Virus record (IMG/VR): IMGVR_UViG_3300050821_002122
Coordinates: 125,690 to 189,689 of that record
Length of the DNA stretch: 64,000 nucleotides
Origin: a virus
Reading direction: 5' to 3' (one strand)
Shown: positions 1 to 64,000 of the stretch, one piece after another
How the letters are laid out: every line of letters begins with the position of its first letter
Position numbering within the stretch: position 1 is the stretch's first letter
The notes under the pieces: model-generated
The model's input: only the letters and a program-made list of their open reading frames with translations
Database searches by the model: none
Told to the model about the DNA's origin: nothing
Made by a program: the position numbers and the translations under genes

Positions 1-2303
1 ATGCGATTGTTAAACGGATTGTTGTCTTTGTGGTCTACTTCAACTGGAAGGTACCCGTAAACCAGCAAAAAGGCTATTCTATGTGCTCTATACAACTCAC
101 CATTTAGGGATAGGTACCACGAATCTTTACGTTTGGAGCCTGCCACACTTCCTATAGGTGTATTGCGGCTGCGAGCTTGTTTCCAGGTGAATTTTCCACT
201 ATCTGGGTCGTAAATAAACCACTCATCCATGAGTTTTTTTAGGTCTTTATCTTCTTGCGGAATACCAGGGATAGCTATATATGCCTGCCGCAATTTCTGA
301 CCAATGCGGAAAATACCAGCCAGCACATCGTCAAGTCCAACGTAAGACCACACACGTACCTCATGCGCGGAATAATCGTAACGCATGAGCAGATAGCCCT
401 TAGGCGTAATGAACATGTGCTTGATGATCTTGGCCAATTTACCACGAGATGGAATCGTTTGCAAGCTTGGGTTCTTCGATGCCAGTCGCCCTGTAGCGAC
501 ATCGAAATACGAATAGTCGGGTCGCAGATGATGGTCTTCAATACTGTCCGCATTAGAGCGGAGTTTTTTCAGCCAACCCTTAGCATAGGTGCCCAGCAGC
601 TTAGAGAGTTTCGAGTAATCACCGTAGGCTGCTACGACCTGATTCTTATCCTTGTTGGCGGCAACAAAGGCTTTGTCGACCGACGATTCACCCTGCTTGG
701 TCGTGTTGACCGGCTCGTAACCCATGACATCGAAGAATAGAGTACGCAAGTGATTACCCTTGCTAAGACTCAATGCCCAATTCAATGCCTTGGCTCTCGC
801 TTTGCCGAACAGTCCTTTGGTTTTCAAACCGCTCTTAGCAAGTATGATATCGTTTGCCTTCACCGCCTCCGGGAACACACGGAATGCATTGCTGAGATTT
901 TTCATCTCAGTACGAAGCGGACTTTCTGTGGAGGTGAGATACTTCAGGTACTTCGCATCTATCAAGGACCCATCTTCGCGCAGGTGACTCAGTTGATGGA
1001 CGGTATCGGACATTTGGTACTGCATATGACGTACGAAATACTCACCATAAGGCTTACCATCGATCAGCTGGTGATCTGCCATCTTGATCTGTTCTTGGCG
1101 CATTGCGAGAATCGATACTACGTCCATGGCGGCATAGCGCAAGAAGTGCTTGTCGTTGGGCTTGATGTTACCGCAAGTGTTGCGATCTTCCTTGCTGAAC
1201 TTCGTAGTCTCGCGGTAGTAGAAGTCGTTGCGATAGCTGCATAGCACAGCAGCCAAGTTACCTGGCTTTGATCCGAAGTTCGACAGCTCGACGATATTTT
1301 CATCGAGGTCATGCTCACCCGCGATGATATCCCATGCGCGGTGTAGAATGATTGGTATCTTGAAATAGCGACGTATGACTCGCAGATCGTAGGGACCGTT
1401 AAAGAACACAAACTCTTTAAGACCCTTCTTTTCTGCCTCACTGAAAAATGCCTTCAGTTCACGGCGTATGTATGCAAGTTCCTCTTTGGTCCACGGTGTC
1501 ATTGGGTGGCTCAATGGAAGCACGTACCCGACGTCGGGATTCAATTCGGTGGCGAACTGCATCGTGTAGATTTTATTGAAGTGGACTGAGAGGTCTTTAG
1601 TCTCCGTATCCAATGCAATAGTCTTCGACTTGCGCAGGCGTACCATCAGCTTGTCGAATAATTCTATGGTGCCGATGTACTTAGGTTTAGGTTCCACGTG
1701 ACCAATGTCATGCGGATGTTTACCCAGCAATAGATTGTTCAAGTGTCTGCACCAGAAGCCCAGCAGATTGGCATACTTACCGTCTTTCTCCAACAATCGG
1801 CTGAAGTCCAACGTCGATACGACTTTCAACTTCAGATCATGCGACTTGAGGTCATGGACCCATCCGCGCTTGTAGGTATGCTTCTCTACCTGCGGCCACA
1901 TAGCGTTCATGGCTTCGTCACCGGAGACCAGTACATGCGTCGGCTGTAGTTTCTCAATAAGCTTGTGCATGTGGGCAGCGAACTCAAGTTCTGCTTGCTT
2001 GCGGGCTTTGCCCTTCAGGTGAAGGTGCCGTTTCTGATTGAAGTTCGCTACTGCGTAAGAAGCCTCGGCTGCACCTTCTTTGTAGGAGCGCACAATACCC
2101 CTGGTATACTTGATCGCGTTCTTGAATGCTGTGTTGACATTGCGGTCTTGAAGCAACCCTCGTGCTTTGAGATCGCGGCCGTCAACCGTTTGTAGGCATA
2201 CCAGTACGCGCTTCTTACTTTGCTTCCAGTCAGAGCAACGAGGCATATGCAGATTGTATGCGTCCTCGTCCTCATATGGAAACTTGAATGTGGTCTCAAG
2301 CAT
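1..2303 (-). CDS. polA: Family A DNA polymerase (N-terminal UDG-like domain, 3'-5' exonuclease, polymerase motif A) continuing in frame into an HNH domain; truncated at window edge
   Basis: Manual translation from ATG 2303 (SD GAGGTG) is open to position 1, so it is missing from the ORF track. ExoI IALDTET, ExoII FNGPYDL, ExoIII YAAMD, TGRLASKNPSLQTIP, motif A YDYSAHEVRV; then YDPDSG...AHRIAF...VDHKDNNPFNNR. Confidence 0.93.
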   Translation of the reverse strand, partial: MLETTFKFPYEDEDAYNLHMPRCSDWKQSKKRVLVCLQTVDGRDLKARGLLQDRNVNTAFKNAIKYTRGIVRSYKEGAAEASYAVANFNQKRHLHLKGKARKQAELEFAAHMHKLIEKLQPTHVLVSGDEAMNAMWPQVEKHTYKRGWVHDLKSHDLKLKVVSTLDFSRLLEKDGKYANLLGFWCRHLNNLLLGKHPHDIGHVEPKPKYIGTIELFDKLMVRLRKSKTIALDTETKDLSVHFNKIYTMQFATELNPDVGYVLPLSHPMTPWTKEELAYIRRELKAFFSEAEKKGLKEFVFFNGPYDLRVIRRYFKIPIILHRAWDIIAGEHDLDENIVELSNFGSKPGNLAAVLCSYRNDFYYRETTKFSKEDRNTCGNIKPNDKHFLRYAAMDVVSILAMRQEQIKMADHQLIDGKPYGEYFVRHMQYQMSDTVHQLSHLREDGSLIDAKYLKYLTSTESPLRTEMKNLSNAFRVFPEAVKANDIILAKSGLKTKGLFGKARAKALNWALSLSKGNHLRTLFFDVMGYEPVNTTKQGESSVDKAFVAANKDKNQVVAAYGDYSKLSKLLGTYAKGWLKKLRSNADSIEDHHLRPDYSYFDVATGRLASKNPSLQTIPSRGKLAKIIKHMFITPKGYLLMRYDYSAHEVRVWSYVGLDDVLAGIFRIGQKLRQAYIAIPGIPQEDKDLKKLMDEWFIYDPDSGKFTWKQARSRNTPIGSVAGSKRKDSWYLSLNGELYRAHRIAFLLVYGYLPVEVDHKDNNPFNNR

Positions 2304-2329
2304 ATGCACCTCTGTGTGATCGATATATC

Positions 2330-2339
2330 TATTTACTAG
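2330..2339 (-). promoter_or_regulatory. CTAGTAAATA motif upstream of DNA polymerase (putative phage-specific promoter)
   Basis: Recurrent intergenic motif, here just after a terminator and ~27 nt before the ATG. Confidence 0.6.
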
Positions 2340-2350
2340 GCCACAATAGG

Positions 2351-2384
2351 AAAAAGCGACTGCTCTTGGTAGAGTCAGTCGCTT
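2351..2384 (-). terminator. Rho-independent terminator
   Basis: AAGCGACTG/CAGTCGCTT stem with a U-tract on the minus strand. Confidence 0.7.
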
Positions 2385-2396
2385 CTTGGTTAGAAT

Positions 2397-2678
2397 CTAG
2401 CTTGAGGTTGCAGGACCTCCCCAATACGTAGCGATAGTCTTGCCGGCCTCATTCATCACATACGCATTCCCGTAGAGAACCAACTTCTCCCGGCGTTCAC
2501 TGTTGTAATCGATGGTCAGCGTTCGTGGATACTTGGTATGAAAATCTCCGAGGTCAGGGTCTTGCGCCTCCATGTTGAACTTGATTTGTGCTGCATCAGG
2601 AATTTGGATGATACGGAATCCTTTTACAGGATCGGTGTCAGGCAAGTCCTCGTCGGCCATGAGTTTCAGGTATAACAT
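2397..2678 (-). CDS. Hypothetical protein (93 aa)
   Basis: ORF with GGAGA SD, in the minus-strand gene run. Confidence 0.7.
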   Translation of the reverse strand: MLYLKLMADEDLPDTDPVKGFRIIQIPDAAQIKFNMEAQDPDLGDFHTKYPRTLTIDYNSERREKLVLYGNAYVMNEAGKTIATYWGGPATSS

Positions 2679-2737
2679 ATAGTTCTCCTAGTAGTGGTAA
2701 GTGGCTACAGTTTCGGTCGATAGCCTTGGACCTGAAC

Positions 2738-3097
2738 TTAGATACGCAGCATCGCCGTAGCGTCACTGAGGCGTTCGGTGATATTCTTGACGCGACACAG
2801 AAGGTGCTCAAGGTCTTGCTCGATTGGAGTCATCGCACGTGAAGGTTCTTCGTTACCACCTACTGCGTCTCTGCTGTCCATCAGCGAGATCGGTGCCAGT
2901 CGGTTGACGTGTTCGATCAGGACCTGTTCAGCATTGTACAACGCTACGCCGATCTCCTCGATGAACTCTTTCGTAGGTGAGATACGCGCCGCCTCAGGAA
3001 CCTTGGTCAGCGTGCCAGTGCCAACCCCAGTATTTTGGGAGCCAGTCATAGCAGAACGGATTGAAGTGCCGACGATCATTGTCTTTTTAGATGCCAT
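2738..3097 (-). CDS. Hypothetical coiled-coil protein
   Basis: ORF with SD; weak similarity to the neighbour (TPIEQDLEHL vs TPLQADFNHL). Confidence 0.7.
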   Translation of the reverse strand: MASKKTMIVGTSIRSAMTGSQNTGVGTGTLTKVPEAARISPTKEFIEEIGVALYNAEQVLIEHVNRLAPISLMDSRDAVGGNEEPSRAMTPIEQDLEHLLCRVKNITERLSDATAMLRI

Positions 3098-3111
3098 AGT
3101 ATTCTCCTGAG

Positions 3112-3453
3112 TTAGCCGATGAAGTTACGGCGAATTTGTGCCAGCCAGCGCGTGCGACGCTCGACTTCGCGGCTCATGTTGCGCAGTTGGTTCTGATATC
3201 CGGTGGCCGACGATGACGTAGGTGGTATTTTCGATTCTTCCTCTTTGCACTCTTCTGACTCATCGAATAAATCTGGATTCACCAACGGCTTAACCGTGGC
3301 AGTCAGCAGTTCGGATTCTGCTCGTAAGTTATCGACAGCTTCGATCAGGTGGTTGAAGTCTGCTTGCAGGGGAGTAAGCGGACCACTGTCTCCTGGGACA
3401 ACTTCGGGCAATTCTGCGACACGTTCTTTTGCTTTGGATTTACGGGTAGTCAT
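3112..3453 (-). CDS. Hypothetical coiled-coil protein
   Basis: ORF with GGAGG SD, ATGA-type overlap with the upstream gene. Confidence 0.7.
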   Translation of the reverse strand: MTTRKSKAKERVAELPEVVPGDSGPLTPLQADFNHLIEAVDNLRAESELLTATVKPLVNPDLFDESEECKEEESKIPPTSSSATGYQNQLRNMSREVERRTRWLAQIRRNFIG

Positions 3454-3845
3454 GATACCTCCTTATAGATGATGCCGACATTTATTTCAGCGCCGACATG
3501 GTCATGTGAAAAATAGAAACGTGGGTACTGCAGGCACAACTCTACATGTATCAAACGTTCTGGTTTGCCGATATAGTGCCGATGCTTGATGAACCTATCA
3601 CCATTAGTTTGCATATCGAGTAGAATTGCATTCACCATTGCGTCCAGTATCTGATTCTCGTACATACCTTCAGCGAAAGGGACATCAACGTCAAACCAAT
3701 TGGTGATCGATTGTTTGTTGAAGTATTCGTCTTGTGCCGGATCATGAGGCGGTGCCATCTTGATGACGACGTTCTCGTATTCGATGCCCAAACGTTGGGC
3801 AAGCAAGCGGCCGAAAGCCTCTGCCTCCAGATAACATTTACTCAT
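3450..3845 (-). CDS. Hypothetical protein (131 aa)
   Basis: ORF with GAGG SD, tight packing. Confidence 0.7.
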   Translation of the reverse strand: MSKCYLEAEAFGRLLAQRLGIEYENVVIKMAPPHDPAQDEYFNKQSITNWFDVDVPFAEGMYENQILDAMVNAILLDMQTNGDRFIKHRHYIGKPERLIHVELCLQYPRFYFSHDHVGAEINVGIIYKEVS

Positions 3846-3854
3846 AGTGACCTC

Positions 3855-4241
3855 TCAGATTACGCCGAGATAACTCTCGATCTCGATGCGCAGATGACCC
3901 GCAGGGGATATATAGAACATTGGTAAGCGTGAGTAGAACCACACTGAGGGGTTATGCATTTTGGCCTCAGCATGAGCATGGATACAGTCTGCAATGCGGT
4001 CAAGAGTTGCCTTGACCAAGCGCGTGGTGATGTGGTCTTGCGTCAGATCGTGTATGGTAAACACATGCTGCTCTCTGTAAGCAGGTAGTATTATGAATTT
4101 CTTTGGTCCACCGATCATTGGTGCAGCGCTCAAGTCCCATGCTGTATTGATAGCGAACAGGTTTGGAACCTGCTTCATAAGCGCAGGCTCTACCTTGCTA
4201 CGTGCCAACTCATATGGATCAAGGGTTATCCAATCATCCAT
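3855..4241 (-). CDS. Hypothetical protein (128 aa)
   Basis: ORF with GAGG SD. Confidence 0.7.
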   Translation of the reverse strand: MDDWITLDPYELARSKVEPALMKQVPNLFAINTAWDLSAAPMIGGPKKFIILPAYREQHVFTIHDLTQDHITTRLVKATLDRIADCIHAHAEAKMHNPSVWFYSRLPMFYISPAGHLRIEIESYLGVI

Positions 4242-4337
4242 GTTATTCCTCGGTCTTCGTTTCTATCACTGTCAGTTCGGCTGTGACCATACCGTTGAGG
4301 TTTGCTTTGATTGCGTTGGAGACGGTTTCGGGTAAGC

Positions 4338-4664
4338 TCATGATATTCCTTTGAGAGGGTTATTGCTTTCGATATAGATATTTGGTTCAACAAATGCAGG
4401 TGCTTGAACTACTTCGATGCCTTCGATTAAGAAAGACACCACACTACGATAGACCGACCGCCTGCAATCCGACTTTGCTAGAAAGCATTGGTCTACATTC
4501 AGATGCGAATTCTGATTCAGAAAGAAGTCACCTTTCTTCAAGTCCTTGAAATATGCTGGTACCCAATTATTGTTGTACCAAATTTCTATGCACCTGTCGT
4601 TAGGCCCATCCTGTTCCGTGGACCACACACGGGTTACTACTGCCGTTCTTGTTACTAGGTCCAT
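4338..4664 (-). CDS. Hypothetical protein (108 aa)
   Basis: ORF preceded by CTAGTAAATA (4702-4711) and a terminator. Confidence 0.7.
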   Translation of the reverse strand: MDLVTRTAVVTRVWSTEQDGPNDRCIEIWYNNNWVPAYFKDLKKGDFFLNQNSHLNVDQCFLAKSDCRRSVYRSVVSFLIEGIEVVQAPAFVEPNIYIESNNPLKGIS

Positions 4665-4751
4665 ATTAATTCCTGATGTGAGTGGATTAACTGTGTTCTA
4701 GTATTTACTAGCCGAAGAAAAGGGCTCCCAATCGATGAGAGCCCGTTGCCT

Positions 4752-5246
4752 TCATTTCTTTTGCAAGTGTTCGTACATCTTCTTCAGCGAAGACTGCACT
4801 ATCGCTTTGCCTTCCTCGGTACGTATGAACGCCGGAAGATGTATGATGTTGTTGGACAGCCATACTTGTTGATCCGGCGTCAAATTATCGCCTATGGCAG
4901 AACGTAGTTGATCGAAGAAAGCTTTCATTGGAGTTTCCTCTGGAAGAGTAGCGGTCGCTTCTGGGAACGGCGATGGCTCAGTGACAGCCGCAGGCGCAGG
5001 GGCAACCGCATCTGGAAAAGGAGACGGCGGTGCTGCAATGGCCAGGGGTTGCGCGACTTGTGCAGTGAGGGGAGCGAACCTCTGCATCTCAGACGCGATC
5101 ATGGCCTTCATCGTAGCAGTCATGTCGGTTGTGCCGACTTGACCAAGAGCGGTGTTGTTGAGTTGACCTGCCATGTTCGATACATTGGCCAACTGTGATT
5201 GAATACTGGACAGCATTTGCTGTATGTGATTAGCATCGTAAGCCAT
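4752..5246 (-). CDS. Hypothetical Gln/Pro/Ala-rich protein, partner of the upstream Gly-rich protein
   Basis: ORF with GGAGG SD, followed by a GGGCTC/GAGCCC terminator hairpin. Confidence 0.8.
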   Translation of the reverse strand: MAYDANHIQQMLSSIQSQLANVSNMAGQLNNTALGQVGTTDMTATMKAMIASEMQRFAPLTAQVAQPLAIAAPPSPFPDAVAPAPAAVTEPSPFPEATATLPEETPMKAFFDQLRSAIGDNLTPDQQVWLSNNIIHLPAFIRTEEGKAIVQSSLKKMYEHLQKK

Positions 5247-5297
5247 GATTACCTCCGTTGTAAGGAAAGGAGTGGGGCCCCACTCCTTCGTGTTACG

Positions 5298-6320
5298 TTA
5301 TGCTACGTTGGTAGGATTGGCAGTCTGCGGGCCAGTAACGACAGCGCCGCTGTTACCGGCGATAACGTTGCTGTTAGTAGCGTGAGCAACCTGCACCAGG
5401 CCACCCAGAGTCTGGGCGATCTGAGCCAACAGGAAGCCCTGTTGTTGCTGTTGCTGTTGAGCCTGACCTTGTGCTTGTGCCTGAACTGCATTGGCCGTAT
5501 TGTTGATGCTCAGACGCATTTCTGCGCCATCGGCGGCACGGCGACCTTCCGATTGCAGTTCGATGACGCGAGCATTCAACTCGTTGATACGGGTCGAATC
5601 CTCCAACTGGAAGCGCGAGAACAGCATGCCGCGCGTCTTGTCGCCATCGTTCTGGATTGCTTCGCGGGTTTGGCAACCCTGGGCCGATACGTTCTGGTTC
5701 AGGTTGCAGATCGCAGTACCCAACAGAGCGCCGACGTTCTGCACCGTGTCTTTGGTATTTGCGAATGCTTGCTGCGTGCCCAGAGCCAAAGAGGCCAAGT
5801 CACGTTCCAGAGCGATGGTTTGTTGCAGCGTGACGTTGGTCAGGCCAGCAGCGGCGGATGCTACAGCAGCCTGGGTACGGCACTCGGACGCAGGGATCGA
5901 TGCTTCAATCGAACCCAGTTTGGCCAGAATTTGTGTGTCGAAGATCGTGTCTTCGATGCGAGTTTCTGCGCGACCGCCTTCACCACCCTCACCACCACGA
6001 CCACCGCGACGACCGTTCATGAATTCACCTGCGAAGAAGCCGAGTGCAGCAGCACCCAGCATGCCGAAACCACCATCACGGCAATCACTGCCGCCTCGAC
6101 GACCTTCTGCTGCCAGTGCTGGCAGAACCGATGCCCATATGCCGTCCATGTTGCCTCCTTTGCCGGTATCACCGAAAATGTTCACGTCAACTTTGTCTTT
6201 GATGCTGGTACCTTCGCTCATGTTATCACCCATTTGGTTGAGTTTAGAAAGGATTGCGTCGGCACGCGCCTGGCTATGGCGCTCATGCGTGGGCAAATCT
6301 ATCCCGTCAATAGGGTCCAT
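5298..6320 (-). CDS. Gly-rich/poly-Gln conserved phage protein (family often annotated hemolysin-like; function unknown)
   Basis: GGFGMLGAAALGFFAG hydrophobic Gly segment, CQTREAIQNDGDKTR motif, QAQAQGQAQQQQQQQ tract; strong SD GGAGG. Confidence 0.75.
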   Translation of the reverse strand: MDPIDGIDLPTHERHSQARADAILSKLNQMGDNMSEGTSIKDKVDVNIFGDTGKGGNMDGIWASVLPALAAEGRRGGSDCRDGGFGMLGAAALGFFAGEFMNGRRGGRGGEGGEGGRAETRIEDTIFDTQILAKLGSIEASIPASECRTQAAVASAAAGLTNVTLQQTIALERDLASLALGTQQAFANTKDTVQNVGALLGTAICNLNQNVSAQGCQTREAIQNDGDKTRGMLFSRFQLEDSTRINELNARVIELQSEGRRAADGAEMRLSINNTANAVQAQAQGQAQQQQQQQGFLLAQIAQTLGGLVQVAHATNSNVIAGNSGAVVTGPQTANPTNVA

Positions 6321-6708
6321 AAGTTCCTCCTTGTGTCCTATTGATTACGTCTAGCGATGAAAAGGCATCGCCACCTTTTGTCAACGGTGAGAGCCACCGT
6401 TAGCTTCGCCGCGTAGTGCGGCAAAACGAATCGATGGAGAAGGGAGTTGTATATTCTTGTTCTTGGTGAAGAGAGGAGTGTGTAGGGAAACACTGAGGCT
6501 GTTTTTAGCCTATAGGTATAGGAGAAGGTGGAGGCCTATTTATGGCTCTGGTATAGCGGAGAAGGTGTCGCGGGTAAATCTGAGTATTATGGGAGAATTG
6601 CAGACGGTCGTTGTCGACCTGTAGATATTTGAGAGGAGGTAGAAGCCTATTTATGGCCTGTAGTGTGTGACGCACAGAGAGCGCGTCGATATAATGAGAA
6701 TAAAATTA

Positions 6709-6736
6709 AAGTGAGTTGCCCTGAAGCAACTCACTT
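6709..6736 (-). terminator. Rho-independent terminator
   Basis: AAGTGAGTTGC/GCAACTCACTT perfect stem, U-rich tail on the minus strand. Confidence 0.75.
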
Positions 6737-6739
6737 GTT

Positions 6740-7994
6740 TCAACGCCTGTTACCTAACACGATATTACGGTTGGCGATATTAATTGCGTTCAAGGCACTA
6801 GTCTCACCAACCACCACACCTTTGGCAAAAGCATCCTTGATGGCTTGCTCCATCAGGTAAAGAATATGCCAATCGACATTAGGCTTGATGTGATCTTGCA
6901 CCACGGTAGTATCACCAAGCGTAACCGTGAGCCTGATCTTCTGGTCCTCGGCCCGACAATAAGGAGTCAGGTCAAGTTGCAGGCCTGGGCTACTCTTCAT
7001 CATATCGTCTATGCGGGCTTGTACCTCGTCAGTTTTCATTTCAACCTCCCGTGTAGCCATTTAGGGAACAGCATGGGTCGTAACATAGGCATCATGCAAT
7101 GTCCTGCCATGAAGCCCAGGCGTGGTCTGTCAGAGCTTTCCATTTCAATGCGAGCACCTCGGGCATCTTGCATGTAGCTTTTTATCAGAGCGGGTTGGTT
7201 GTTCTTATACGTCTGTATATGGTTCACCATTTGCAAAACGTCTTGGTAGCCGTAGTCCATACCTTCTATGAAGACCAGAACCGCGAACATCCAATGCAGC
7301 ATCGAGTTGGCTTTGTGGGCACGCTGCAAGAACAACAGCATATTGCTGTTGCGCCTGCGGTCTTGCATCTGAGCCAAACCAATGAAGTCCTCGCTCAGTG
7401 CATTGTGCATGATGCCAGTATGCAGGCCCGTCATACCGCTGAGGCGATTGATGATGTCAGTCATCTGTGCATCGTTCATTTGCGTCTCCTGCCGCATAAA
7501 GCCCGGCGTTGCTTCTTGCGTTTGTTGAATGCCTTCAGTTGCAAGCGTTTGAGTATACGGTCAGATTCAATCTTAGCTACCTGTATCTCGAAGCAGACCA
7601 TCGTTTTCATCATGAGTGGGTGAACGAAATTCTCTATAAGAGAATTGTGAGTAGAAGCCATACGTGCAGTGAGGTCTGCCCGTTGCTGCTTAAGGTACTC
7701 GGTTAGAGAAGAAGCCTCTGCCGCGAACGCACTCGTAAGAAAATATGGACTGACACCAACCTTACTGGCAAGGGAATCCAGAATAGATTTTTGAAATGCG
7801 CCAAGGTGTGATTCAGCCTCGCTCATGTCAACGCAGTCCATAGTACCAACAGGTACGTTAGTAAGTAGGTGATTTTCGATGGTTGCGATGCTCGCAAAGA
7901 AATCAGGATTCATTGTTGAGTGAATCTGTTCATGCCAGGTATCGTCTTCCGTAACCTCAAGCAGTGGCTGCTCGGGCTTCTCTGTGTTTGGCAA
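6740..7994 (-). CDS. Three overlapping hypothetical proteins (6740-7060, 7036-7497, 7476-7994)
   Basis: Consecutive minus-strand ORFs downstream of the AAA ATPase. Confidence 0.65.
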
Positions 7995-9666
7995 TTTCGG
8001 CCTCCAATTCTTTTTCGGTTAGGACCTTGATGTCCTTGAAGATGGCGTTTTCGCACAGCGCCGTCAGAGTGAATTTATCCTCAACGGCCTTACACACCCG
8101 GTGCGTCAAACGAATCAGGTTCTGGATGTCACGACCTGCGACCTCCGGGAAGTAGAGAACCGCTTTCTTGGTCTCTTCGACACTGAGTTCGACGTTGAAT
8201 TCCTTCAGCATCAGCTTCCACAGGCGCAGACGTTCAGCCGGCTTTGGCGTATCGAACTGGATTACAGCCAAGCAACGGCTCAAGAATGCATCATCGATCT
8301 GATCGCCGCGATTGGAGGTAAGAAAGACCAGACCGTTGTGGTACTCAAGCAAACGCAAGAAGACGGCCACGATTGCATTTTGCACTGGATCGTCGCCACG
8401 TTCTTTGATGAACACATCCGCCTCGTTTATGAGCAGGGGCATGCGCAAACGTGCAGAGCGTTGCAAGATACGGCTCAGGTTCTCTTCGATCTGCTCAGGC
8501 CGCGAGCCGATCTGACCACTCTGAATTTCGTACAGAGGACGGCGCATCTCGTTGGCATAGACTTCTGCCGTCAGTGTCTTACCAGTACCTGGTTTGCCTT
8601 TGGCTAAGATGACCGATGCGGAGGCCTTAGCCTTGATTGTCTTCGACTTGTTTTCTGCGTCGTTCTCGTCGCGAAGGGCGTCCAAGTTGGAGATCAGTGC
8701 GCCGATCAGGCGAGTGTGACTCTTCGGCAGAATCAACTTGTCCATCAGGTCTTCTTCGTACTTGTATACCCGCATATTGATGACGTTGATCCACACCATG
8801 CAGTGGTGCGCCATCGAGAAGACAGGCAGCATCGGGTGCGTTGGGACGATGACCATTTTGCCAGTGAGGTCAGATTTGATGACTGGCATCGAGCGATCGT
8901 TCTCGTTGTCCTCTTCGTTGTCTTCATCGCGTCCGAAATCGATGATAGCCCGCGTGGTTGTCGTACCATTCATCATCGAAACAGTCGAAGACGACCACCA
9001 GCGATGACCATTCGTTTTGTACGCATGACCACGGCAGAGGAACTGCTCACCTTGCTGCGAACCGAAGTCAGCAAAGCGGGACATGACCTTCTCGTAATCC
9101 TCGGTCATGTCTTTATCAGGCACCAGCAGATTGCGGGCTCGCAGAATCTGTGGCAGAGTCATGCCGATAACCTGACGCCGACTGAAGTTGTGAGTTTCAT
9201 GCGAATGGCTCATGCGGATGTTGTAAGCTAAGTTGAGGGTGGCATATTCTTCGCGACCATAACCATTACGGTCACGTTTCACCTCTGGCACGAAGGTGAC
9301 GTTGTAAGGGACATACGCGACACCACGTTGGTCACTCAGTACAGAATGCAGTAATGGCCAATCGTTCTCTTTCAAATAAGCGATCAGCTTGGTAGCGAAT
9401 TCCTCCACACTTTCGATTTTCTTCTGCGCCGGGTCTTTCAGCACGTTGATGAGGCGACTCACGCGGCGAATCTCATCCTCTTCCTTTTCCTTCATGACTG
9501 CTCGGAGAATTTCCAGATGCTCCAGCGCCAAATTGTCCAGATCGATATCGAGCTTCTCCCTGTCCTTCTTACGCTTGAACGTGAAGTTGTAGCCCAGGTG
9601 AATTGCATCTGCACCCAGGCGTTTCGCTACCTCTTTCAGGCAACCGGCTGTGACTGAGATTTCCAT
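7957..9666 (-). CDS. AAA+ ATPase with a long N-terminal domain
   Basis: Walker A GKPGTGKT, Walker B-like LLINEAD, FLRLLEYHNGLVFLTSNR, Arg finger DAFLSRC. Confidence 0.9.
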   Translation of the reverse strand: MEISVTAGCLKEVAKRLGADAIHLGYNFTFKRKKDREKLDIDLDNLALEHLEILRAVMKEKEEDEIRRVSRLINVLKDPAQKKIESVEEFATKLIAYLKENDWPLLHSVLSDQRGVAYVPYNVTFVPEVKRDRNGYGREEYATLNLAYNIRMSHSHETHNFSRRQVIGMTLPQILRARNLLVPDKDMTEDYEKVMSRFADFGSQQGEQFLCRGHAYKTNGHRWWSSSTVSMMNGTTTTRAIIDFGRDEDNEEDNENDRSMPVIKSDLTGKMVIVPTHPMLPVFSMAHHCMVWINVINMRVYKYEEDLMDKLILPKSHTRLIGALISNLDALRDENDAENKSKTIKAKASASVILAKGKPGTGKTLTAEVYANEMRRPLYEIQSGQIGSRPEQIEENLSRILQRSARLRMPLLINEADVFIKERGDDPVQNAIVAVFLRLLEYHNGLVFLTSNRGDQIDDAFLSRCLAVIQFDTPKPAERLRLWKLMLKEFNVELSVEETKKAVLYFPEVAGRDIQNLIRLTHRVCKAVEDKFTLTALCENAIFKDIKVLTEKELEAEIAKHREARAATA

Positions 9667-10131
9667 TTAGTGGCTCACTTTCTGAGTTGGTGGTACGAAT
9701 GCCTCGAAGTCGTAGACTTCCATTTCTAGCGTCATAGGTTCGGTGCTACCCAGCTGCATCAGATCGAGATAACCGCCCTCGCAGATGTGACTGTAGACCG
9801 GAACACCGTTGAGCGAATACTCGATGATGACCGTCATGTGCGTCGGGTCTGCGTTGTACTGCATGTACTCCTGAATCGCTGCGGCCATCTGCGCAGGATT
9901 GGCGCCCTCATTCAGCTGCATGCGCAGTGTACCTTTAATCTTTGCATCGTTCTCGTCCTCATCTTCGTCTTCCTCGGATTCTTCATCAGGAGGCATCGGG
10001 ATGACCAGGTCATCTTCATCGTCGTCATCTTCATCGAGGTCTTCAAATTCCCACTCGGCACAAACGGCACCGAGGTTCAGCATTTCCAGTTCGTTGTTAT
10101 TCGTGTCGCCGATGATGATTCGCATTTCCAT
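9667..10131 (-). CDS. Acidic hypothetical protein
   Basis: Asp/Glu tracts; stop abuts the ATPase start. Confidence 0.75.
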   Translation of the reverse strand: MEMRIIIGDTNNNELEMLNLGAVCAEWEFEDLDEDDDDEDDLVIPMPPDEESEEDEDEDENDAKIKGTLRMQLNEGANPAQMAAAIQEYMQYNADPTHMTVIIEYSLNGVPVYSHICEGGYLDLMQLGSTEPMTLEMEVYDFEAFVPPTQKVSH

Positions 10132-10140
10132 TTGAGACTC

Positions 10141-10482
10141 CTAGTTAGGTATGATAAAATCTTTATTTACTGCATTGGCAAAGTCGACCACTACAGAGAA
10201 CGGTCGTATGTAATCCAGCATCTCAGTGTGGCCAGAATTTGCTAGTGCCTCATACACAGAGGTTTCCATCGCCTCTGTAGCCAACGCAATTAAGTCGGAG
10301 ACCTTGAAACCGTAGACTGCGCACAGTTCCAATAACTGCTCCAACGTTGGCTTGTATGACCCGCGTTCTATGCGACTAACTATGCCAACATGCATCTTCG
10401 ATAGTTCTGCCACACGAGTTAGTGTTAGGTGTCTCGTTTTACGCAGGCACCTGAGGTAGACTCCTACGTAGGCCGAGATCAT
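10141..10482 (-). CDS. XRE/Cro-C1 family HTH regulator
   Basis: LRKTRHLTLTRVAELSKMHVGIVSRIERGSYKPTLEQL. Confidence 0.85.
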   Translation of the reverse strand: MISAYVGVYLRCLRKTRHLTLTRVAELSKMHVGIVSRIERGSYKPTLEQLLELCAVYGFKVSDLIALATEAMETSVYEALANSGHTEMLDYIRPFSVVVDFANAVNKDFIIPN

Positions 10483-11000
10483 AGGTTCACGTATGCCTTG
10501 ACCAAGGTAGTCAAGTCACCCTTATACTCATCGTTGGCGCAGAACTTACCAGGTACGTCGCAGCAAGTCGCTCGCTTGAACGTATCGGTGCAGGCAGCCA
10601 ATGCTGCATCAACACGGTCTAGATTCACGGGCACATGCTTCTTATCACCATAGCGTTCATACAGATGGTCAACTAACCGAGCTAGTTTAGTAATGTCATT
10701 GAGGTCCTTTTCACCCTCGTGAAACTCGTGTATGGCATTGCTGTTATGCTGCATCATACCGAGCTTGCGCAGTGCTTCCTTGCTGTCGATATGGTAAGCA
10801 GGAAATATCTTTAGCCACAGTTCTTTACGTTGATTGCGTTTGACCAATGGTGCCCATGCCACGCAGCCTTCTGTGGTATTGCGGTCACCAAAGATTGCGA
10901 TGCCACCCGTGGTCAACAGTTGAATCTTGCCACCTGGAGGATCGATATCGATGCCGAAATAGTTCCAGGTAACATCATGCGATGCATGGTAGTCTTTCAT
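10479..11000 (-). CDS. Hypothetical protein (173 aa)
   Basis: ORF with ATGA overlap. Confidence 0.7.
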   Translation of the reverse strand: MKDYHASHDVTWNYFGIDIDPPGGKIQLLTTGGIAIFGDRNTTEGCVAWAPLVKRNQRKELWLKIFPAYHIDSKEALRKLGMMQHNSNAIHEFHEGEKDLNDITKLARLVDHLYERYGDKKHVPVNLDRVDAALAACTDTFKRATCCDVPGKFCANDEYKGDLTTLVKAYVNL

Positions 11001-11001
11001 T

Positions 11002-11319
11002 TTATTTCCCTATGAATTGTTTGCATTTGGCTGCACACTTGACGATGGCACGACAGGTAGCAGCCTTCTTGTCGTTACCGTGGAGTTCTGTTTCGGATAC
11101 GTAACTGACCGAAGCCACCACACGATGAATACCATGAGGTTGAAAGTGTTGAACACTCATGTTCAGTGCTAGCGCCAGTTCAGCAGCCTGAGTGAGATTG
11201 GTTGCGGGTGTCCATGGTTCATGATTGTGGAACGGTATCCAAGGACTATCACCCACACTGGCCCATGACAGTTCTATACCTGCCGCGATTGCGGCGTCTT
11301 CCAATATCTGCTTGTCCAT
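11002..11319 (-). CDS. Phage protein, ABA-sandwich-like
   Basis: WTPATNLTQAAELA...AATCRAIVKCAA pattern. Confidence 0.55.
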   Translation of the reverse strand: MDKQILEDAAIAAGIELSWASVGDSPWIPFHNHEPWTPATNLTQAAELALALNMSVQHFQPHGIHRVVASVSYVSETELHGNDKKAATCRAIVKCAAKCKQFIGK

Positions 11320-11321
11320 AA

Positions 11322-11798
11322 TTACCTCGGCTTGGTAAGATTTCTTTCACGGATTTTATCGATCAAGGGCTGTACGCGCGTCAACTCACGCTCACCTTCT
11401 TCCATCATATCGAAGCCAGCAGCAGAGGCCAAGGCAGCCAGCGTAGTCATCACGCCACCAATCTCTTGGTTCACTACGCCGATGGGACGGGCAAATACAT
11501 ATGTTACCAACTCATGAGCCTTCTCCTCGGTCATGCCGTTGGCTTGTACCAACTCTAGTGCCTCTTCAATGAACCGCAAATTGCGTTCGTGCGCGCTGGT
11601 AGTCTTTTCGATACCGAAGCATGCGAGTACCCAAAGATGTACACGACCGCTGAATGACTCTTTATAATCACCAACAGTTTTGCCATCAAGCGCTGCATGA
11701 ATTTTGTTGGCGACTTCTTGCAGGCGATTACCAGCCGGTTTGGTTACGTCGTGAAGATCAACGTACCAGTCGTGTAAAGTTTCGTTGTCGATGGTCAT
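11322..11798 (-). CDS. MazG-like (all-alpha NTP pyrophosphohydrolase) protein
   Basis: RFIEEALELVQA...QEIGGVMTTLAALA. Confidence 0.6.
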   Translation of the reverse strand: MTIDNETLHDWYVDLHDVTKPAGNRLQEVANKIHAALDGKTVGDYKESFSGRVHLWVLACFGIEKTTSAHERNLRFIEEALELVQANGMTEEKAHELVTYVFARPIGVVNQEIGGVMTTLAALASAAGFDMMEEGERELTRVQPLIDKIRERNLTKPR

Positions 11799-12309
11799 TT
11801 ACTTCTCCTTAAACCAATAATGCTACCAAATAAGATACCTAAGCTTACTCCAACTGCGTAGATCGGGGAATCACCAAGAATGATGAGCCTCAAATGCGTA
11901 CTTAGGTGATCGAATAACATACCCCAAATAATTCCAAATGGAACCATGAGCGCTACAATCAAAATCAGCCACCTAGCGCGGAGATGTACCACTGCATAGA
12001 ACGGTATAAACGCACCAATACCAGCAGATATCATAGCCAACACAAACGTCCAAAGATAATTCATATTTTATCCTCTTGGTAAGTATTTAAGACCTGACAG
12101 ATGTGGTCAAAGTATTCATCCTGAATTTTCTGCGTTGGTTCAGTGTCGAAGTCGGCTCGGGCTATGCGAACAGTACCACAGCAGAGTACACCATTGCCGT
12201 GATGCCACCTGCCAAATGTCGGGTATTTATTTGTATCAAGCGTGTCGTTGCTCATCACTACATCCATCGTCTGCGCCTCTTCCGATAGTGTCAATTCCTT
12301 TGCGTTCAT
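11795..12309 (-). CDS. Small membrane protein (11795-12064) and hypothetical protein (12061-12309)
   Basis: Three hydrophobic segments in the first; overlapping start/stop codons. Confidence 0.65.
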
Positions 12310-12318
12310 GTGTTTCTC

Positions 12319-12588
12319 CTAGAGAGCGCTAGGCTCGGCGACAATGTACCAGTCGTCACGTATAATATCGTATGCCGTTGGGCAGTAGTCTAAGAAAAGG
12401 TTACCTTCTGCATCGTAAGGTTGCTGTCGGTCTTTAACATAAACCTGACGAAGGGCTCTTTCGTAAGTCTGAGATCGGGTCATACGTATGACGCAGCCTC
12501 GATCAGACAACCAGGTTGGATTGGTCACAACCAAATCGTGTTTGTCAGTTTGGTCAAAGAAGTGCCGCACGATTTCATGAAGTTGCAT
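12319..12588 (-). CDS. Hypothetical protein with DUF2829/Tad2-like C-terminal motif
   Basis: YCPTAYDIIRDDWYIV resembles the W.PS..D.LA.DW.IV signature. Confidence 0.4.
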   Translation of the reverse strand: MQLHEIVRHFFDQTDKHDLVVTNPTWLSDRGCVIRMTRSQTYERALRQVYVKDRQQPYDAEGNLFLDYCPTAYDIIRDDWYIVAEPSAL

Positions 12589-14477
12589 TTTGTTTCCTCT
12601 TGAAGTGTGGTTTGCCGAACAGGATTTCCCAGTGCTGAGGGTTGGTGACGATCATCGGAGATTTGAAGAACCGTTTTGCCAACCGGCGGGTTCGGAATTT
12701 CAAGCTCGCCGGCAATTTCTGTTCCTTGATATCGTCAAGGGTATAGTATTTGCCCACGCGTGCGATCTTGGGTTGCGGAGGTGGTTTGCGATTCAGTCGG
12801 CCTATCGACTGAAAATGGTTGCAAGGTGACCAACTCATGGTAGAGAAATTCAGAGTAGAGGTGTAACTGATAGACGAATCGAAGTTCAGGGGTTCTCCAA
12901 GAACCATGGCCTGCTGCTCCGTCAAATGGAGAGTTGCTACTACCCGGCCATTTTCGTTTACCGTTGCGTTCACTACCTTGCCAACTACTTCACCTTCCGA
13001 TGTTACTGGCTTACCGACGAAGGTAGTAGGATCGATATCAGATGGCAATCCGATGATTACGTTGATATCACTCATGGCTAACCAGATCGATGTTGATTGC
13101 CACATGAGTAAGCATGCTAAATTCTACCACAATGGTAGTGTGCTCCTTACCATTGCGTTCACGAATGATTCTAAAGACTGGTTTGTCGGCCTCTGCTTCC
13201 GGACGTTGGTTAGTAATAAGACTTGCGGCAATGAAGCCTTCAACTTCTGCGTAGTCTAATTCGGTTGGCTCAGTCTCAAGCTTCAGTAGGTGTTTAGTTG
13301 TCGTAGCAAAGAGACGGTCGACTGCATTCGAGATGCCAGTCACGATTTCGATGATACGCTCATCGGTGATTGATTGGTCTATACTGGGTCGAGCGCAGAT
13401 GTAGAGTGGTTTGGCCTCTATTGGTTCGGTAACTGCCTCTGCTCGTGTAAGTGACGTTGTGTGCATACCGCGTCTGAAAGTAAGACCGTTATCATCGCGC
13501 AGCGTGAGGTGCTGAAAGGTAAGAGAATTATTCAGCATGTAGATATTCGCTTGCTTGCACAAATAGGCTGGGATAGCCTCGTAGTCCTGTTGCTCGAATA
13601 ATTCCCTCACACCATTGATTGCATTCATTTCTTCCTCGCTTTACGTGCAGCCTTGGCCTTAGCACGATTCTTGGTTTTGAGTTTGTCGACCGGCACCTTG
13701 TTGCCAGACCGATCCCGAGTACCTGAGTACTTCTTGTATTCCTGTAGTTTCAACTCCGCTACTGAATCATCGACTATCCACTTGATATCAGGTTGATTAT
13801 TGAGAGGTATCATATATCTCCTATTAGGATGTCTTCGATGTGGTCAACGGAAACTTCCCACTGGTGTGGTGATGTCTCACGCCGTAGTTGAAGGCCATGG
13901 TAAAGAGTAGTTCCAAAAAGAACAGGTGGGTACCTACGACCAATCGAGCCAACCTCAAGTTCAGATAGTTCAACAACGCCCAAACTGAAGGTCATACGGC
14001 CAGGGAACTCCGTAGTAGGCTCATGTTCCGGTTTTGGATTACGCAACCGAAACCAGAAACTTTGTAGGCTATGCGTATCTAGCTCCACAGCATCGATGAT
14101 TCGAGACACTGGTATGATGAGCCTCATGTTGTTATCCTATAAAAGAGGGAATTGACATCGACCTTAAGTGCCAGCGATTTGGTGAAAAGACAGTTGCGTA
14201 GAGAACGTTCCCCGTAATCCCGTATCCGCCACACTGAATAATCGTGAATCACACCAACCAGAGTTCTGCCTCGAAATTTGGCAGGGCCGTCTTCCGCGCT
14301 GCAAGGTGTTAGTTGAATCTCGAGGTCTCGCAGGGTTTGTTGCGTATCACCATCTACGGACCTGATCCATTGAACCGCACACTGCATGTTGAAACATACT
14401 ACGTAGACATCGTTGGGTGTCGGATCAGTCTCGCGTAGTTTCTTTACGTTGGCGATGATGTTATCGAGCGGGTTCAT
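12575..14477 (-). CDS. Run of hypothetical proteins (12575-13075, 13068-13628, 13625-13813, 13810-14127, 14124-14477)
   Basis: Consecutive ORFs with overlapping start/stop codons. Confidence 0.65.
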
Positions 14478-15285
14478 CTTTATCTCCTTTGCTGTTAGCT
14501 AGTGCATCTGCTTCTTTTTCGTAATCGATACCAAACTGACTGAAATATTCTTGACGAGTAAGTGGCTTGCCGTCGTCACCCACTGACTTGCAAATGAGAC
14601 CTTGTTCTGCCAATCCTTGCGTGAATTTTGTTTTATCGGCACCTATGGTAGCGGAGGCAGAACGCAACATGTGGTGAACTACTGCGACTGCGCGTTTCTG
14701 ATCTAGCTCAGTGGCGGCCGCTGCCATGCGATCAAGTTCATCAACCCACCACTGACCTTCTTGGAAATTGCTCAAAGGATCGATACCTTTGTCAAGCTGG
14801 TTCATAAGCTTGTCGTTGTGTTCTCGGATGACCTCCATGCGTCCAGCCTGGTGTGCTTCCTTAATCAAGTCTTCGATGTGCCTGCGCAGTGCCTTGAGTG
14901 CAGCTGAGCCTTTAGTACTTCCCAAAGAATGTAACCTAAGATAGTTAATACGGCGCACCAAGTCCTGCTCAAAGAAAGTTGGTGTGCCGGCCACATCAGA
15001 TACAGCGGTAGCAAGATCATATGCCAGTTTCAAGGATGGGCTAGGCTTGCCTACGTTACCTGCTACATGATCTGTACAGGTGTAGATTACAAATCCTTGA
15101 GAGTTATCTACAGTAACCTCACACCAGTCATCACCAGTAAGGTCTGCGGGTATAGTGTGCCCTTTGATATGACCATCATGACTATGAATTACTAGGCTCA
15201 TGCCAACCATACTATAGAATAGGCCTACTACTGAGGCCTCCGCATTGGTGAAGTACGTATATGTTGAGGCGTCGGTGTAGTTCAT
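14461..15285 (-). CDS. Hypothetical multidomain protein (274 aa)
   Basis: Long ORF; N-terminal IPADLTGDDWCEV motif. Confidence 0.7.
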   Translation of the reverse strand: MNYTDASTYTYFTNAEASVVGLFYSMVGMSLVIHSHDGHIKGHTIPADLTGDDWCEVTVDNSQGFVIYTCTDHVAGNVGKPSPSLKLAYDLATAVSDVAGTPTFFEQDLVRRINYLRLHSLGSTKGSAALKALRRHIEDLIKEAHQAGRMEVIREHNDKLMNQLDKGIDPLSNFQEGQWWVDELDRMAAAATELDQKRAVAVVHHMLRSASATIGADKTKFTQGLAEQGLICKSVGDDGKPLTRQEYFSQFGIDYEKEADALANSKGDKDEPAR

Positions 15286-15968
15286 GTTGGTACCTTAAAG
15301 ACCAAGGTGTTTAACTGGCTGTTCACGTAGGCCAACAATTCAGATATTTGGGAGACCTCACAAGGTGTTTGAGGACCGCTAAACATACTTACGAACTTGT
15401 TATCAGCATTCAGTGTTACGGTTATGCTGACACCGGATTGGTCGTCGTAGAAGGCATGTACCATCTTTTGGTAGCCAAGATTCTTGGCGATGATTTTGAT
15501 TGTCATTTTAGTCCTCGAACACTAGGTTTTGAATTTTGTTATTGATTTCTGCCAGCAGTGTTGCCACCACATCCCCAGGTTGTGAACAAGAGATTTGCCG
15601 AATGGTGTAATGCGCGTCATAAAATACGCGTATGTAGCACGCAGGATTATCCTCATAGGAGGCTGTTACCATCCGCGTGGAACCGTTGGAGCCTATTACA
15701 AGGCTTTGGGCAATGAGCTTGATATTCATTCCAAGCACTCCTCAAAGACGATGTTGGGCAGCTCGCGGTGAATCTCATTCATCAAAGCAATGATGGTAGT
15801 CATCGATGCGAACGGAGCATTGGGCATCGAGTACATACCACCCACTTCATTCGCATCATTGAACAGAACAGCAATCCTGTATTCTGGATTGTCCTCAAAG
15901 TAGGCGTAGGCCAACTTCGTGCCTAAGTTAGAGGGCTTGATATGCCGTGCAATAATTCGTATGGTCAT
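15282..15968 (-). CDS. Three tandem paralogous ~75-aa proteins (15282-15506, 15508-15729, 15726-15968)
   Basis: Shared M.I(K/R)(I/L)IA start, (Y/F)(D/E)D(N/Q) core and LVF/IVF end. Confidence 0.75.
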
Positions 15969-16582
15969 TTTCCATACCTCTTCTTTGCTCCTAGCTTACC
16001 AGCAATGGCGGCTTCCTCTTTGGTGTAGCGATGAGCCGTTCCGTCGGCGTGTGCCTTCTTACCGCCCTGGGATGCTATCTCACGTTGACGCTCTGGACTG
16101 ATAGCCGCGAAGCCTCGTGCGTTCAGGTCTTTCACGTAGACATCGCTGACCTGACCCTCATAGGGAGGTGCAGTATGCGAGAACTTGAAGTTCCAATTCT
16201 TGATGTACCACTGTGCCGCCGAATGAGTGTCTAACGCTACATGCGTGAAACCCAGCCTACGGCAATACTGAATTGCTTTCGCAACCAATGCCTTACCAGT
16301 ACCTTTGTTGCGATGTTCGGCGTCCACATGGACAGCATAAAGATGCGGCATCTGCAATAAGGGCAAATTCAAACGAGGCCAGTATGCTGGGTCTGGCTCG
16401 TATTCAATTATAACCGATCCGATTACCACACCTTCTTCCTCTGCGATATACGCCCAGGGAATTGGGTTAGGTATTGGTCCATCTGGCAGAGCTGGAATCT
16501 GTGGTAAGAAGCCGGTGAAGTAATGCTTGGTGGCGTAGGCCAAATGGTCTTTCCTGTTGCGATCAAAGTTCACGATTTTCAT
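15965..16582 (-). CDS. GNAT acetyltransferase fused to a KGG stress-protein motif
   Basis: LYAVHVDAEHRNKGTGKALV (acetyl-CoA motif A); C-terminal RGFAAISPERQREIASQGGK. Confidence 0.8.
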   Translation of the reverse strand: MKIVNFDRNRKDHLAYATKHYFTGFLPQIPALPDGPIPNPIPWAYIAEEEGVVIGSVIIEYEPDPAYWPRLNLPLLQMPHLYAVHVDAEHRNKGTGKALVAKAIQYCRRLGFTHVALDTHSAAQWYIKNWNFKFSHTAPPYEGQVSDVYVKDLNARGFAAISPERQREIASQGGKKAHADGTAHRYTKEEAAIAGKLGAKKRYGK

Positions 16583-17217
16583 TTTGGTGTCCTCAGATAT
16601 TCGTGGAGTAGTGCGCCAGTGCGCTCATCTATGTGCGTCCTGCCGCTCTTTACGAAGCCTGCTTTGGTAAAGACTTTGATGGAGGCCAAGTTTGCGTCAT
16701 CGATGTAAGCACGCCCGGTACGCAAAGCAAAGTGACGTATAACGAAAGCAGTTGCGATGCCTTGACCGCGGAATTCTTTGAGGACAAACAAGGGACCGAT
16801 GCGATTGTGCCCACTGGAATCAGTGTAAGGCCAACACACTCCGACTGGAGTTTTACCCTCATGGTAGATGACGACTAGATTGGCATCTGTTTGATGTTCA
16901 ACTGCACCGTTCAAGAATGCCTCACGCATAGCGTAGTCAATAATACGATTTACCTGAAGGTCGCGAGGGTCTATGATGAAAGACAATAGGTCCCTACTGT
17001 GTACAGACCAAAGTACTTCCTTGGTCTCGTCGATGAGCATCATATGCCCACGATTCACGAGGTACAACTTGCCTTCCACTGGCGGTCGGGTCAACATCGA
17101 AATGTGACCTTTGATATTAACCGACTTTTCTAGCTGATAGGTTTCGTCACCTACCACTACGGTAGAACCTACGGGTATCATATAGGCGGGTATCATTACC
17201 TTCATGTCAATATGCAT
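16579..17217 (-). CDS. GNAT acetyltransferase with an unknown N-terminal domain
   Basis: IGPLFVLKEFRGQGIAT...NLASIKVFTKAGF. Confidence 0.85.
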   Translation of the reverse strand: MHIDMKVMIPAYMIPVGSTVVVGDETYQLEKSVNIKGHISMLTRPPVEGKLYLVNRGHMMLIDETKEVLWSVHSRDLLSFIIDPRDLQVNRIIDYAMREAFLNGAVEHQTDANLVVIYHEGKTPVGVCWPYTDSSGHNRIGPLFVLKEFRGQGIATAFVIRHFALRTGRAYIDDANLASIKVFTKAGFVKSGRTHIDERTGALLHEYLRTPK

Positions 17218-17245
17218 TTCGTTCTCCTGTTGTTCACTTACTGCA

Positions 17246-17255
17246 TATTTACTAG
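17246..17255 (-). promoter_or_regulatory. CTAGTAAATA motif heading the minus-strand block
   Basis: Motif ~30 nt upstream of ATG 17217. Confidence 0.6.
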
Positions 17256-17271
17256 ACCAGGATTCTGATTA

Positions 17272-17383
17272 ACAGAAGAATAAATACAGAAGAATGCTGT
17301 CAGACAATAGACAAAAGAATGCTTAGAAGAATACTATTATGTTTTGAAAGAGTGTTGTCAGACAATGGCATCACAGTAAATAT
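17272..17383. repeat. Iteron/operator-like repeats at the strand switch
   Basis: AGAAGAAT x3 (17274, 17288, 17325); palindromic TGTCAGACA x2 (17298, 17356); CAGTAAATA at 17374. Confidence 0.55.
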
Positions 17384-17459
17384 GTACTGATCCGATCAAG
17401 ACTAAGGTGCGCTACATGTTAGTCCCAACTACTGATGAGCTTAATACATAAGGTAACCT

Positions 17460-18668
17460 ATGAAATACGAGTACACCATGCTGGACGGAATAAAGATGGG
17501 TCTAAATATACAAGACAATGGCATAGCTTTGGACAAGGAGGAATTGGAGGTCTTGAGAAGGATATTCAAGAAAATGAAAGCAGTGTATTACGAACAGAAC
17601 AAGGAGTATGTGATATCAAAGCCAGGCAATACGTCTAGCATACGTATAGGACTACGGCAGCACCATTCAAACGGAGACCATTGGTACCTAAATATAGATG
17701 GTAATCCAATGAATCACTTCAAAGAACAGAACGTATATGGGTACGCAGACGCAGGTCGTCAGATACGTAATACGTTTAAAGCATGCATATTGTGGTTATC
17801 AAAGCGCAGTAAAGTGGTGATAAATGAAAGCCTATATGGAAAGATAGAGAAAGGTGAGATAAACATCCACAGTTTGGAATTCGCTTCTTATACCAAGAAA
17901 TTGGACTGTGATATAGATCAATTGATTAATTCGTGGCAGGCAATGTATCGATTGGCAAACTGGACAGTAGACGGTAAGACCGAAAGCTTGGATAGGATGC
18001 TTGGTATATCTACGCGCATTGATTCAGAGGAGTATGCCAGCTCGTTTGCCTTAGCCACTATAGAGAAATACCAAAGCAGGGTGTATCGCGTGGTGGGTCT
18101 ACGCCTATACAGAAAGGACGTAGAGATAGAAGAGACCAAGACCGAAGTATCTGCTGAGATATTGGCCGACGTACGCCAACGCCTGCGGGTTGACATAGAA
18201 TTCGGGTCACGCTGGCTGCACCGTAAGAAGATAAAGACGGTAAAGGAACTGGAAACATTCGTTGGCATAAATTACGATGGGGATTGGGCCAAGTTCGTTA
18301 GAACCGAGTTGAATGACCTGATTGAAAAAGCATGCTTGCGCTACATGTGGACGTTTCCGAATATATTCACTTTGTCGGAGAAAGCCAAAATACCACCTCA
18401 GTGGTTCGGGGGTGTGGTAGATGCCGAAGTCAGGCAATGGGCGCTTCAGCGCGGGATAAATCCAGATATCAGTTATAAGGCTCATGTGTCAATGGTGTGG
18501 GCACGCTTGAGTGAGCAACCTGGCTACGATAAATTGAAAGCATTGGAGTCGCCGAAAGCCTACGCTAAATCTGCTCTGAGGGCTTACAAGCAAATGGACA
18601 AACTCAAGAATAATCAAGCACTTGCTGTAGCAGGGTTGACCTTTGATAGAAAAGAGGTGGCCCTATGA
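17460..18668 (+). CDS. Putative phage/plasmid replication initiator, gene II/X (Rep_trans-like) family
   Basis: GNTSSIRI, LNIDGNP...QNVYG, GEINIHSLEF, LRLYRKDVE, LRVDIEFGSRWL occur in the family's motif order. Confidence 0.6.
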   Translation: MKYEYTMLDGIKMGLNIQDNGIALDKEELEVLRRIFKKMKAVYYEQNKEYVISKPGNTSSIRIGLRQHHSNGDHWYLNIDGNPMNHFKEQNVYGYADAGRQIRNTFKACILWLSKRSKVVINESLYGKIEKGEINIHSLEFASYTKKLDCDIDQLINSWQAMYRLANWTVDGKTESLDRMLGISTRIDSEEYASSFALATIEKYQSRVYRVVGLRLYRKDVEIEETKTEVSAEILADVRQRLRVDIEFGSRWLHRKKIKTVKELETFVGINYDGDWAKFVRTELNDLIEKACLRYMWTFPNIFTLSEKAKIPPQWFGGVVDAEVRQWALQRGINPDISYKAHVSMVWARLSEQPGYDKLKALESPKAYAKSALRAYKQMDKLKNNQALAVAGLTFDRKEVAL

Positions 18669-19893
18669 AAACCTCAGTAGTAGGCTTGGGCTACTCGCGA
18701 ACACAGGGTTACTTTGAGGCCACCGAAGGGTTGAAGGGAATGCGTCTCAAAATACCAGTGGACGCAAAACGAGGCACATTAGCGTTGGTGTATTTTACAC
18801 GCATCTTCAAAGGGCCGCCAGTAACAACACATATACTAAGTGGAAATGTCCAATGGCGTTGTGAGTTCAAGGGTACAGAATTCTGGTTCGACGTTTATCA
18901 TATGTGGTTAAAGGCCCGTAACGCTGCTGATGTAGAGCAAGCACTTCATGAACTTGAAATCTTACCCAAGATTCAAAAAGTATTCAAACGAGAGATGGTT
19001 GAGTGGCAAACACTTTGCGATTACATGCCGCGTAGTAGGCCTGACATTGCTATAGTTCAGGCCGCATTATTCAACCAGAATCCAGTTGAGGTACTGCGTG
19101 GCGACGCGAAAGTAAATAGAGCAAAGATAGAAAAATTCTTGGACTACATAAGTCCTGTTATAGACAACCTTCTCTAGGAGATAGACATGTGTGAATTAAG
19201 TCCAGAAGTATTGAAGCACAACGCCATCAGCCAGTATATTGCCCTATCGTGGCCGACCGAAGGTATCATGTCATACCCAGATGAATTGGGTAGCTTAGGT
19301 GGTGTTACGACTCGCACGGTATCACCGTTGGGTGTGGAACCCCATCATATTACCGTCGATGGTTACTACGAGCCAGAGTCCATAGATGTTGATGACGCCG
19401 TTGCCACAATGGTAAGATGCTCGCCGTGGCCGATGAAGGTAGTGTATCTGGATGTCATCAAGACCGGTACCCACATTTGGTTTGAACTTCTAGTGGTGGT
19501 AAAATGACATACCATAAATTAATTGATGGGCAACTGGTAGCAGCGGAAGATGGTGATTGGGTACCTCGTCTAACCTACGACGCACTGACGAAACAATTCA
19601 TCGAGTACCTGAGCGCTCAGTTGGAAAAACTCAAGTTAGATCATCTGGGCAACCTAGCCATAAAAGAAGCTGACAGGTTGTGGGCAATAGAGAACGAAAC
19701 ACCCGTGCAACGGGGAATCAGAGAAGGTGCCGAAGCCCAAGCTCGCGCACAAGAAGAGGTAATTGCTAAAATGGAGTTGCCTGAGAATATACGTGTCTTG
19801 CTTGAGAAGCCAGTAAAAGATAGCGCAGAATTCGATAAGCTGGTGCAAGAAACTCTTGCAATGCGTCGTAAATTTACCGTGGTGATGAGGTAA
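18665..19893 (+). CDS. Hypothetical proteins (18665-19177, 19187-19507, 19504-19893)
   Basis: Consecutive ORFs with SDs. Confidence 0.65.
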
Positions 19894-19895
19894 TC

Positions 19896-20276
19896 ATGAA
19901 AGCCATGACAGCAAACCAAAGAGTCAGCAAGCAACGTGCGTTGCGGAAGAGATTGGGGTGGTATGAAGTGCGTGTGTGGGTACCTACCAAAGAGGATGCA
20001 ACGAGCATCCAAGCACTAGCCCAGAAGATGCGGGAAGTCAGTGACGAACATAAGGGCATCGATCTACATGAAGCTTGCTTGGAGGCATGCGAAAGCCACC
20101 TACAAGGTGTGGTAATAAAGTTGGGGTCTTACCAACTGAAGGAGGTAATCAAGTACTGGCGATCCTATTACACTGCTGGTGGTCGTTTGCTTTGGGTGGA
20201 TGGCCTGAATCATCACCTGACCTCTGTCGAACGTGCAATACTTCTTGGAGTTGACAATGAAAATCAAACTAGCTGA
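19896..20276 (+). CDS. Protein with DUF3018 (MazE-like antitoxin) N-terminal motif
   Basis: QRVSKQRALRKRLGWYEVRVWVP. Confidence 0.5.
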   Translation: MKAMTANQRVSKQRALRKRLGWYEVRVWVPTKEDATSIQALAQKMREVSDEHKGIDLHEACLEACESHLQGVVIKLGSYQLKEVIKYWRSYYTAGGRLLWVDGLNHHLTSVERAILLGVDNENQTS

Positions 20277-20443
20277 CGACCACGGCTTCGGTATCCTTAC
20301 TCCAGAGATGAGTGCAATTATTGATAGAGAGGTACAAACCTTAACTGAGTTCTTATTCTGGACGCATGACTTCCCAGAACCGGTAGTCATTCGAGCCTTC
20401 GATACCGACACGATCTATATCGATCATCCATGGGCCTACTAAC

Positions 20444-21040
20444 ATGAAAACCAGACCAACTAATGACCCCACTGAGGTGGAGGTCGAAATCATTGCTGGT
20501 GGGTGGGTCAGCTACAAGCGTGGCCTGCGGGCGATCATCGAGGAGACCAAACGACGCCACCATATTACATGCAGAGGTTATGGTACACCAATACGCCATC
20601 TGATTGGTCTACGTCACGAGACTATCACCCGCAGTGTACCTGGTACTCCACTGGTTGCAACTCAGTTGTTGGTAATCGCGTTAGCAGGTTCGCGAATCTC
20701 AATCCGCGAAATGTACGAGCTGAACTTGGAAGACCCAGAGATCAGAGAGGTCACCAACGATCTCAGCCTACAGATACAAGGCAAAGCAGTACATGTGATC
20801 CGCCACATGGAAGTAGAGGCTGTATTCGATCTGGCTACACCAGCCGACAACTTTATCGAAGTATGTGCCTATGCCTCCAAGCAGCGTCGGACACAAGCGA
20901 TGGGAGACCTTGGTATAACTCATCCTGTTTTGGGTCACGCTCGCGGCAAACCTCAGGTACCAGCGTCGTGGATTATCAAGGCACATCTTTATACCGGAAT
21001 ACCAATCGCTCAACTTACGGAGATGGGAACATGCAAATAG
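20444..21040 (+). CDS. Tandem HTH-like regulator, paralog 1
   Basis: Two internal repeats, the second ending WIIKAHLYTGIPIAQL. Confidence 0.6.
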   Translation: MKTRPTNDPTEVEVEIIAGGWVSYKRGLRAIIEETKRRHHITCRGYGTPIRHLIGLRHETITRSVPGTPLVATQLLVIALAGSRISIREMYELNLEDPEIREVTNDLSLQIQGKAVHVIRHMEVEAVFDLATPADNFIEVCAYASKQRRTQAMGDLGITHPVLGHARGKPQVPASWIIKAHLYTGIPIAQLTEMGTCK

Positions 21041-21618
21041 AGAACATCGATGGCAGGCTGATTAAAGTTGTACTAGATGACAAAACCATGGTGGTTCAAC
21101 GTGGTGTGTTGGCAATAATTGAGGTAGTGAAGCATCAAAGAAAAATCAAACGCAGTGGTTACTGCAAAGCTGTAAAACCTTTAGTCGGCATGACATCGGA
21201 GGTAGTGAGTCGGTGCCGGACCCAGAACAAGAATATGGCTGCATCCCAAATCCTGAAGGTACACCGCTTGAGTGGTCTACCGATTGCCGACATCTACGCG
21301 CTGGACCTACAAGAGTGCAACCCAATAGCACTACAAGAAGATGTTGTCGAACGCGTACCTGATGCAGTATGCGGTTACTGGCTAACCGTAAATGATGGTC
21401 CCGCTAACTATCACCGTGACCATGTTGACGCCTTCTTAGGCGCGCTGACCACAGTATGTCAAGAACCGAAGCACATAATAATGGGCGAATTGGACCTCTC
21501 GATTTACCGAGTGAGTCAACAGCGTCGGTTGTCCAACATACCCGCACCGTGGATTTTGAAAGCCCACCTGTACACAGGCCTGAAACTAAGCGAGTTATCG
21601 AAATTGGAGGCATTATGA
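21031..21618 (+). CDS. Tandem HTH-like regulator, paralog 2
   Basis: ATG 21031 after a GGAG/GGGA SD; repeats QILKVHRLSGLPI and WILKAHLYTGLKL. Confidence 0.6.
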   Translation: MQIENIDGRLIKVVLDDKTMVVQRGVLAIIEVVKHQRKIKRSGYCKAVKPLVGMTSEVVSRCRTQNKNMAASQILKVHRLSGLPIADIYALDLQECNPIALQEDVVERVPDAVCGYWLTVNDGPANYHRDHVDAFLGALTTVCQEPKHIIMGELDLSIYRVSQQRRLSNIPAPWILKAHLYTGLKLSELSKLEAL

Positions 21619-22426
21619 GCGACGAGAAACTGAGGCAGCAAATTACCAATATGGCCAACGATGAGTATATCTCGGATGCCAAGTTTTTGTCTGTCGTTGA
21701 GGACCTGATCGTAGATCGCCGCACTGAGTTGAACCGAGTTGCGCGAGTGGAGGCGGCCACTACTCGGGTAATTGAGGCTTTCAAGGCAGCTGGTATACCA
21801 GTCAACTCTGAACCACTGTCCCAAGATGAACGAGCAGCTGCCTTGAAGGTAGTGTATGACACAGTACGCGGTGTAACCTACGCATCGCTTGGCAGTGTTC
21901 GTAATGAAGTCTACACTGTTGGCATGGCGATCGCTTTGATTCAGGAGTTGGCCAAATGAATTTAGCCTACATACTAGGTGCAGTCAGTTACGGGCGGACT
22001 GACATTATGCCTCATCTTACCTTCGTGCGGTTGGCGCCAGGTCGCGTGCCACAAACGCACATCAACGATGATATGAGAATACCAGAACTCGATTTAGTGG
22101 TGCGTTTGCATAGCAACGTTACCGACGACGAAGCAATCGGTTACCTGTTGCAGGCAGAAATGGAATTCTACAAGCAGTTATTTGAACCAACCGCAGAACC
22201 AGACGTCTACAACATTCACCATGGTACGGTTCACTATCGGGAGAATTTCTGGACCTACGAAAAAGATGAACGCCCGTCGGCGCTGCGGCCCCATATGTTT
22301 GTGGCACAAGTGAGTTACCACATGATGCAGCGCCTACCAGGTGTAGTAAATAACATTCAGATAAAGACCATGATCTCGAAGACCGAGTTCCGGACCTACA
22401 TTAACGGATTACAGAAGGGCTTGTGA
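21615..22426 (+). CDS. Hypothetical proteins (21615-21959, 21956-22426)
   Basis: ORFs with ATGA overlaps. Confidence 0.65.
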
Positions 22427-23434
22427 ATGTCTAAGCTTATTGCTTTGGGGGACCTCCACCTCACAGATCAGCACGGTAGCGGTGGTCTCGCTAAGTATGT
22501 GGAGAAGCCCGACGAATACGTCATGAGCGAGGTTTCAAGGGTTGTGAAATGGGGATTGAAGCATGATGTTCTCGATTACGTTTTTGAGGGCGATATCTGC
22601 GAGAACCCGCGCATGAGTTATGAGGCACAGTTGGCATTCGCTCGATGCCTGCGTCGCTATCCTGACCTTCAGTTCTGGTTGATCCCAGGTAACCACGATA
22701 AGGTTGGTCGTGACTCAGCGGAAGGTCACTCGCTGGAAATCATCAAAGAAATGCGTATCAAGAATTTGAAAATCTGTTTGACCGATGAGGTGGTTCAAAT
22801 CGGTCGGACGAAGGTTAAGATGTGCCCGTGGCCTTCTACTGCATTTGACCCGAAGATGTTGAACATCGGCCACGTTGAGGTGCGTGGCTCAAAGACCGAC
22901 AGTGGTCGTAAGATGGAAGGTGAGGAATTATCGAAGTCGCAGGCAGTGGTCCTGATGGGACACTTGCACACACCACACAAAGTCCGCAACACTCACTACA
23001 CCGGCACTCTGTACCAAACGAATTTCGGTGAACCTCTACCAAAAGGCTTTCACTATGTTGAATGGACCAGTAGGGATGACCACGAGATTACCCATGTGCC
23101 TTTCGATCCCAAGTACAAGTTGCATAACTGTGTCATCGAATCTGAGGATGACATAAAGGCTCTGCCTCGTAGCGAGACTGACCTCATAAAGTTGGTCGTC
23201 AAAGATGGGGCCGACGTAGTGGTCCCACAGTGGTCGAACATTGTTGTAACCAAAGTTTTCAAAACAAAGAATGATCTGGTATCTATTCTCACCGAAGACC
23301 TTTTGAACGGACATGAGTTGGTCATCCGATCCTCTGACTACTTCAACAAGTGGTTAGGAGCCCAAACGATACCGCAAGCTTTAAAGGTAAGGGCGACGCG
23401 TCTTCGCAAACAAATATTAGGTGGTGGAAAATGA
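22427..23434 (+). CDS. SbcD/Mre11/gp47-like metallophosphoesterase nuclease
   Basis: GDLH, GDI, GNHD, GH, GHLH motifs. Confidence 0.88.
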   Translation: MSKLIALGDLHLTDQHGSGGLAKYVEKPDEYVMSEVSRVVKWGLKHDVLDYVFEGDICENPRMSYEAQLAFARCLRRYPDLQFWLIPGNHDKVGRDSAEGHSLEIIKEMRIKNLKICLTDEVVQIGRTKVKMCPWPSTAFDPKMLNIGHVEVRGSKTDSGRKMEGEELSKSQAVVLMGHLHTPHKVRNTHYTGTLYQTNFGEPLPKGFHYVEWTSRDDHEITHVPFDPKYKLHNCVIESEDDIKALPRSETDLIKLVVKDGADVVVPQWSNIVVTKVFKTKNDLVSILTEDLLNGHELVIRSSDYFNKWLGAQTIPQALKVRATRLRKQILGGGK

Positions 23435-23859
23435 AAGTAGGTTTTGCAGGTTCGCAACGAGGCATGACTCAGTGCCAAAGAGAGACGCTGGTCAAGGTAT
23501 GTAAAGAATTACAGATGACCGAAGCACACCACTGTGATAGTGAGGGTTCCGATATACAGGCGCATCATATCTTTCGCCGTGCTGACCGTTACCTCATGAT
23601 AGCGGCACATCCACCAGCGACATCTCACCGAGCTTACTGCAACGCCGACCATTTCTATCCGCAAGCAGGGTACATCACCAGCAAAAAGAATATGGTGGAT
23701 GCGACTGACATGTTGATCGCCTGTCCCTATACAACTCAAGAGAATACCAAAGGTGTCACATGGATTACAGTGCGGTATGCACGACTGAAGGCGAAGAACT
23801 GCCTAATCATCTTGCCTAACGGACTACACATTTTGGAGATAAATGATGGCAGTAAATAG
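23431..23859 (+). CDS. SLOG (DprA/Smf-like) family protein
   Basis: VGFAGSQRGMT, HPP, VDATDMLIACP, GVTWITVRYA. Confidence 0.65.
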   Translation: MKVGFAGSQRGMTQCQRETLVKVCKELQMTEAHHCDSEGSDIQAHHIFRRADRYLMIAAHPPATSHRAYCNADHFYPQAGYITSKKNMVDATDMLIACPYTTQENTKGVTWITVRYARLKAKNCLIILPNGLHILEINDGSK

Positions 23860-24085
23860 TGTAGGTACATTCTGTGTTGTAATCCACAAGCAACTTGTCG
23901 TAAAAAATTGTCCAATCCGAACCTGTACCTGGCGCGCAGAGAATGGTCAGTGTCGTTATTCTCCGCAAGCAGAATCGTATACCGCTCAAGAGTTGGCCAA
24001 GTTGCTGGACCGCCCTTCTCCCACAGATGAACCAAGAATTAAAGCTGACCTTTTCAAGGCAGTTAAAAGCGCAGTATCCAAATAG
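23843..24085 (+). CDS. Hypothetical Cys-containing protein
   Basis: ORF overlapping the SLOG gene end. Confidence 0.55.
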   Translation: MMAVNSVGTFCVVIHKQLVVKNCPIRTCTWRAENGQCRYSPQAESYTAQELAKLLDRPSPTDEPRIKADLFKAVKSAVSK

Positions 24086-24118
24086 CCCTGAGCTTCCCTA
24101 ATCCTAACGAGGACCAAG

Positions 24119-24835
24119 ATGAACTTTATACCACTCTCCGCCTACGACAAAGAAGGTCGTGATTCGACTAACCCGATCTGGGGTATCAATATCTCGGATC
24201 AATCGGTCACCGCAGTTGCCGGTGAGGTCATTCTCGCCGTGCCGCGCGACAACGGTGACCAGCGCGATTTGCTGAAGTTGCCGAAAACCTGGCTGCCGCA
24301 AGAATTGACTCGTGACATTCCGCGCCTGCGTCTGCTGAATTCGCCGGAGTTCCGCCGCGCCGTCAACGGTGACCTGATCGGCCTGATCTCCGAGGAAGAT
24401 GCCGAACGTCTGTTGCGCCAGAACGGCGCCAAAGAAGAGAAAGCGCTGCTGCGTTCGCAAGAACAACACATCCGCAAAGCCGGTGCGCCACGTACCATCG
24501 CTGACTCGGGCGCAGAGATCAGTCGTCTGGACGGCATCACCGATGACGACGATGATGACGGTTCTGGCCGTAATCAAACGGTCATCATCGATACCAATCG
24601 CAAGAAGACAGTGGCGCAGGCCGCACTCGACGGCGTGGAGGATGTCGAACCTGGTATCACCCCGCAGTTCAAAATGTGGGTCGACCGCCTGAAGACGCAA
24701 AACGACATGGATGTTCGCAACCAGCTCAAGAGCCGGTCTTCCTACAAGAAAGCGGAACTACGGTTCCTGCAACGCGAATTGCCACGCGCTCTGACGCTGG
24801 CCCACAAGCTGATCGCAAAAGCGCTCGGCAAGTAA
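24119..24835 (+). CDS. Hypothetical protein with strong codon bias (possibly abundant/virion-associated)
   Basis: C/G-ending codon bias; followed by a GGGAGGCC/GGTCTCCC terminator (24842-24869). Confidence 0.75.
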   Translation: MNFIPLSAYDKEGRDSTNPIWGINISDQSVTAVAGEVILAVPRDNGDQRDLLKLPKTWLPQELTRDIPRLRLLNSPEFRRAVNGDLIGLISEEDAERLLRQNGAKEEKALLRSQEQHIRKAGAPRTIADSGAEISRLDGITDDDDDDGSGRNQTVIIDTNRKKTVAQAALDGVEDVEPGITPQFKMWVDRLKTQNDMDVRNQLKSRSSYKKAELRFLQRELPRALTLAHKLIAKALGK

Positions 24836-24882
24836 TTACCAGGGAGGCCCTTTGTGGTCTCCCATTTTTCTAGGAGACTCAT

Positions 24883-25485
24883 ATGTCCAAAGTGTACGAT
24901 CAGGCTACTCGCCGAAATCTCAAAGAGATACGCGCGCTTCGCGTCGGTGATGTACTTCGTGTGTACCGACAAGATAGTGAGGTGACCTTCGACTGCTTCG
25001 TCACTCACTGTAGCACCACATCCAAAACGGGTGACGAGTGGAATGTGATGGTTTTAACTCTCAGCAGTTTTGGCAAGCGGTGGTCGGAATCGCGTCGATT
25101 AGCTACCGATCGCTTTGAGGTCATCGGCAAGCTGAGCGTGGCATCTCTTGGTGTGACCGTCTCGGCCAATAAAGCTGTATCTCGCGGTATGCTTAGCTCG
25201 ATGTTTCAGGTTGACGACGCTGGACATATACCAAAATCCGCTAAGATGAAAGAACCAGGAAAGCAAAGCGTACAGACCAACATCAGACGCGAGGGCCACT
25301 ACAGCGAATCGGGCAAGCAACCGAAGTTCGTCATGTCAAAAGAAACTAAGACCAGCCGCGTACCGTCGGCCAAACCCCAGCAACCCAATACGCCGAAGCC
25401 TGCTAAGCCAAGTTGGTCCAATGCTCAGGTCAATGCAGCATTTGAAAAAGCAGGCAAACCAACCTCCACTAAAGCAAAGAAATAA
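24883..25485 (+). CDS. Hypothetical basic protein
   Basis: ORF with GGAGA SD; terminator 25492-25520. Confidence 0.7.
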   Translation: MSKVYDQATRRNLKEIRALRVGDVLRVYRQDSEVTFDCFVTHCSTTSKTGDEWNVMVLTLSSFGKRWSESRRLATDRFEVIGKLSVASLGVTVSANKAVSRGMLSSMFQVDDAGHIPKSAKMKEPGKQSVQTNIRREGHYSESGKQPKFVMSKETKTSRVPSAKPQQPNTPKPAKPSWSNAQVNAAFEKAGKPTSTKAKK

Positions 25486-25687
25486 CCGCATGCGCTGCTC
25501 TCGCAAAGCAGCGCTTTTTTACGTCGCCACAGGTGGTTTTTACTGCGTTTTCCATGCTCTGGCACGCTGAAAATCGACTCTATGACGCTCTGTACGTGCA
25601 GGATGTTGCTAAAAAGCTACATTTTGCTCTGCCAGAGTGATATTTACCACATTCTTTACGATTTTTACCACTTCCACGCTGAAAATC

Positions 25688-25703
25688 ATGCTAAAATGGA
25701 GGC
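25688..25703 (+). promoter_or_regulatory. Extended -10 promoter candidate (TGCTAAAATGGAGGC)
   Basis: Resembles the TGnTATAATAGAAGC copies at 36.0, 48.5 and 58.8 kb. Confidence 0.45.
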
Positions 25704-25731
25704 ACAGCAGCAAACAAACGAAAGGAACCAA

Positions 25732-25992
25732 ATGAAACAAATTCGATTCAGAATGCTTGATCTGCTCAACGTCGATGGCCTGACTCTGCAACAGATGATC
25801 GTGCCCCTGACTGATACGACCGAGCAACGGCTGATTCTCGCAAAAACAGCAAGCTGGGAATACACGTTCGCACTCGATCTGTGCGGAACCGAAATGACTG
25901 TGACGACGCCGTACAATACGCTGAGCCGCAGTTACTGGAAACTCGGCGAACTGATTGCAGCGGAAGTCCCGCACGTAATCGAAACGATTTAA
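25732..25992 (+). CDS. Hypothetical protein (86 aa)
   Basis: ATG after an AAAGGA SD. Confidence 0.65.
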   Translation: MKQIRFRMLDLLNVDGLTLQQMIVPLTDTTEQRLILAKTASWEYTFALDLCGTEMTVTTPYNTLSRSYWKLGELIAAEVPHVIETI

Positions 25993-26026
25993 ACGATTTA
26001 AACGATCTAAACGATCTAAACGATTT
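25982..26026. repeat. Five tandem 9-mers AAACGATYT
   Basis: Directly visible; the unit equals the core of the GTATAAATCGTTTATAC palindrome. Confidence 0.95.
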
Positions 26027-26069
26027 ACACTGTTTTCTAACGTAGTTCAATCTCACTAGGAGTAATATC

Positions 26070-26375
26070 ATGGCAACCGCAAACATCGAACGTACCGTCC
26101 GTCAATTCATCCGTGCCCAGTTCTCGGCTCGTCTGCGTCACAACGAAGACAAGACCTTCGACTTCACGATGACCGGCAACAAAGCACGCTGCGGCATCAC
26201 GAATCCGCGCACTGTCGCAGCGAGTCTGGAAGAACAAGCGAAATCGTTCGCCGAAAAAGGCAACACCACGGTGTTCACGATGCCGAAGTCCCTCGGCGGC
26301 GGCACGATCACGCTGAAAGTCGGCGATGTCAGCAGCGTGACACTGGCCGGTGTCGCAATCGACTTCGACGAATAA
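26070..26375 (+). CDS. Hypothetical protein with strong codon bias
   Basis: GGAG SD; followed by an AGAGCGGCTC/GAGCCGCTCT terminator (26391-26420). Confidence 0.75.
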   Translation: MATANIERTVRQFIRAQFSARLRHNEDKTFDFTMTGNKARCGITNPRTVAASLEEQAKSFAEKGNTTVFTMPKSLGGGTITLKVGDVSSVTLAGVAIDFDE

Positions 26376-26619
26376 GCAATGTGCAGTAAACCAGAGCGGC
26401 TCAATTGAGCCGCTCTTTTTGCATTCAATCGAAGAACCAAATGGAACGCTTCTATCCGTCATTGGAATTTTTTACACATGCCTGCTTTATGTTTAATGAA
26501 GACCCTATCAAACTAATTGATAGCAAAGAGTACCACGCATGGCCGGACGGTACGGTAAGAGCATACGCAGCATAATCTTAGCATTCACTAATAATCAGCA
26601 TCCACTCTCGGAGCAAATC

Positions 26620-27136
26620 ATGAACACAGCTAAAGCAACGAACCAGGCCCTGAAATGGTTCAACCAGAATTTTGCAGAAAAAGACGGTAAGGATTTCTCA
26701 TTGCCGCTTACTGTGCTGTATGTAGACAACACGTGGTTATTCGCCACGCAAGTAACTTCCAACGATTGGGACACTGATCGTATCGTCTGCGTTCAACTTC
26801 AAGGCACCAAGATCGTTAAGATCACGGCTCGCGAATTCGGTATCCTCGCGGATTCCAAGGAGGCCAACACGATTCCGAGCGCTGTTGCATACTTCGCGCA
26901 ATTCGGCATTGCCACGAAACAGCGGTGGAGGAAACCTAATACCGTGAACGTGTCTACCACACATGCGGATGTGGTTAAAAATCTTTAAGAGTTTCGGGCT
27001 GCCAGATTTGTCATGCAACCCTGGCAACAGGCTGAAGTATTATGAATTCTTGGTACCAGGCTTCGGTAGTATCGTTGCGACGACTCGCAATGACACTAGC
27101 TTCGGTATCACTATCTATAATGGTGAGGGAATATGA
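26620..27136 (+). CDS. Hypothetical protein, apparently frameshifted at AAAAA 26977-26981
   Basis: Frame stops at 26988; the +1 frame continues KIFKSFGLPDL...IYNGEGI to 27136. Confidence 0.45.
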
Positions 27137-28129
27137 TAAAGAAACGGAGTGCGCGTATTCAACGCAATGATGCTGGGCAGATTCCCTATACCAAATTGCG
27201 TGGTATCGGACTGAACAAGTACAGGTCCACGCGCTACTACCTGGTTCCCCGTTCCCACGAGAACGGATTCTACAGCGTGCGGTCCATCCACTTCTGGAAC
27301 CAGAACCGCGATCTGCTCAATCCGCCGTCATCACGCTTAGTCAAGGGGAAGAAATGAAACACCTCGATCTGATTTATATCTTGCGGTCGCTGTCGATCAA
27401 CTATGATGTATCCGTTGATTACGATCCAGTACCGTGCCAAATCAACCGTGCATATTTCAAGCGCGAGGGTCTGAAAGAGTTTTTGTCCAGAACTGGACTC
27501 ACCAGCAAAACAAAAGACATTGCACAGTTGGTTGTGGCTACTCGTTTTACCAACTACGAACACGAAGACAAACGCGGCGTTTGGATTCTGTTTGACACCG
27601 TCAACGGCAATTACGATGATCCAGAAAACGGTGACGCGCACATATTCATCTTTGCGTCGCGGCACGCAGCACGCGAGCATAAACGCGAGTTGGATCGTCG
27701 TCGGCAAACTAAACCGAACACGATCACCGTCAGTGGTCCACACCGCTACTATTACGCACAAAAGGAGATACCATGAAGTTCTCAGAACAAAAACACATTC
27801 GCACGGTGCTGTACTGCGAAGGAATATCGATAGAAGTATTCAGCTACCAGGGCGCGCACTACATACAAACGTGGGTGGACATTGATTGGGGATCGCCGGT
27901 TGTCAACTACTTTGTAGCAGCGCAGATTACCGGCGATCAGTACGCGGCTTACTTGCAACGCAAGCTGAGTCTTGCTGAAATCCAGCGCGCTACGCCCGTG
28001 CTGTACTACGGTGCGCACACCGCTAATCTAGATGCAGAAATGCAGATCGTCACCTACGATCAAATTCCCGAAGATCGCCGCGCGCCAGATACGGCGTTCT
28101 ACGATCCAAGCCTCGATCCACTCAACTAA
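27133..28129 (+). CDS. Hypothetical proteins (27133-27357, 27354-27776, 27773-28129)
   Basis: Overlapping start/stop codons, SDs. Confidence 0.65.
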
Positions 28130-28140
28130 AAGGAGTCACC

Positions 28141-28802
28141 ATGTCTATTACCAAATTTGGCTGGGGTCATTTCCCTGTGGGTACTACTTGTGTCATTCAT
28201 CTTGACCACGGTCAGCAAGTTAAACCACCATTCACTGTAACGGTCACAGGTGTGAGCCGCAATGGTCCTAACAGCTATTGCATTGATACGGATACCCCCG
28301 GTACCGTCACCGAGTTTTTCACCTGCAACATAGACCACGTAGCGGAGATAACGAAACGAGGTCCCGGCATCGCCACCTTAATCGATGCACACAGTCAATC
28401 CTCAGAAAATTCTGGACAAACTACTCGCAAGAACACCTCGTCAAACATAAGAATCATTACGGTACTTACGTACCACGTGGTCTGTGTTATGCAATCGCGT
28501 CAGAATATCTGACTGACGACCAACAACTGAGCATGGATCGGCTTATCGCTGCGCTGTATGAGCGCGGCATTATGCAAGCCGCATTTAGCGCGCCGCAAGA
28601 TGAGTGGCATCGCACAAGCTGCATCTTCAAAAAGAAACAACTGCGCAAAGCAATCAGGCAATTGGTAAATAAATGCCTGCTCAACCACAAGCATGAGCAA
28701 CGTCGGCAAGACACAGAAGACGCCATAGCCGCAGATCGCGACTGGGAGAATTCCGAGTGCGACAGATTTGCTGAAATCTACGACCAATCCGAAGGAGCAT
28801 AG
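28141..28802 (+). pseudogene. Hypothetical gene apparently split by a -1 frameshift near 28370-28395
   Basis: Alternative frame is open 28287-28802 and leads without an SD into the 28533 ORF. Confidence 0.45.
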
Positions 28803-28803
28803 G

Positions 28804-31800
28804 ATGCGTATCTCTTACGAAAAAGCCCGCAACTTGCGGTCGGGTCAAATGATCTGGCGTGTGATGGTCCACGTTCACGTCAACCGGTTTGTCACACCAT
28901 ATACGGAGCGGATTGAGGCCTATGCCGACGCTCAGTACTTCAAGGGGAAGCGCACGCACCACGAGGACTGGCCCGGTCCAAAGAGTCTGGGGCAGCTTCT
29001 CAACGGAACCTACGGCGGCTACTTCACAACGAAGAAACAAGCCGAAGCCTTCGTGCAAGAAATTCTTGACGGGCTGCACCCGAGTATCATCTCTGCCGCG
29101 CGTGAATACGGCGCGGAGATGGACTACATGGACGAATGCATGGGCATCTGCAACCGAGGTTTCGGCTTCTATGAGTGTGACCTCGAATCTGATTACATGA
29201 CTGACCCTTTCTAACTGGAGAACAAAATGAACCACTTACTCGCAAACATCAAAGCCGGTGACCTCATCGTTTTCAACCCAGAGCATGAACAACGTGGCCA
29301 CGGTACAGTGCTGCAAGTTCTGGCTGATCGCAAAGTTGAAGCCGAGGTCGGCATGCTGGGAGACAGCGTGCTTTCGGAACCGAAGGTAGTTGAGGTCAAC
29401 TACTACGATATCGAGCGCGTCAACGGCGCGTATGTTTTCAGCCGTCTCCATAATGTCTATGGTTCGATTCCTGAAATCGACATCGTGGTCAAGGTCGGCG
29501 AGGAACAGCAACAAAAGGGCATAGCGCAAGACAAAATTCTCCAAGAGAGCCTGGAGTTCGTGGCTCGTCAGGCTCATAGCTACCGTCGCCAATGCTTGCG
29601 AAATTTGTTCACGCAGATCAGCAGTGCGGTAAAGGAAATACGTCTCCTAGGAGAGATCAACGAGGTCTTCAAAATCGGTACTACTCTGATGGAGCAAAGC
29701 ATCGATGCCGCCTCAACCCGAGCCGATGAACTATCTAAGTTCGAGACAGATATGTTGGTCTACCATCGCATTCAACATCGTCTTGCCAAAATGAGCATGG
29801 GCGAACTGCGCAAGGTCCTCACGCCGGAGGCACAGGCGGATATCCTCAAGGACCTGGATACCAACAACAACCCGAAAGATGAGGTGACGAAATGAACGCA
29901 AATCCTATCGTCGTCGCATTCAACGATGCGACCAATAACAAATTCGCCGATTTTGACTACACCTCGTGGATAACGTTGACGTACCGTCCGCAAGATTGCT
30001 TGGAGTCGCAAGCGAAGGCATTCGATGCCGCAGTTCGGCTCTATTTGGGCGACACACTGTACAAGACTGCTGAGTCGCAAGTCCGCATCGATCAGATGCT
30101 AAGGTTCAAGCTGGGATTTACTTCCGGCTTGAATATCGAGCTACTGACTTTCATGGACCACGTGGCTGCCTTCCGTAACAGTCTTACGCCCAATCCCAAA
30201 ATCGCTCAGCAAGAAAATGTGGAAGCCGCCGACCTGTATCGCCTGCTGACGCTGTTCTACGATGATGTGCGGCCGGAATGGCCAGGTAGTATTTACGCCT
30301 GGGCAGTCGCTGCACTCACTCGCAAAGAAACTGAGTTGATCGATCATGTGCAGGCGGCTCGCAAGAAGATCAAGGGCCGCGATACTTACGCACATACGGT
30401 CTTCGGCATGATGCACGCGCATCTCACCAAGCACAGGAGCTGGAAATGAACCAACCAAAAACCATTATGCTACTCTGCATAATTTTTAGTTCAACAGTTA
30501 TGTTGCTTGAAGCCTTCGGCGTGATAGAGAAGGGCCTGTCGAAATGGGCTCTGTTGTCTTCGCTGTTGACCGGTGTGGTCTTCATTGAAGTCCGCGCTTG
30601 GTTCAAACGTAAGAAATAAATACCTGCACATTAATCAGTATCAACTTAGGAGCAACAAATGACCAAAGTACAAATCGCCTTGCTCAAGCGTCTGATCGAA
30701 GCGGATCGAGCATACCGCACTGAGGTCAAGCTATTCGGTGCAGCGCAAGATAGCCTGCGTGGTGTGAAAGTCTGCGCACGGAATGGCGTGCAATACCGGA
30801 CTGCTGAAGTGCTGACTCACTACGGTCTCGCAGAGATTGCAATGATCTCTTGCGAACCTCATGTGTACCTCGGCAAATATCGACCCACCGACGAGGTGCG
30901 ACCATGAAAAAGCTACTGATAGCTGTGATAGTAATTGCTGCTGTCATAGCGCACCTCGTCGTTAGCGATATGGCCGACGCGCGTATTACTATACTATACG
31001 ACGGCGTAACCATCGGGTTGATCGCTGGTGTCGCGTGGTGGTGTGCAAACAACGAAATCGCCAAAGCCGAACGACGGGCCGACATCAAGAAAGCCTTCGA
31101 TCAGCTTATGGAGATAAGCGATACTGACGGGCCAAACGATGAACATCAAACGTAAAGGCCCGTCGGCTGCGACGGTGGTCTTGGCAAATATACGCACGGC
31201 CTTGGCCTCCGATATACCGCAGCCCTCAAAGACTAAGCTGGTTGTCTTGCAATACAAAATCGCCCAGCAGATCATCGCTAACGAAATCCCCAAATATTTA
31301 CAGTGAGGTTGAAATGAAAAAGTATATTGTACCTATAATCGCAGTCTTGCTGGGTAGCTTCGGCATCGGCTGCCTGCTCTCTGTGCAAATCCTGACATAC
31401 AGAAAGGACCATGATGTGGCCCATCTGTATTTCCTGGCATTCGCTATCGTGATGACTCTGCTCGCCACGATCATCGTCTATCAATTGATCCGCATGCATC
31501 TGCGGTTCCAAGAGCAATTCAAAAGGATGGAGAAATGAACGCCATTCTAGCCGCGGTTGCCATAATATTCCTCGTCACGGTATTTATGACACCGAGCAAA
31601 CAAGTAGCAGTCGACCACAATCTCAAGACAGACTGCCTCTTGCATGGCGGCGAGTTAGTTCAGCGTCTGGGTCATCAAGACTATGAATGCGCAGTCATCA
31701 AACAAATCGTTCCATTTTTCGGGAGGTAATATGCTACACCTTACCAATAAGACTTTAGCAGAAGAGCCAAAGCGTGTTGTCACTATCTGCGCGGATACCG

Positions 31801-33983
31801 AAGGTAACTTGTGGTATTTATTTTTCAATGGATGGCGACAGCGTGGAGGCGATGTGGTTACATCAGAGGTAACCACGGATAACGATCAACTGAGTTCTCA
31901 ATTGCGCACGGGACTGGCCGAGGATCAACTTCGGTATTCGTTGATCGAAGAGAAAGCTAAACAACTTCGCTGTGAGTTAGAATCAGAGCGCTGTCAGGTA
32001 TGGGCTGAGCGCCTAAATTATGACGACAAAGCACCGTTAATGCTGAACCGTGCGACTCTGAAACAATATTATCTAGGCCTGACGGCGTTTAACTGAAAGG
32101 GCAACATGCGCAAACAATCCATTGACTCACGCATTCTGGAGATTTTCACTGACCTGCTCGACGACCCCAGCAACGTAACCATCGATTGCAAACTTGTTGG
32201 TCTTGGTCTCAAACTCGACGAATTGAAGTTGGCCTTCGACGCACTTGAACTCATGTTCGGCTACCCTTGTGTCATCAGCCTGGGTAGCGTGACCATCCGC
32301 GATGTAATAACCTTCTACAAAGGAAAGTAAATGAACTTCACGGCCCAACAGTATTACGACGATATCATTAGCCACGCTTACAAAGGTGGTCTGCATCTGC
32401 TTTCGCAGGTTGCAGTCTCATCTGCCGATGTGCCGTACTGTATTTCTGAAGTTGAAGCCCGTGCAGTTCATTTGTCTTTCTACTTGCCTGATCGGCAATT
32501 CGTTTTGGTAGCGGAGCATCACGAGTTGGTGACCGCTACCAACACATATCGCTACTGGACTTTCAAGCTTGATGCAGCTTGGAAGATGGGAACCAAGCCA
32601 GAGACCAAGACAGGTATCCTCTTGTCGAAGGTCGGATGCACATACAATCCTCTGTTCGCTGGCTTCAGGACGATCAAATCCGATGTGCTGCGCGGTGTCT
32701 GGTACTGGTCCATGATACAAGCGCACATTGGTCCCCATAATATATCGGCTGAGGCCTTGATGACCAGCCCACTACACTTCATCAAATATGCCCGTAATCA
32801 TCTGGACACTGGTCCTTTCCATTTCTTGGAAATCAATTGGGCACCAATCAAAACTTTCTGTGGCTCCAATCAACACATGGAGGACAGGAAGATGATGCAG
32901 AGGAAATGCAAAGACATCTTCTGGTCACGCTTTACACAACCACAGCTGGTTGCAAAAATAGCTGAATTTTACCGTGGTGCATCTTTCCCTAACCAACTGC
33001 AAGGAGCATAAAATGTCCAAACGTTTCATCTGCGAATTCTCAAGCCAATCGCTGGCGCGTTTTGAATGCGCAGTCAAATCTTTCTCTCATCCGCGGGTTA
33101 CGTTGATGATCGAGGAAAGCAAGGGTCACAACGATCACGCTCTGTATGCCAATGCCAAGAATTGGCCAGAGGACCTCACTGGCTTCTGGCGGGCACTGGA
33201 TCAACAGCCGGCGACGGTGCAGTAAATAGCTTACACAAACTTTAGAGGAAAATATGGATACTCAAAACCTGCTGCGTGGTGCCTTCGCTTTTGAACCAAA
33301 CGAGAAGGCGGGTTACAGGTTGGCTGAAAACCTTACCGTCGTTGTGCGGGAATGCATCTGGACGGTGGACGGCGTGTTTTATCGCTGTGACTTCCCGAAC
33401 GGCCAAGCATCTGGACTTTTGCCGGCGAATGAATTGATGTCGCTTTCTTACCCGCAGGCTGTATAAACCACAGACCAGACACTCACTCGGTGTCTGGTCT
33501 CATTACATTCAGGGAGGTAAAATGAACGTACAACGCATGCACGAGGTGCTAGCAGCAGTCCCAAATTATTGCAGGATCGATACCAAGGCGAGTTGGTCTG
33601 ATGTAGCAGCAATTCGCAAGCTCTTTGATCTCAAAGTTTTGGAACTGGTTGAGACTGTACACCATTCGCGGTGGCATCATATCGCATATGAGCATAAAGA
33701 TGCCACATTAACTTACGACGGTTGTATCGAATTGAGCATAGACAAACAAGCTCGGGTTCACATGACTGTGTGGAATGGTGATAGCTACGTCGGCCACCCT
33801 ACAAAGAAGCGTGAGACCTATATTTTCACCGGCGACTGGTTTGCTATTGCTGCTGTGTTTCATGCGGTCGAAAAAGCTTTTACCAGGCGTGTCACCCAAC
33901 AGCTTAAAGAGGAAGACGAGGCTGCTTTTCAAAAGCGAGTGGAAGAACGTTCGCATAAACTACTGGAGGCTGAAGATGAATGA
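28804..33983 (+). CDS. Run of small hypothetical and membrane proteins (28804-29214, 29227-29895, 29892-30449, 30446-30619, 30659-30907, 30904-31155, 31314-31538, 31535-31729, 31731-32096, 32106-32330, 32331-33011, 33013-33225, 33254-33466, 33522-33983)
   Basis: Co-oriented, SD-bearing, tightly packed ORFs typical of a phage early accessory region. Confidence 0.65.
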
Positions 33984-34073
33984 ACACAAGTACATCCGCG
34001 ACTATGCTATGCATGCGCAGCACTCGATAAAGCCAATACCGCTATATACGCATCGGCCATTCCATGGCAGGAT

Positions 34074-34568
34074 TTGGTCAGAGCAGGTCTATACGCAAGA
34101 AGCATAGATGCCACACTCAGCACGGAAGAGATTGTCCGTGCTGTTGCGTACTCCAATGTTTACCGAAAATATGGCTTCGCTAAAATCAACGATTGGTTTC
34201 TCAGCAATCCAGATGAAGTATTCACGCGCAACCAGTGGTTCGATTGCGCCTGTGGTCTGAAGGTTTACCTACGCAAGTCCAAGCATTCGATACGCGGTGA
34301 GTCGCATACGTGCATCGACTTGGCCAACGTATCGGTAGCAGAGGAATATCGTATGCAGGGCGTGTATGCGACCCTACTATCGCATTTGGAACTACTCGCC
34401 AAGATCACCGAGCGCACGCTCTTTGTGGAAGGCGTGATAACAGAAGAACATTTCGGTATCTATGAGCGTCGCGGCTTCACGCAATGCCGCGCTGACGGTA
34501 GTTATAAAGAAAATTCTTTCTTCAAGGTGTGTCATGAAAAAGACGAAGCTGAACGCACAGAAACGTGA
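34074..34568 (+). CDS. GNAT-fold protein; true start uncertain (possible frameshift after ATG 33980)
   Basis: IDLANVSVAEEYRMQGVYATLL...LFVEGV...YERRGF. Confidence 0.65.
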   Translation: MVRAGLYARSIDATLSTEEIVRAVAYSNVYRKYGFAKINDWFLSNPDEVFTRNQWFDCACGLKVYLRKSKHSIRGESHTCIDLANVSVAEEYRMQGVYATLLSHLELLAKITERTLFVEGVITEEHFGIYERRGFTQCRADGSYKENSFFKVCHEKDEAERTET

Positions 34569-35897
34569 GTTGGTAGCTGCGTGGGAGGCGCTGAAGGTAG
34601 CTCAAGCTAAGCCTCTTGAGCGAGGTGCCATAGCGAAGTCGGTCAAAGGCTCTACAGTACGCCGCAAGATGCCCACGCTGTTCATTCCACCGGAGCGTGA
34701 TAGTCGGGCATTCAAGTCGTTAGACAGCGGTAAAGGTAGTACCGCTTTACCAGAAGCCAAGCAGTATTCTGGCAACAAAGTAATCGGCGTGGCGGTTCTC
34801 CACAAAAGCTGCCTGCAGCCGATCTTTAACGAAGAAGCCGCGCAGGAAGTGGCCAAAATGAGGAGGTAATATGGAAATACCAATTGGTACAATCATTGAT
34901 GTGATAAAGCAGTATCCAGATATCGGCAGGAAATGTACTGCCGAGATTGCTATGTACCGGCATATGGGCTGTTCTACGCCTCAGCTTGAGGCGTGCATGA
35001 TTCAGACTGCGGCAGAGCGCGATGAGTTGACGGTGGTCAGTGGTGACCAACCGATTGACGGTAAACGACATTTCATTATCGCCCGGATGGTTGACTGGAA
35101 CCCTCAGTTCTCCGAAACTCCTTTTGTTCACTACGACTGGGAAGCAGCACGCAGCGAACAGCGCCGCCTTGCTAATCAGCACAAATGTCAAGGCTTCGGT
35201 ATGTATCACCTACTTAGTATTTTCAGGAGAGACTGATGATTTCTAACCTACCTCATCTCTACAAGGACAGATCGATGATTACCCTAAACCTGCGCTTGCG
35301 CAAGAACACCGAGCAGCAAGTACCACTGAACGTACCAGTAATTATCTGGCAGCCAGCATGCGAACCGGTCAACGTCTGTCATTTCTTTGGTCGGGTACCG
35401 CGTCACTTCGTGACCTACAGCACACTGGGCGGCTACAACGTTCCAATGGAACAGGCAGAACAAATCCACTACGTCACTGTCGGTAATATCGATCCAGATT
35501 ATGTGTGGCGTATTCCGGTAGCTGAGTTTGCTACCAAGCGGTTCCTGTGGTCGGCCCTGCCTTCGTTTGCGTTGAGTGAGATGATGGACTACCTTAAGAT
35601 CGTGAATGAACCTGTTCAAGAGCAGGAACAAGAAACCGATGAAGCCGAAGAGGACGACGAATGACAGTCACATACGAAGGCGTATCTTTCACCTGCCCAG
35701 ACTGGGCTCTATACATTGCAGCAGACGGCGACGGATCGGTGCATGCGTTTGAGCGTAAACCTCATCGCAATGAGGGACCGGCTACGCACTACTGGAAAAT
35801 AGTCGGCGGCTTCCGCTTCAAAACTGCCTACGTCGGTATGCTATCGCCAGGTCCTTATGAACTTCAACGCATAACCGAAGACCAGCAAATCGTATAA
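34534..35897 (+). CDS. Hypothetical proteins (34534-34869, 34871-35236, 35236-35664, 35661-35897)
   Basis: Packed ORFs; the last has a P.WA..IA.D.DG...AF...P motif shared with 57219-57452. Confidence 0.65.
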
Positions 35898-36013
35898 ATC
35901 GTTTATACCATTGTTTGCACCACAAGGTGCCAGATGCTTAAAAATTAAGCAAATGTAGTGTTTTTACGACATTATTTCAATTCAGCATGAAATCGTGTTA
36001 TAATAGAAGCGTA
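35892..36013 (+). promoter_or_regulatory. Palindrome GTATAAATCGTTTATAC (35892-35908) plus promoter TGTTATAATAGAAGCGTA
   Basis: The same two elements recur at 48.5 and 58.6-58.8 kb. Confidence 0.7.
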
Positions 36014-36028
36014 ATACCCGATAAATCT

Positions 36029-36042
36029 CCCTATGTAAAGGA
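36029..36042 (+). promoter_or_regulatory. CCCTATGTAAAGGA leader/RBS motif (also 36936, 37233, 38009, 61338)
   Basis: Five exact 14-nt copies, each ending 5-7 nt before an ATG. Confidence 0.8.
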
Positions 36043-36049
36043 GCCTCAA

Positions 36050-38777
36050 ATGAGTAAAAAAGTAGCAGCAGAAAAACCACAGGCCAGAGAAGAAACTCCA
36101 AAACCGCAGGTTATCGACTATGAAACGGCGGAGAGGGAATATGGTGAGGGTTGGAAAGAACTGCCAACACGCAAGCGCAATAGTTTAGCTAAGGATGCCA
36201 TGCATCACCGGAATTATTTAGCATTATGTGCAGGTATCATGGGTTTCAGAGCGGCCAAGGGGAAGTGAAATGACTACACCCTCACTGTATCAAACCACTT
36301 GAAGTAATTTCGATCTAGGAACTAACATGAAAATCAAAGTCTTAGCACTGTGGGTGCAGCGTGATATGAATCACGTATGCTGTATTCTACCAGACGGTAC
36401 AGTGGCTAGTGTCTGCCATGTCCCAGAATGGGAGGAGCTGGAGAGACAGCCTGCTCTCAATACTTGGATGGACGGCATGTTGGCCGGCCAGCGTAAGATC
36501 GAAAGCTACTTGTCTGTTGCGGCAATGCGTAAATTTACGCCCACTGGTATAGTAGTTCCGAAAGAATTCGCTCACCTTGTCAAATCTGAATATGAGCGCG
36601 CAGAGGCTGAGCGCAAAGCCGCGAAGGCCAAGCGCCTGACGAAGCGAAAAATCTCTATGCTGAAAGCTGGCACGTGGATTCAAATCGCGTGGCCTGATGG
36701 CCCTGATACTTTGGTACTCTTGCTGTGTCATCTATCGCGTGACGAACTCGGCGACGTTCCGCTTGACTGTTTTGATCCGATCAACTCTAGCAGCCGCAAA
36801 CATAACCGTCCGCTGTGCAGTCAAGTCGTGGCCGCTTGGGGTACAGTCAAAAAGCCAATAGGGTGGCTTGACGGCGATAACGACTGCGACGACTGGGACG
36901 ATTAACTAAACCTGGGGCTTCGGCCCCGTCACTTTCCCTATGTAAAGGAAACCAAAATGGCATACCTCTGTCTCGAAATCAGTGGCAAGCAACTCATGAG
37001 CATTATAAATAACAATGCTGATGGTATGAGCAAAGCGCAGTTCACCACAACCATTACAAGGTTGGCGCATAGCACGCAATTCACGCATTCGGCGGATGAA
37101 CAAGCCGCGTTGCTCGCACGCCTGACTAAGATTCTTACTTCAGAACGTAGTGAATCGCAAGGTGAAGACTACTATTTGTAGGCAAAAGTCGCCTGAACGA
37201 GGCTGACGGAACTAGTTACATAAATTTTATTTCCCTATGTAAAGGAATACCATGAACATCAAAGACTTAGTAAAGCAGTACACCGATGGACTTATCAGCG
37301 AACTTGAGTTAGTGCATACTATGCAGGTTTCACCCAAACTGCTGGCACGCATTCAAACGGCGTTGAGCCTACCGTACAACGCATCACATAAGATTTATGT
37401 AGTCGATCTGATTAGCGATGACCCACGTGACGCTCCTGTTTCTGGTGGTAAGCCTAAGCGGTACGACCTCGTGCGAGAAGATAACTTTGATTAGGAGGTT
37501 GTGATGAAAAATCGTTTTGTATCGGCAGTCAAACCTGCAGAGTATGCAGATCGCCTGCATGAGATTCAGCAGGTGCTCTCTGTAAAGAAGGCGGAACTCG
37601 CGGCCTTGGAAGAAGAGAAAGACGCATTGTGCCGCTATCTGCTGCGTGTGTCCAAAGGTAAATCGTTTGAATACGACGGCGTAAAGTACCGCAAGATCGT
37701 GAAAATAAGGCACAACTCACGCATGATTTTGGACCAAGCAAAGGTTCTGAAATTACTGCGCAATAAAACGCCATACGTAAAATCCACCTGGAATACGATC
37801 AGTGTTGATTTTGTTTATGAGGAATAATCATGACCAAAGAAGAGAAAAAGATTAAGAAGCAAAAAGCGGCTAGAACCAAGACTTTGATGGAGGTTTGCCG
37901 CACCGTGTGTAGCGCCTCCGCCTTGCTACTGAGCCTATACGCAAACTATCATAATATGTTTCACTGAGGTATTTACAGCCTAGTAAATACGTAACGTATT
38001 ATCCCATTCCCTATGTAAAGGAAAAATCATGAAATGCACCATGCGCAATGCAGGCGATGCCGACACCGTTCACGCCACCATCCGTATGACGGCCGCCGAG
38101 TACAAAGAACTGCATGCCTACATGCACACGAAAGGCGATACGATCCGGTTCCCTTACGGTGCATACATCGTAGTTCGCGGCCGGGGCTGGTACCGCGCAG
38201 TAATCGACAATTCTTATAAGGCGGTTGAAAACATCCGCTTTGTCTGTACCGTCATCCACCGCTTCCTGCGCGACAAAGAAGAGGCTACAGTGGCCGCAAT
38301 CAAGGCTCTTATACCGCAGGTCATCCACAACACTAAACTCGTGGCCTTCTCGACGTTCCATTCGCCGGAAGATCGCGTGTACCTCAAGAACCAACAACCA
38401 CCCAAGCCGGCGGAACCGCACATGCTCCAGCGCTTGGCCGCCAAATTCGCTCACTAGGAGGCTGCATGAACTCTATGAACAACCACACCGAACTGGCTGC
38501 GGCCGTCCGACGATACAAAGATACGCAAGTTGTACCAGAAATTGGTCAACTGATTGACTGCAACATGGCTTATATCAGGCAGGACGAAGCACAGCCTGGC
38601 AGAGCATCGACGGCGATGACAAAGATTCGTTTCATCGCCGGCGAATGGAAACAGGTACCGCAGAACCAGGCTGGCATGTACGTGTTCTTTAACAATGAAC
38701 CGGAGGTGATGCATTCGCAATTCCGCGTGACCTCCGTCATTCCATCGCGGGCCGGCTGCTACGCTGATCTGATATGA
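36050..38777 (+). CDS. Hypothetical proteins (36050-36268, 36327-36905, 36957-37181, 37252-37494, 37504-37827, 38029-38457, 38466-38777)
   Basis: ORFs with SDs, four preceded by CCCTATGTAAAGGA. Confidence 0.7.
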
Positions 38778-39565
38778 ACGATCTGGTTCTCTACACGGAG
38801 GCTCGCATCGACATAGCGAATCTCTGGCTACATAGCATACTGATGACGAGTTTCCGCACTGAGAAGCCCAAGGTGCGGAAACTAATCGATCAATTAAATA
38901 CATTGCTGACGATGTACCAGAAACGGTTCCCTGACTTGATCGATAAGAAGACCGAGCTTCAACTTGAGATACGTTTGCTCACACGCGGTACGCCAGTCAC
39001 TGAACCAATGTCGGTAGCTGATTGCAATGCGATAGGTTTGGATGCCGCGCAGGGTCTTAGCGAACAACAGAAAGTCGCTATTGGGGAGATACTGAAAAAG
39101 GCTTATCGCAAGTGTGCTATGATCTGTCACCCAGACCGTGGCGGGGATTTGGAAGACTTTCAAGAACTGAAGGAGGCTTACGCTGCATACGATTTACAGC
39201 GCATCACCGAACTTTATCTTTTGCTGTCAAAGAAGCGTAACCTCTTCTGGCAGTCAACGGACGAGGGGGTAGAATTCGCGTCTACCCAATTAAATAGAAC
39301 GCAGGTTCAGATGGCAGGCATGCGCGCTTCACCGCAGTACCGTGTCGTACAGTATCACATAGCTGGCTGGCCGGATCGTGCGCAAGATTCTATGCGCTCA
39401 ATTCTATTGTCTCAGATTCAAACTTTGATGAACGAACTCAACTACCTAAGGAACAATCATGGCCAAGGCACAAAAGAAAGAAACGAAAGCATCCAAATCG
39501 AAGGACACCAAGAAGAAAGCCAAGGTGATTCCAATCGAGAAAGCAATCAGCAAGAAGAAGGCTGA
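38774..39565 (+). CDS. J-domain (DnaJ-like) protein
   Basis: LKKAYRKCAMICHPDRGGDLEDFQELKEAY with HPD motif. Confidence 0.85.
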   Translation: MNDLVLYTEARIDIANLWLHSILMTSFRTEKPKVRKLIDQLNTLLTMYQKRFPDLIDKKTELQLEIRLLTRGTPVTEPMSVADCNAIGLDAAQGLSEQQKVAIGEILKKAYRKCAMICHPDRGGDLEDFQELKEAYAAYDLQRITELYLLLSKKRNLFWQSTDEGVEFASTQLNRTQVQMAGMRASPQYRVVQYHIAGWPDRAQDSMRSILLSQIQTLMNELNYLRNNHGQGTKERNESIQIEGHQEESQGDSNRESNQQEEG

Positions 39566-40160
39566 CGGCAAAGACCTGACTCCACTGGAGAAGGCGCGTC
39601 TCGCTCGCGCATCCGGCAAAGGCAAGGCCAAATCCAAAAAGAAAAACGCGCTGCCGATCTTCAAAGCACCGGAAGACTTCAAGCCACACTTCCTCGAGGT
39701 TCTCATCAAGACCGACAAGGACGGTCTGCTGTCGAACGCAATCAAGGCGACTCGCTACCAAGGTCGCTACGATCCGCAGGCTGACGACAAGAAGAAAGCA
39801 GACCTCGGCTCCTACGATCCAGCAACGCTACTGGGCATCCTGAGCCGCCTGTCGATGACGACATTCGTGACCAACGTCACCAAACGTCTGCCAGCGAACA
39901 AGACGTACAAAATCCTGATGCGCGTCAACAAGAAATCGGCCGACGATTCGATCTCGGTTGCGATCAAAACGATCTCGGTCGCCGAGAAGTCCAAGAAAAC
40001 TGGCCGCGTCAAGGCTGTTGAGATGGACAAGAAAGACCCTGAGTACCGCAAGATTCGCAAGGCCAGCCGCATCCTGCCAGCGGCGTTCAAGAACGTTCTG
40101 ATGCCGCCAAAGCGGGTGCGCGGCACCAAGGTCAAGAAAGAGGCAGAAGACGATGAATAA
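39459..40160 (+). CDS. Lys-rich putative DNA-binding protein
   Basis: Very basic N-terminus, strong codon bias. Confidence 0.7.
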   Translation: MAKAQKKETKASKSKDTKKKAKVIPIEKAISKKKADGKDLTPLEKARLARASGKGKAKSKKKNALPIFKAPEDFKPHFLEVLIKTDKDGLLSNAIKATRYQGRYDPQADDKKKADLGSYDPATLLGILSRLSMTTFVTNVTKRLPANKTYKILMRVNKKSADDSISVAIKTISVAEKSKKTGRVKAVEMDKKDPEYRKIRKASRILPAAFKNVLMPPKRVRGTKVKKEAEDDE

Positions 40161-40722
40161 TAATCAAAGCATGAGCCACACTTCGACTCCTCGGGAGTTC
40201 GTGCGTGGCGAAATTGACCCAGCACTGTCCAAGTCACTCGATGCGCGGTTCGCCGCAGGCAACGTGTACGGGCCTGGGGCACTGATCAGATCAGCATATT
40301 GGCCTAATCTGCGTGGCACCTATGCATCGATCCTGAACGCCTTCGAGCGTCCGATTCAGCACAAACTGGAACTTCGCTATCAGGCGCTGCGTACCCCTGA
40401 GGGTAAGTACACTATCTCCGAGTTTCCAGAGTACGAATTCGACGGCGTTGATTTGGAACGCAGTGTCGTCGAATACCTGTACAACACGCGAATCGTCGGC
40501 AAGCTCATGTGCCCGTGGCCGCAGAACGACGAGGTTCTGCCGTACTCTGTACTTGTCACCGTACCTGAGTTCATGACCATTCGCCTGCTCAGAATGAATT
40601 GGGAACTGGCTCAGGTTTACATGGAGGCGCAGCGAATCGTCGCCAAACAAAAGGCGAAGGAACCGAAGGTAGTAAATACGGATCAAGAAGCAAACGATAC
40701 GTCTTTTTCTTTACCTCCGTAA
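40153..40722 (+). CDS. Hypothetical protein (189 aa)
   Basis: ORF overlapping the upstream stop. Confidence 0.7.
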   Translation: MNNNQSMSHTSTPREFVRGEIDPALSKSLDARFAAGNVYGPGALIRSAYWPNLRGTYASILNAFERPIQHKLELRYQALRTPEGKYTISEFPEYEFDGVDLERSVVEYLYNTRIVGKLMCPWPQNDEVLPYSVLVTVPEFMTIRLLRMNWELAQVYMEAQRIVAKQKAKEPKVVNTDQEANDTSFSLPP

Positions 40723-40744
40723 ACCGTGCCTAGTAAATAAGTCA

Positions 40745-40902
40745 TGAGAGTTAGCTTATTGGATAAAGCGATACTACGGCAGCATAAGTCTTGCACCGAT
40801 ACGATCCGCCGGCCTGCAGCTCGTCGAGCGCGGCAATAAAGACCGAGTCACCGCTAGCAGCAATCCGATGTATAGAAGGTAGTTCGATTCTCCCACTCTC
40901 GC
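40745..40902 (+). ncRNA. tRNA-shaped RNA with ~86 extra nt in the anticodon arm
   Basis: Acceptor TGAGAGT/ACTCTCG, D-arm GCTT-ATTGGATA-AAGC, ATAC/GTAT stem, T-arm GGTAG-TTCGATT-CTCCC; flanked by TAGTAAATA at 40731 and 40904. Confidence 0.6.
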
Positions 40903-40929
40903 CTAGTAAATAAGTAGTGTGCAGTTTAT

Positions 40930-41008
<79 letters not shown>

Positions 41009-41081
41009 AGTTTTTGCAGGGTAGTAAATTAAGGTTGCAGGGACGTTTGTGAGTGTCGAAAACTCTCAACCATAAAAGGAG

Positions 41082-41708
41082 GTGCTTTTGAGTCTTCCAA
41101 TAATGGTCAGAGCCGAACAACTTATCGCTGTTTCCGAGGCAGGTTTAAATAAAGATCATACTGACGTATGGTACTTAAAATGGATACGCCTCCGTAATAG
41201 CTCAAAGAGACGTGGATTATCTTGTCATCTTAGTTTTGCTCAGTACCTTAAAAAGGCAGTATCAGCGGGAATTAAAAATCCTGATGAAATAGGGATACGA
41301 AAACATCAATATAATCTAGGGAGGTTTGGCGACAAAGGTAACTATACAAAAGCAAACTGTAGATTTATTACAGTGGTTCAAAACAGAAGGGAGTCATGCT
41401 TAAATGGCGGAACTCAAGCTAGTTCCACTAAACAAAAGGGAAGATCAGCAGAGACACATAGCTATATAGCTAATCGCGCTGACGCATTATCTGGTAGAAC
41501 TAAACAGACTCACGAGTATCTGAATCGATCAGCAGTAAAGAGAAGTAAATCATTTAAGGTTAAGTCACCTTCCGGTGTTTATTACCGCGGAATAAATCTT
41601 AATGAGTTTTGTACGGCAAATGATCTAACGATGTCAGCTATGTCCCGTGTTTGTATGGGGAAAGCAGCACATCATAAAGGCTGGACAGGAAAATATTTGA
41701 AGGTGTAG
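41082..41708 (+). CDS. Putative homing endonuclease (HNH-like core, NUMOD-type C-terminus)
   Basis: LGRFGDKGNYTKANCRFITVVQN; C-terminal EFC..NDL...AMSRVC.GK..HHKGW; AT-rich codon usage; adjacent to the tRNA. Confidence 0.7.
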   Translation: MLLSLPIMVRAEQLIAVSEAGLNKDHTDVWYLKWIRLRNSSKRRGLSCHLSFAQYLKKAVSAGIKNPDEIGIRKHQYNLGRFGDKGNYTKANCRFITVVQNRRESCLNGGTQASSTKQKGRSAETHSYIANRADALSGRTKQTHEYLNRSAVKRSKSFKVKSPSGVYYRGINLNEFCTANDLTMSAMSRVCMGKAAHHKGWTGKYLKV

Positions 41709-41765
41709 TAAATGGTAGTGTACTAACCCGGGTTCGTAGTTAAATCTCATATCAAGGAAACTGAA

Positions 41766-42584
41766 ATGCCTATCAAAAAATCGAAGTCGAAAGCCAAAGA
41801 CACCAAAAAGAAAGCCAAGGACAAGGCTCCGAAGCTGAGCAAGAAAGAGCTGAAAGCGCAGGCTGCGGCGGCCGAAGCGAAGGCAGCGAAGAAAAAAGGC
41901 AAGGGCAAGAAAGACAAAGCCGCCAAAGGCAAGAAAGCCAAGGCTCCTGAAGCGCCAGCCGCAAGCAACGGCAATCTGTTCCTGAGCATCACCGCTGCAA
42001 CGACTGCCGCATCGACCAAGGATGTCAAAGTCTCGGCAACGCACTACGAAGTCAACGGCCGGATCATTCCACGCGCCAGCGTCATCGCTGTCGTCGGTCT
42101 GACGATCTACCACAACGTCATCATCAACCTCGGCGGCATCGCCGACATGACCGAGAAAAAGGGCATCACTTGCTACGTGCTGGACGACGAGCAAAACGTG
42201 GTCGCCTTCGATCAGAGTCGCGTGTTCATCTCGGCTGACGGTCAACCCGTAGCCGCCGCAGACAGCGACGACGAAGACGGCGACGATGACGACCTGGAAG
42301 TCGATGAGGACGACGAAGAGGAAGACGAGGACGGCGAAGAAGAGTCCGAAGACGACGACGAAGAGGAAGAAGAGGACGACGAAGACGACGAGGAGGAAGA
42401 CGACGAAGAAGAGGAAGAGGAGGAAAAGCAGAAGAAAGGCAAGAAGGGCAAGAAAGCTGCCAAAGGCAAGAAAGGCAAAAAGTCCAAGAAAGACGAGGAC
42501 GAAGAGGAAGAGGAAGAAGACGATGAGGACGACGAAGACGACGACGGCGAGTCCGAAGACGGCGACGAAGAGTTCGACATCTAA
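41766..42584 (+). CDS. Low-complexity protein: Lys-rich ends, small globular core, long Asp/Glu tracts
   Basis: Composition directly visible; terminator 42593-42625. Confidence 0.8.
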   Translation: MPIKKSKSKAKDTKKKAKDKAPKLSKKELKAQAAAAEAKAAKKKGKGKKDKAAKGKKAKAPEAPAASNGNLFLSITAATTAASTKDVKVSATHYEVNGRIIPRASVIAVVGLTIYHNVIINLGGIADMTEKKGITCYVLDDEQNVVAFDQSRVFISADGQPVAAADSDDEDGDDDDLEVDEDDEEEDEDGEEESEDDDEEEEEDDEDDEEEDDEEEEEEEKQKKGKKGKKAAKGKKGKKSKKDEDEEEEEEDDEDDEDDDGESEDGDEEFDI

Positions 42585-42635
42585 GTAACCAAGGGAGGAG
42601 GCCATCTAGCAGGGCCTCCTCTCTTCATTTGTGAG

Positions 42636-43898
42636 GTGCGAATTTTGGCTACTAAACGACTAGAATACTTTGCTCTGTATTCTGAGAAGTGTTTGACATG
42701 CAAGCATTTGGTGGAGATCGGTAAGGTAGACAACCGAGATTGCCACTACAGTAAAGGAAACACAGAATGCCCAGCGTCTGAAGTTCGCCTGGTCATAGTA
42801 GGCGAAGCACTATCGTATGCTCAGCAGGTGATTGAAGCGCGTGATAAACGTCACGCTAAAAAAGAGGCGCGTTTGATGAAATATGTCGGCGCGCAATCCC
42901 AGGCTTTTAAGTCTCAGTTCTACGACTTCCTAGACAGAGGCGGCAAATCTAAATGAGGCCCGAGTAATGAACAACTCAACATCCAATAATAAAATCTGCA
43001 CATTCACCAAGATCAAAGCGTGGTATATGCCGGTCGACGCAGAGACCTATAAGCTTATGAAAGCGGCTGATGCACCATTGACCCGTGTTCATGAGAACAT
43101 GATGCCCACACTACTGATGCTGCTGAAGTCGCGCAAGCTGCGTGCCAAGGCAATAGACTTCAACGAAGCGCTACTCAATCCGTATCTCGATGAATTGGGC
43201 AGGCGTTGGCAGAAGAAACCACACCGCAAGGCAACGATTACGTCGTCCGTCTTAAAGTTTGAAACCGAACATGCATCAGCCGCAGAGCTAGCACGCGAAG
43301 CCATTCCGAAACTGGAGACTTCCCTGCGCCGCTTCTTCCAACGGTGGGGCTTCGTTGCTGAGTTTCAGACTTCCGAACATCGAGGCAAGATCAAGTTCCA
43401 TGTCTCATACAAATTCGACTCAAACAAAATGCCCATCATTCCACTGGTGGAAGAACCTGAGAGTCTGCCGCAGATACGTTTGAACCTCGGTTACGTACGC
43501 CTTACGCTCACACTCGGCTCGAAAGAGGTTGAGACCAACATTGCGCTCGCAGCAGGCACTGATTGGAATTCCATTCACACCTCACGCTGTCTGTATTCGC
43601 AGATCAGTGATGTGCGTGCCATGATCGGTGCGCTTGCAGGCATCGTGTCGAAAGACGAACACAACGGCGACAACAAGTTATGAACGCCCCCAAATATCGC
43701 CTACAGCGCGATCATCAGTTTCATCTATCTACGGACGGCAAGAACACACTCTGTGGTCTGAGTGGCGACAAGTTCATTGTCTACTCTTCCAACCACAGTG
43801 GACCGTGTACTTGCCGCAGATGCAAAATGCAACTGGGTAGATCAATCATAAATGGGGAATACGATGGTAAAGAAAGCGGAAAAGACGGCGGAATATAA
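42636..43898 (+). CDS. Hypothetical proteins (42636-42956, 42967-43683, 43680-43898)
   Basis: Packed ORFs; the first and last have Cys clusters. Confidence 0.65.
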
Positions 43899-43983
43899 TT
43901 CAAGCCACATCGAAGTGCAAGGTGGTCTGGAAGGTATCAAAACGGGATTAACCAATGCAATTTACCAACGTACAAAATCCTAA
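43864..43983 (+). pseudogene. Truncated duplicate of the GyrB-like N-terminus (39 aa)
   Basis: MVKKAEKTAEYNSSHIEVQGGLEGIK vs MKKTDKAADYNSSHITTHSGLDGIR at 44947; own GGGGA SD. Confidence 0.8.
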
Positions 43984-44030
43984 GTACGCAATTTAATGGC
44001 ATCGTCATTAAATGTATCTAGGTGACTGCT

Positions 44031-44960
44031 ATGAAGAAATGGAAATCAGTTCCAACTGGAGATATTGGCAACGTAGGTGACGCGGTCCGACTTGGACCGC
44101 GTGCTTACTTGAAAGCCGGTAATGGTAGATGGGGTCTCGTGATAGACAGGCGTTTGATAGCTCAAATCAAACGCCTGTATGTCGTTCAAGGTATGAACTT
44201 GCGTGAAGTAGCTGAACTTCTGGTTTTGCCAGGCCATCCAAACATAAGCCACAGCCTAGTGCAGAGAATATGCAATCAAGAAGGTTGGATACGTTCACAC
44301 TACGGTCGGCGTGAGGCTGCTTTGGCTTATCTCAAGAGGAATAAGAAGAAGATAGCCATCTTATTTACCAAACATGCCCTTACAGTTCGGGAGCTAGGAT
44401 TTGTTACAAATGTTAGAATACCATTTTTGTCTGAATTCATTTCTGACGATCTTGGTCTTAATAGAGATACCACAGGTATGCGTCCGATTAAGGATCGTGC
44501 CATCAATAGTAAAGAACTGCATATAGTTCCCAGAAATACATGGAATAGAATTCTTAGAACCGACCCAAACGATTTGACTGTAGCTGAGTACAAAGCAGCT
44601 ATTAGAAGACTGACTGATGTGGTGTACCGAAGATTCTTCAATGAGGCTCATAAGGAAAGAAACTATGATGTCCACGTAGACCATATTTTCTCTTTGAGTG
44701 ATGGGTACTACACCCGCAAAGGCGGTAAGCGCATAAAGCGCGATGAGGTTGTTCCATTTAAATATATGGTTCACCCAGAGAACATGCATATCGTCACACG
44801 CCAAGTAAATCTCTTGAAAGGTGAAAGATCAAACCACACCTTAGCACAACTTATAAAGAAAGTAGAAGCCTCTTCAATTCAACTCAAACCCATTAATCGC
44901 CGCAAAGAATTACGCGTAATGGCAAATAAGATAAATCTGGAGCCTTATGAAGAAGACTGA
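44031..44960 (+). CDS. Free-standing HNH homing endonuclease with an N-terminal HTH
   Basis: HVDHIF...HPENMHIVTRQVNLLKG; upstream hairpin 43991-44013; AT-rich. Confidence 0.8.
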   Translation: MKKWKSVPTGDIGNVGDAVRLGPRAYLKAGNGRWGLVIDRRLIAQIKRLYVVQGMNLREVAELLVLPGHPNISHSLVQRICNQEGWIRSHYGRREAALAYLKRNKKKIAILFTKHALTVRELGFVTNVRIPFLSEFISDDLGLNRDTTGMRPIKDRAINSKELHIVPRNTWNRILRTDPNDLTVAEYKAAIRRLTDVVYRRFFNEAHKERNYDVHVDHIFSLSDGYYTRKGGKRIKRDEVVPFKYMVHPENMHIVTRQVNLLKGERSNHTLAQLIKKVEASSIQLKPINRRKELRVMANKINLEPYEED

Positions 44961-46923
44961 TAAAGCTGCTGATTATAATAGCAGTCACATAACTACACAC
45001 AGCGGACTTGATGGGATTCGAGTCAACCCGTCAATGTACCTCGGTAGTACCGGCGTCGATGGCGTCTACAAGTCGCTGGGCGAACTGACGGACAACGGCG
45101 TCGATGAGTACCTCGCTGGCCGCAACAAAGCGATTCGTGTACACATCGATGCGGACGGTTCGTACTGGGTGCTGGATCAGGGTAACGGTATTCCGCAAGG
45201 AACCAAAGAGGTGCATATGCATGTCAATGGAAAAGATATCGTCAACAAGCTGCCCACGATGCAGGCAGTGTTCGGTGAGCTACACACCTCGGGCAAGTAT
45301 CGCTCTGACGCCTACAAGACTTCGATTGGTACGCACGGTATCGGATCAAAGGGCACCAACGCCACCGCTGAATACTTTGATGTCAATACGTTCTACAAGA
45401 ACGAGTGGTACTCGATTGGATTCAAACGTGGCAAGCTTACGTCGAAGGTCCAGAAACTCAAGAAGGCACCGAAGGGACCAGACGGAAGCCTGAAGAGCGG
45501 TACGTGTATTCACTTCAAACCTGATGCGAAGATATTCTCAGTCACATCGTTCCCAACTTCCATGCTTGTCGAATGGGCGAAGGTTACGTCGTATCTGAAT
45601 CCTGGGCTCGCCATCGTGTTGTCAGGCAATCTGAAAGGCCAGAAAACGAAAGGCGGTCGTCTGGTCTTCTTGTCCAAGAAAGGACCGATCGAATACGTTG
45701 AGAAGCGTATTGCAGAATTAAAAACCGAGATGATCGGCAAGGGCAAAGTTTTTGAGTACAAATCCGATTTAGCTGATGTGGTCGTCGCGTTCACGATCCA
45801 TGATTCGGCTGATATACGAGGCTTTACGAATGGTCTGTCGAACAAAGAGGGCGGTACGCACGTTACATCGATTGTCGATGCGCTATACGACGGGCTATGT
45901 ATTGCACTCAAGGCTGCAGGCAAAGAGAAACTGGTGTTTGCGAAGCCAAAGAAAGGCGAGAAGGGCAAACGCACGGTATTCAAGACAGCCGACTTCAAAG
46001 AGGGCCTCGTAGGCCTCATCAATGCGAAATTGCACAAAGCAGAATTCTCATCGCAAGATAAGGGCAAGCTGACTGATGCGCGGATGGCGAAAGACTTTCT
46101 TGCGTTGGCCACCAAAGCAGCCACCGAGTTCTTTGCGAAGAATCCGAAGCTAGCGGCTACCTTGGCCGAACGCGCTGCCAAATTGGCGGCCCTAAAGTTC
46201 AACTTTGCGAACTCCAAGAAGCTGGTGGCATCACTCAATCAGCTCAAGCGCAAGGGTATGCCTACGAAGTTCATGCCAGCGTTGAGCGACACGAAGGTAA
46301 AAGACCGCGAACTGTTCATCGTCGAAGGTGATTCGGCAGGCGGCCCAGCTAAGCAAGCGCGCTTCCCGTGGCAGGCTGTATTGCCCATCAAGGGCAAGAT
46401 CAGCAACGTCATCAAGATGAAGGGTGACAAAGGACTGGACTCCGAAGACATCCTCCATATACTGGCGGCATCGGGCTTCGATCCGAAAGCCGCTGACCCT
46501 TATGCAAAAATGACGGTCAGTAAAATAATACTGTTAGCCGATCCAGACCCGGACGGCTGGCACATTAACAGTCTTCTGTTGGCTTTGTACTACAAGTTTA
46601 TGCCTGAGGCATTTGCACGTGGCATGATTTACGTGGCTCGCACGCCGGAGTTCTATGCAATCCACGGCGGGAACCTATATCTGGATAATGGCGCGCAGGC
46701 GCTGCGTAAGAAACTCGCAGCAGCCAAGGTACCGAAGACCGCTGTCGTGAATCACATCAAAGGCTGGGGTGAAATCAACCCAGTGCTGATGCGTATTCTG
46801 GCAATGGATGCATCAACCAGAACCTTGATTCAGATCGAATCACTGACGGACGCGGACGAGAAGTTCCGCAAGCTGATGGCTGACGACACCGAAGAGCGCA
46901 AGCAACTGATGGGGGTACAATGA
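44947..46923 (+). CDS. gyrB: Type IIA topoisomerase subunit B (GyrB/ParE-like)
   Basis: ELTDNGVDE, DQGNGIP, GTHGIG, EGDSAGG, PIKGK, DPDPDG, KGWGE. Confidence 0.96.
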   Translation: MKKTDKAADYNSSHITTHSGLDGIRVNPSMYLGSTGVDGVYKSLGELTDNGVDEYLAGRNKAIRVHIDADGSYWVLDQGNGIPQGTKEVHMHVNGKDIVNKLPTMQAVFGELHTSGKYRSDAYKTSIGTHGIGSKGTNATAEYFDVNTFYKNEWYSIGFKRGKLTSKVQKLKKAPKGPDGSLKSGTCIHFKPDAKIFSVTSFPTSMLVEWAKVTSYLNPGLAIVLSGNLKGQKTKGGRLVFLSKKGPIEYVEKRIAELKTEMIGKGKVFEYKSDLADVVVAFTIHDSADIRGFTNGLSNKEGGTHVTSIVDALYDGLCIALKAAGKEKLVFAKPKKGEKGKRTVFKTADFKEGLVGLINAKLHKAEFSSQDKGKLTDARMAKDFLALATKAATEFFAKNPKLAATLAERAAKLAALKFNFANSKKLVASLNQLKRKGMPTKFMPALSDTKVKDRELFIVEGDSAGGPAKQARFPWQAVLPIKGKISNVIKMKGDKGLDSEDILHILAASGFDPKAADPYAKMTVSKIILLADPDPDGWHINSLLLALYYKFMPEAFARGMIYVARTPEFYAIHGGNLYLDNGAQALRKKLAAAKVPKTAVVNHIKGWGEINPVLMRILAMDASTRTLIQIESLTDADEKFRKLMADDTEERKQLMGVQ

Positions 46924-48413
46924 GCAAGAAAGAGAAAGTGAATAGTGGTCTGAAGGCTCGTACCATTCGACAAAGCATCACCGCATTTGGCATGCGGGCC
47001 CTCAAGCTCTACGGCGATGAGGTGAACTTGGACCGAGCGACGTTGGATATCGGCGATGGCTTGAAGCCAGTTGCGCGTCGCATTGCCTACGGCTCATCGC
47101 AAGTAGCGAAAGAGAAATTCGCCAAGTCTGCACAGATCGTTGGTCACGTGATGGGTGTCTATCATCCTCACGGCGATAGCTCGATCTACGGCGCAATGAT
47201 TACGATGGTCAACTCATGCACGCCACTGATGCATGGTGACGGTAACTGGGGATCGATGCTGGACGGTGCAGGCGCCATGCGCTACACCAATGCGCGTCTT
47301 TCGCACTTCGGCAGAACTGGCTTCGATCCGAACTACATCAATCCGGCTGTCACATCGATGGTACCGAACTACGATGACAAGACTCTGGAACCTGTCAGCA
47401 TCCCGTTCCCATTGCCCGTCGTGTTGTTCAATGGTGGTGAAGGCATCGGCTATGCTACGGCATCCAATCTGCCGGCATTCACGCCTGATTCGGTGGTAGA
47501 GATTCTGAAACGAATGCTCAAGGGTGAGAAGTTGAAGGTAGCCGACTTCGCAAAGACGTTGAAGCCGGTCTACAAGTGGGGCGGTGAATTTGTCAACACG
47601 AAAGAGAATAAGGCTGCGTGGCTTGAGATGTTCACCTCGAACAAAGCCTCCGTTCAGTTCCAAAGCCCATTGATGGTCGATACTGCAAAGCGTACTATCG
47701 TCATCAACGAGTGGGTGAACGGTTTGAACGTGCTGAAGTTCATCGACTGGTGCAAGGCTCTCCCAGAAGTGCAGAGCGCGCATCCTACGAAAGGCACAAC
47801 CGAGTTCACTATCACGCTGAAAAAAGGCTACAACTCGGTCCAATTCGATTCGTTGGTCAAGAAGGTCCAACTCAAGACACGCTGCCGAACCTCGTTCAAC
47901 ATTAACGTTACTTCGCGCAAGGCCATCGTCAATGACGGTGTGGTTGATTATGAGGTAGCTTTGTTGAGTCTATCCGTACCGCAGCTTGTGCTGGCGTGGT
48001 TGCGCTATCGCATTGAGGTCGAAACCAAGAGCCTCACATATCGGATTGCAAAGCAGGACGAACTGATCGCCTACAGTGAATTGCTGATCTATGCTGCGTC
48101 GAAACTCGATGTCATCATACCGATCATCAAGAAGTCGAAACAGCCGCGCGTTGACTTGGCGGCGAAGCTCAAGATCACCGAGCAGCAGGCCGATCAAATT
48201 CTCGATCTAACGCTGCGCAAGCTGACGCGGTTGGACCAAGACGAAATTGAGGCGCGTCGCAAAGAACAGATCAAGCATCTCAAGCAATTGAAAGAGTGGC
48301 TGGCGAAGCCCAAGCGGAAGGTCGCTGCGGATATTGATCTAGCGATGGAGGCGATCAAAGCGGATCGTGACTACGCGAAAAAAGCAGCGACACAGGTCCT
48401 GAAGGTTGCTTAA
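46920..48413 (+). CDS. gyrA: Type IIA topoisomerase subunit A (GyrA/ParC-like), no C-terminal beta-pinwheel
   Basis: DGLKPVARR, YHPHGDSSIY, catalytic AMRYT; only 497 aa. Confidence 0.96.
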   Translation: MSKKEKVNSGLKARTIRQSITAFGMRALKLYGDEVNLDRATLDIGDGLKPVARRIAYGSSQVAKEKFAKSAQIVGHVMGVYHPHGDSSIYGAMITMVNSCTPLMHGDGNWGSMLDGAGAMRYTNARLSHFGRTGFDPNYINPAVTSMVPNYDDKTLEPVSIPFPLPVVLFNGGEGIGYATASNLPAFTPDSVVEILKRMLKGEKLKVADFAKTLKPVYKWGGEFVNTKENKAAWLEMFTSNKASVQFQSPLMVDTAKRTIVINEWVNGLNVLKFIDWCKALPEVQSAHPTKGTTEFTITLKKGYNSVQFDSLVKKVQLKTRCRTSFNINVTSRKAIVNDGVVDYEVALLSLSVPQLVLAWLRYRIEVETKSLTYRIAKQDELIAYSELLIYAASKLDVIIPIIKKSKQPRVDLAAKLKITEQQADQILDLTLRKLTRLDQDEIEARRKEQIKHLKQLKEWLAKPKRKVAADIDLAMEAIKADRDYAKKAATQVLKVA

Positions 48414-48520
48414 TTTTTGAGCAGCTTACCTGCGTGCTAGTCGGCACCAGTGCTGTTGTAAATTTGCTACTCTGATTAATTTTTGAGCAGCTATAGACCT
48501 TGCTGAATTGAAATGTTTCA

Positions 48521-48580
48521 TGATATAATAGAAGCGTAAGAACCGTATTAATCGACCAGAACCATATAAACGATTTATAC
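48521..48580 (+). promoter_or_regulatory. Promoter TGATATAATAGAAGCGTA plus downstream TATAAACGATTTATAC palindrome
   Basis: Third copy of the module; 16-bp direct repeat TAATTTTTGAGCAGCT at 48411 and 48477 upstream. Confidence 0.7.
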
Positions 48581-48664
48581 TGTTTAACAAGTTTCAACGG
48601 TTCAGGTGATGGTTCACCCGTCGCTTTCGTCTGGACCTATTCTTAGACGGGAAAAGGAAATACC

Positions 48665-50268
48665 ATGTTGCACGCAACTCAAGACGACAGCAAGAAATTG
48701 CAAATGCAAATCGGTCAGATCATCAGCGCACACCCGGCTCGGCAGTTTATTTTTGCCGATAACCGACGTCTGTATGAGGTCTGCAGGTTCTCAAAACTTC
48801 AGCTCCGACAACTCCGCGATGAGGTTAACGATGTTCTTAGCGGAACCGCATTCTGCAAGGCTCACGGCGTCTGGAATTATTCTGAATACGGTGACGGTTG
48901 GTTCGTGTTCACCAAATTCGTTGGTAGTGACAACGATAATTCGCCAGATGTTATCGACTACCTTTGCGATAACTTCATCGCTGCAAAGTATGAATTCGCA
49001 GCAGAGAGCAAGAACGGTCGGGCTGCCAAATTGGCAGAGCGTGCTGCCAAATTGGCAGAGCGTATCAAGCGGGATGCAATCATCATGCTGAGCGTCAGCA
49101 AAATCATGTTGCAGCACGGTGTCGAACACGCTGCGGCAATGTCGAACAAATACGATGCCGAACGGAAAGCAATCATGATGGCCGAAGGCATGACGCAGCA
49201 AGAAGTCGACCTCGCCATCGACGAAGAAATCAACAACGACTGGTAATCAATTAGGGCTTAGCAGGGGCTCCCTTTGAACGTCCCTGCAATTGGAGGCATC
49301 ATGGCACGTAGTATCCACATCGAATCCCAATCCGGTCACCTGCTGTTCGGAACCTGTCGTGACGACGGTGCAATTGAACTCAGCGGCCGACCAATCAGTA
49401 CTGACGTAAGCAAAGACTTGAAAAAACGGTTCAAGCGCGACCCTCACTACGTTACGGCCGTCGTAAACCTGAGAGGACCTGATGGCACTTTCGATGACTT
49501 GCGCGCTGCATACTTTGAAGAGACCAACGCACTGGCTCGGGCGAACGCAACATTTTGGTCGATCAAAATCTCTGAGCGGCCAGTTACACCAGGTCACAAT
49601 CTTCCGGCCACGGAAACCGGCGGCATCGCGGTCGAGCATGCCATCGACGTTGGTGAACAAACCGTGTTTGACGAATTGGAACTCGGGCAGATTTTCAAGT
49701 ACGCGGCTGGTCACCCAAAACTTACGCATGCGATCAAAGTCGGTCGCTCTACCGCACTCATCAACATCGAAATCCATCACTACGATGGTATGGTTCTGAT
49801 GCGAGCGCGTCATGACTCAACCAAAGAGCGTCTTCGTAAGGATACGCAAGTCGCAATTGTATGTCCGAAGCAAACGAAAGAGGTGACAGCATGAGAGAGA
49901 TGATAGACAGAATTTTTGCGCGCCTTGGAATTCGTGAGGCAGAGTATTTGATCGAAGGCATGGCGCGCGTTGGTCCGAAAACAACGGGTGAGGACATGTG
50001 GTTTCAAGTTCGTATGAAACCGGATGCGAAACACAAAGAACCAAGCGTCAAGGTTCGTCTCAAAGATTCGCGGTTTGAGGACGACAAGAAAAACACCTCA
50101 GTCGTCAGCATAAATAAACCTCGCGTCATAAAAGGCCCAGACCTTAATAAGGCTGCTATGCAGCGTGTGAAGGTTGTCTTAGACAGAGCGCGACCAACCT
50201 TGCTAGGTTACTGGGAGGGTACAGTGCGTGATACTGAGGATGTATTAGACGCAATGCGCCCGAAATAA
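48665..50268 (+). CDS. Hypothetical proteins (48665-49246, 49301-49894, 49891-50268; the last weakly DUF4160-like)
   Basis: ORFs with SDs. Confidence 0.65.
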
Positions 50269-50409
50269 GTTTCAAGTTGCTGGCCGTGGTTTGCACATTG
50301 TTCACGGCCAGCAATTTTAAACCGAGCCCAGTTATCTGGAATCGGAGTGCAGTAAATAAACAATGTGCAATGCACAAACCTAACCCTTCTTAAATCTAAG
50401 GAAATCGAA

Positions 50410-50856
50410 ATGGCCAAGACCGACATCGCAGCAACCCTGAAAGCTGCCGCCAAACACATCACCACGCTGGAACGTGCAAACGCAAAGCTGACCAAGGACA
50501 ACGAAAAGCTGGAGGCCAAACTGGAAGGCGGCGCCAAGCCAAAGAAAGCCAAGAAAGCCGACAAGGCTGAGAAAGCCGACAAGAAAGAAAAGAAAGCCGG
50601 CAAGAAAGTGAAAGCCGAGAAGTCGGAAAAGAAAGAAAAGAAAGCCGGCAAAAAAGTCAAAGCTGACAAAGCCGAAAAATCCGAGAAGAAGGAAAAGAAA
50701 GCCAAGAAAGCCGACAAAGCTGAAAAGGGCGACAAGAAGGCTGGCAAGAAAGTGAAAGCCGACAAGAAAGAAAAGGGTGGCAAGAAAGCCAAGAAGGCTG
50801 ACAAGGCCGAAAAAGGTGGCAAGAAGTCGAAGAAAGACGATGACTTCCTGCTGTAA
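50410..50856 (+). CDS. Histone H1-like Lys/Ala-rich repeat protein
   Basis: KKAKKADKAEK and KKEKKAGKKVKA repeats; CAGTAAATA upstream (50350), terminator downstream. Confidence 0.8.
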   Translation: MAKTDIAATLKAAAKHITTLERANAKLTKDNEKLEAKLEGGAKPKKAKKADKAEKADKKEKKAGKKVKAEKSEKKEKKAGKKVKADKAEKSEKKEKKAKKADKAEKGDKKAGKKVKADKKEKGGKKAKKADKAEKGGKKSKKDDDFLL

Positions 50857-50956
50857 GCTGAAGTCGGTAATGTGACGAGAGAAGCCAGGTCCTGCATCTG
50901 GCTTCTCTTTCGTCGTTTCTGCGCGTTATGAACCACGCCACCCTCTAGGGGAAATC

Positions 50957-52099
50957 ATGTTTTACATCGCTTTCAATCGCGGCTTCCTTGAAAAAGATTA
51001 CACCGACGATCGTCCTGTCTTCACTCCTAATCCCAGGAAGGCCCATAATTTTACTACATGGGAAGAGGCGGACATTGCAGCAAAGCGGGCAACCGCTCAT
51101 CGCATCTGCGCTCCCTACTATGCTATCTTGACTGATGTGGTACCGGAGAAATAAATGGCTAAATCGAATTTTGGTAAGAACAACTTCGACCGACTGGAGG
51201 CTGCAGGTTTGGTCTCCGTCGAAGGTGACGATGGGCAGGTGAAGAAAGAAAAGCTCCAGGCGCGCATCAAAGGTCTGCGCGAACTCGCAGAGAAGTTTGT
51301 ACGCATCGAAGCAGGTGTTGCCGAAGCCTACCTGATGGAAAAGCCGCAGCAACTCAAACGCCTGAGTGCGGTTTTGACCGCCGTTAAGAAACTGCAAGCA
51401 TCGGGTCTGCCGATCGGTGCAAAGCAGCATGTAGCGACCTGCATCAACGAACTGGTCAGCATTCGTGAAGGCATCTACTCGTCTGCCAACGCAGTAGATA
51501 AAAAGACGCTCACCATGATGGCGGCCACCGAAGCGCGCAAGCAAATACTGGCACTCGCTGTCTCTTCGGAGAACCGTGTCGAGCGCTTGGTAGCTGATTC
51601 GTCTTCGACCTCCGATCTTGAGGATTTTTTCAAGAACGCTTCCGATGTGATTCTGAAGCACGCTGATAAAGCGAACCAGCTTCAGGCGATCAAGGACAAG
51701 GCCTTCGTCATCGTGCGATTGCCAATCGTACCAGCTGACGGTAAGTTCTCTTCGGAGAAGTTGGCCAAGGTCGGCTTCGATGCTGAATCATTGGGTGGCT
51801 ACCCAGTTCTGAATAACCAGATGGTGATCGGTATCAATCCGCGTCACTTGCTGGGTGAACACAGTGGCGAAGTTAAGGGTGAGAAAGCAGCCAAAGCCAT
51901 CCGCGATGAGGCCGAACGCCTGCTCAAGAAGTTGAGCAAGACGACGAAAACGAATCTGCATTTCGTTTCGTCCAAAGCGTATTCGTACAAAGGCGGCACG
52001 TGGTTCTGGTTGATGACCGACCGTGATATCGATCTCTTGGCAAAGATCAGCCCTGGCAGTCATGTGGCTATCCAGCGGTGGGGCTTTGCTTTCAACTAG
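50957..52099 (+). CDS. Hypothetical proteins (50957-51154, 51155-52099)
   Basis: Adjacent ORFs with SDs. Confidence 0.7.
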
Positions 52100-52108
52100 G
52101 AGAACAGT

Positions 52109-52621
52109 ATGGTGTACAATCAGCTTATCGTGATACCGACACCGGACACGATGGAATATCTTTCATCAGTGATGGCAGGTTCCCCACTCGATCTCGATCT
52201 GCGTATGTTCAAAGTCGAGGTCATGCTCACGCAGGACGAAATGGAGCCGGAGCCGGATCGCATCTACCAGGCCAAGGCAACGAGCTTGAAGATTTGGTAC
52301 GATAGTTTCATAGGTGCCAGCTCTTTGATACTCAGCATGGTATCGCCTGATCTGGATCGGCGTTGTATCGAACTTCACGAGCAAGGCGTTTTGCGTGAGT
52401 TCTACAACTACTACAACCCGCACATGAAAATCGTGCCTTACATGCCGGCGCTGAGTCATCACTACAAGACCTTCGTCAACGCGGTAGCTAATGCTCTGTG
52501 TTCCAATGAACGTCCGCTGGAATTCACTTCGGAATTCGTGACGCAGATCAGCCTGATCGCGCCGCCCGATTTTGAGTACAACCAGGCCATGTTGGCAGAA
52601 CGCAGTAACAGGCGGATTTGA
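52109..52621 (+). CDS. 2H-phosphoesterase-like (T4 57B/Acb1-like) protein with degenerate HxT motifs
   Basis: SLKIW...SSLILSMVSPDLDRR...YNPHMKI aligns by eye with 57B HLEVW...TLVLVLDSEYLRCR...YTPHITL. Confidence 0.5.
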   Translation: MVYNQLIVIPTPDTMEYLSSVMAGSPLDLDLRMFKVEVMLTQDEMEPEPDRIYQAKATSLKIWYDSFIGASSLILSMVSPDLDRRCIELHEQGVLREFYNYYNPHMKIVPYMPALSHHYKTFVNAVANALCSNERPLEFTSEFVTQISLIAPPDFEYNQAMLAERSNRRI

Positions 52622-53085
52622 TGGGTACGCCGTCTGCTCATCCCAAGTCCATAATACTGGACTACTGCTGGGCGTGTGGTGCTCGATTCGTCAGTGAAGG
52701 CGGAACCGAGACACGACACGACCATCACTTAGTGCCTCGGGCCTACGGCGGTGCAGACGGCCCCACAGTGACACTATGTACTAAAGATCATACCAAACTT
52801 CATGCAATAGCGGTAAGCATGAAGGCCAACAAACCGTATTTCATGCAACTTACAGGAGAGACACAGCAGACAAAACAACGACTGATGTATATGGCCAATG
52901 TGGTGTACAATTCGGAACTAGCCACCCGCAACGACCCAAACAAGGCAGCGCAAGCTTGCGTAACCTTGAACCAGAAACATAAAGCGATGATTGACCGCCT
53001 AAAACAAGCGACCAATTCTCGTTCCAGAGAGGCTGTACTGCTAGCTGCACTAGAGCACCTCTACAACAGAAAATTTCCACACTAG
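52621..53085 (+). CDS. HNH endonuclease with a C-terminal ribbon-helix-helix-like tail
   Basis: CWAC...HDHHLVPRAYGG...VTLCTKDHTKLH. Confidence 0.8.
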   Translation: MGTPSAHPKSIILDYCWACGARFVSEGGTETRHDHHLVPRAYGGADGPTVTLCTKDHTKLHAIAVSMKANKPYFMQLTGETQQTKQRLMYMANVVYNSELATRNDPNKAAQACVTLNQKHKAMIDRLKQATNSRSREAVLLAALEHLYNRKFPH

Positions 53086-53177
53086 GTTCAATGAAAGGTC
53101 CCTACTCTCTTTACCCATAAGTTTTAAGCCGTTCTGGTACGGCTGTTCCTTCTCACAAAAATTATAGAAAGACAAAA

Positions 53178-53867
53178 ATGGGTCAACATAAGAAAGATAC
53201 GCTGGATAACAATGCAACCGCGAACACGGATACTGTTCAACGCTGCGGGGATTGCCTCCACCATGGCAGGCATGCTCATCCTCAAATGCAAACCATCTGC
53301 AAGCTGAAAGGCATCAGGACGTTTGCGCTAGCACCGAAATGCTTCACGCCGGACATCACACAGATTGCCGGCAACTCTGATTCGTTTGCGGCGATAGCGA
53401 TGCTATTCGCAGAGTACACGCCGCGACAGAAACGGATACTGATCGGGGTCCTCAAGCAACCGCAGAAGAAATTCAAGCGCGAGCTACCGTTCGGTACCAG
53501 GGTGTATTTCCACGGCCTTGGTAAGGACTATATCAGCAACTACATGAGTGGCATGGTCGCCGGCACAACATCAAGCGGTCAGCTAATCATCACTGGATCA
53601 CCGGATCGGAATACGCGAGGCAGGTCGTACTTCGCGTACATGAACGACAGCGATGAACTGATGACTGCGCGAGAATGGAAGGTCAAGAAAGCCGAACTGA
53701 AAGCGGCGGGTAAGATTCTCGATCCACAGTCTCTCGTATTACCAAAAGGCTCTCCAGCACCAAATGAACCGGTGACGATTGACTCAGCACCAGATGCTTG
53801 GTATGATCGACAGGAGAAGACAAAGAAGAAACGAGGCATTCAGGATTTGGTTATCAAAATTTCCTGA
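53178..53867 (+). CDS. Hypothetical protein with an N-terminal Cys cluster
   Basis: CGDCLHH...C...C. Confidence 0.7.
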   Translation: MGQHKKDTLDNNATANTDTVQRCGDCLHHGRHAHPQMQTICKLKGIRTFALAPKCFTPDITQIAGNSDSFAAIAMLFAEYTPRQKRILIGVLKQPQKKFKRELPFGTRVYFHGLGKDYISNYMSGMVAGTTSSGQLIITGSPDRNTRGRSYFAYMNDSDELMTAREWKVKKAELKAAGKILDPQSLVLPKGSPAPNEPVTIDSAPDAWYDRQEKTKKKRGIQDLVIKIS

Positions 53868-53880
53868 CCTCGGAGGAATC

Positions 53881-54846
53881 ATGTTGCGTCAAATATTAGG
53901 GATTCAAGGCACTAGCTTCAAGAAAATCGTGCCAGCATTGTATGCGTACTTGTTTAACCGCATCGACATGGATAAGTTCATTGCCTACGTCGGTGACCGC
54001 AAGGAAGGTCTACGCATCAAGGACATTGCTCGCGGTAATGGTTACATAATGAAGAATTGCAAGCTGTATGCCTATGCTTGCTATGTGGCCCGCAAGAAAG
54101 GGGAGAAACTGCCGTCCGCTAAGTCGTTCGAGGTAGATGCATACGACTCGCTGCTGTTACGACGACTGAATCTCAAGAACCTAAACATCAATCATTTCAG
54201 GACTTTCACGCTAGCCGAATTTGAAAAGGTGGTCAACGATATGGTGACCAGCTCAGAGATAAAGAACTACTGTGGTAAGTTCGTTTCAAAGAAAATGTCC
54301 TTCTTGATGAAGTCCTTCGGGGAATCACGAGAGGATATCGAAGCCCACTTGAAAGAGATGGCCATCGTCGCAGTCTACAAGCAGTACCCGCGATTCATGA
54401 CGCACCTTCACATGCTAAACGTGGCGAAGGCGCAAATCCACAACAAAGGTCACACGTTCATTACTGCATCGACCAGCAAGTCGCGGCAGAAATTGACTCA
54501 ACACGAGGACGGTAGTTTCGAGGCCGTCCACGTTGATATCTCTACGTGTACCGAAGTTCCGGCCGGTCCACAGTACGGCGCAGAACTGAAAGAACGACTC
54601 ACTGCTTTATCCCAAGTGGAAGCGTTCTTGCCGCAACGCACAAAAGAGTTTTTGCTGTGCGCTGCTGGTCACTATCATGAAGGCTTATCGGTCTTCATGA
54701 AGGTATCAAATTCCGACGCAGTAGATCACATGAGTCACGATAGATACATGGCCAAGGTTCAGGAGTATTTCGGAACCAATCAAGAGAAGGTTGACCGTCT
54801 GTATGAAAACATTCGGGCACGCATTCATCAAACTTCGGTGAGGTAA
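53881..54846 (+). CDS. Hypothetical protein, possibly a divergent sigma-factor-like protein
   Basis: ATG 53881 with GGAGG SD; REDIEAHLKEMAIVAVYKQYP...LNVAKAQIHN resembles the sigma70 region 2 pattern. Confidence 0.4.
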   Translation: MLRQILGIQGTSFKKIVPALYAYLFNRIDMDKFIAYVGDRKEGLRIKDIARGNGYIMKNCKLYAYACYVARKKGEKLPSAKSFEVDAYDSLLLRRLNLKNLNINHFRTFTLAEFEKVVNDMVTSSEIKNYCGKFVSKKMSFLMKSFGESREDIEAHLKEMAIVAVYKQYPRFMTHLHMLNVAKAQIHNKGHTFITASTSKSRQKLTQHEDGSFEAVHVDISTCTEVPAGPQYGAELKERLTALSQVEAFLPQRTKEFLLCAAGHYHEGLSVFMKVSNSDAVDHMSHDRYMAKVQEYFGTNQEKVDRLYENIRARIHQTSVR

Positions 54847-54848
54847 CT

Positions 54849-55127
54849 ATGGACACGGTGGCTATTCAATCTGAATTCGCGGCAGGCTTTCGTCTGACTT
54901 ACGACGAGTACAAAAAACTCGTCACCGCAATGACTGCCGATGAAGTGATTACATGCCTTGAACTGCTACGATGTGTAAAGCATCGTTCGCAGTACAGAGC
55001 AGATAGAGAAACCCGTATTCGCAAGTGGTTGGCTGATCCGAAGCCAAGTTTTTCCAAGCCCTTGAACCCACATGAGTTTGATTCACTCAGACCCAAGTGG
55101 CCGATCAAGTATCAGTTACCTCACTAA
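54849..55127 (+). CDS. Hypothetical protein (92 aa)
   Basis: GAGG SD. Confidence 0.65.
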   Translation: MDTVAIQSEFAAGFRLTYDEYKKLVTAMTADEVITCLELLRCVKHRSQYRADRETRIRKWLADPKPSFSKPLNPHEFDSLRPKWPIKYQLPH

Positions 55128-55132
55128 CACCC

Positions 55133-55164
55133 AAGAGCGACGTAGATATCTACGTCGCTCTTTT
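55133..55164 (+). terminator. Rho-independent terminator, followed by TAGTAAAT at 55173
   Basis: AAGAGCGACGTAG/CTACGTCGCTCTT perfect stem with U-tail. Confidence 0.85.
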
Positions 55165-55205
55165 CGCATCAGTAGTAAATGAAGTATGACTAAAAGGGAG
55201 GTCGT

Positions 55206-55448
55206 ATGAAAGGTCGTCTAGTAGCAATCGGAATAGTAACTTTGGCCGCAGGTCTCACCGATCGGATTTTTACACCGATCGCAAGTTTGGCTGCCAATGC
55301 AACAATCGTCAATCAACTTGACCACAGCAACGCTGCATCACTCGCTAATACAGCCGTCGGCAACGGTGAGTGGATTCCCCACACGGTTATCCTGATCGCG
55401 TGGTTTGCAGCAGTTTCCATCATCCTCTACATCGGAAAAAAGAAATGA
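55206..55448 (+). CDS. Small two-TM membrane protein
   Basis: Hydrophobic ends; typical SPFH partner position. Confidence 0.7.
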   Translation: MKGRLVAIGIVTLAAGLTDRIFTPIASLAANATIVNQLDHSNAASLANTAVGNGEWIPHTVILIAWFAAVSIILYIGKKK

Positions 55449-56374
55449 AAAAGACTATCGCAATTACCCTACTGGCCCTGAGCGCAAGCTTGGCACTCAC
55501 AGGCTGCTATCGAAAAGCGCAGGACGAATTCGTTGAGATCAAACCAGACGAGACTGCATTCTTGGTCTCGCTGGAAGGTGACACGAAAACGAACCAAGCA
55601 AAGTTCGATTCAGTGGCTGTTATGGAGGAACACAAAATCTCCGCCAAGCGCGTCATCATTCCTCACAAGCTGCTGAACACGTGCCCAAGCTGCACGACTG
55701 CGGAGTATGTAGACGTACCCACAGCACGCCTGTTCACCGTCACACGCAAGATGGTTTCGCGTGAATGGACGGCTACCGATAAAGGTACGAAGAAAGAGAA
55801 CCAGGCGATTTCGGTTGAGTCGAATGAGTCCATCGACTTCGACCTAGGAGTCATGATTACTGCACACATCGCAGAAAGTGACACCGCTACGTTCCTCTAC
55901 AACTATTCGGGCAGCCAGTTGTCCGACATCATGGATGGCGATGTGCGCTCCATCGTGGGCAAAGAGTTGGCCGATCAATTCGGTACCCATTCTTTGGAAG
56001 AGGATCGTCATGACAAGATCGCCTACTTCCATGCGACGTTCGATAAGGTGGCTAAATTCTTCAAAGACAAAGGCATTACCATCGACTCGCTGGGTTCAGC
56101 AGAAGGTATGACGTACCACGACAAAGCCATCCAGACGGCGATCAACAACAAGTTTGCTGCCGAAATGAGCAAGGCGGCAGCGCGCGATCAAGCGGATGCA
56201 GCAGCTATCTTGGTCGCTAACAAGGATGCTGTTTTGATGCAGCAGAATTTCGAGATACGAAAACGCGAACTGGATATCGAAGAATTGCGCGCTCGGAAAT
56301 TCAACGGTGTACTACCAACGACGGTGATGTTGGGCACTGGTCAAACAACTATCATGGGCGTCCCCTTGAAGTAA
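55445..56374 (+). CDS. SPFH (Band 7/prohibitin) domain lipoprotein
   Basis: Lipobox LALTGC; SNESIDFDLGVMITA...GITIDSLG..EGMTY; coiled-coil tail; terminator 56379-56406. Confidence 0.75.
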   Translation: MKKTIAITLLALSASLALTGCYRKAQDEFVEIKPDETAFLVSLEGDTKTNQAKFDSVAVMEEHKISAKRVIIPHKLLNTCPSCTTAEYVDVPTARLFTVTRKMVSREWTATDKGTKKENQAISVESNESIDFDLGVMITAHIAESDTATFLYNYSGSQLSDIMDGDVRSIVGKELADQFGTHSLEEDRHDKIAYFHATFDKVAKFFKDKGITIDSLGSAEGMTYHDKAIQTAINNKFAAEMSKAAARDQADAAAILVANKDAVLMQQNFEIRKRELDIEELRARKFNGVLPTTVMLGTGQTTIMGVPLK

Positions 56375-56419
56375 TACCGAGCGGGCCAACTTGGCCCGCT
56401 CTTTTCACAGGAGTATAAA

Positions 56420-58602
56420 ATGATTACCGTATTAGAAGAAATCGCTGTAGAGAAATCTTTGGCACAACACTATCGAAGCGGCTACAAGGTCGACATTGGT
56501 AACGTGATCCCAGGCACTGTAGTACTTCAGCAATGGTCTCATAAAGATGATGACGGCGAGACAACTGACAAGATATTCACCACCGTACTTGTGGTCTTCC
56601 GTCAACTTCAGGGCGAGACTGCATGTTCTGCCATCGATGAAAATTCGCACATCACCAACGATATGCGACTACCAGCGAACACACAGGTCGTCATCATGAC
56701 GCCAACTATCCCAATGAACTGGGATGCAAAGCCATGACGCAAGAACTAGCGGCTGAATTGATCGAGAGCCTCGGAGACGATCCAGCATTCGAGGCTAACC
56801 CGGTTTTAACACTAGCCCAGGCACTACTCAACTCGACAGGAGATTCAAATGAATGACAGGGAAATTGCAAAAGATATTCTGACGAATCATATGGCTAAAT
56901 ATGAAGCAGCTATGGGAGTCGTTCAGAGTCGCGTCGTGATGAACGCATTGAAGCAGTTCATCAATCCACCGACGGCCTTCATCGCGCATGTGGACGGCGA
57001 CGGTATCATGATCTCGGCGTACCCGTATCTCGATCCGAAGCATGAGATGAATCACATGGTGATCGCCGACGTCTCGCAGACAGGCAAGGTTAACCGCGAT
57101 CCCTCGTTTGAGAACGTGGTACGCAATATCCTCACGCAATGCGGTCTGCAAGTAGTCTTCGACTGAATTTGATTATGAGTCCCCAGCAAATGGGCTTGTC
57201 AATCAAATAGGAGTCTCTATGTCTTCGACAGTTAGCTATATGGGCTTGGCCATCACCGTACCGTCTGGTTTCAACTACGTCGCAATGGACCAAAATTTCT
57301 TTGTCTATGCGTTCAAGAATCAGCCAACGTTTGATCCCAATGCCAATGAGTGGGTATTTCCAACGGACCTCAGCACCGTGTCGTATCTTGGTACGCTGCA
57401 CCAACTATCATTAGCACCCGTGAGTGGTCTGACTGTCATCTTAAACCTATAAGGAGTTACCATGCTTAATATGCGTGTAGAGGCTGTCATCCGCGTGATA
57501 CGCAATCTGTTAATGCCTCAAAATTCTGCGAATGAGTTTCGAGTCGAAAACCTGGGTACCGAACGTCATATGCGAGGCATCGTCTTCGGTTTCGATATCA
57601 CGCTGTACGATAACACTGACCGACCGGAAGGCTCCGCGCGCAAAGAGAGTCGGCGAGGTATTCAAGTTCTCGTCGCCGGTCACTCGTCGGTTTTCACATC
57701 GACGAGTAAGACTCACGATGACCGCGATGACACCTGGACAAACCTCAGCAACCACGACTCGTGCTGGCACAGTTCGATGGCAAGTGAACTGACTCAAATT
57801 TACTTTGAGATGTGTGAGGAGGTAGATGCTAATCAGCGCCCATCTGACATTGTTTCATACAACACGTTTGATGTGTTTCGCCCTCTTCGTTTCGTTGATG
57901 TAGTGTGGGAACCGACAGAGGATAGGACACTGTCCGGTTATCGTAAAGTACTATCGGTCATCAACGTACCGAGAGAAAAGTTTGAGACATTGGGGAGACG
58001 CGGATGAGCTTCTACGACTTCTTGGGTGCGACTGCGATTCTGCTGTGCGTTATTTTCTTGGGCTTTCAACCGCAACGCGACAAAGAGGCTGAGGCATTAA
58101 CTCTGGTACAGGAGAATTGTTACGACGGTTTGGTTTACGTCCACTTCAAACATGGTAACGACAATTGGGCTACTGTGAAAGTCGATAAACAACTCGGTAT
58201 CCCTCTGCAATGTTCTACTAAGGAGAATAAATGAAGCTCAGAGAATTAAACCTTGGTTACACTGTCACAGGCCACGGAGCCGCCGCAGCTCACCTGTCGT
58301 CAGACGCAATAGATGCGTACAATAAAGGCCCTATCAGCGAGGGGTCAGGTGGCCCTCTCCACTACCTGATGGTGGCTTCTGACGACAGAAAAACTATAGC
58401 GATGGTATTCGGTGATAGTGCTGCCGATGCAGAGGCAAATCATCACACGATAACCAATGCAGTAAATAACATTCAGAAAGTGCCACCGTTTCTGATGACT
58501 GCTTTGGCTGCGGTCGAAAAGATCAAAGCCGATGAATCGCTATCATTGGAAGACGTACTGGCACTGAAACTGGTACGCACGTATTTTGCACCAACAGTAT
58601 AA
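56420..58602 (+). CDS. Hypothetical proteins (56420-56737, 56849-57166, 57219-57452, 57462-58007, 58004-58234, 58231-58602)
   Basis: Packed ORFs with SDs. Confidence 0.65.
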
Positions 58603-58781
58603 ATCGTTTATACTGTTTTTCACCACTGTCACGCTTCCATGTGCTATGTCACATGAGCACCAAAATAGCACCATATTTGTTGCAGAAATAGCACAAATAT
58701 GGTGCTATTTTGCACATTTATTAAGCACATTTATTGATCTTTTTCGTGTATTTTTCGACAATATGTTATAATAGAAGCGTA
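58595..58781 (+). promoter_or_regulatory. Palindrome CAGTATAAATCGTTTATACTG, 20-bp inverted repeat (58661-58712) and promoter TGTTATAATAGAAGCGTA
   Basis: Directly visible; repeats the 36-kb module. Confidence 0.75.
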
Positions 58782-58806
58782 CACCACTACCCAGAAAAGG
58801 ACCAAA

Positions 58807-61800
58807 ATGAAACCCGAGCGAATCATGCGCCCGCGAGCTACACAGAAAATCTGCCGACAGAAAGTGCGCGCAATGCTGTACGTTGCCAACATTCTGCCGC
58901 AAGACTTCGATCAACATATCGAAGCCGACGTTGATGGAAAATACGACGCGCGACAGGTACAAGTTTTCTGTCTCAGCGCCTTAGCAAAATCTTTGACTAC
59001 TATTGAGGAGAATCAAAATGGCTGACGTAACTGGTCCAATCGGATCGCTTCCAAATTCCACCCATACTGCTGCCGGCAACTGCGACGAACATCCAGATCG
59101 GCCGGCTTACCGTCGCATTCAAGGGGAGACTGATTCGTTCGGCAGCGAGATGCACGATCTCTGCAAAGAGTGCTACGACGCGCATATCGAGGCCGTCAAT
59201 AATGCAGACACCAGCGGCGTTTGCGATTGGTGTAATCAACATAAGCCCGCACTACGCAACCGCCGCGACTTTGAAGAAGGGATGAGTGGTCGCGTCTACG
59301 AAGTTTGCTCTGACTGCATCAAAGCTGAAAACGCCCGCATACAAGAAGAGTTCGATGATGACGACTACGACGATTACCACGACTAACCGGGAGAACAAAA
59401 TGAAAGACCAAGCCTATTTCGATACCGTTATCGCTGCGATGCAGCCCATCGGTTTTAAGTTCCTTGCGCAGGTTCATATCTCGACCGATGATATGCCGTA
59501 TCATGTGACGGTGGCATGGGCGCGCTGCACGGACCTCCTCTTCTACGTCGAGGGCAAGAACCTCATCACTCGCATGACGTACACCGAGGACCGCCGTGAC
59601 AATTGCCCAGAAGCGGATACCTACTACCGTTATTGGTCTCTAGAACTCATCGCCGATTTCAGCGACTGGGACAAAGCCTCTGCACTTGAGACAATGCGCG
59701 ATGTGACCAAACCACCGCTGTATTACGAAGAATCTTATATGTGGGACGAACCACGCGTACCCGTCTATCGCATTGAACCTCAGTTGGCAGGATTCTGGAA
59801 TCATATGTCGTCATCTCACATGAATCACCGTGAGTGGCGCTTTGAACCATCAGCCGATAGCAATACTGACGTACCAATCGAGCCGATGATTGCTGAACTC
59901 GCAAAGTTCAAAGACAGTATTTCAGATTGTCTGTCAGCGTCACCGTTCCCTACTCTGCTGCCATCGTGGCCACCGACGTATGTGTTCGGGGGTAGTAGCT
60001 ACGGCAAGGATAAGCAGTATCAGCAGTGTACCAATCTGTACTGGACTCGCTTCGGCGATAAACGCAAGATACTGCGCAAGCTGATTAAGAAACTCAACTA
60101 GGAGGGATGATGAGTAAAATCAAACTGCTGGTACATACACCAGTGTCTGTTATGCTGTTCAACGCAATGTGTGAAAGCGTGAGCCAGGATAAACTTCTGG
60201 AGATTTATGGTCTCGCTGCTACACCAGATGTAGTGGTCGATGTAAAGCTTACCGTCAACGGCGTCGAACTTGACGCGGAACGAGTGCTAGCATCATGCTG
60301 GGAACAACTGTTAGTTCGCTATGAACAACGAGTCACGCAGGATGCAAAGGCGATGGTTGGTGGCGCCGGTCTGCAAGAACTCGCCGATACTTTTGAGGAG
60401 ATGAAGACCCGAATCGAAAACGAATTCAGCAGTGTGCAGCACATCGTCGAAGAACGCATCAAGAAATTTACGGAGATTTAAATGACCAAACAAGACATGC
60501 AGATATGTACCCTGCGCGAACTCATGTTGGCACACAATGCCTATCAACGTTCGCTGTCTGAGTTTTCAAAAGCATTGGGTGCTATGCCGACGCCCAGGAT
60601 GCAAGCATACATCGGCGGGTTGGCCGCAGTAGCACAAGACCCTAGGGAATTTACAGCATCGGACTTTGATAACTTGCTGCATGTGGTCAAGCTCGATTCC
60701 GTCCACCAAATCACCGGAGCTTAAAATGGCACTCGACATTCAAGATATCATGCAGGTCCTCAGCAGCGACTTACCGCAACCAGCGTTTCAGGCAATGCGC
60801 AGTCTATTGGCCATCCAGTACGAGCCTTCCCGAGATACGGTCCTCATGCACATGAGGCTCGATCAAAACCGCAACCCGCATAACGATAACCACCCGAACA
60901 TATGCCCGCGGCGAAAAGACAGTCAGATCATAAGCGATCTCAAGTTCAAGCACGCTGACGACATACTGCTCCACCAATACAGGCAGGCCTATCGTGCGTG
61001 GCTGGACTTCAACAACTTTCAAAAAGACCGCTGGACCGACTGCTACAGGAGAGCATGATGCAAGTACAAGTCAATGTATGGCAAGAGAATCTGTTAAAGC
61101 CAGCCAGCAAGCCCTTCATCGTGTTTCAGATGAAAGTCAGTGTGGGTTCGGAGTCAACTGCCTCTGACGTTGTTGAATTTGCCAAGGCTGGCTTCAGCTT
61201 GGCAAACATCAGCGATCATGGTGCGGCCGATTTTTACTCAGGCTTGCGCTCTGCATACCACAGTCTGCTATCGTGCTATAGCTTCCAGTCGGAACCACGT
61301 ATCGAAGCCCAAATTACCGAATGGTAATTCAACTAGTCCCTATGTAAAGGACCGCAAAATGCAACGTACAATCCGTACCGTATTCTTTAACTACAAAGGT
61401 GAGACTGTCCATACCAACATGGCGGTCCATCACAACTCTGCGGTGAACCGCGCATTCAGCAACATGGCGTTGAACGTCTACAGGGCTTCCGTAGCCCAGG
61501 TCTTCGATACCGAAACTGCTTTGCTCTACGCAGAGATCGTGCGCTCCAAATCCAATGAGGTCAAGGCGACTTGGCGCGCTGATCCGAAAAATCACAAAGA
61601 CCCTCTGCGCATGAGCGCCCAGGCCTTTTTCTACGAAAGACAGCGATGAAAATTCCACTCATGGAAATTAATGACACGGAACTGAGGTCTGCTGTTATGG
61701 TTGCTTCAGTATTCGGAAGACCACGTCTTCCATTGTCTGGTACACATAAAATGTGGTGCTGTCAGACTGCTGAACTGATGCCTGATCAGCGTATAGAGCT

Positions 61801-62711
61801 TAGAGCGTATGTTCGATCTAGTGGCTACACACATTTTCAGAGGTAGAGAAATACACGCCACCAATCGGCGCTGGCGCAATTACAGGCGGATACAGCGAAG
61901 ATTCGCTGACGCTGATCCGCAGGCCACGTCAACCGAAACCATAAGGAGAACAAGATGCCTAATCGCAAAGAAATATTGGTACACCTCGATGAGTACCTTC
62001 ACTCAGAATACGTCATGGACTTTGACGACGGCGTATGTGCTTACAAAGTGCGTTCCTATCACCTGGAAGGCGTTATCAAAACTCTCGACCCAGAACATTT
62101 GTACGACGGTATACTTAACCACTTCGGCCTCAATGAGGACGAGGACGAAGATTCAGCAAGAGAGAAAGCCACAGCCAAATGGACCTCTCGTCGTAAGATC
62201 GTTGATTGGCTCCTGCAATACGATGGTCAGCTTGACCTGAGGGATGAAGCAGATGGGTCAAGTAATGATACCAGGCCAAACGCCTGGGTAGTCGGTAATC
62301 CGAAAAAGACGGAATTCCTGGCATTGGATGAATACGACCATCCGGGTTTCGTAAAGACCATCTTTAGGGCTGAATTTTTCAGGACGAAGAAAGAAGCCGT
62401 TAGATGGATTAAGTCAGAATGGACCCATTCTATGGGATGGAAACTTTTCATGAAAACGGCTGCGGTTCACCCGGTGCGTATCGAAATTCTGGGAGAATGA
62501 GATGCCTACATCGCTGCAAAAATATGATTTGGGTGTAGCTATAGCGCAAGTGTACATTGCGGCCCAAGGTGTTTCGCTATCGGCCTCCGATGCGGCTTGC
62601 GACGCAATCATGAAAGAGGACTCATGCGCAAAGCTTGGATTTGATAGCGAGATTAAGAGAGACGGTCGCTACCAGATTTCGGCACGCATACCAAACTTAA
62701 CTCTAGCGTAA
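58807..62711 (+). CDS. Run of hypothetical proteins (58807-59025, 59018-59386 Cys-rich Zn-binding, 59400-60101, 60107-60481, 60482-60724, 60726-61058, 61055-61327, 61359-61649, 61646-61846, 61955-62500, 62502-62711)
   Basis: Co-oriented SD-bearing ORFs after the promoter. Confidence 0.65.
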
Positions 62712-62723
62712 TAGGAGGCAGAT

Positions 62724-63158
62724 GTGAAACGATCAAGTACAATACCATTGCTGTTGTTGGGTACGTTGCTTGCCGGCTGTGAGCCGACCGAACGTGAGAG
62801 TGGCGTCTACAGTGACGATCAGGTACGTCAAAGTTCTTACGCTAGCAAAGAAGCATGCCAGTCCGACTGGGGCAAAGACGACAAAGATTGCAAGCCGCAT
62901 TCATCTGGTGTCGGCTACGTCGGTCCTAGGTATATCTGGAACCGAAGTCTCAACCAGCCAGTGGCTATCGACCCTGGTGGTACGTTCAGGCCCTTGCCAA
63001 ATTCATACATTACGTCGTCACGTATGACGACGGCAACCAACGATGTATCAGTCGGCTCAGTCTCGCACGCTGCGGTGAGCGAAGGTATCGGCATATCAGG
63101 CCGAGGCGGTTTCGGTGCAACAGCGCACGCCGGTGGCGGCGAATCAGGCGGAGGCTAA
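62724..63158 (+). CDS. YgiB/DUF1190-like lipoprotein
   Basis: Lipobox LLAGC, YASKEACQSDWG..DC, tail GRGGFG; upstream of the Gsp-synthase-like gene. Confidence 0.8.
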   Translation: MKRSSTIPLLLLGTLLAGCEPTERESGVYSDDQVRQSSYASKEACQSDWGKDDKDCKPHSSGVGYVGPRYIWNRSLNQPVAIDPGGTFRPLPNSYITSSRMTTATNDVSVGSVSHAAVSEGIGISGRGGFGATAHAGGGESGGG

Positions 63159-63159
63159 C

Positions 63160-64000
63160 ATGGAACGAATCAAGATTGTTGGACGCCCAGACAAGGCGGA
63201 AAAGCTGGAGTCCATTGGGCTTTCATTTCACGAATGGGACAACTACTGGAATGAGGATGTGTGCTACAAATTCAATGCCGCCCAGGTAGATGAATTGGAG
63301 GCGGCAACCGAAACACTGCATAATATGTGCCTCGATGCGGTGCAATATGTCATCGATCATGATCTTATGGGTCGTATGGGAATACCGGCCCAGTACTGGG
63401 CAGCAGTCAAGACCTCGTGGTACAGAGAACGCAACTCCAACGTCTATGGGCGTTTCGATCTCGCCTATAATGGCTTCACTCCGCCGAAGCTGCTTGAGTA
63501 CAATGCGGACACGCCAACGTCTTTGCTTGAATCGGCTGTCGCGCAGTGGTACTGGTTGCAAGACAAGTTTCCCAACGAAGACCAGTTCAATTCTCTGCAT
63601 GAGAAGTTAGTTGCGCGGTGGCGTTCGTTGTACCAATACAAGACTGTTCACTTCGCATCCATCAGCGACAACGAAGAGGATTGGGTATGCGTCCACTACT
63701 TGATGGAGACCGCAGTGCAAGCTGGTCTGACCGTCAAGCATGTCTTTGTTGAGGCGCTTGCGTACAATGAGGCGACACACTACTTCGTGGATGCCGACGA
63801 TCAACCGATTGAGGTCTTGTTCAAACTCTATCCGTGGGAATGGATGATGGGAGAGGCTCTTGGTCCTCGTATCCTGTCGACCCAGACGCGGTTCATAGAA
63901 CCATTGTGGAAATGCCTGTTGTCGAACAAAGCATTGTTGGCTATATTGTGGAAGCTGAACGAAGGACATCCAAATCTGGTGCCAGCATACTTAGATCATC
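63160..64000 (+). CDS. ygiC: Glutathionylspermidine synthase-like ATP-grasp protein (YgiC/YjfC family), truncated at window edge
   Basis: YGRFDLAY...PKLLEYNADTPTSLLESAVAQWYW...FKLYPWEWM...EPLWKCLLSNK. Confidence 0.92.
   Translation, partial: MERIKIVGRPDKAEKLESIGLSFHEWDNYWNEDVCYKFNAAQVDELEAATETLHNMCLDAVQYVIDHDLMGRMGIPAQYWAAVKTSWYRERNSNVYGRFDLAYNGFTPPKLLEYNADTPTSLLESAVAQWYWLQDKFPNEDQFNSLHEKLVARWRSLYQYKTVHFASISDNEEDWVCVHYLMETAVQAGLTVKHVFVEALAYNEATHYFVDADDQPIEVLFKLYPWEWMMGEALGPRILSTQTRFIEPLWKCLLSNKALLAILWKLNEGHPNLVPAYLDH

Follow-up and report, generated by a model that had tools for sequence, protein, structure and literature searches.

The window, i.e. the 64,000 nt of DNA analyzed here, comes from the roughly 80% complete record of a soil jumbo phage akin to Ralstonia phage RSL1. 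A family A DNA polymerase gene lies on the minus strand of the window and is cut by the left edge (Table 1). Specifically, the frame at positions 3–2309 passes from the polymerase into HNH-type sequence and leaves the window without a stop, and in the complete record the gene is a single stop-free frame of 1223 codons. The in-window part alone matches the Pfam families DNA_pol_A, 3'-5' exonuclease, and HNH_3 (E = 5.8e-7), and the whole gene matches DNA_pol_A at 120.6 bits, split over three stretches. Its product is 46–52% identical to the polymerases of BcepSaruman, BCSR5, phiRSL1, and Motura. Membership of family A is met, with D645, R899, K903, F907, Y911, H1075, and D1076 conserved in the family alignment. 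Residues D645 to R652 are invariant in all 13 aligned polymerases, and D645, R899, K903, and F907 remain so once the polymerases that bear the insert described below are added (two of these are truncated). The AlphaFold2 model also matches KlenTaq and Bst Pol I (Foldseek E = 1e-16, probability 1.0). A search of the record for another DNA polymerase found no second PolA and no PolB; because the record is only about 80% complete, a second polymerase cannot be strictly excluded. The polymerase gene appears to be essential.

Table 1. Features of the polymerase gene and its insert; window positions count from the first letter of the window.
Feature	Residues or codons	Window position	Coordinates in record and locus	Strand	Basis or remark
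Full family A polymerase gene			G000:C1:124327-127998 = L001:12328-15999	minus	1362 nt past left edge
In-window polymerase part	codons 1-769	1..2309		minus	ORF lists and translation
3'-5' exonuclease domain	residues 212-404	1098..1676		minus	Pfam DNA_pol_A_exo1, 33.7 bits (cut-off 23.6)
Motif A (YDYSAHEVR), catalytic Asp645	residues 644-652	354..380		minus	alignment
Whole insert	residues 679-862 (184 codons, 552 nt)		G000:C1:125413-125964 = L001:13414-13965	minus	alignment
First part of insert	first 92 codons of insert	1..275		minus	remaining 276 nt past left edge
Upstream junction: short linker, then N-terminal helix		219..275		minus	alignment with free-standing relatives
A7 run on the coding strand (T7 on the plus strand)	Lys-Lys codons	234..240		minus	
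HNH_3 domain start	residues 740-783 (Pfam)	1..92		minus	50.7 bits (cut-off 24.8)

The earlier note on this DNA had proposed that an HNH endonuclease is fused in frame within the polymerase just after motif A, and the frame, motif A, and the Pfam HNH_3 match all bear this out. The insert starts at residue 679 (window position 275), 27 residues past motif A, at a site that follows the motif A helix and precedes the helices with DIH and motif B, 16 residues ahead of GDIH. Its boundaries were set by alignment with insert-less relatives and by an exact 549-nt gap in a near-identical pair of loci, L043 and L008. What it contains is a complete HNH_3 plus AP2 endonuclease of the free-standing type, minus its own start and stop codons, with a GC content of 43% vs 48.5% in the remaining gene.

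The active-site Asp-His of the nuclease (D759 and H760) falls at window positions 30–35, and the rest of the catalytic motif and the AP2 domain (residues 794–845) lie outside the window. Numbered within the insert, D80 and H81 are invariant in 47 of 47 aligned sequences, and N89, N93, and N102 are conserved. The insert meets membership of the HNH_3/I-HmuI-like His-Me fingers, with a Pfam score above the cut-off and both the catalytic Asp-His and the downstream Asn present. The AP2 domain scores 28.2 bits in Pfam, below the cut-off of 33.3. It nonetheless meets membership through its Pfam match and its three-strand-plus-helix fold, which matches AP2/ERF domains (Z = 7.4, 7.2, and 6.5; Foldseek probability 1.0); phmmer also aligns it with the TEM1 AP2 domain (E = 0.002).

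Since a Foldseek search with the 804-residue model returned Pol I structures only, the insert module was folded separately for the structure search. Its top match among 48,161 chains is I-HmuI (1U3E; Z = 7.8, rmsd 3.0 A, 92 residues, model positions 11–110), in keeping with the I-HmuI fold of an N-terminal sheet and a beta-beta-alpha-metal core. A Z score of 7.8 is modest, yet the insert sequence also aligns to I-HmuI 1U3E (E = 0.014). The AlphaFold2 model is confident (pLDDT 90.7), with the HNH and AP2 units both folded, and is uncertain only at residues 369–375, the gap between HNH and AP2, and 432–437, the C-terminal linker to the polymerase. The module spans the whole insert except for about 7 and about 14 residues. 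At the upstream junction, the helix predicted with high confidence (model residues 266–278) matches the N-terminus of free-standing HNH-AP2 proteins, and the same region contains a nonconserved ATG (Met693) and the A7 run.

Eight other polymerases, 38–71% identical to this one, also have the insert, again at this site. Relatives with HNH as an independent gene at the site would have refuted the proposed fusion, and none was found; in 8 of 8 bearing relatives the HNH is fused in frame and has no start of its own. Identity among the inserts of bearers is 52–74%, with both linkers and the catalytic D-H/N/N positions conserved. Between copies, the fraction of differing sites is 0.6–0.7 at third codon positions and 0.15–0.3 at the first two, and this third-position excess extends over the insert and both linkers (for P0008, the DNA came from a second record whose protein is 100% identical). 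We read these codon-position patterns as purifying selection, with both linkers inferred to be under protein-level constraint. The insert also aligns end to end with free-standing HNH_3 plus AP2 proteins of 150–180 aa, at 35–45% identity. A scan of IMG/VR for further embedded copies returned only the P0010 contig again, all other hits being free-standing HNH-AP2 genes. In P0016, the sister of bearer P0006, a loop 34 residues longer occupies the same site; it has no significant similarity to the module and was rejected as a decayed remnant of it. Other sites in this polymerase gene family are occupied by a group I intron and by an intein; P0221, a relative of the window's polymerase, carries a LAGLIDADG intein.

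Three readings of the fusion had been offered by the earlier note, i.e. a split polymerase gene, a group I intron, and a nuclease insertion tolerated by the enzyme at the protein level, and the adjacent sequence was expected to distinguish among them. That sequence contains no stop and no intron, and the polymerase resumes in frame at GDIH and motif B, which excludes a split gene. The group I intron is rejected as well. No match to it or to any other RNA family was found in Rfam at E ≤ 1 over L001:12000-16501, where a positive control, the RF00028 group I intron elsewhere in the polymerase gene of relative L006, scores 54.2 bits; there is no noncoding room for an intron, and the third-position variation indicative of coding constraint crosses both junctions. 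With these two readings excluded and the frame resumed, the protein-level insertion is the one supported. The absence of an intein-like junction had also been correctly noted: no Hint, intein, or LAGLIDADG Pfam hit occurs in the gene at E ≤ 0.1, the fold is HNH plus AP2 only, and the junction residues are not of intein type, the first residue of the insert being Ala (in relatives, Thr or Cys), the last two Asp-Tyr, and the next one Arg. An intein was rejected on these grounds.

The two alternative frames across the insert are closed by 9 and 19 stops, and the set frame is open in eight diverged relatives, so that 552 nt of open sequence in this frame cannot be put down to chance. The A7 run had been singled out as a place where an indel might separate the two frames. 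The contigs of two soil-metagenome runs, each from a different study, have the same sequence throughout the insert and no indel at the run. The run and Met693 are both missing in seven of seven relatives with DNA, and the residues of the run are encoded there by other codons. An A7 indel, a slippery site, and an internal start were all rejected for these reasons. Among the public runs listed as containing this DNA, none is of RNA. Judging from the DNA alone, in the absence of RNA or protein data, the in-frame nuclease module would stay in the product, neither spliced out of the transcript nor excised from the protein. The phage is accordingly predicted to make a single polypeptide of 1223 residues that holds the module on two short linkers, translation of which has yet to be demonstrated.

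Most relatives lack the insert, including the nearest one, whose identity is 80% across the first 679 residues and 82% when computed on the tree columns. In a polymerase tree of 49 taxa, the well-supported branches cannot be explained with fewer than 7 gains or losses. The window's own clade has three bearers in three subclades, each beside insert-less sisters; monophyly of these bearers is rejected (AU P = 2e-66), and about 8 losses are needed there vs 3 gains. Insert-less polymerase alleles include those of the P0160 and P0019 types. Distant pairs have inserts that resemble each other more closely than the host polymerases do (e.g. 59% vs 38% for P0007). Among the three closest bearers, insert identity is 70–75% and polymerase identity 70–71%, a near-equal divergence that fits long residence as well as recent transfer.

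The genes of the near-identical pair L043 and L008 differ by exactly 549 nt, and their upstream protein is 99% identical. Upstream of the site the DNA is 96.8% identical over 2.6 kb, rising to 100% in the last 41 nt, and downstream it is 58–86% identical in the first 300 nt and 81–96% thereafter. This one-sided divergent tract looks like gene conversion. We cannot distinguish a gain in one genome from a loss in the other through recombination with an empty allele. Downstream of the site, bearing alleles on different backbones also have in common a flank with 3 more residues than that of their insert-less sisters. Criteria for homing are met both in the sporadic presence and absence at a single site among close relatives and in the co-conversion tract of the flank, i.e. 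the downstream divergence and the shared longer flank. These patterns suggest that the selfish module moves from one polymerase gene to another even though it is produced as a portion of the enzyme itself.

We consider it probable that the insert is a homing endonuclease of the HNH-AP2 type that does without splicing and is tolerated as an insert in the fingers subdomain of the polymerase; its nuclease activity and target, like its translation, have not been demonstrated. The module sits in a variable surface loop of this subdomain. During mixed infection, the I-HmuI-like nuclease, aimed by AP2, would nick or cut insert-less polymerase alleles near the empty site. Repair by recombination with a bearing allele would then bring in the 0.55-kb module along with the flank just downstream of it. 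Since the module shares its frame with an apparently essential gene, a nonsense or frameshift mutation within it would destroy the polymerase, and this would protect the element from the decay usual for its kind. Competing relatives might likewise be handicapped by such cutting. Unlike in the classic homing cycle, no degenerate copy was seen among the inserts.

A different history, which we think unlikely but which retains some weight, is that the module is a domesticated accessory domain, captured once in the distant past and kept for a benefit to the phage (for example, cutting host or competitor DNA, or making nicks for replication or recombination), its patchiness reflecting repeated loss through recombination with empty alleles and no active homing. 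The nine insert copies are consistent with this, in that all are intact, with conserved linkers and catalytic motif, and no decayed copy was found among them. Close bearers have similar dN values in insert and polymerase, insert GC follows the GC of each host gene, and the embedded copies form a group of their own, with at least 52% mutual identity and at most 45% identity to any free-standing protein. The insert tree is unresolved, and the polymerase topology is not significantly rejected on the insert alignment (AU P = 0.057). By contrast, a single ancient capture has to accommodate the absence of the insert from most close relatives, the nearest included, the many state changes on the family tree, the roughly 8 losses (against 3 gains) needed in the local clade, and distant pairs in which divergence is clearly lower in the inserts than in the hosts; the sharp one-sided tract, moreover, is the trace expected of conversion initiated by a nuclease. 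Domestication and homing are not mutually exclusive.

It is highly improbable, in our judgment, that an unrecognized form of RNA or protein splicing removes the module and leaves a mature polymerase without it. Nothing supports this directly; removal is how all classic elements at such sites behave, and the gene family does host an intron and an intein elsewhere. Yet neither ribozyme nor Hint domain was detected, there is no room for an intron, the junctions (first residue Ala, Thr, or Cys; last Tyr; next Arg) are not those of an intein, both linkers appear constrained as protein, and in the model the module is a domain on two linkers that leaves the polymerase fold intact. An assembly or sequencing artifact, by which the HNH would really be a gene of its own, separated from a polymerase fragment by a true indel, e.g. 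in the A7 run, is barely conceivable. An ATG does follow closely on the run, and after a −1 shift at this point the frame would reach a stop in four codons, but the independent contigs agree across the insert, and the diverged relatives are in frame at both ends without either the A-run or the ATG.

To our knowledge, homing endonuclease genes are thought to survive in essential genes only inside a self-splicing intron or an intein, and otherwise between genes. The tolerated homing endonuclease that we favor appears to represent a third way, in which a whole nuclease is borne as an extra domain of a replicative polymerase and the essential frame around it shields the module from disabling nonsense and frameshift mutations. 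Natural controls are available in the empty alleles, in two near-identical genes of which only one has the insert, and in the true intron and intein that the gene family carries at other sites; they make homing, cost to the enzyme, and exclusion of relatives directly testable. A natural fusion of polymerase and nickase may also interest enzyme engineers. As a long shot, the embedded nickase might nick rival or target DNA and the polymerase of the same molecule extend from the 3'-OH of the nick. If true, such coupling would parallel, at the DNA level, the target-primed synthesis carried out by endonuclease-reverse transcriptase fusions, and would be of use in homing or in starting replication or recombination at chosen sites.

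A reclassification of PolA (PMC10201439) mentions neither endonucleases nor inteins nor homing. Like inteins with homing endonuclease domains, the insert is an in-frame selfish insertion predicted to be translated with an essential enzyme; unlike them, it has no Hint splicing domain or junction nucleophiles and so no means of excision. It shares its two-domain architecture and length with the free-standing HNH-AP2 homing endonucleases of phages, e.g. Felixounavirus and Xp10-like phages (PMC2248197), which in contrast stand between host genes as genes in their own right, each with a start and a stop codon, and often decay. The HNH nicking endonucleases I-HmuI, I-HmuII, I-BasI, and I-PfoP3I reside in group I introns of phage family A polymerase genes (PMC3428280), i.e. 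in the same host gene family and also involving the fingers subdomain, and the I-HmuI core (PDB 1U3E) is the closest solved structure to the insert. Enzymes of this type nick in the downstream exon (PMC3428280), and the divergent tract found here is on that same side. The I-HmuI group, however, is translated from an intron that is spliced out and sits in highly conserved motifs, whereas the insert has no intron, occupies a variable loop, and carries AP2 in place of the C-terminal DNA-binding domain of I-HmuI. In jumbo phages, an HNH homing endonuclease of PhiPA3 targets an essential gene of the co-infecting relative PhiKZ, and its part in interference competition was demonstrated by experiment (PMC11620839). 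That enzyme is intron-encoded, unlike the insert; by analogy, and with no experimental data here, a similar interference benefit is plausible.

The nearest published analog is the ShiLan-domain insertion in DNA methylase genes of actinobacteriophages (Arsenault, Gosselin & Gogarten 2025, PMC11855218). In both cases, an insertion in a phage enzyme is read through in the host frame with no stops and no detectable intron or intein machinery, is sporadically distributed in a homing-like manner, is associated with HNH, and is predicted to loop out from the host protein. In ShiLan, as described there, the HNH lies in a frame other than the host's, running from a GTG start to a TAA stop of its own, and what the host frame encodes is a filler loop. 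The insert does not meet this criterion of an endonuclease outside the host frame: its HNH-AP2 nuclease is itself the in-frame read, the other two frames are closed, the module has no conserved start or stop, and the gene that hosts it is a replicative polymerase.

The minus-strand gene cut by the window start encodes a family A DNA polymerase (PolA; window 3-2309 translated), and Pfam recognizes a 3'-5' exonuclease domain and DNA_pol_A in its in-window part. The stop-free frame that the earlier note followed from motif A into an HNH pattern is borne out by translation and Pfam; it enters HNH_3-type sequence and continues past the edge of the window. The A7 run lies where that note placed it, at 234-240. 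The complete gene is a single open frame of 1223 codons, along which the domain order in Pfam is exonuclease, DNA_pol_A, HNH_3, AP2, and DNA_pol_A again. The in-frame resumption that remained to be checked past the module is also found—i.e. GDIH, motif B, and motif C follow in the same frame. All three are conserved in alignment with named phages, and GDIH and motif B are still invariant once polymerases bearing the insert join the alignment. We find no second PolA and no PolB in the source record (IMG/VR, 189,689 bp, estimated to be ~80% complete), of which the window spans G000:C1:125690-189689. Ahead of the exonuclease domain, ~200 N-terminal residues are conserved family-wide and match no Pfam family at E<=0.1.

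The nearest named phages are Burkholderia phages BcepSaruman, BcepSauron, and BCSR5, Ralstonia phage phiRSL1, and Achromobacter phage Motura, whose module-free polymerases (1050-1075 residues) are 46-52% identical to this one. The insert lies 27 residues past motif A and 16 residues ahead of GDIH, in a loop of variable length across the polymerase family, and its first part occupies window 1-275. Its GC content is 43%, vs 48.5% for the remainder of the gene.

Coordinates of the polymerase gene, its insert, and elements in the same genome or in relatives (L001, neighbouring DNA that contains the whole gene; G000:C1, full virus record; L006, L007, and L008, contigs of polymerases P0005, P0010, and P0019)
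Feature	Position	Strand	Extent or score	Basis
Complete polymerase gene	L001:12328-15999
Insert	residues 679-862; L001:13414-13965	minus	184 codons, 552 nt	alignment with named phages and closer metagenomic relatives
Motif A	window 354-380	minus		translation
HNH_3	residues 740-783		50.7 bits	Pfam
AP2	residues 794-845		28.2 bits	Pfam
N-terminal region	window 1704-2309; residues 1-200	minus
Free-standing HNH_3 ORF	G000:C1:119075-119440	minus	177-aa open frame, 51 bits
Group I intron, P0005 gene	L006:8742-8962		54.2 bits	Rfam (RF00028)
Two-ORF polymerase, P0010	L007:6001-9716		966 + 271 aa
GIY-YIG gene	L008:4144-5568		474 aa
LAGLIDADG inteins, helicase genes	L006:1516-4431; L007:1-4868

Eight other polymerases (P0003-P0010) carry the same module at the same site and in frame, in a search that queried the module against long proteins only. 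These bearers show 52-74% identity in the module and 38-71% in the polymerase overall. Both linkers are conserved among them, and the downstream junction keeps a GDYRHP motif. Neither the Met nor the A7 run found in the window's copy is conserved. The seven copies with DNA differ at 0.6-0.7 of third codon positions vs 0.15-0.3 of first and second positions, an excess seen in the HNH-AP2 core as well as in the two linkers. Synonymous change has reached saturation, and the insert and the polymerase have about the same dN. Judged by this codon-position pattern, the insert frame is translated and under purifying selection along its entire length.

No RNA family matches the gene on either strand at E<=1 (Rfam), while the same search detects, above its gathering score, a group I intron in the polymerase gene of P0005, which serves as a positive control. 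Moreover, only ~7 residues of the insert precede the module and only ~14 follow it, leaving no space for a ribozyme, and a group I intron is thus rejected. An intein is likewise rejected, since Pfam finds no Hint or intein domain in the polymerase and the junctions are not those of inteins: the insert begins with Ala (Thr or Cys in relatives) and ends with Asp-Tyr, followed by Arg. The other two frames across the insert contain 9 and 19 stops. As for the A7 run, whose read support the earlier note wanted checked, Logan contigs from two soil-metagenome runs of different studies match exactly across it and the insert; the virus record may derive from one of the two runs. Taken together, sequence and conservation show a module translated as an internal polymerase domain, and we consider it a real, well-supported feature.

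The insert is absent from most of the family. Among the best 150 representatives at 50% identity it occurs only in P0005 and one fragment; in a listing of the 120 closest proteins by their match to the N-terminal 679 residues, it occurs only in the window's protein, P0003, P0004, and P0005. The six nearest relatives listed (71-80% identical) all lack it. A 49-sequence polymerase tree that omits the insert columns shows scattered bearers, and its well-supported branches require at least 7 gains or losses. Several bearers have an insert-free polymerase as sister (P0008/P0019, P0005/BcepSaruman, P0009/phiRSL1, P0006/P0016, and P0007/P0048). Bearers on different backbones have in common a downstream flank 3 residues longer than in their empty sisters. 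When the clade to which the window's polymerase belongs is sampled more densely, its three bearers appear in three subclades, and their grouping together is rejected (AU p = 2e-66).

P0008 and its insert-free sister P0019 are ~99% identical over the 666 residues before the site. Their DNAs differ by a gap of exactly 549 nt, within an Ile codon. The 2.6 kb upstream are 96.8% identical, rising to 100% over the final 41 nt; downstream, consecutive 60-nt windows fall to 60, 86, 73, 58, and 66%, followed by 81-96% for ~540 nt. An abrupt edge upstream and a divergent tract downstream are what one would expect of nuclease-initiated gene conversion with one-sided co-conversion, and enzymes of the I-HmuI type place their nick in the downstream exon (PMC3428280). 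Gain and loss are not distinguishable from this pair alone. Right after the empty P0019 gene lies a GIY-YIG/I-TevI-like gene that is absent from the P0008 contig, and beside it the polymerase 3' ends drop below 50% identity, which suggests, from sequence comparison, a second and independent homing-type exchange.

The insert aligns end to end, at <=45% identity, with free-standing HNH_3+AP2 proteins of phages and metagenomes (150-180 residues), from their N-terminal helix through their C-terminal end. An AlphaFold2 model of residues 420-1223 (81 aligned sequences; pLDDT 90.7, pTM 0.87) keeps the Pol I fold intact and folds the module with confidence, which drops only at model residues 369-375 (the HNH-AP2 gap) and 432-437 (the C-terminal linker); modelled alone, the module reaches pLDDT 89.1. 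Its first 110 residues best match I-HmuI (1U3E; Z 7.8, rmsd 3.0 A, 92 residues) and residues 107-176 plant AP2/ERF domains (Z 7.4, 7.2, and 6.5), assignments with which phmmer agrees. The catalytic Asp-His is invariant and Asn residues are conserved. The same genome has a second HNH_3 ORF, a free-standing one ~6.3 kb beyond the left edge of the window, which shares 37% identity with the insert's HNH part and shows no AP2 match by tblastn.

Inserts of the three closest bearers are as diverged as their host polymerases. The insert tree is unresolved, and the insert alignment does not significantly reject the polymerase topology (p = 0.057). In distant pairs, inserts are clearly less diverged than hosts (59% vs 38% identity for P0007, 59% vs 46% for P0008, and 67% vs 53% for P0006), which argues for some transfer. 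No decayed module copy was found; a longer loop of P0016 at the same site was rejected as a remnant, having no significant similarity to the module. We infer that the module may be an active I-HmuI-like, probably nicking, endonuclease that its AP2 domain would aim at empty alleles, spreading via recombinational repair in mixed infections with the downstream flank carried along. With the module in frame in an apparently essential gene, nonsense and frameshift mutations would be lethal, and the commonest decay route would be closed. Conservation of the catalytic residues still requires selection on nuclease function, either from repeated homing or from a benefit such as excluding relatives, as exemplified by the PhiPA3 case (PMC11620839). 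The main rival, domestication as an accessory domain, is compatible with the homing reading.

Selfish elements of several kinds concentrate in this polymerase gene family. P0221 (1514 aa, JGI; 51% identical in the N-terminal part) has a LAGLIDADG intein instead of the module (Pfam Intein_splicing and LAGLIDADG_3). The P0005 gene (on the 249-kb contig GCA_900154555.1) is doubly invaded: its intron lies just past motif B, a site different from that of the insert, and is followed by an ORF of 53 aa, a DUF7487 gene on the opposite strand, and then a 295-aa C-terminal polymerase ORF. The P0010 polymerase is called as two abutting ORFs split past motif B, where Rfam finds no intron; the gene may be truly split, may contain a frameshift, or may carry an element that goes unrecognised. 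In two relatives, LAGLIDADG inteins occupy helicase genes adjoining the polymerase (a PIF1/AAA_30 helicase of 971 aa and an SNF2-type protein of 2030 aa). More distant phages also have interrupted PolA genes, i.e. Erwinia phage pEa_SNUABM_40 (MZ443780.1) and Salmonella phage Sen-NF (PV359490.1), with matches of 4085 bp in three pieces vs ~2865 bp in siblings, or covering two polymerase CDSs that flank a hypothetical gene.

Endonucleases, inteins, and homing go unmentioned in a broad study that reclassified family A polymerases (PMC10201439). The classic phage PolA HNH elements, I-HmuI, I-BasI, and I-PfoP3I, reside in group I introns at conserved motifs (PMC3428280). Methylase genes of actinophages provide the nearest published case, the ShiLan insertion (PMC11855218), which is likewise read through in frame without splicing machinery; however, the HNH of ShiLan is encoded out of frame, whereas that of the polymerase module is in the host frame.

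Follow-up and report, generated by a model that had tools for sequence, protein, structure and literature searches.

The locus described here raises the question of why a large phage with a double-stranded DNA genome should carry, exactly at a strand switch, a gene of the type used as a rolling-circle initiator by filamentous phages and plasmids. Beyond the models provided by T4 and phiKZ, little has been established about how DNA replication begins in jumbo phages; a 2026 review on the biology of these phages contains none of the terms rolling circle, origin of replication and replication initiation. The source of the DNA is a 189,689-bp contig of a large soil phage, and the stretch that was analysed (the window, 64,000 nt) corresponds to contig positions 125,690–189,689; window coordinates are used below unless contig coordinates are indicated. 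The phage genome is collinear with that of Ralstonia phage RSL1. A preliminary description of this DNA had placed the gene at a strand switch, which proved to be the main one of the contig, between a minus-strand block (73650–142906, contig coordinates) and a plus-strand block that runs from 143149 to the end of the contig. The concern that this switch could be an assembly junction was dispelled, since RSL1 has the same divergent layout at the syntenic place and so do independent assemblies, among them a complete one with terminal repeats. The cumulative AT skew of the whole contig has its minimum at contig position 142939, i.e., window position 17250, inside the divergent gap; skew minima coincide with the transcription switch and are therefore not independent evidence of an origin.

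The divergent gap is bounded on its left by a GNAT acetyltransferase gene (16579–17217, minus strand; assigned from the ORF and Pfam), which is the first of the leftward block, and on its right by the gene of interest, here called Rep (17460–18668, plus strand), which has an ATG start and encodes a protein of 402 residues. The stop codon of Rep is overlapped (ATGA) by the start of an ORF of 170 codons in the ORF list (18665–19177, plus strand), which is possibly co-translated with Rep; this ORF showed no family match in Pfam or PHROG and is not conserved in one of the Rep-bearing relatives described below (G001). Known functions were sought with Pfam and PHROG for the ORFs between 18665 and 22426, and none was found. 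The next recognizable gene encodes an SbcD/Mre11-like nuclease (22427–23434, plus strand) and, as the homologue of RSL1 ORF296, serves as a synteny anchor. The stretch from 11798 to 22427, which holds the Rep gene, has no detectable similarity to RSL1, and both of its flanks are collinear with this phage. Selfish nucleases are present in the same genome.

The assignment of the 402-residue product to the gene II-type initiators, made originally from the order of its motifs, was borne out by the family profile and by the modelled fold. The ORF matches the Pfam family Phage_CRI (PF05144, the N-terminal region of G2P), scoring 23.5 bits where the gathering score is 21.7 (E 5.2e-5), over positions 41–230 of the 232 in the profile; 36 of 59 relatives also match this family, the best of them with an E value of 2.9e-12. 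Neighbours of Rep in BFVD and in the Atlas are G2P proteins of the Inoviridae. The Rep_trans profile (PF02486) gave no match at E values up to 1, a profile search of the PDB sequences returned chance matches only and no Rep_trans chain, and none of the HUH families in Pfam was matched. PF05155 (G2P_X_C) was likewise without a match in Rep at E values up to 1, and there is no evident in-frame gene X; given that only 49% of one G2P cluster in the Atlas carries PF05155, this domain is frequent among G2P proteins and does not define them. Judged by its sequence, the Rep ORF is a real, divergent member of the filamentous-phage gene II protein family. The distinct A-rich codon usage attributed to this gene holds in part: among 206 genes it ranks 10th lowest in GC content (44.3%) and 7th highest in A content (32.8%), but its GC3 does not stand out (z −0.5) and the effect is mild. 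A recent foreign origin of the gene was considered and dropped, its composition being mildly unusual at most.

The AlphaFold (AF2) model of Rep has a pLDDT of 92.8 and a pTM of 0.90. When this model was compared with the PDB using Foldseek, the only matches with E < 1e-3 were the Rep_trans structures 4cij, 4cwc and 4cwe (probability 0.97–1.00), with low TM scores (0.23–0.44) and identities of 8–12% in the structural alignments. With VIA-align, the model and the Rep_trans structures gave a Z of 8.2 over 216–228 residues; TBP, which shares the Rep_trans sheet topology (Carr et al. 2016), is level with that (Z 8.6–8.9). According to the model, residues ~1–250 would form the catalytic beta-saddle, holding D9, Y217-x-K219-x-x-E222 and R241-x-R243-x-D245, and residues ~250–402 would be helical. 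In the model Y217 is at the end of a beta-strand, and the motif residues lie on strands and on the following helix, as in Rep_trans proteins. TrwC relaxase structures matched weakly (Foldseek probability 0.10–0.15). An HUH rolling-circle endonuclease such as P2 A, phiX174 A or the Rep_1/Rep_2 proteins, in which the catalytic Tyr is on a helix packed on a sheet, was rejected as an identity for Rep, given the lack of an HUH Pfam match, the position of Y217 at a strand end, and the weakness of the relaxase matches.

Conservation of the active site was counted in an alignment of the 59 relatives, using the motif definitions of Carr 2016 and Wawrzyniak 2017. D9 (motif N') is conserved in all 56 rows that have a residue at this position; Y217 and K219 (motif III, YxKxxE) are invariant (59/59), and so are R241 and, in motif IV (xRxE), R243; position 245 is D in 49 rows and E in 10. 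Position 222 is E in 43 of the 59 relatives and Q in 12, and RepDE and RepSTK1 show the same E/Q alternation (Carr 2016, Wawrzyniak 2017). The second metal ligand, motif I (RxD), has no clear counterpart; the best candidate is E140, which is E in 39/59 rows and shares its strand with A142 and Y144, both invariant or nearly so. Using the family profile in hmmsearch, the segment LVAY(197)LKHVE of M13 gpII was aligned, with a weak score, with Y-D-K-x-x-E of the Rep relatives, so that Tyr-197, the DNA-linking residue of gpII (PMC5405960), corresponds to Y217. The candidate catalytic Y-x-K (LYRK) proposed beforehand is Y217-x-K219. From these conserved motifs, Rep appears to be catalytically intact.

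A homodimer of Rep was predicted with an ipSAE of 0.70 against 0.01 for the best control, at least 92% of the contacts being shared between runs and pLDDT being at least 86; among solved structures, 20 of 30 homodimers attained the ipSAE mark used, as did 1 of 23 single chains. Since the solved Rep_trans proteins are dimers, this result may reflect likeness to them; on the model, Rep is probably dimeric. In this predicted respect, Rep would resemble the Rep_trans proteins of the pT181 family and pSTK1 (RepC/RepD/RepDE and RepSTK1; 4CWC, 4CWE, 4CIJ). It shares with them the crescent, TBP-like beta-sheet fold and motifs N' (D), III (YxKxxE/Q) and IV (RxE/D), in which a strand carries the Tyr and the helix after it the Glu/Gln. 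It differs from them in the lack of a PF02486 match at E values up to 1, in a motif I (RxD) that is not evident, and in a larger, helical C-terminal domain.

The intergenic region upstream of Rep (17218–17459), described beforehand as about 240 bp long, measures 242 bp, and by the ORF gap, its composition and the skew it is a candidate origin. The contig has 35 non-coding gaps that measure 150 nt or more, and this one has the lowest GC content of them all (36.0%). The three copies of AGAAGAAT reported upstream of Rep were found at 17274, 17288 and 17325, together with a fourth, related copy, AAAAGAATGCT, at 17313; the repeat unit of this direct cluster (17274–17335, plus strand) is really ~11 nt long, A(G/A)AAGAAT(G/A)CT, and not just AGAAGAAT. 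Within the 64-kb window the three copies of AGAAGAAT are all at this locus, and the contig total, on both strands, is 10. The two TGTCAGACA palindromes are also present (17298 and 17356); however, they are short and imperfect, not long, with arms of 4–5 bp about a central A. Each of them is part of a copy of the 11-mer TGTCAGACAAT, of which there are only two in 189,689 bp, both in the gap: copy 1 (17298–17308, plus strand) is a short imperfect palindrome, and copy 2 (17356–17366, plus strand) forms with its flank an 11-bp palindrome, TTGTC-A-GACAA. In 400 Markov-1 simulations of the region, the longest exact repeat (11 nt) was equalled in 6, the 8-mer seen three times in 3, and the 17/19 repeat pair in none. 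The repeats of the gap are more than chance would give, and hardly any copies are present in the rest of the genome.

An AT-rich, iteron-type site adjoining the gene is the standard origin layout for initiators of this family, and its elements are present here, i.e., direct repeats, an AT-rich gap and an adjoining initiator gene, all specific to this locus, which makes the gap a candidate origin. A notable hairpin was sought in the iteron region as single-stranded DNA and none was found (z −0.8 and −1.3), so that the phage site, unlike pT181-type origins, is without a strong hairpin. The 7-mer GTAAATA/TATTTAC is common to all six Rep-upstream regions examined; as a Rep signal it was dropped, because it occurs genome-wide, co-oriented with genes, and in RSL1 too, and for the same reasons it is probably a promoter element. 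At this locus the clade-wide motif has a leftward copy (17244–17253, minus strand) ~30 nt before the leftward gene and a rightward copy (17375–17384, plus strand) ~80 nt before the start codon of Rep, and this divergent pair is homologous to the pair of RSL1. A separate observation is that TAATAGT, identical to the nick core of M13, is found on the minus strand at 17333–17339; its chance probability is ~0.03 and it is taken as a lead only. As a nick-site core shared by these loci it was rejected, since it overlaps a −10-like box and is not convincingly shared by the other loci.

Relatives of Rep that are ~25% identical to it, always single-copy, were found in five further uncultured jumbo-phage contigs (the G001–G006 set, with estimated genomes of 215–250 kb; the phage under study is G000); the family has some 80 representatives, and the closest relatives, with 46% identity, are on contigs of ~95 kb. 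The presence and synteny of the gene among relatives had been put forward as a check in the preliminary description. In G003, G004 and G005 the rightward block that leaves the main divergent switch starts with Rep, and the minima of cumulative GC and AT skew lie within the gap upstream of it. G001, G003, G004 and G005 each have repeats of their own upstream of Rep that are found only there. In G000, G003 and G004 alike, the switch is followed by Rep, then by small ORFs over a few kb, and then by the SbcD-like gene, although their Reps are only ~25% identical; in RSL1 the SbcD-like gene is directly at the switch. In G001, Rep is ~8 kb from the switch, and in both G001 and G002 it is within a co-directional block. 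The genomes that carry Rep are themselves relatives, so that the recurrence of this layout counts as few independent cases.

Rep is absent from the three cultured relatives in which it was sought, i.e., RSL1, BcepSaruman and BCSR5. No match was obtained in 50,697 records of deposited phages (megablast, and tblastn with Rep and three relatives), and a family-pattern scan of the JGI metagenome and GTDB genome contigs gave no confirmed relative. The three cultured phages have a phrog_2467 SF2 helicase beside SbcD or the switch, and this helicase was not found in the five Rep-bearing genomes tested. Likewise, the Dda-like helicase is absent from four Rep-bearing genomes according to its Pfam model, and tblastn with RSL1 ORF291 detected none in five; a DnaB-like helicase is encoded in all five genomes tested. 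The switch module of RSL1 (ORF295, the phrog_2467 SF2 helicase, and ORF291, the Dda-like helicase), present also in BCSR5 and BcepSaruman, occupies the same place, by the switch and the SbcD-like gene, with a distribution complementary to that of Rep, although its proteins are helicases, not nickases, and are unrelated to Rep. The tree of topoisomerase II A is a star apart from G001 and does not resolve the direction of gain or loss of the Rep gene.

The explanation that we favour, with moderate confidence, is that Rep and its repeats are the origin-plus-initiator module of these RSL1-like jumbo phages, a function that we infer. Rep would be the origin-specific replication initiator. It would bind the TGTCAGACAAT and AGAAGAAT repeats, and Y217, together with a metal held by acidic residues (D9, D245 and perhaps E140), would cut one strand in or near 17260–17400. 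After the cut, Rep would be linked to the 5' end, and the free 3'-OH may be extended by the phage family A polymerase, behind the phage DnaB-like helicase or a host helicase. The outcome would be concatemers for headful packaging, made by sigma-type (rolling-circle) synthesis, or else the nick may simply open the first fork. Transcription leaves the site in both directions, and with this a bidirectional replication fits better than a one-way rolling circle. RSL1-type relatives without Rep would start replication otherwise, via the helicase pair at the same place. Several points weigh against an origin-plus-initiator module: repeats next to the promoter of a gene could be autoregulatory operators and not an origin, the iteron region forms no notable hairpin, Rep is away from the switch in G001 and within a co-directional block in G001 and G002, three cultured relatives do without the gene, and motif I has no clear counterpart.

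If Rep acts as proposed, the closest parallel is gpII of the filamentous phages M13/f1/fd, with which it shares the family (PF05144, by the Pfam cut-off), the size (402 versus 410 residues), the Y-x-K with Tyr-197 equivalent to Y217, a G-x-N-V-(F/Y)-G motif, and a gene adjoining a non-coding region with repeated binding sites, which here are candidate sites. The similarity is marginal (E 5e-5), neither G2P_X_C nor gene X was detected, and the replicons are very different: a linear-packaged dsDNA jumbo phage of ~200–250 kb, which encodes a polymerase, a DnaB-like helicase and a topoisomerase of its own and in which a single-strand phase is not expected, in contrast with the 6-kb ssDNA of the Ff phages. 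In concept, Rep is also like protein A of phages P2 and 186, an HUH rolling-circle initiator that makes a site-specific, tyrosine-nuclease nick in a tailed dsDNA phage; P2 is temperate, of 33 kb, and has its origin inside the A gene. The superfamily of protein A is different, and Rep has no HUH Pfam match.

It is unlikely, in our opinion, that Rep nicks or binds DNA actively but for some purpose different from initiation, for example as an autoregulated early protein nicking phage or host DNA for recombination-dependent replication or packaging, as a protein acting against competing rolling-circle elements (inoviruses, plasmids), or mainly as a regulator of the two divergent promoters. The repeats lie between two promoter-like GTAAATA motifs, the second copy of TGTCAGACAAT abuts the rightward one in a typical operator position, and the gene of an SbcD-like recombination nuclease is downstream in the same block; however, an AT-rich iteron-type site beside the gene is the usual origin layout for this protein family. 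The Tyr, Lys, Arg and acidic residues of the catalytic site are fully conserved, which argues against a purely regulatory role. Rolling-circle initiators are multifunctional, according to a review (Wawrzyniak 2017); nevertheless, the papers searched gave no precedent for such a role in the G2P family. Far less credible, and close to refuted, is the idea that an integrated filamentous phage, or a satellite, left this gene as a remnant, or that the assembly joined a small rolling-circle replicon to a jumbo contig. Proteins of this family are elsewhere typical of inoviruses, and the contig is a metagenome assembly, but none of the neighbouring ORFs scanned has an inovirus-type Pfam or PHROG match, both flanks are collinear with RSL1, the layout is the same in independent assemblies (including the complete one with terminal repeats), and the divergent pair of promoter motifs is homologous to that of RSL1.

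The preliminary description had hesitated between a domesticated nickase that primes replication and a selfish element. Were the gene a selfish element or a mobile accessory, its Rep-type nickase would have a recognition site of its own and would persist by copying or homing in a hypervariable region, with no role in phage replication; we regard this as rather improbable. Its distribution is indeed patchy, being absent from RSL1, BcepSaruman, BCSR5 and the 50,697 deposited phage records (tblastn); it sits within the stretch (11798–22427) with no detectable RSL1 similarity, has a different genomic place in G001, is somewhat A-rich, and shares its genome with other selfish nucleases. On the other hand, genomes whose Reps are only ~25% identical keep the gene by the main switch and upstream of SbcD, the gene is always single-copy and of ordinary GC3, and Rep and the helicase module that occupies this site are distributed in a complementary way. 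Moreover, no conserved gene is interrupted, Rep standing free in an intergenic context; the insertion into a conserved gene or site typical of a homing endonuclease was not found among the relatives compared, all of at most 50% protein identity. That the position has been kept while the protein diverged so deeply speaks for a role in replication more than for a selfish element of the homing type, both being readings that we infer.

These results provide, for the RSL1-related lineage, a concrete candidate for the start of replication, i.e., a site of 242 bp and a protein of 402 residues with a named catalytic Tyr, and it is a testable one, since several other uncultured jumbo phages share the layout. 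The construction of replicons from such phages would also profit from a defined origin and its initiator. The gene II/Rep_trans initiators, which belong to small ssDNA phages, plasmids and conjugative elements, would be extended to dsDNA genomes ~30 times larger. The swapping of initiators is familiar in lambdoid phages, and the complementary distribution of Rep and the helicase module suggests that it may also take place in jumbo phages. Tentatively, and as something possible that stops short of being probable, we propose that a jumbo lineage related to RSL1 (dsDNA genomes of >200 kb) starts its replication by a gene II/Rep_trans nick at an iteron origin located at the main transcriptional divide, and that this slot is modular, holding either the nickase or, as in RSL1, BCSR5 and BcepSaruman, the helicase pair, so that the mechanism of initiation itself would have been swapped.

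The 189,689-bp IMG/VR viral contig, whose final 64 kb form the window, is approx. 80% complete according to CheckV. Its main divergence is a gap of 242 bp located between a leftward GNAT gene (16579–17217, minus strand) and the Rep ORF (17460–18668, plus strand, 402 aa) that lies downstream of it; the block to its left, approx. 70 kb long and on the minus strand, reaches 17217, and the one to its right, on the plus strand, extends from 17460 to the end of the contig. Among this contig's 35 non-coding gaps of 150 nt or more, the one upstream of the Rep is the most AT-rich, with a GC content of 36.0% (31.7% in the repeat core) versus 49.8% for the genome. Across the whole contig, cumulative AT skew is lowest at window position 17250, a kind of origin evidence that is confounded with transcription direction.

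The GNAT gene adjoining the switch is one of two acetyltransferase genes placed side by side (15965–17217, minus strand), and the C-terminus of the distal protein has a KGG stress-protein repeat. Three tandem small ORFs (15282–15968, minus strand; 74, 76 and 80 aa) are alike at both ends, starting with M-T-I-K/R-I-I-A and ending with N-L/I-V-F-E, and appear to be a small gene that has been triplicated. Between the Rep gene and an SbcD-like nuclease gene, two adjacent ORFs of approx. 195 aa (20444–21040 and 21040–21618, plus strand) are paralogues (24% identity, E 2e-15) with the motif W-I-(I/L)-K-A-H-L-Y-T-G common to their C-termini, and no family match was found for them. At the window edge, an HNH_3 endonuclease domain lies within a family A DNA polymerase ORF (3–2309, minus strand).

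The gene II or Rep_trans-like character that the preliminary description had assigned to the Rep was borne out: the protein matches Pfam Phage_CRI, i.e., the domain at the N-terminus of the gene II protein of filamentous phages, slightly over the curated cut-off, and a confident AlphaFold model (pLDDT 92.8), built from a 59-sequence alignment, gave clear Foldseek matches in the PDB only with the three solved Rep_trans initiators. With VIA-align these initiators reached a Z of 8.2, level with the TATA-binding protein, which according to the authors of those structures has the same sheet topology; among viral and Atlas entries, the structure neighbours are Inoviridae G2P proteins. An exhaustive HMMER search gave 80 cluster representatives related to the Rep, 15 of them with E <1e-30, and all of 350–470 aa except for a few fragments. 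Residues N82, A142, Y217, K219, R241 and R243 are invariant in the 59-sequence alignment. Of the Rep_trans motifs as defined in the literature, N' (D9), III (Y217-x-K219-x-x-E222, with an E/Q alternation as in RepDE and RepSTK1) and IV (R243-x-D245, with a D/E alternation) are present and conserved, and motif I is without a clear counterpart. The candidate catalytic Y-x-K also stands, given that Y217 and K219 are invariant and that Y217 aligns with Tyr-197 of M13 gpII (context LVAYLKHVE), the residue that links to DNA; the argument previously drawn from codon usage is weak. Homodimer prediction gave an ipSAE of 0.70 versus 0.01 for the best control, a mark attained by 20 out of 30 homodimers and 1 out of 23 single chains of solved structure, with at least 92% of the contacts in common between runs and pLDDT of at least 86; likeness to solved Rep dimers may explain the score of this predicted dimer. 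From the Pfam family, the fold, the conserved motifs and the Tyr-197 alignment, the Rep is a divergent nickase of the gene II type, and apparently an enzymatically intact one.

The repeats reported earlier in the gap are indeed present on the plus strand, with AGAAGAAT at 17274, 17288 and 17325, a fourth copy of the fuller 11-nt unit at 17313, and TGTCAGACAAT at 17298 and 17356; the 11-mer form of the latter has no copy elsewhere in the 189,689 bp. The observed repeat statistics were reached by 6, 3 and 0 of 400 simulated sequences with the dinucleotide make-up of the gap. An inverted pair, CATATTTACT (17244, minus strand) and AGTAAATATG (17375, plus strand), brackets these repeats. The 7-mer GTAAATA, common to all six Rep-upstream regions, forms a divergent pair at the switch (17247–17253, minus strand; 17377–17383, plus strand). 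It was considered as a Rep-specific signal and rejected: in the six genomes examined (G000, i.e., the contig under study, the related contigs G001 and G003–G005, and the cultured Ralstonia phage RSL1, which lacks the Rep) it occurs throughout, oriented with the genes block by block, and it is 2–3 times over-represented in most of them (G000, G004 and RSL1) but not in G001. The main switch of RSL1 is likewise bracketed by a divergent pair (204451, minus strand; 204933, plus strand). Judging from its distribution, GTAAATA is probably a promoter element across the RSL1-like clade; since it is genome-wide and oriented with genes, the inverted pair is most simply two divergent promoters, and the Rep-linked elements of the gap are the repeats between these promoter-like motifs. 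On the minus strand, TAATAGT at 17333–17339 exactly matches the nick-site core of the M13 plus strand (TTCTTT^AATAGTGG), a match with a chance of approx. 0.03; it falls within the third AGAAGAAT repeat, read on the other strand, overlaps a -10-like box, and is a lead only to a putative nick site.

Pattern scans of IMG/VR revealed single-copy Rep relatives, approx. 25–28% identical, on five further contigs from genomes of 215–250 kb by their sizes or CheckV estimates, and one of these, G004, is a complete genome that has terminal repeats. In G003, G004 and G005 the relative is the first gene past the main divergent switch, and the cumulative GC-skew and AT-skew minima both fall within its upstream gap; because this layout recurs in independent assemblies, an assembly junction is excluded. 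Each Rep-upstream gap has private repeats confined to it (genomes of 134–249 kb), and in G000, G003 and G004 alike the switch is followed by the Rep, then by a few kb, and then by the SbcD-like gene (22427–23434 in the window). Directly after the Rep, G004 has a second metallophosphatase gene (7308–8264 of the extracted locus L039), 29% identical to the SbcD-like protein, and 6.5 kb beyond it comes the closer orthologue of SbcD. In G001 the Rep gene is approx. 8 kb from the switch, behind a 300-bp leader rich in repeats and hairpins and unique in that genome. In this leader (L002:9650–9955, i.e., G001 68450–68754) a 30-nt element is present twice, and both copies form perfect hairpins (stem of 11 bp, loop of 6 nt; TTTCACCTTAT/ATAAGGTGAAA); the element recurs once more in partial form, three further repeat pairs accompany it, and none of these occurs elsewhere in the 249-kb genome.

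Collinearity with RSL1 extends over 88 ORFs of the contig (30–60% identity), and window 11798–22427 has no RSL1 counterpart. The equivalent RSL1 switch is flanked by ORF295, which encodes an SF2 helicase (phrog_2467), and ORF296, the SbcD-like nuclease, with the Dda-like helicase ORF291 nearby. A six-frame profile search found no Rep relative in RSL1 or in the cultured phages BcepSaruman and BCSR5, and in all three an SF2 helicase adjoins SbcD or the switch. Conversely, phrog_2467 is absent from the five Rep-bearing genomes tested, ORF291 has no tblastn match in any of these five, and a Pfam model search found no Dda-like helicase in the four to which it was applied; a DnaB-like helicase is present in 5 of 5 genomes tested (four Rep-bearing and RSL1). 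The RSL1 gap (L034:18434–18970, i.e., RSL1 204434–204969) is 537 bp long, GC-rich, without a Rep, and has inverted repeats of its own (GGTTTATGTACC hairpin arms); it could be an origin for the helicase module.

Neither this protein family nor the rolling-circle principle is new; no gene-II-type initiator clade at the main divide of a jumbo dsDNA phage was found in deposited phage genomes, nor any description of such a conserved clade in the literature searched. No inovirus genes lie near the Rep gene. A homing-type parasite is another possible reading of it; we favour a core role because the position has been kept long-term, the gene is single-copy, its catalytic residues are intact, and it is complementary to the helicase module at the same slot. 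The repeats could also be an operator, which by sequence cannot be told apart from an origin. Against an origin-plus-initiator module, the cultured relatives do without the Rep gene, and the comparison covers a small number of related, mutually non-independent genomes, with a topoisomerase tree that gives no resolution among them. An origin-plus-initiator module is the simplest account of this locus: a dimeric nickase would bind the private repeats in the gap with the highest AT content in the genome, cut one strand via Y217, and pass the 3'-OH to the phage polymerase.

Follow-up and report, generated by a model that had tools for sequence, protein, structure and literature searches.

How can the gene for the large subunit of a type II topoisomerase begin twice, with a complete nuclease gene between its two beginnings? 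The question is raised by a gyrB-like locus of a large soil phage in the IMG/VR virus record IMGVR_UViG_3300050821_002122, of which we analyzed a window of 64,000 nucleotides (positions 125,690 to 189,689 of the record). All features described here lie on the plus strand and are numbered from the first letter of the window. The initial annotation held that a homing endonuclease had been inserted into the 5′ end of gyrB and had brought a new start for the gene that it disrupts. Our analysis shows that the insert is probably a free-standing homing endonuclease cassette, specialized on the opening ~25 codons of the gene for the topoisomerase II large subunit in RSL1-like jumbo phages. The best reading is that splicing would be unneeded, because the cassette carries a replacement 5′ gene end.

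As initially described, a 39-aa ORF with a GyrB start is found at 43864–43983. Its first 26 codons (43864–43941) are a displaced, native gyrB-like 5′ segment (the arm) with its own ATG and a G-rich ribosome site, and the 13 unrelated codons that follow (43942–43983) form an out-of-homology tail with a TAA stop at 43981–43983. A conserved spacer hairpin (43979–44022) lies with its 3′ arm over the nuclease ribosome site. The free-standing gene for an HNH-like (His-Me finger) nuclease of 309 aa occupies 44031–44960, and its ATG at 44031 is the start common to all nuclease homologs in the alignment. After the nuclease, gyrB restarts with a second, diverged arm of 25 codons (44947–45021, with GGAG at 44938–44941). 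The replacement ATG is inside the nuclease ORF, the gyrB-like ORF overlaps the nuclease ORF by 14 nt, and the SD and ATG overlap the nuclease 3′ end, in agreement with the initial annotation. The native body (45022–46923) completes a working ORF of 658 aa (44947–46923). The body contains the Pfam domains DNA_gyraseB, Toprim, GyrB C-terminal, and HATPase_c, and matches PHROG 543 (5.5e-125). It is followed by the small-subunit (gyrA-like) gene at 46920–48413 (Pfam DNA_topoisoIV, 2.3e-71). From ~43850 to 45015 the GC content is 0.37–0.44, compared with 0.50–0.59 in the flanks. Upstream, a conserved 238-aa gene (42967–43683) matched neither Pfam nor PHROG. Its syntenic homologs are found directly 5′ of gyrB or of the remnant in three other loci (L002, L003, and L007), and it is likely the left homology flank for homing.

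In a single BLASTP comparison, the displaced start showed 57% identity (E = 7e-8) to GyrB residues 3–25 of L002, a nuclease-free relative. An arm profile built from related phages scored 26 bits on the displaced segment of the window, and gave exactly two matches in each nuclease-bearing locus and exactly one in each nuclease-free locus. These comparisons identify the remnant as a genuine GyrB N-terminus, not a chance match. The displaced copy of the window shared 11 of 17 residues with its sister L002, and the working copy shared 8 of 17. The displaced copy was nearer the sister’s start than the replacement in all four loci compared (11 vs. 8, 9 vs. 7, 11 vs. 9, and 12 vs. 9 of 17 residues). 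The ATG and the open frame up to the junction are kept in five of five displaced starts. Both arm copies retain the functional Tyr/Ser/Ile pattern, and therefore sequence alone cannot tell which copy enters the enzyme.

The relatives were compared over five placed nuclease-bearing loci: the window, L003/L004 (identical across the element and counted as one locus), L005, L006, and L007; homologs P0002–P0005 and P0008–P0013 were left out of this comparison. The order of displaced start, spacer, nuclease, replacement start, and gene body was the same in all five, with L006 being partial as it ends at the contig end before the replacement start. The nucleases of the other placed loci are 30–42% identical to that of the window. 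The duplicated-start layout thus appears, from these alignments, to be the conserved architecture of the whole nuclease lineage rather than a single event, and the earlier claim that the element carries a replacement start is supported family-wide. The insertion site is identical in all five loci. The junction follows GLEG-type codons (RFP-type in the other gyrB clade), and the target predicted earlier, around GLEG|IR, was correct to within about three codons. In the comparison with nuclease-free relatives that the initial annotation had proposed, none of the 16 distinct ones had a second gyrB N-terminus, in agreement with its reading.

In the gyrB-body tree the nuclease-bearing loci were scattered, requiring four changes. 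Nuclease-free sisters were found for the window, L005, and L007, in three clades, with support of 98 for the window and L002 and 100 for L005 and phiRSL1. Presence or absence of the nuclease at the same site varies among close relatives. The nuclease tree is in rough agreement with the gyrB clades; repeated homing and long vertical descent with repeated clean loss are therefore inseparable by the trees. Scans of viral contigs and genome contigs with the nuclease returned nothing besides the window’s own record.

The composition of the replacement segment resembled that of the nuclease. In the window, GC3 was 0.32 for the replacement, 0.39 for the nuclease, and 0.63 for the gyrB body. Across the nuclease-bearing loci, GC3 was 0.32–0.48 for the replacement and 0.60–0.71 for the body. 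The drop from body to replacement was 0.20–0.31, and the ten nuclease-free controls gave 0–0.21 (mean about 0.09). Residues common to remnant and replacement mostly used different codons (9/13, 9/13, and 11/11; 9 of 13 in the window). The compared segments have only 17–25 codons, so that single comparisons of composition or identity are weak and these values carry weight only in their consistency across loci. L005 showed a run of 21 nt identical in both copies immediately left of the junction. This result indicates that recoding is incomplete there, and immunity would rest on two junction codons. Across loci, the replacement start codon either overlaps the stop codon of the nuclease or lies directly beside it. 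Where the other frame contains the SD and ATG for the replacement, the nuclease C-terminus is conserved; in one homolog His (CAT) replaces Tyr (TAT) in this C-terminus, and the replacement ATG is still intact.

The proposed cassette would consist of three parts: the spacer hairpin, the HNH-like nuclease gene, and the replacement first ~25 gyrB codons. Its insertion would leave the original ~25 codons of the phage stranded upstream in a short ORF, and the working gene would be read unspliced, from the replacement start directly into the native body. We infer that nuclease-free alleles are cut by the nuclease close to the junction codons, and that repair of the break with a nuclease-bearing genome as template would copy the cassette in. 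The upstream gene and the displaced start would serve as left homology and the gene body as right homology. The carrier would stay uncut, as its replacement is spelled differently and its displaced copy is severed from the right half-site. Both homing and immunity to re-cleavage are thus predicted from the arrangement of the locus.

The nuclease homologs are 30–71% identical, with invariant D217-H218, N251, N260, and K263. This DH...N...N..K pattern in the alignment is typical of HNH or HNN motifs. The ORFs are intact throughout, with the invariant catalytic-type residues present. The putative nuclease domain covers about residues 205–285, and helix-turn-helix DNA-binding modules (Z 7.4 for one module) were observed in the N-terminal half. 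PHROG 1035 (endonuclease VII) matched five of seven members weakly (best E = 2.6e-4). The best structural match of the C-terminal domain was weak (Gme HNH nickase, Z 3.8), and I-HmuI gave Z 2.6. With Foldseek, neither the full nuclease model nor the C-terminal domain had a significant match, and a PDB sequence search returned only spurious gp41 matches. The label ‘HNH’ of the initial annotation is therefore weakly supported, by the motif pattern, the PHROG endonuclease VII match, and the predicted structure, and not by Pfam, in which no model matched the nuclease, HNH models included.

The spacer contains invariant blocks common to four loci. The consensus structure of its hairpin has nine pairs, two of them with compensatory changes, so covariation is modest; single-sequence folds gave z = −1.5 to −3.6. 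The stop of the displaced ORF lies within, or a few bases from, the hairpin 5′ arm in four loci, and the TAA of the window lies inside it. In L007 the displaced start and the nuclease form one in-frame fusion. As the hairpin covers the nuclease ribosome site and meets the displaced ORF stop, the layout suggests translational coupling of the displaced ORF and the nuclease, and translation of the nuclease may still be driven from the displaced start. The phage’s enriched promoter-like motif was absent before the nuclease and before either gyrB start, and a sigma-70 and terminator scan detected nothing relevant. In the proposed sequence of steps, ribosomes from the original gyrB ribosome site would translate the displaced ORF and stop at the hairpin, this stop would unmask the nuclease ribosome site, and the replacement gyrB start would be coupled to the nuclease stop. 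A more ambitious reading is of a long-lived, actively homing lineage with an expression relay from displaced ORF to nuclease to replacement gyrB, at whose start ribosomes would re-initiate after terminating on the nuclease gene; it would be a natural phage ‘home-and-rescue’ drive. We regard it as conceivable but tentative, and would not expect all of it to hold. If the relay is true, topoisomerase synthesis would depend on translating a selfish gene, and the displaced gene start would be kept by selection, as homology arm and leader.

Among the other explanations, the locus could be a fossil left by one faulty homing event (one-sided, illegitimate), vertically inherited and immobile, with the displaced start as a decaying pseudogene piece. 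The design most plausibly originated in an event of this kind, and the rough congruence of the nuclease phylogeny with the gyrB clades fits this explanation. However, at 30–42% nuclease identity the five displaced starts still keep their ATG and open frame and the nuclease ORFs are intact, which counts against it. The patchy distribution, with nuclease-free sisters in three clades, also disagrees with it. The composition step at the right junction of the window is sharp, which indicates recent arrival. We therefore consider the fossil unlikely.

Still less probable is a self-splicing intron (group I or other) with a nuclease ORF, in which the upstream 24–26 codons would be exon 1 and the second start incidental or a backup. 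Group I introns of phages are well known to contain HNH genes (I-HmuI, I-TevIII; PMC2988022), and the displaced start is intact with its ATG in five of five loci. The splice-like bases pointed out in the initial annotation are present in the window: GGT at 43933–43935, whose U ends the candidate exon 1 (43935), and ATT CGA at 45016–45021, with a G (45015) before the candidate exon 2. But the Rfam search showed no intron match in the window (E ≤ 10) or in L003, L005, L006, and L007 (E ≤ 1), and a group I catalytic core (P3–P9) was not found by Rfam in the five loci; the initial annotation had likewise seen no group I core in the window. The same search did detect a weak Intron_gpI signal elsewhere in L003. 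The non-coding bases amount to just 48–95 nt, and there are none in L007, where the remnant is fused to the nuclease. The 3′ end of such an intron would be filled by two overlapping frames, and the replacement ATG and arm residues are conserved there.

A tandem duplication of the gyrB 5′ end independent of the nuclease, which would have landed between the copies later, agrees with the two arm copies that flank the nuclease; we give it very little weight, since 0/16 nuclease-free relatives were duplicated and the downstream copy has the composition of the nuclease and overlaps its coding sequence. An intein or a split-intein ‘fractured gene’ (PMC2677866) was rejected because no Hint domain or intein family was found in the locus, the remnant runs just 13 codons past the homology, the replacement copy begins with the arm itself, and an intein-like in-frame relation of the two copies, judged by hand, held in only two of four loci, which is chance level. 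Embedding in an intron or intein was rejected as no intron family matched in the five loci, stop codons lie between the nuclease and the frame of the host gene, and no Hint domain is present. Ribosomal bypassing of the kind known from T4 gene 60 was rejected because the gap of about 1080 nt holds a complete gene.

If the cassette works as proposed, a homing endonuclease can colonize essential phage coding sequence without an intron, an intein, or gene splitting, by carrying the displaced piece, and the range of places to search for such nuclease genes is widened. The cassette would also explain short ‘orphan’ ORFs that mimic gene starts and are missed by annotation tracks. For annotation, the gyrB start in such phages would be the downstream ATG, and the upstream ORF a displaced remnant. 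The junction marks the likely nuclease target to within a few codons, and the five diverged nuclease/target pairs are a ready set for the study of specificity–target co-evolution.

In engineered gene drives of the ‘home-and-rescue’ or ‘cleave-and-rescue’ type, the drive cuts an essential gene and supplies a recoded copy to rescue it. The proposed logic of the cassette is the same, with an essential gene cut and a re-spelled, uncuttable replacement carried; the cassette differs in being natural and in replacing only the first ~25 codons, and its activity is a prediction. As with the group I intron endonucleases I-HmuI of SPO1 and I-TevIII, an HNH-like nuclease gene sits at a conserved codon within an essential phage gene, but in the cassette no intron core was detected and a replacement start takes the place of splicing.

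Also comparable are the free-standing seg/mob homing endonucleases of T-even phages, among them gene-splitting ones such as MobE in Aeh1 nrdA and MobA in T4 topoisomerase genes 39/60 (PMC2988022). In both cases a free-standing nuclease gene lies in or beside an essential DNA-metabolism gene, with patchy distribution and with start/stop codon overlaps suggesting translational coupling. T4 mobA is likewise located in the topoisomerase II large subunit, and a ribosome site hidden by a hairpin is also found in I-TevI-III, segB, and Aeh1 mobE. T4-type elements leave the gene untouched or divide it into two polypeptides that are both needed, whereas the cassette splits nothing and makes up for the lost part with the copy that it carries; its nuclease also belongs to a family unrelated in sequence to Pfam HNH models.

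To our knowledge, the replacement-terminus design has previously been described mainly in fungal mitochondria. By this analogy, the closest precedent is the mobile ORFs (mORFs) of fungal mitochondria, as in Allomyces atp6. Gene hybrids formed by mORFs have been described for Allomyces macrogynus atp6 (Paquin et al. 1994, as cited in PMC3630166) and for atp6, atp9, cox2, and nad3 in Glomus (PMC3630166). In mORFs, as in the phage cassette, an endonuclease ORF comes with a foreign terminal segment that is in frame with the body of the host gene and joined to it, the native segment remains as a displaced remnant nearer to relatives than the inserted copy, and splicing is unneeded. The mORFs replace the C-terminal end, whereas the cassette replaces the N-terminal end and so must supply a new translation start. 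They are LAGLIDADG or GIY-YIG elements of mitochondria, and the cassette is HNH-like and belongs to a jumbo phage. Unlike in mORFs, the displaced piece keeps its original start signals and may drive the nuclease. By design, the phage cassette would thus work like a mORF while standing outside the mORF group.

The virus record that holds the window is 189.7 kb long (IMG/VR), and the gyrB region of the window showed distant DNA-level similarity to Ralstonia phage RSL1 and Burkholderia phage BCSR5. On the + strand, a conserved 238-aa gene (42967-43683) was followed by a Cys-rich 72-aa ORF (43680-43898), a 39-aa ORF (ATG at 43864, TAA at 43981-43983), the 309-aa nuclease ORF (44031-44960), the 658-aa GyrB-like gene of the topoisomerase II large subunit (44947-46923), and the GyrA-like gene of the small subunit (46920-48413). 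The large subunit matched the Pfam models DNA_gyraseB, Toprim, GyrB C-terminus, and HATPase_c, as well as PHROG 543 (5.5e-125). Codons 1-26 of the 39-aa ORF encode a GyrB N-terminal arm, the remaining 13 codons being unrelated; this displaced arm showed 57% identity to residues 3-25 of a relative's GyrB (BLASTP, E = 7e-8 for that comparison). A second, diverged arm copy opens the working gene (44947-45021), with its ATG 14 nt inside the 309-aa ORF and a GGAG ahead of it. GC content fell from ~0.52 to ~0.40 across roughly 43850-45015. The initial annotation, which had described a 39-aa ORF with the GyrB start, an HNH gene, and an overlapping restart, was correct in every detail of this layout.

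The 72-aa Cys-rich ORF overlaps the displaced gyrB start by 35 nt and had no match in Pfam or PHROG. It was missing from the corresponding spot in L002 (the nuclease-free sister of the window) and L003 (a nuclease-bearing relative), and a different 104-aa ORF occupied this spot in the nuclease-bearing L007; the spot upstream of gyrB is therefore variable. A 272-aa protein further upstream (41766-42584), whose N-terminal half is rich in Lys/Ala and whose C-terminal half is a long poly-Asp/Glu stretch, was kept at the equivalent position in L002, L003, and L007. In a scan of the whole window, the motif YAGTAAATA (up to 1 mismatch) was found 36 times, where 18 occurrences were expected. Copies on the + strand clustered at 40670-41714, and no copy preceded the nuclease, the displaced gyrB start, or the working one.

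Six homologs of the 309-aa protein (35-71% identity) were found in a large protein collection, and a metagenome scan gave four more distinct nuclease loci, L003, L005, L006, and L007, with 42%, 37%, 35%, and 30% identity to the window's nuclease, respectively. L003 and L004 were identical across the region and were treated as a single locus. In every nuclease-bearing locus the nuclease lay directly upstream of the topoisomerase II large-subunit gene, and just upstream of the nuclease was a short GyrB N-terminal arm that has an ATG of its own; in L007 the displaced arm was fused in frame with the nuclease and the spacer was absent. The arm profile gave exactly two matches per nuclease-bearing locus, except for one match in L006, whose contig ends before the gene body. 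Nuclease-free relatives with both N-termini would have spoken against the initial annotation, but each of the 16 distinct ones had a single arm (16/16). The displaced-arm homology stopped within ~3 codons of one common position in all loci, after codons of the GLEG type (one gyrB clade) or the RFP type (the other clade), in agreement with the initially predicted target around GLEG|IR. One conserved nuclease lineage uses the replacement-start design at a single site; its genes are intact, and the regulatory spacer is conserved as well.

The two arm copies differed in character. In all four loci with both, the nearest nuclease-free sister had a gene start that matched the displaced copy better than the working copy (11 vs 8, 9 vs 7, 11 vs 9, and 12 vs 9 matching positions of 17). 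GC3 of the working copy against the gene body was 0.32/0.63, 0.40/0.60, 0.38/0.64, and 0.48/0.71, so that its composition resembled the nuclease and not the gene body; in ten nuclease-free genes the start was below the body by 0-0.21 (mean ~0.09). Residues common to both copies were spelled with different codons at 9/13, 9/13, and 11/11 positions in three loci. L005 was the exception (2/10): its copies were identical over 21 nt immediately left of the junction and differed mainly at the two junction codons. Each of these similarity, composition, and codon comparisons is small, and their weight lies in the consistency across independent loci. Judged from these sequence comparisons, the displaced copy is native and the working copy is foreign.

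We consider it likely that the element is a splicing-free cassette carrying a replacement gyrB start, which supports the first reading of the initial annotation. The nuclease would cut nuclease-free alleles near the junction, and the break would be repaired from the carrier genome, with the upstream gene and displaced start as left arm and the gene body as right arm. Such repair would copy in the spacer, the nuclease, and the replacement start. The carrier would escape cutting because the working copy spells the left half-site differently, and in the displaced copy that half-site no longer adjoins the right one. The design probably first arose when a broken recipient gene underwent one-sided, illegitimate repair from a donor that had the nuclease upstream of gyrB; the nuclease would have been copied in along with the gene start of the donor.

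The gene-body tree, obtained by a quick tree search, required four state changes for four nuclease-bearing loci. A nuclease-free sister adjoined each nuclease-bearing locus (window/L002, support 98; L005/phage RSL1, 100; L007/L013, 87). This patchy distribution fits homing and is also compatible with repeated clean loss, which would be easy by recombination since the two arm copies are direct repeats. Nuclease relationships broadly tracked the gyrB clades, so transfers, if any, were mostly among kin.

An intron enclosing the nuclease ORF is very unlikely. The non-coding spacer is only 48-95 nt (none in L007), and two overlapping reading frames fill the 3' side, where the nuclease C-terminus is conserved exactly at the stretch that supplies, in the other frame, the working start with its GGAG and ATG. 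One nuclease homolog has His (CAT) in place of Tyr (TAT) at this overlap and still preserves the ATG. Rfam searches found no intron family in the window (E ≤ 10) or at the gyrB insertion in L003, L005, L006, and L007 (E ≤ 1), in agreement with the initial reading, which had seen no group I core. The same run picked up a sub-threshold Intron_gpI match elsewhere in L003 (1842-2098; 33.8 bits, gathering score 50), between a phage-encoded tRNA (1592-1663) and a permuted tmRNA (2219-2533, 97 bits), so group I RNAs are detectable in these phages. An intein at the window locus was rejected, there being no Hint domain and stop codons between the frames. The element is thus most probably not an intron, intein, or bypass.

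Invariant sequence blocks in the spacer were common to four loci, and the nuclease ribosome site lay within the 3' arm of a hairpin with a consensus of 9 pairs, 2 of them with compensatory change. Single-sequence folds gave z = -1.5 to -3.6. The stop codon of the displaced ORF fell within the 5' arm in the window and in the loop in L005, and it preceded the 5' arm by 2 nt in L003 and by 1-2 nt in L006. The working gyrB start overlapped the nuclease stop by 14, 8, or 8 nt, or followed it by 3 nt. The spacer of the window exceeded that of the other loci by ~40 nt, and at 43950-43995 part of the conserved spacer motif was repeated, with GCAATTTA present twice, which suggests a small local duplication. 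We hypothesize an expression relay from displaced ORF to nuclease to working gyrB: ribosomes initiating at the original gyrB site would unmask the nuclease ribosome site, and the working start would be coupled to nuclease termination. Such a relay would account for the retention of an ATG and an open frame by the displaced start in every locus. Ribosome sites masked by hairpins are described for I-TevI-III, segB, and Aeh1 mobE, and in several T4 free-standing endonucleases stop and start codons overlap (PMC2988022).

The nuclease matched no Pfam model. In its AlphaFold model (mean pLDDT 78) the N-terminal half contained helix-turn-helix modules, as is usual for phage homing endonucleases; the best structural match was the GcrA DNA-binding domain (Z 7.4), with small-terminase, Myb, and Tc3-type bipartite domains next. 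The best match of the C-terminal domain modelled alone (pLDDT 84), though weak, was the HNH nickase 4h9d (Z 3.8, rmsd 4.1, 68 aligned); other His-Me finger nucleases, including I-HmuI, scored Z 2.5-3. PHROG 1035 (endonuclease VII) was matched by 5/7 family members (best E = 2.6e-4). The invariant residues D217-H218, N251, N260, and K263 fit the HNH pattern with Asn last, as in I-HmuI. A full-library profile search gave 248 clusters at E ≤ 1e-3 and 22 at E ≤ 1e-30, with the nuclease domain behind varied helix-turn-helix, CapR, and zinc-finger modules. We term the nuclease HNH-like, the fold assignment being inconclusive.

Other insertions were seen in these topoisomerase genes. The gyrA-like gene of L007 (7919-9895) encodes 658 aa, its window counterpart 497 aa, and it has a ~160-aa in-frame insert right after the HPHGD motif; with Cys first, His-Asn last, and Ser following, the insert looks like a mini-intein from its sequence. 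In L018 an 1124-aa ORF (1156-4518) had its N-terminal arm ~1.8 kb upstream of the point aligned with residue 128 of the window's protein, and the gyrB ORFs of L020 and L025 were 1015 aa long. These large in-frame gyrB inserts are probably inteins, so gyrB appears to have been invaded by more than one route among these phages.

No phage endonuclease with a replacement N-terminus was found described in the open-access literature. Among described systems, mobile endonuclease ORFs in fungal mitochondria come closest; they bring in a foreign C-terminal segment and displace the native one, giving gene hybrids in Allomyces atp6 and in Glomus atp6, atp9, cox2, and nad3 (PMC3630166). The window cassette is their mirror image, as the N-terminus is replaced and a new translation start is additionally required, and its nuclease is of a different class and its host a phage. 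It has its lifestyle and regulation in common with the free-standing T-even endonucleases. T-even-type endonucleases located inside genes split them into two required polypeptides, as in Aeh1 nrdA and T4 genes 39/60 (PMC2988022), whereas the window cassette leaves gyrB unsplit.
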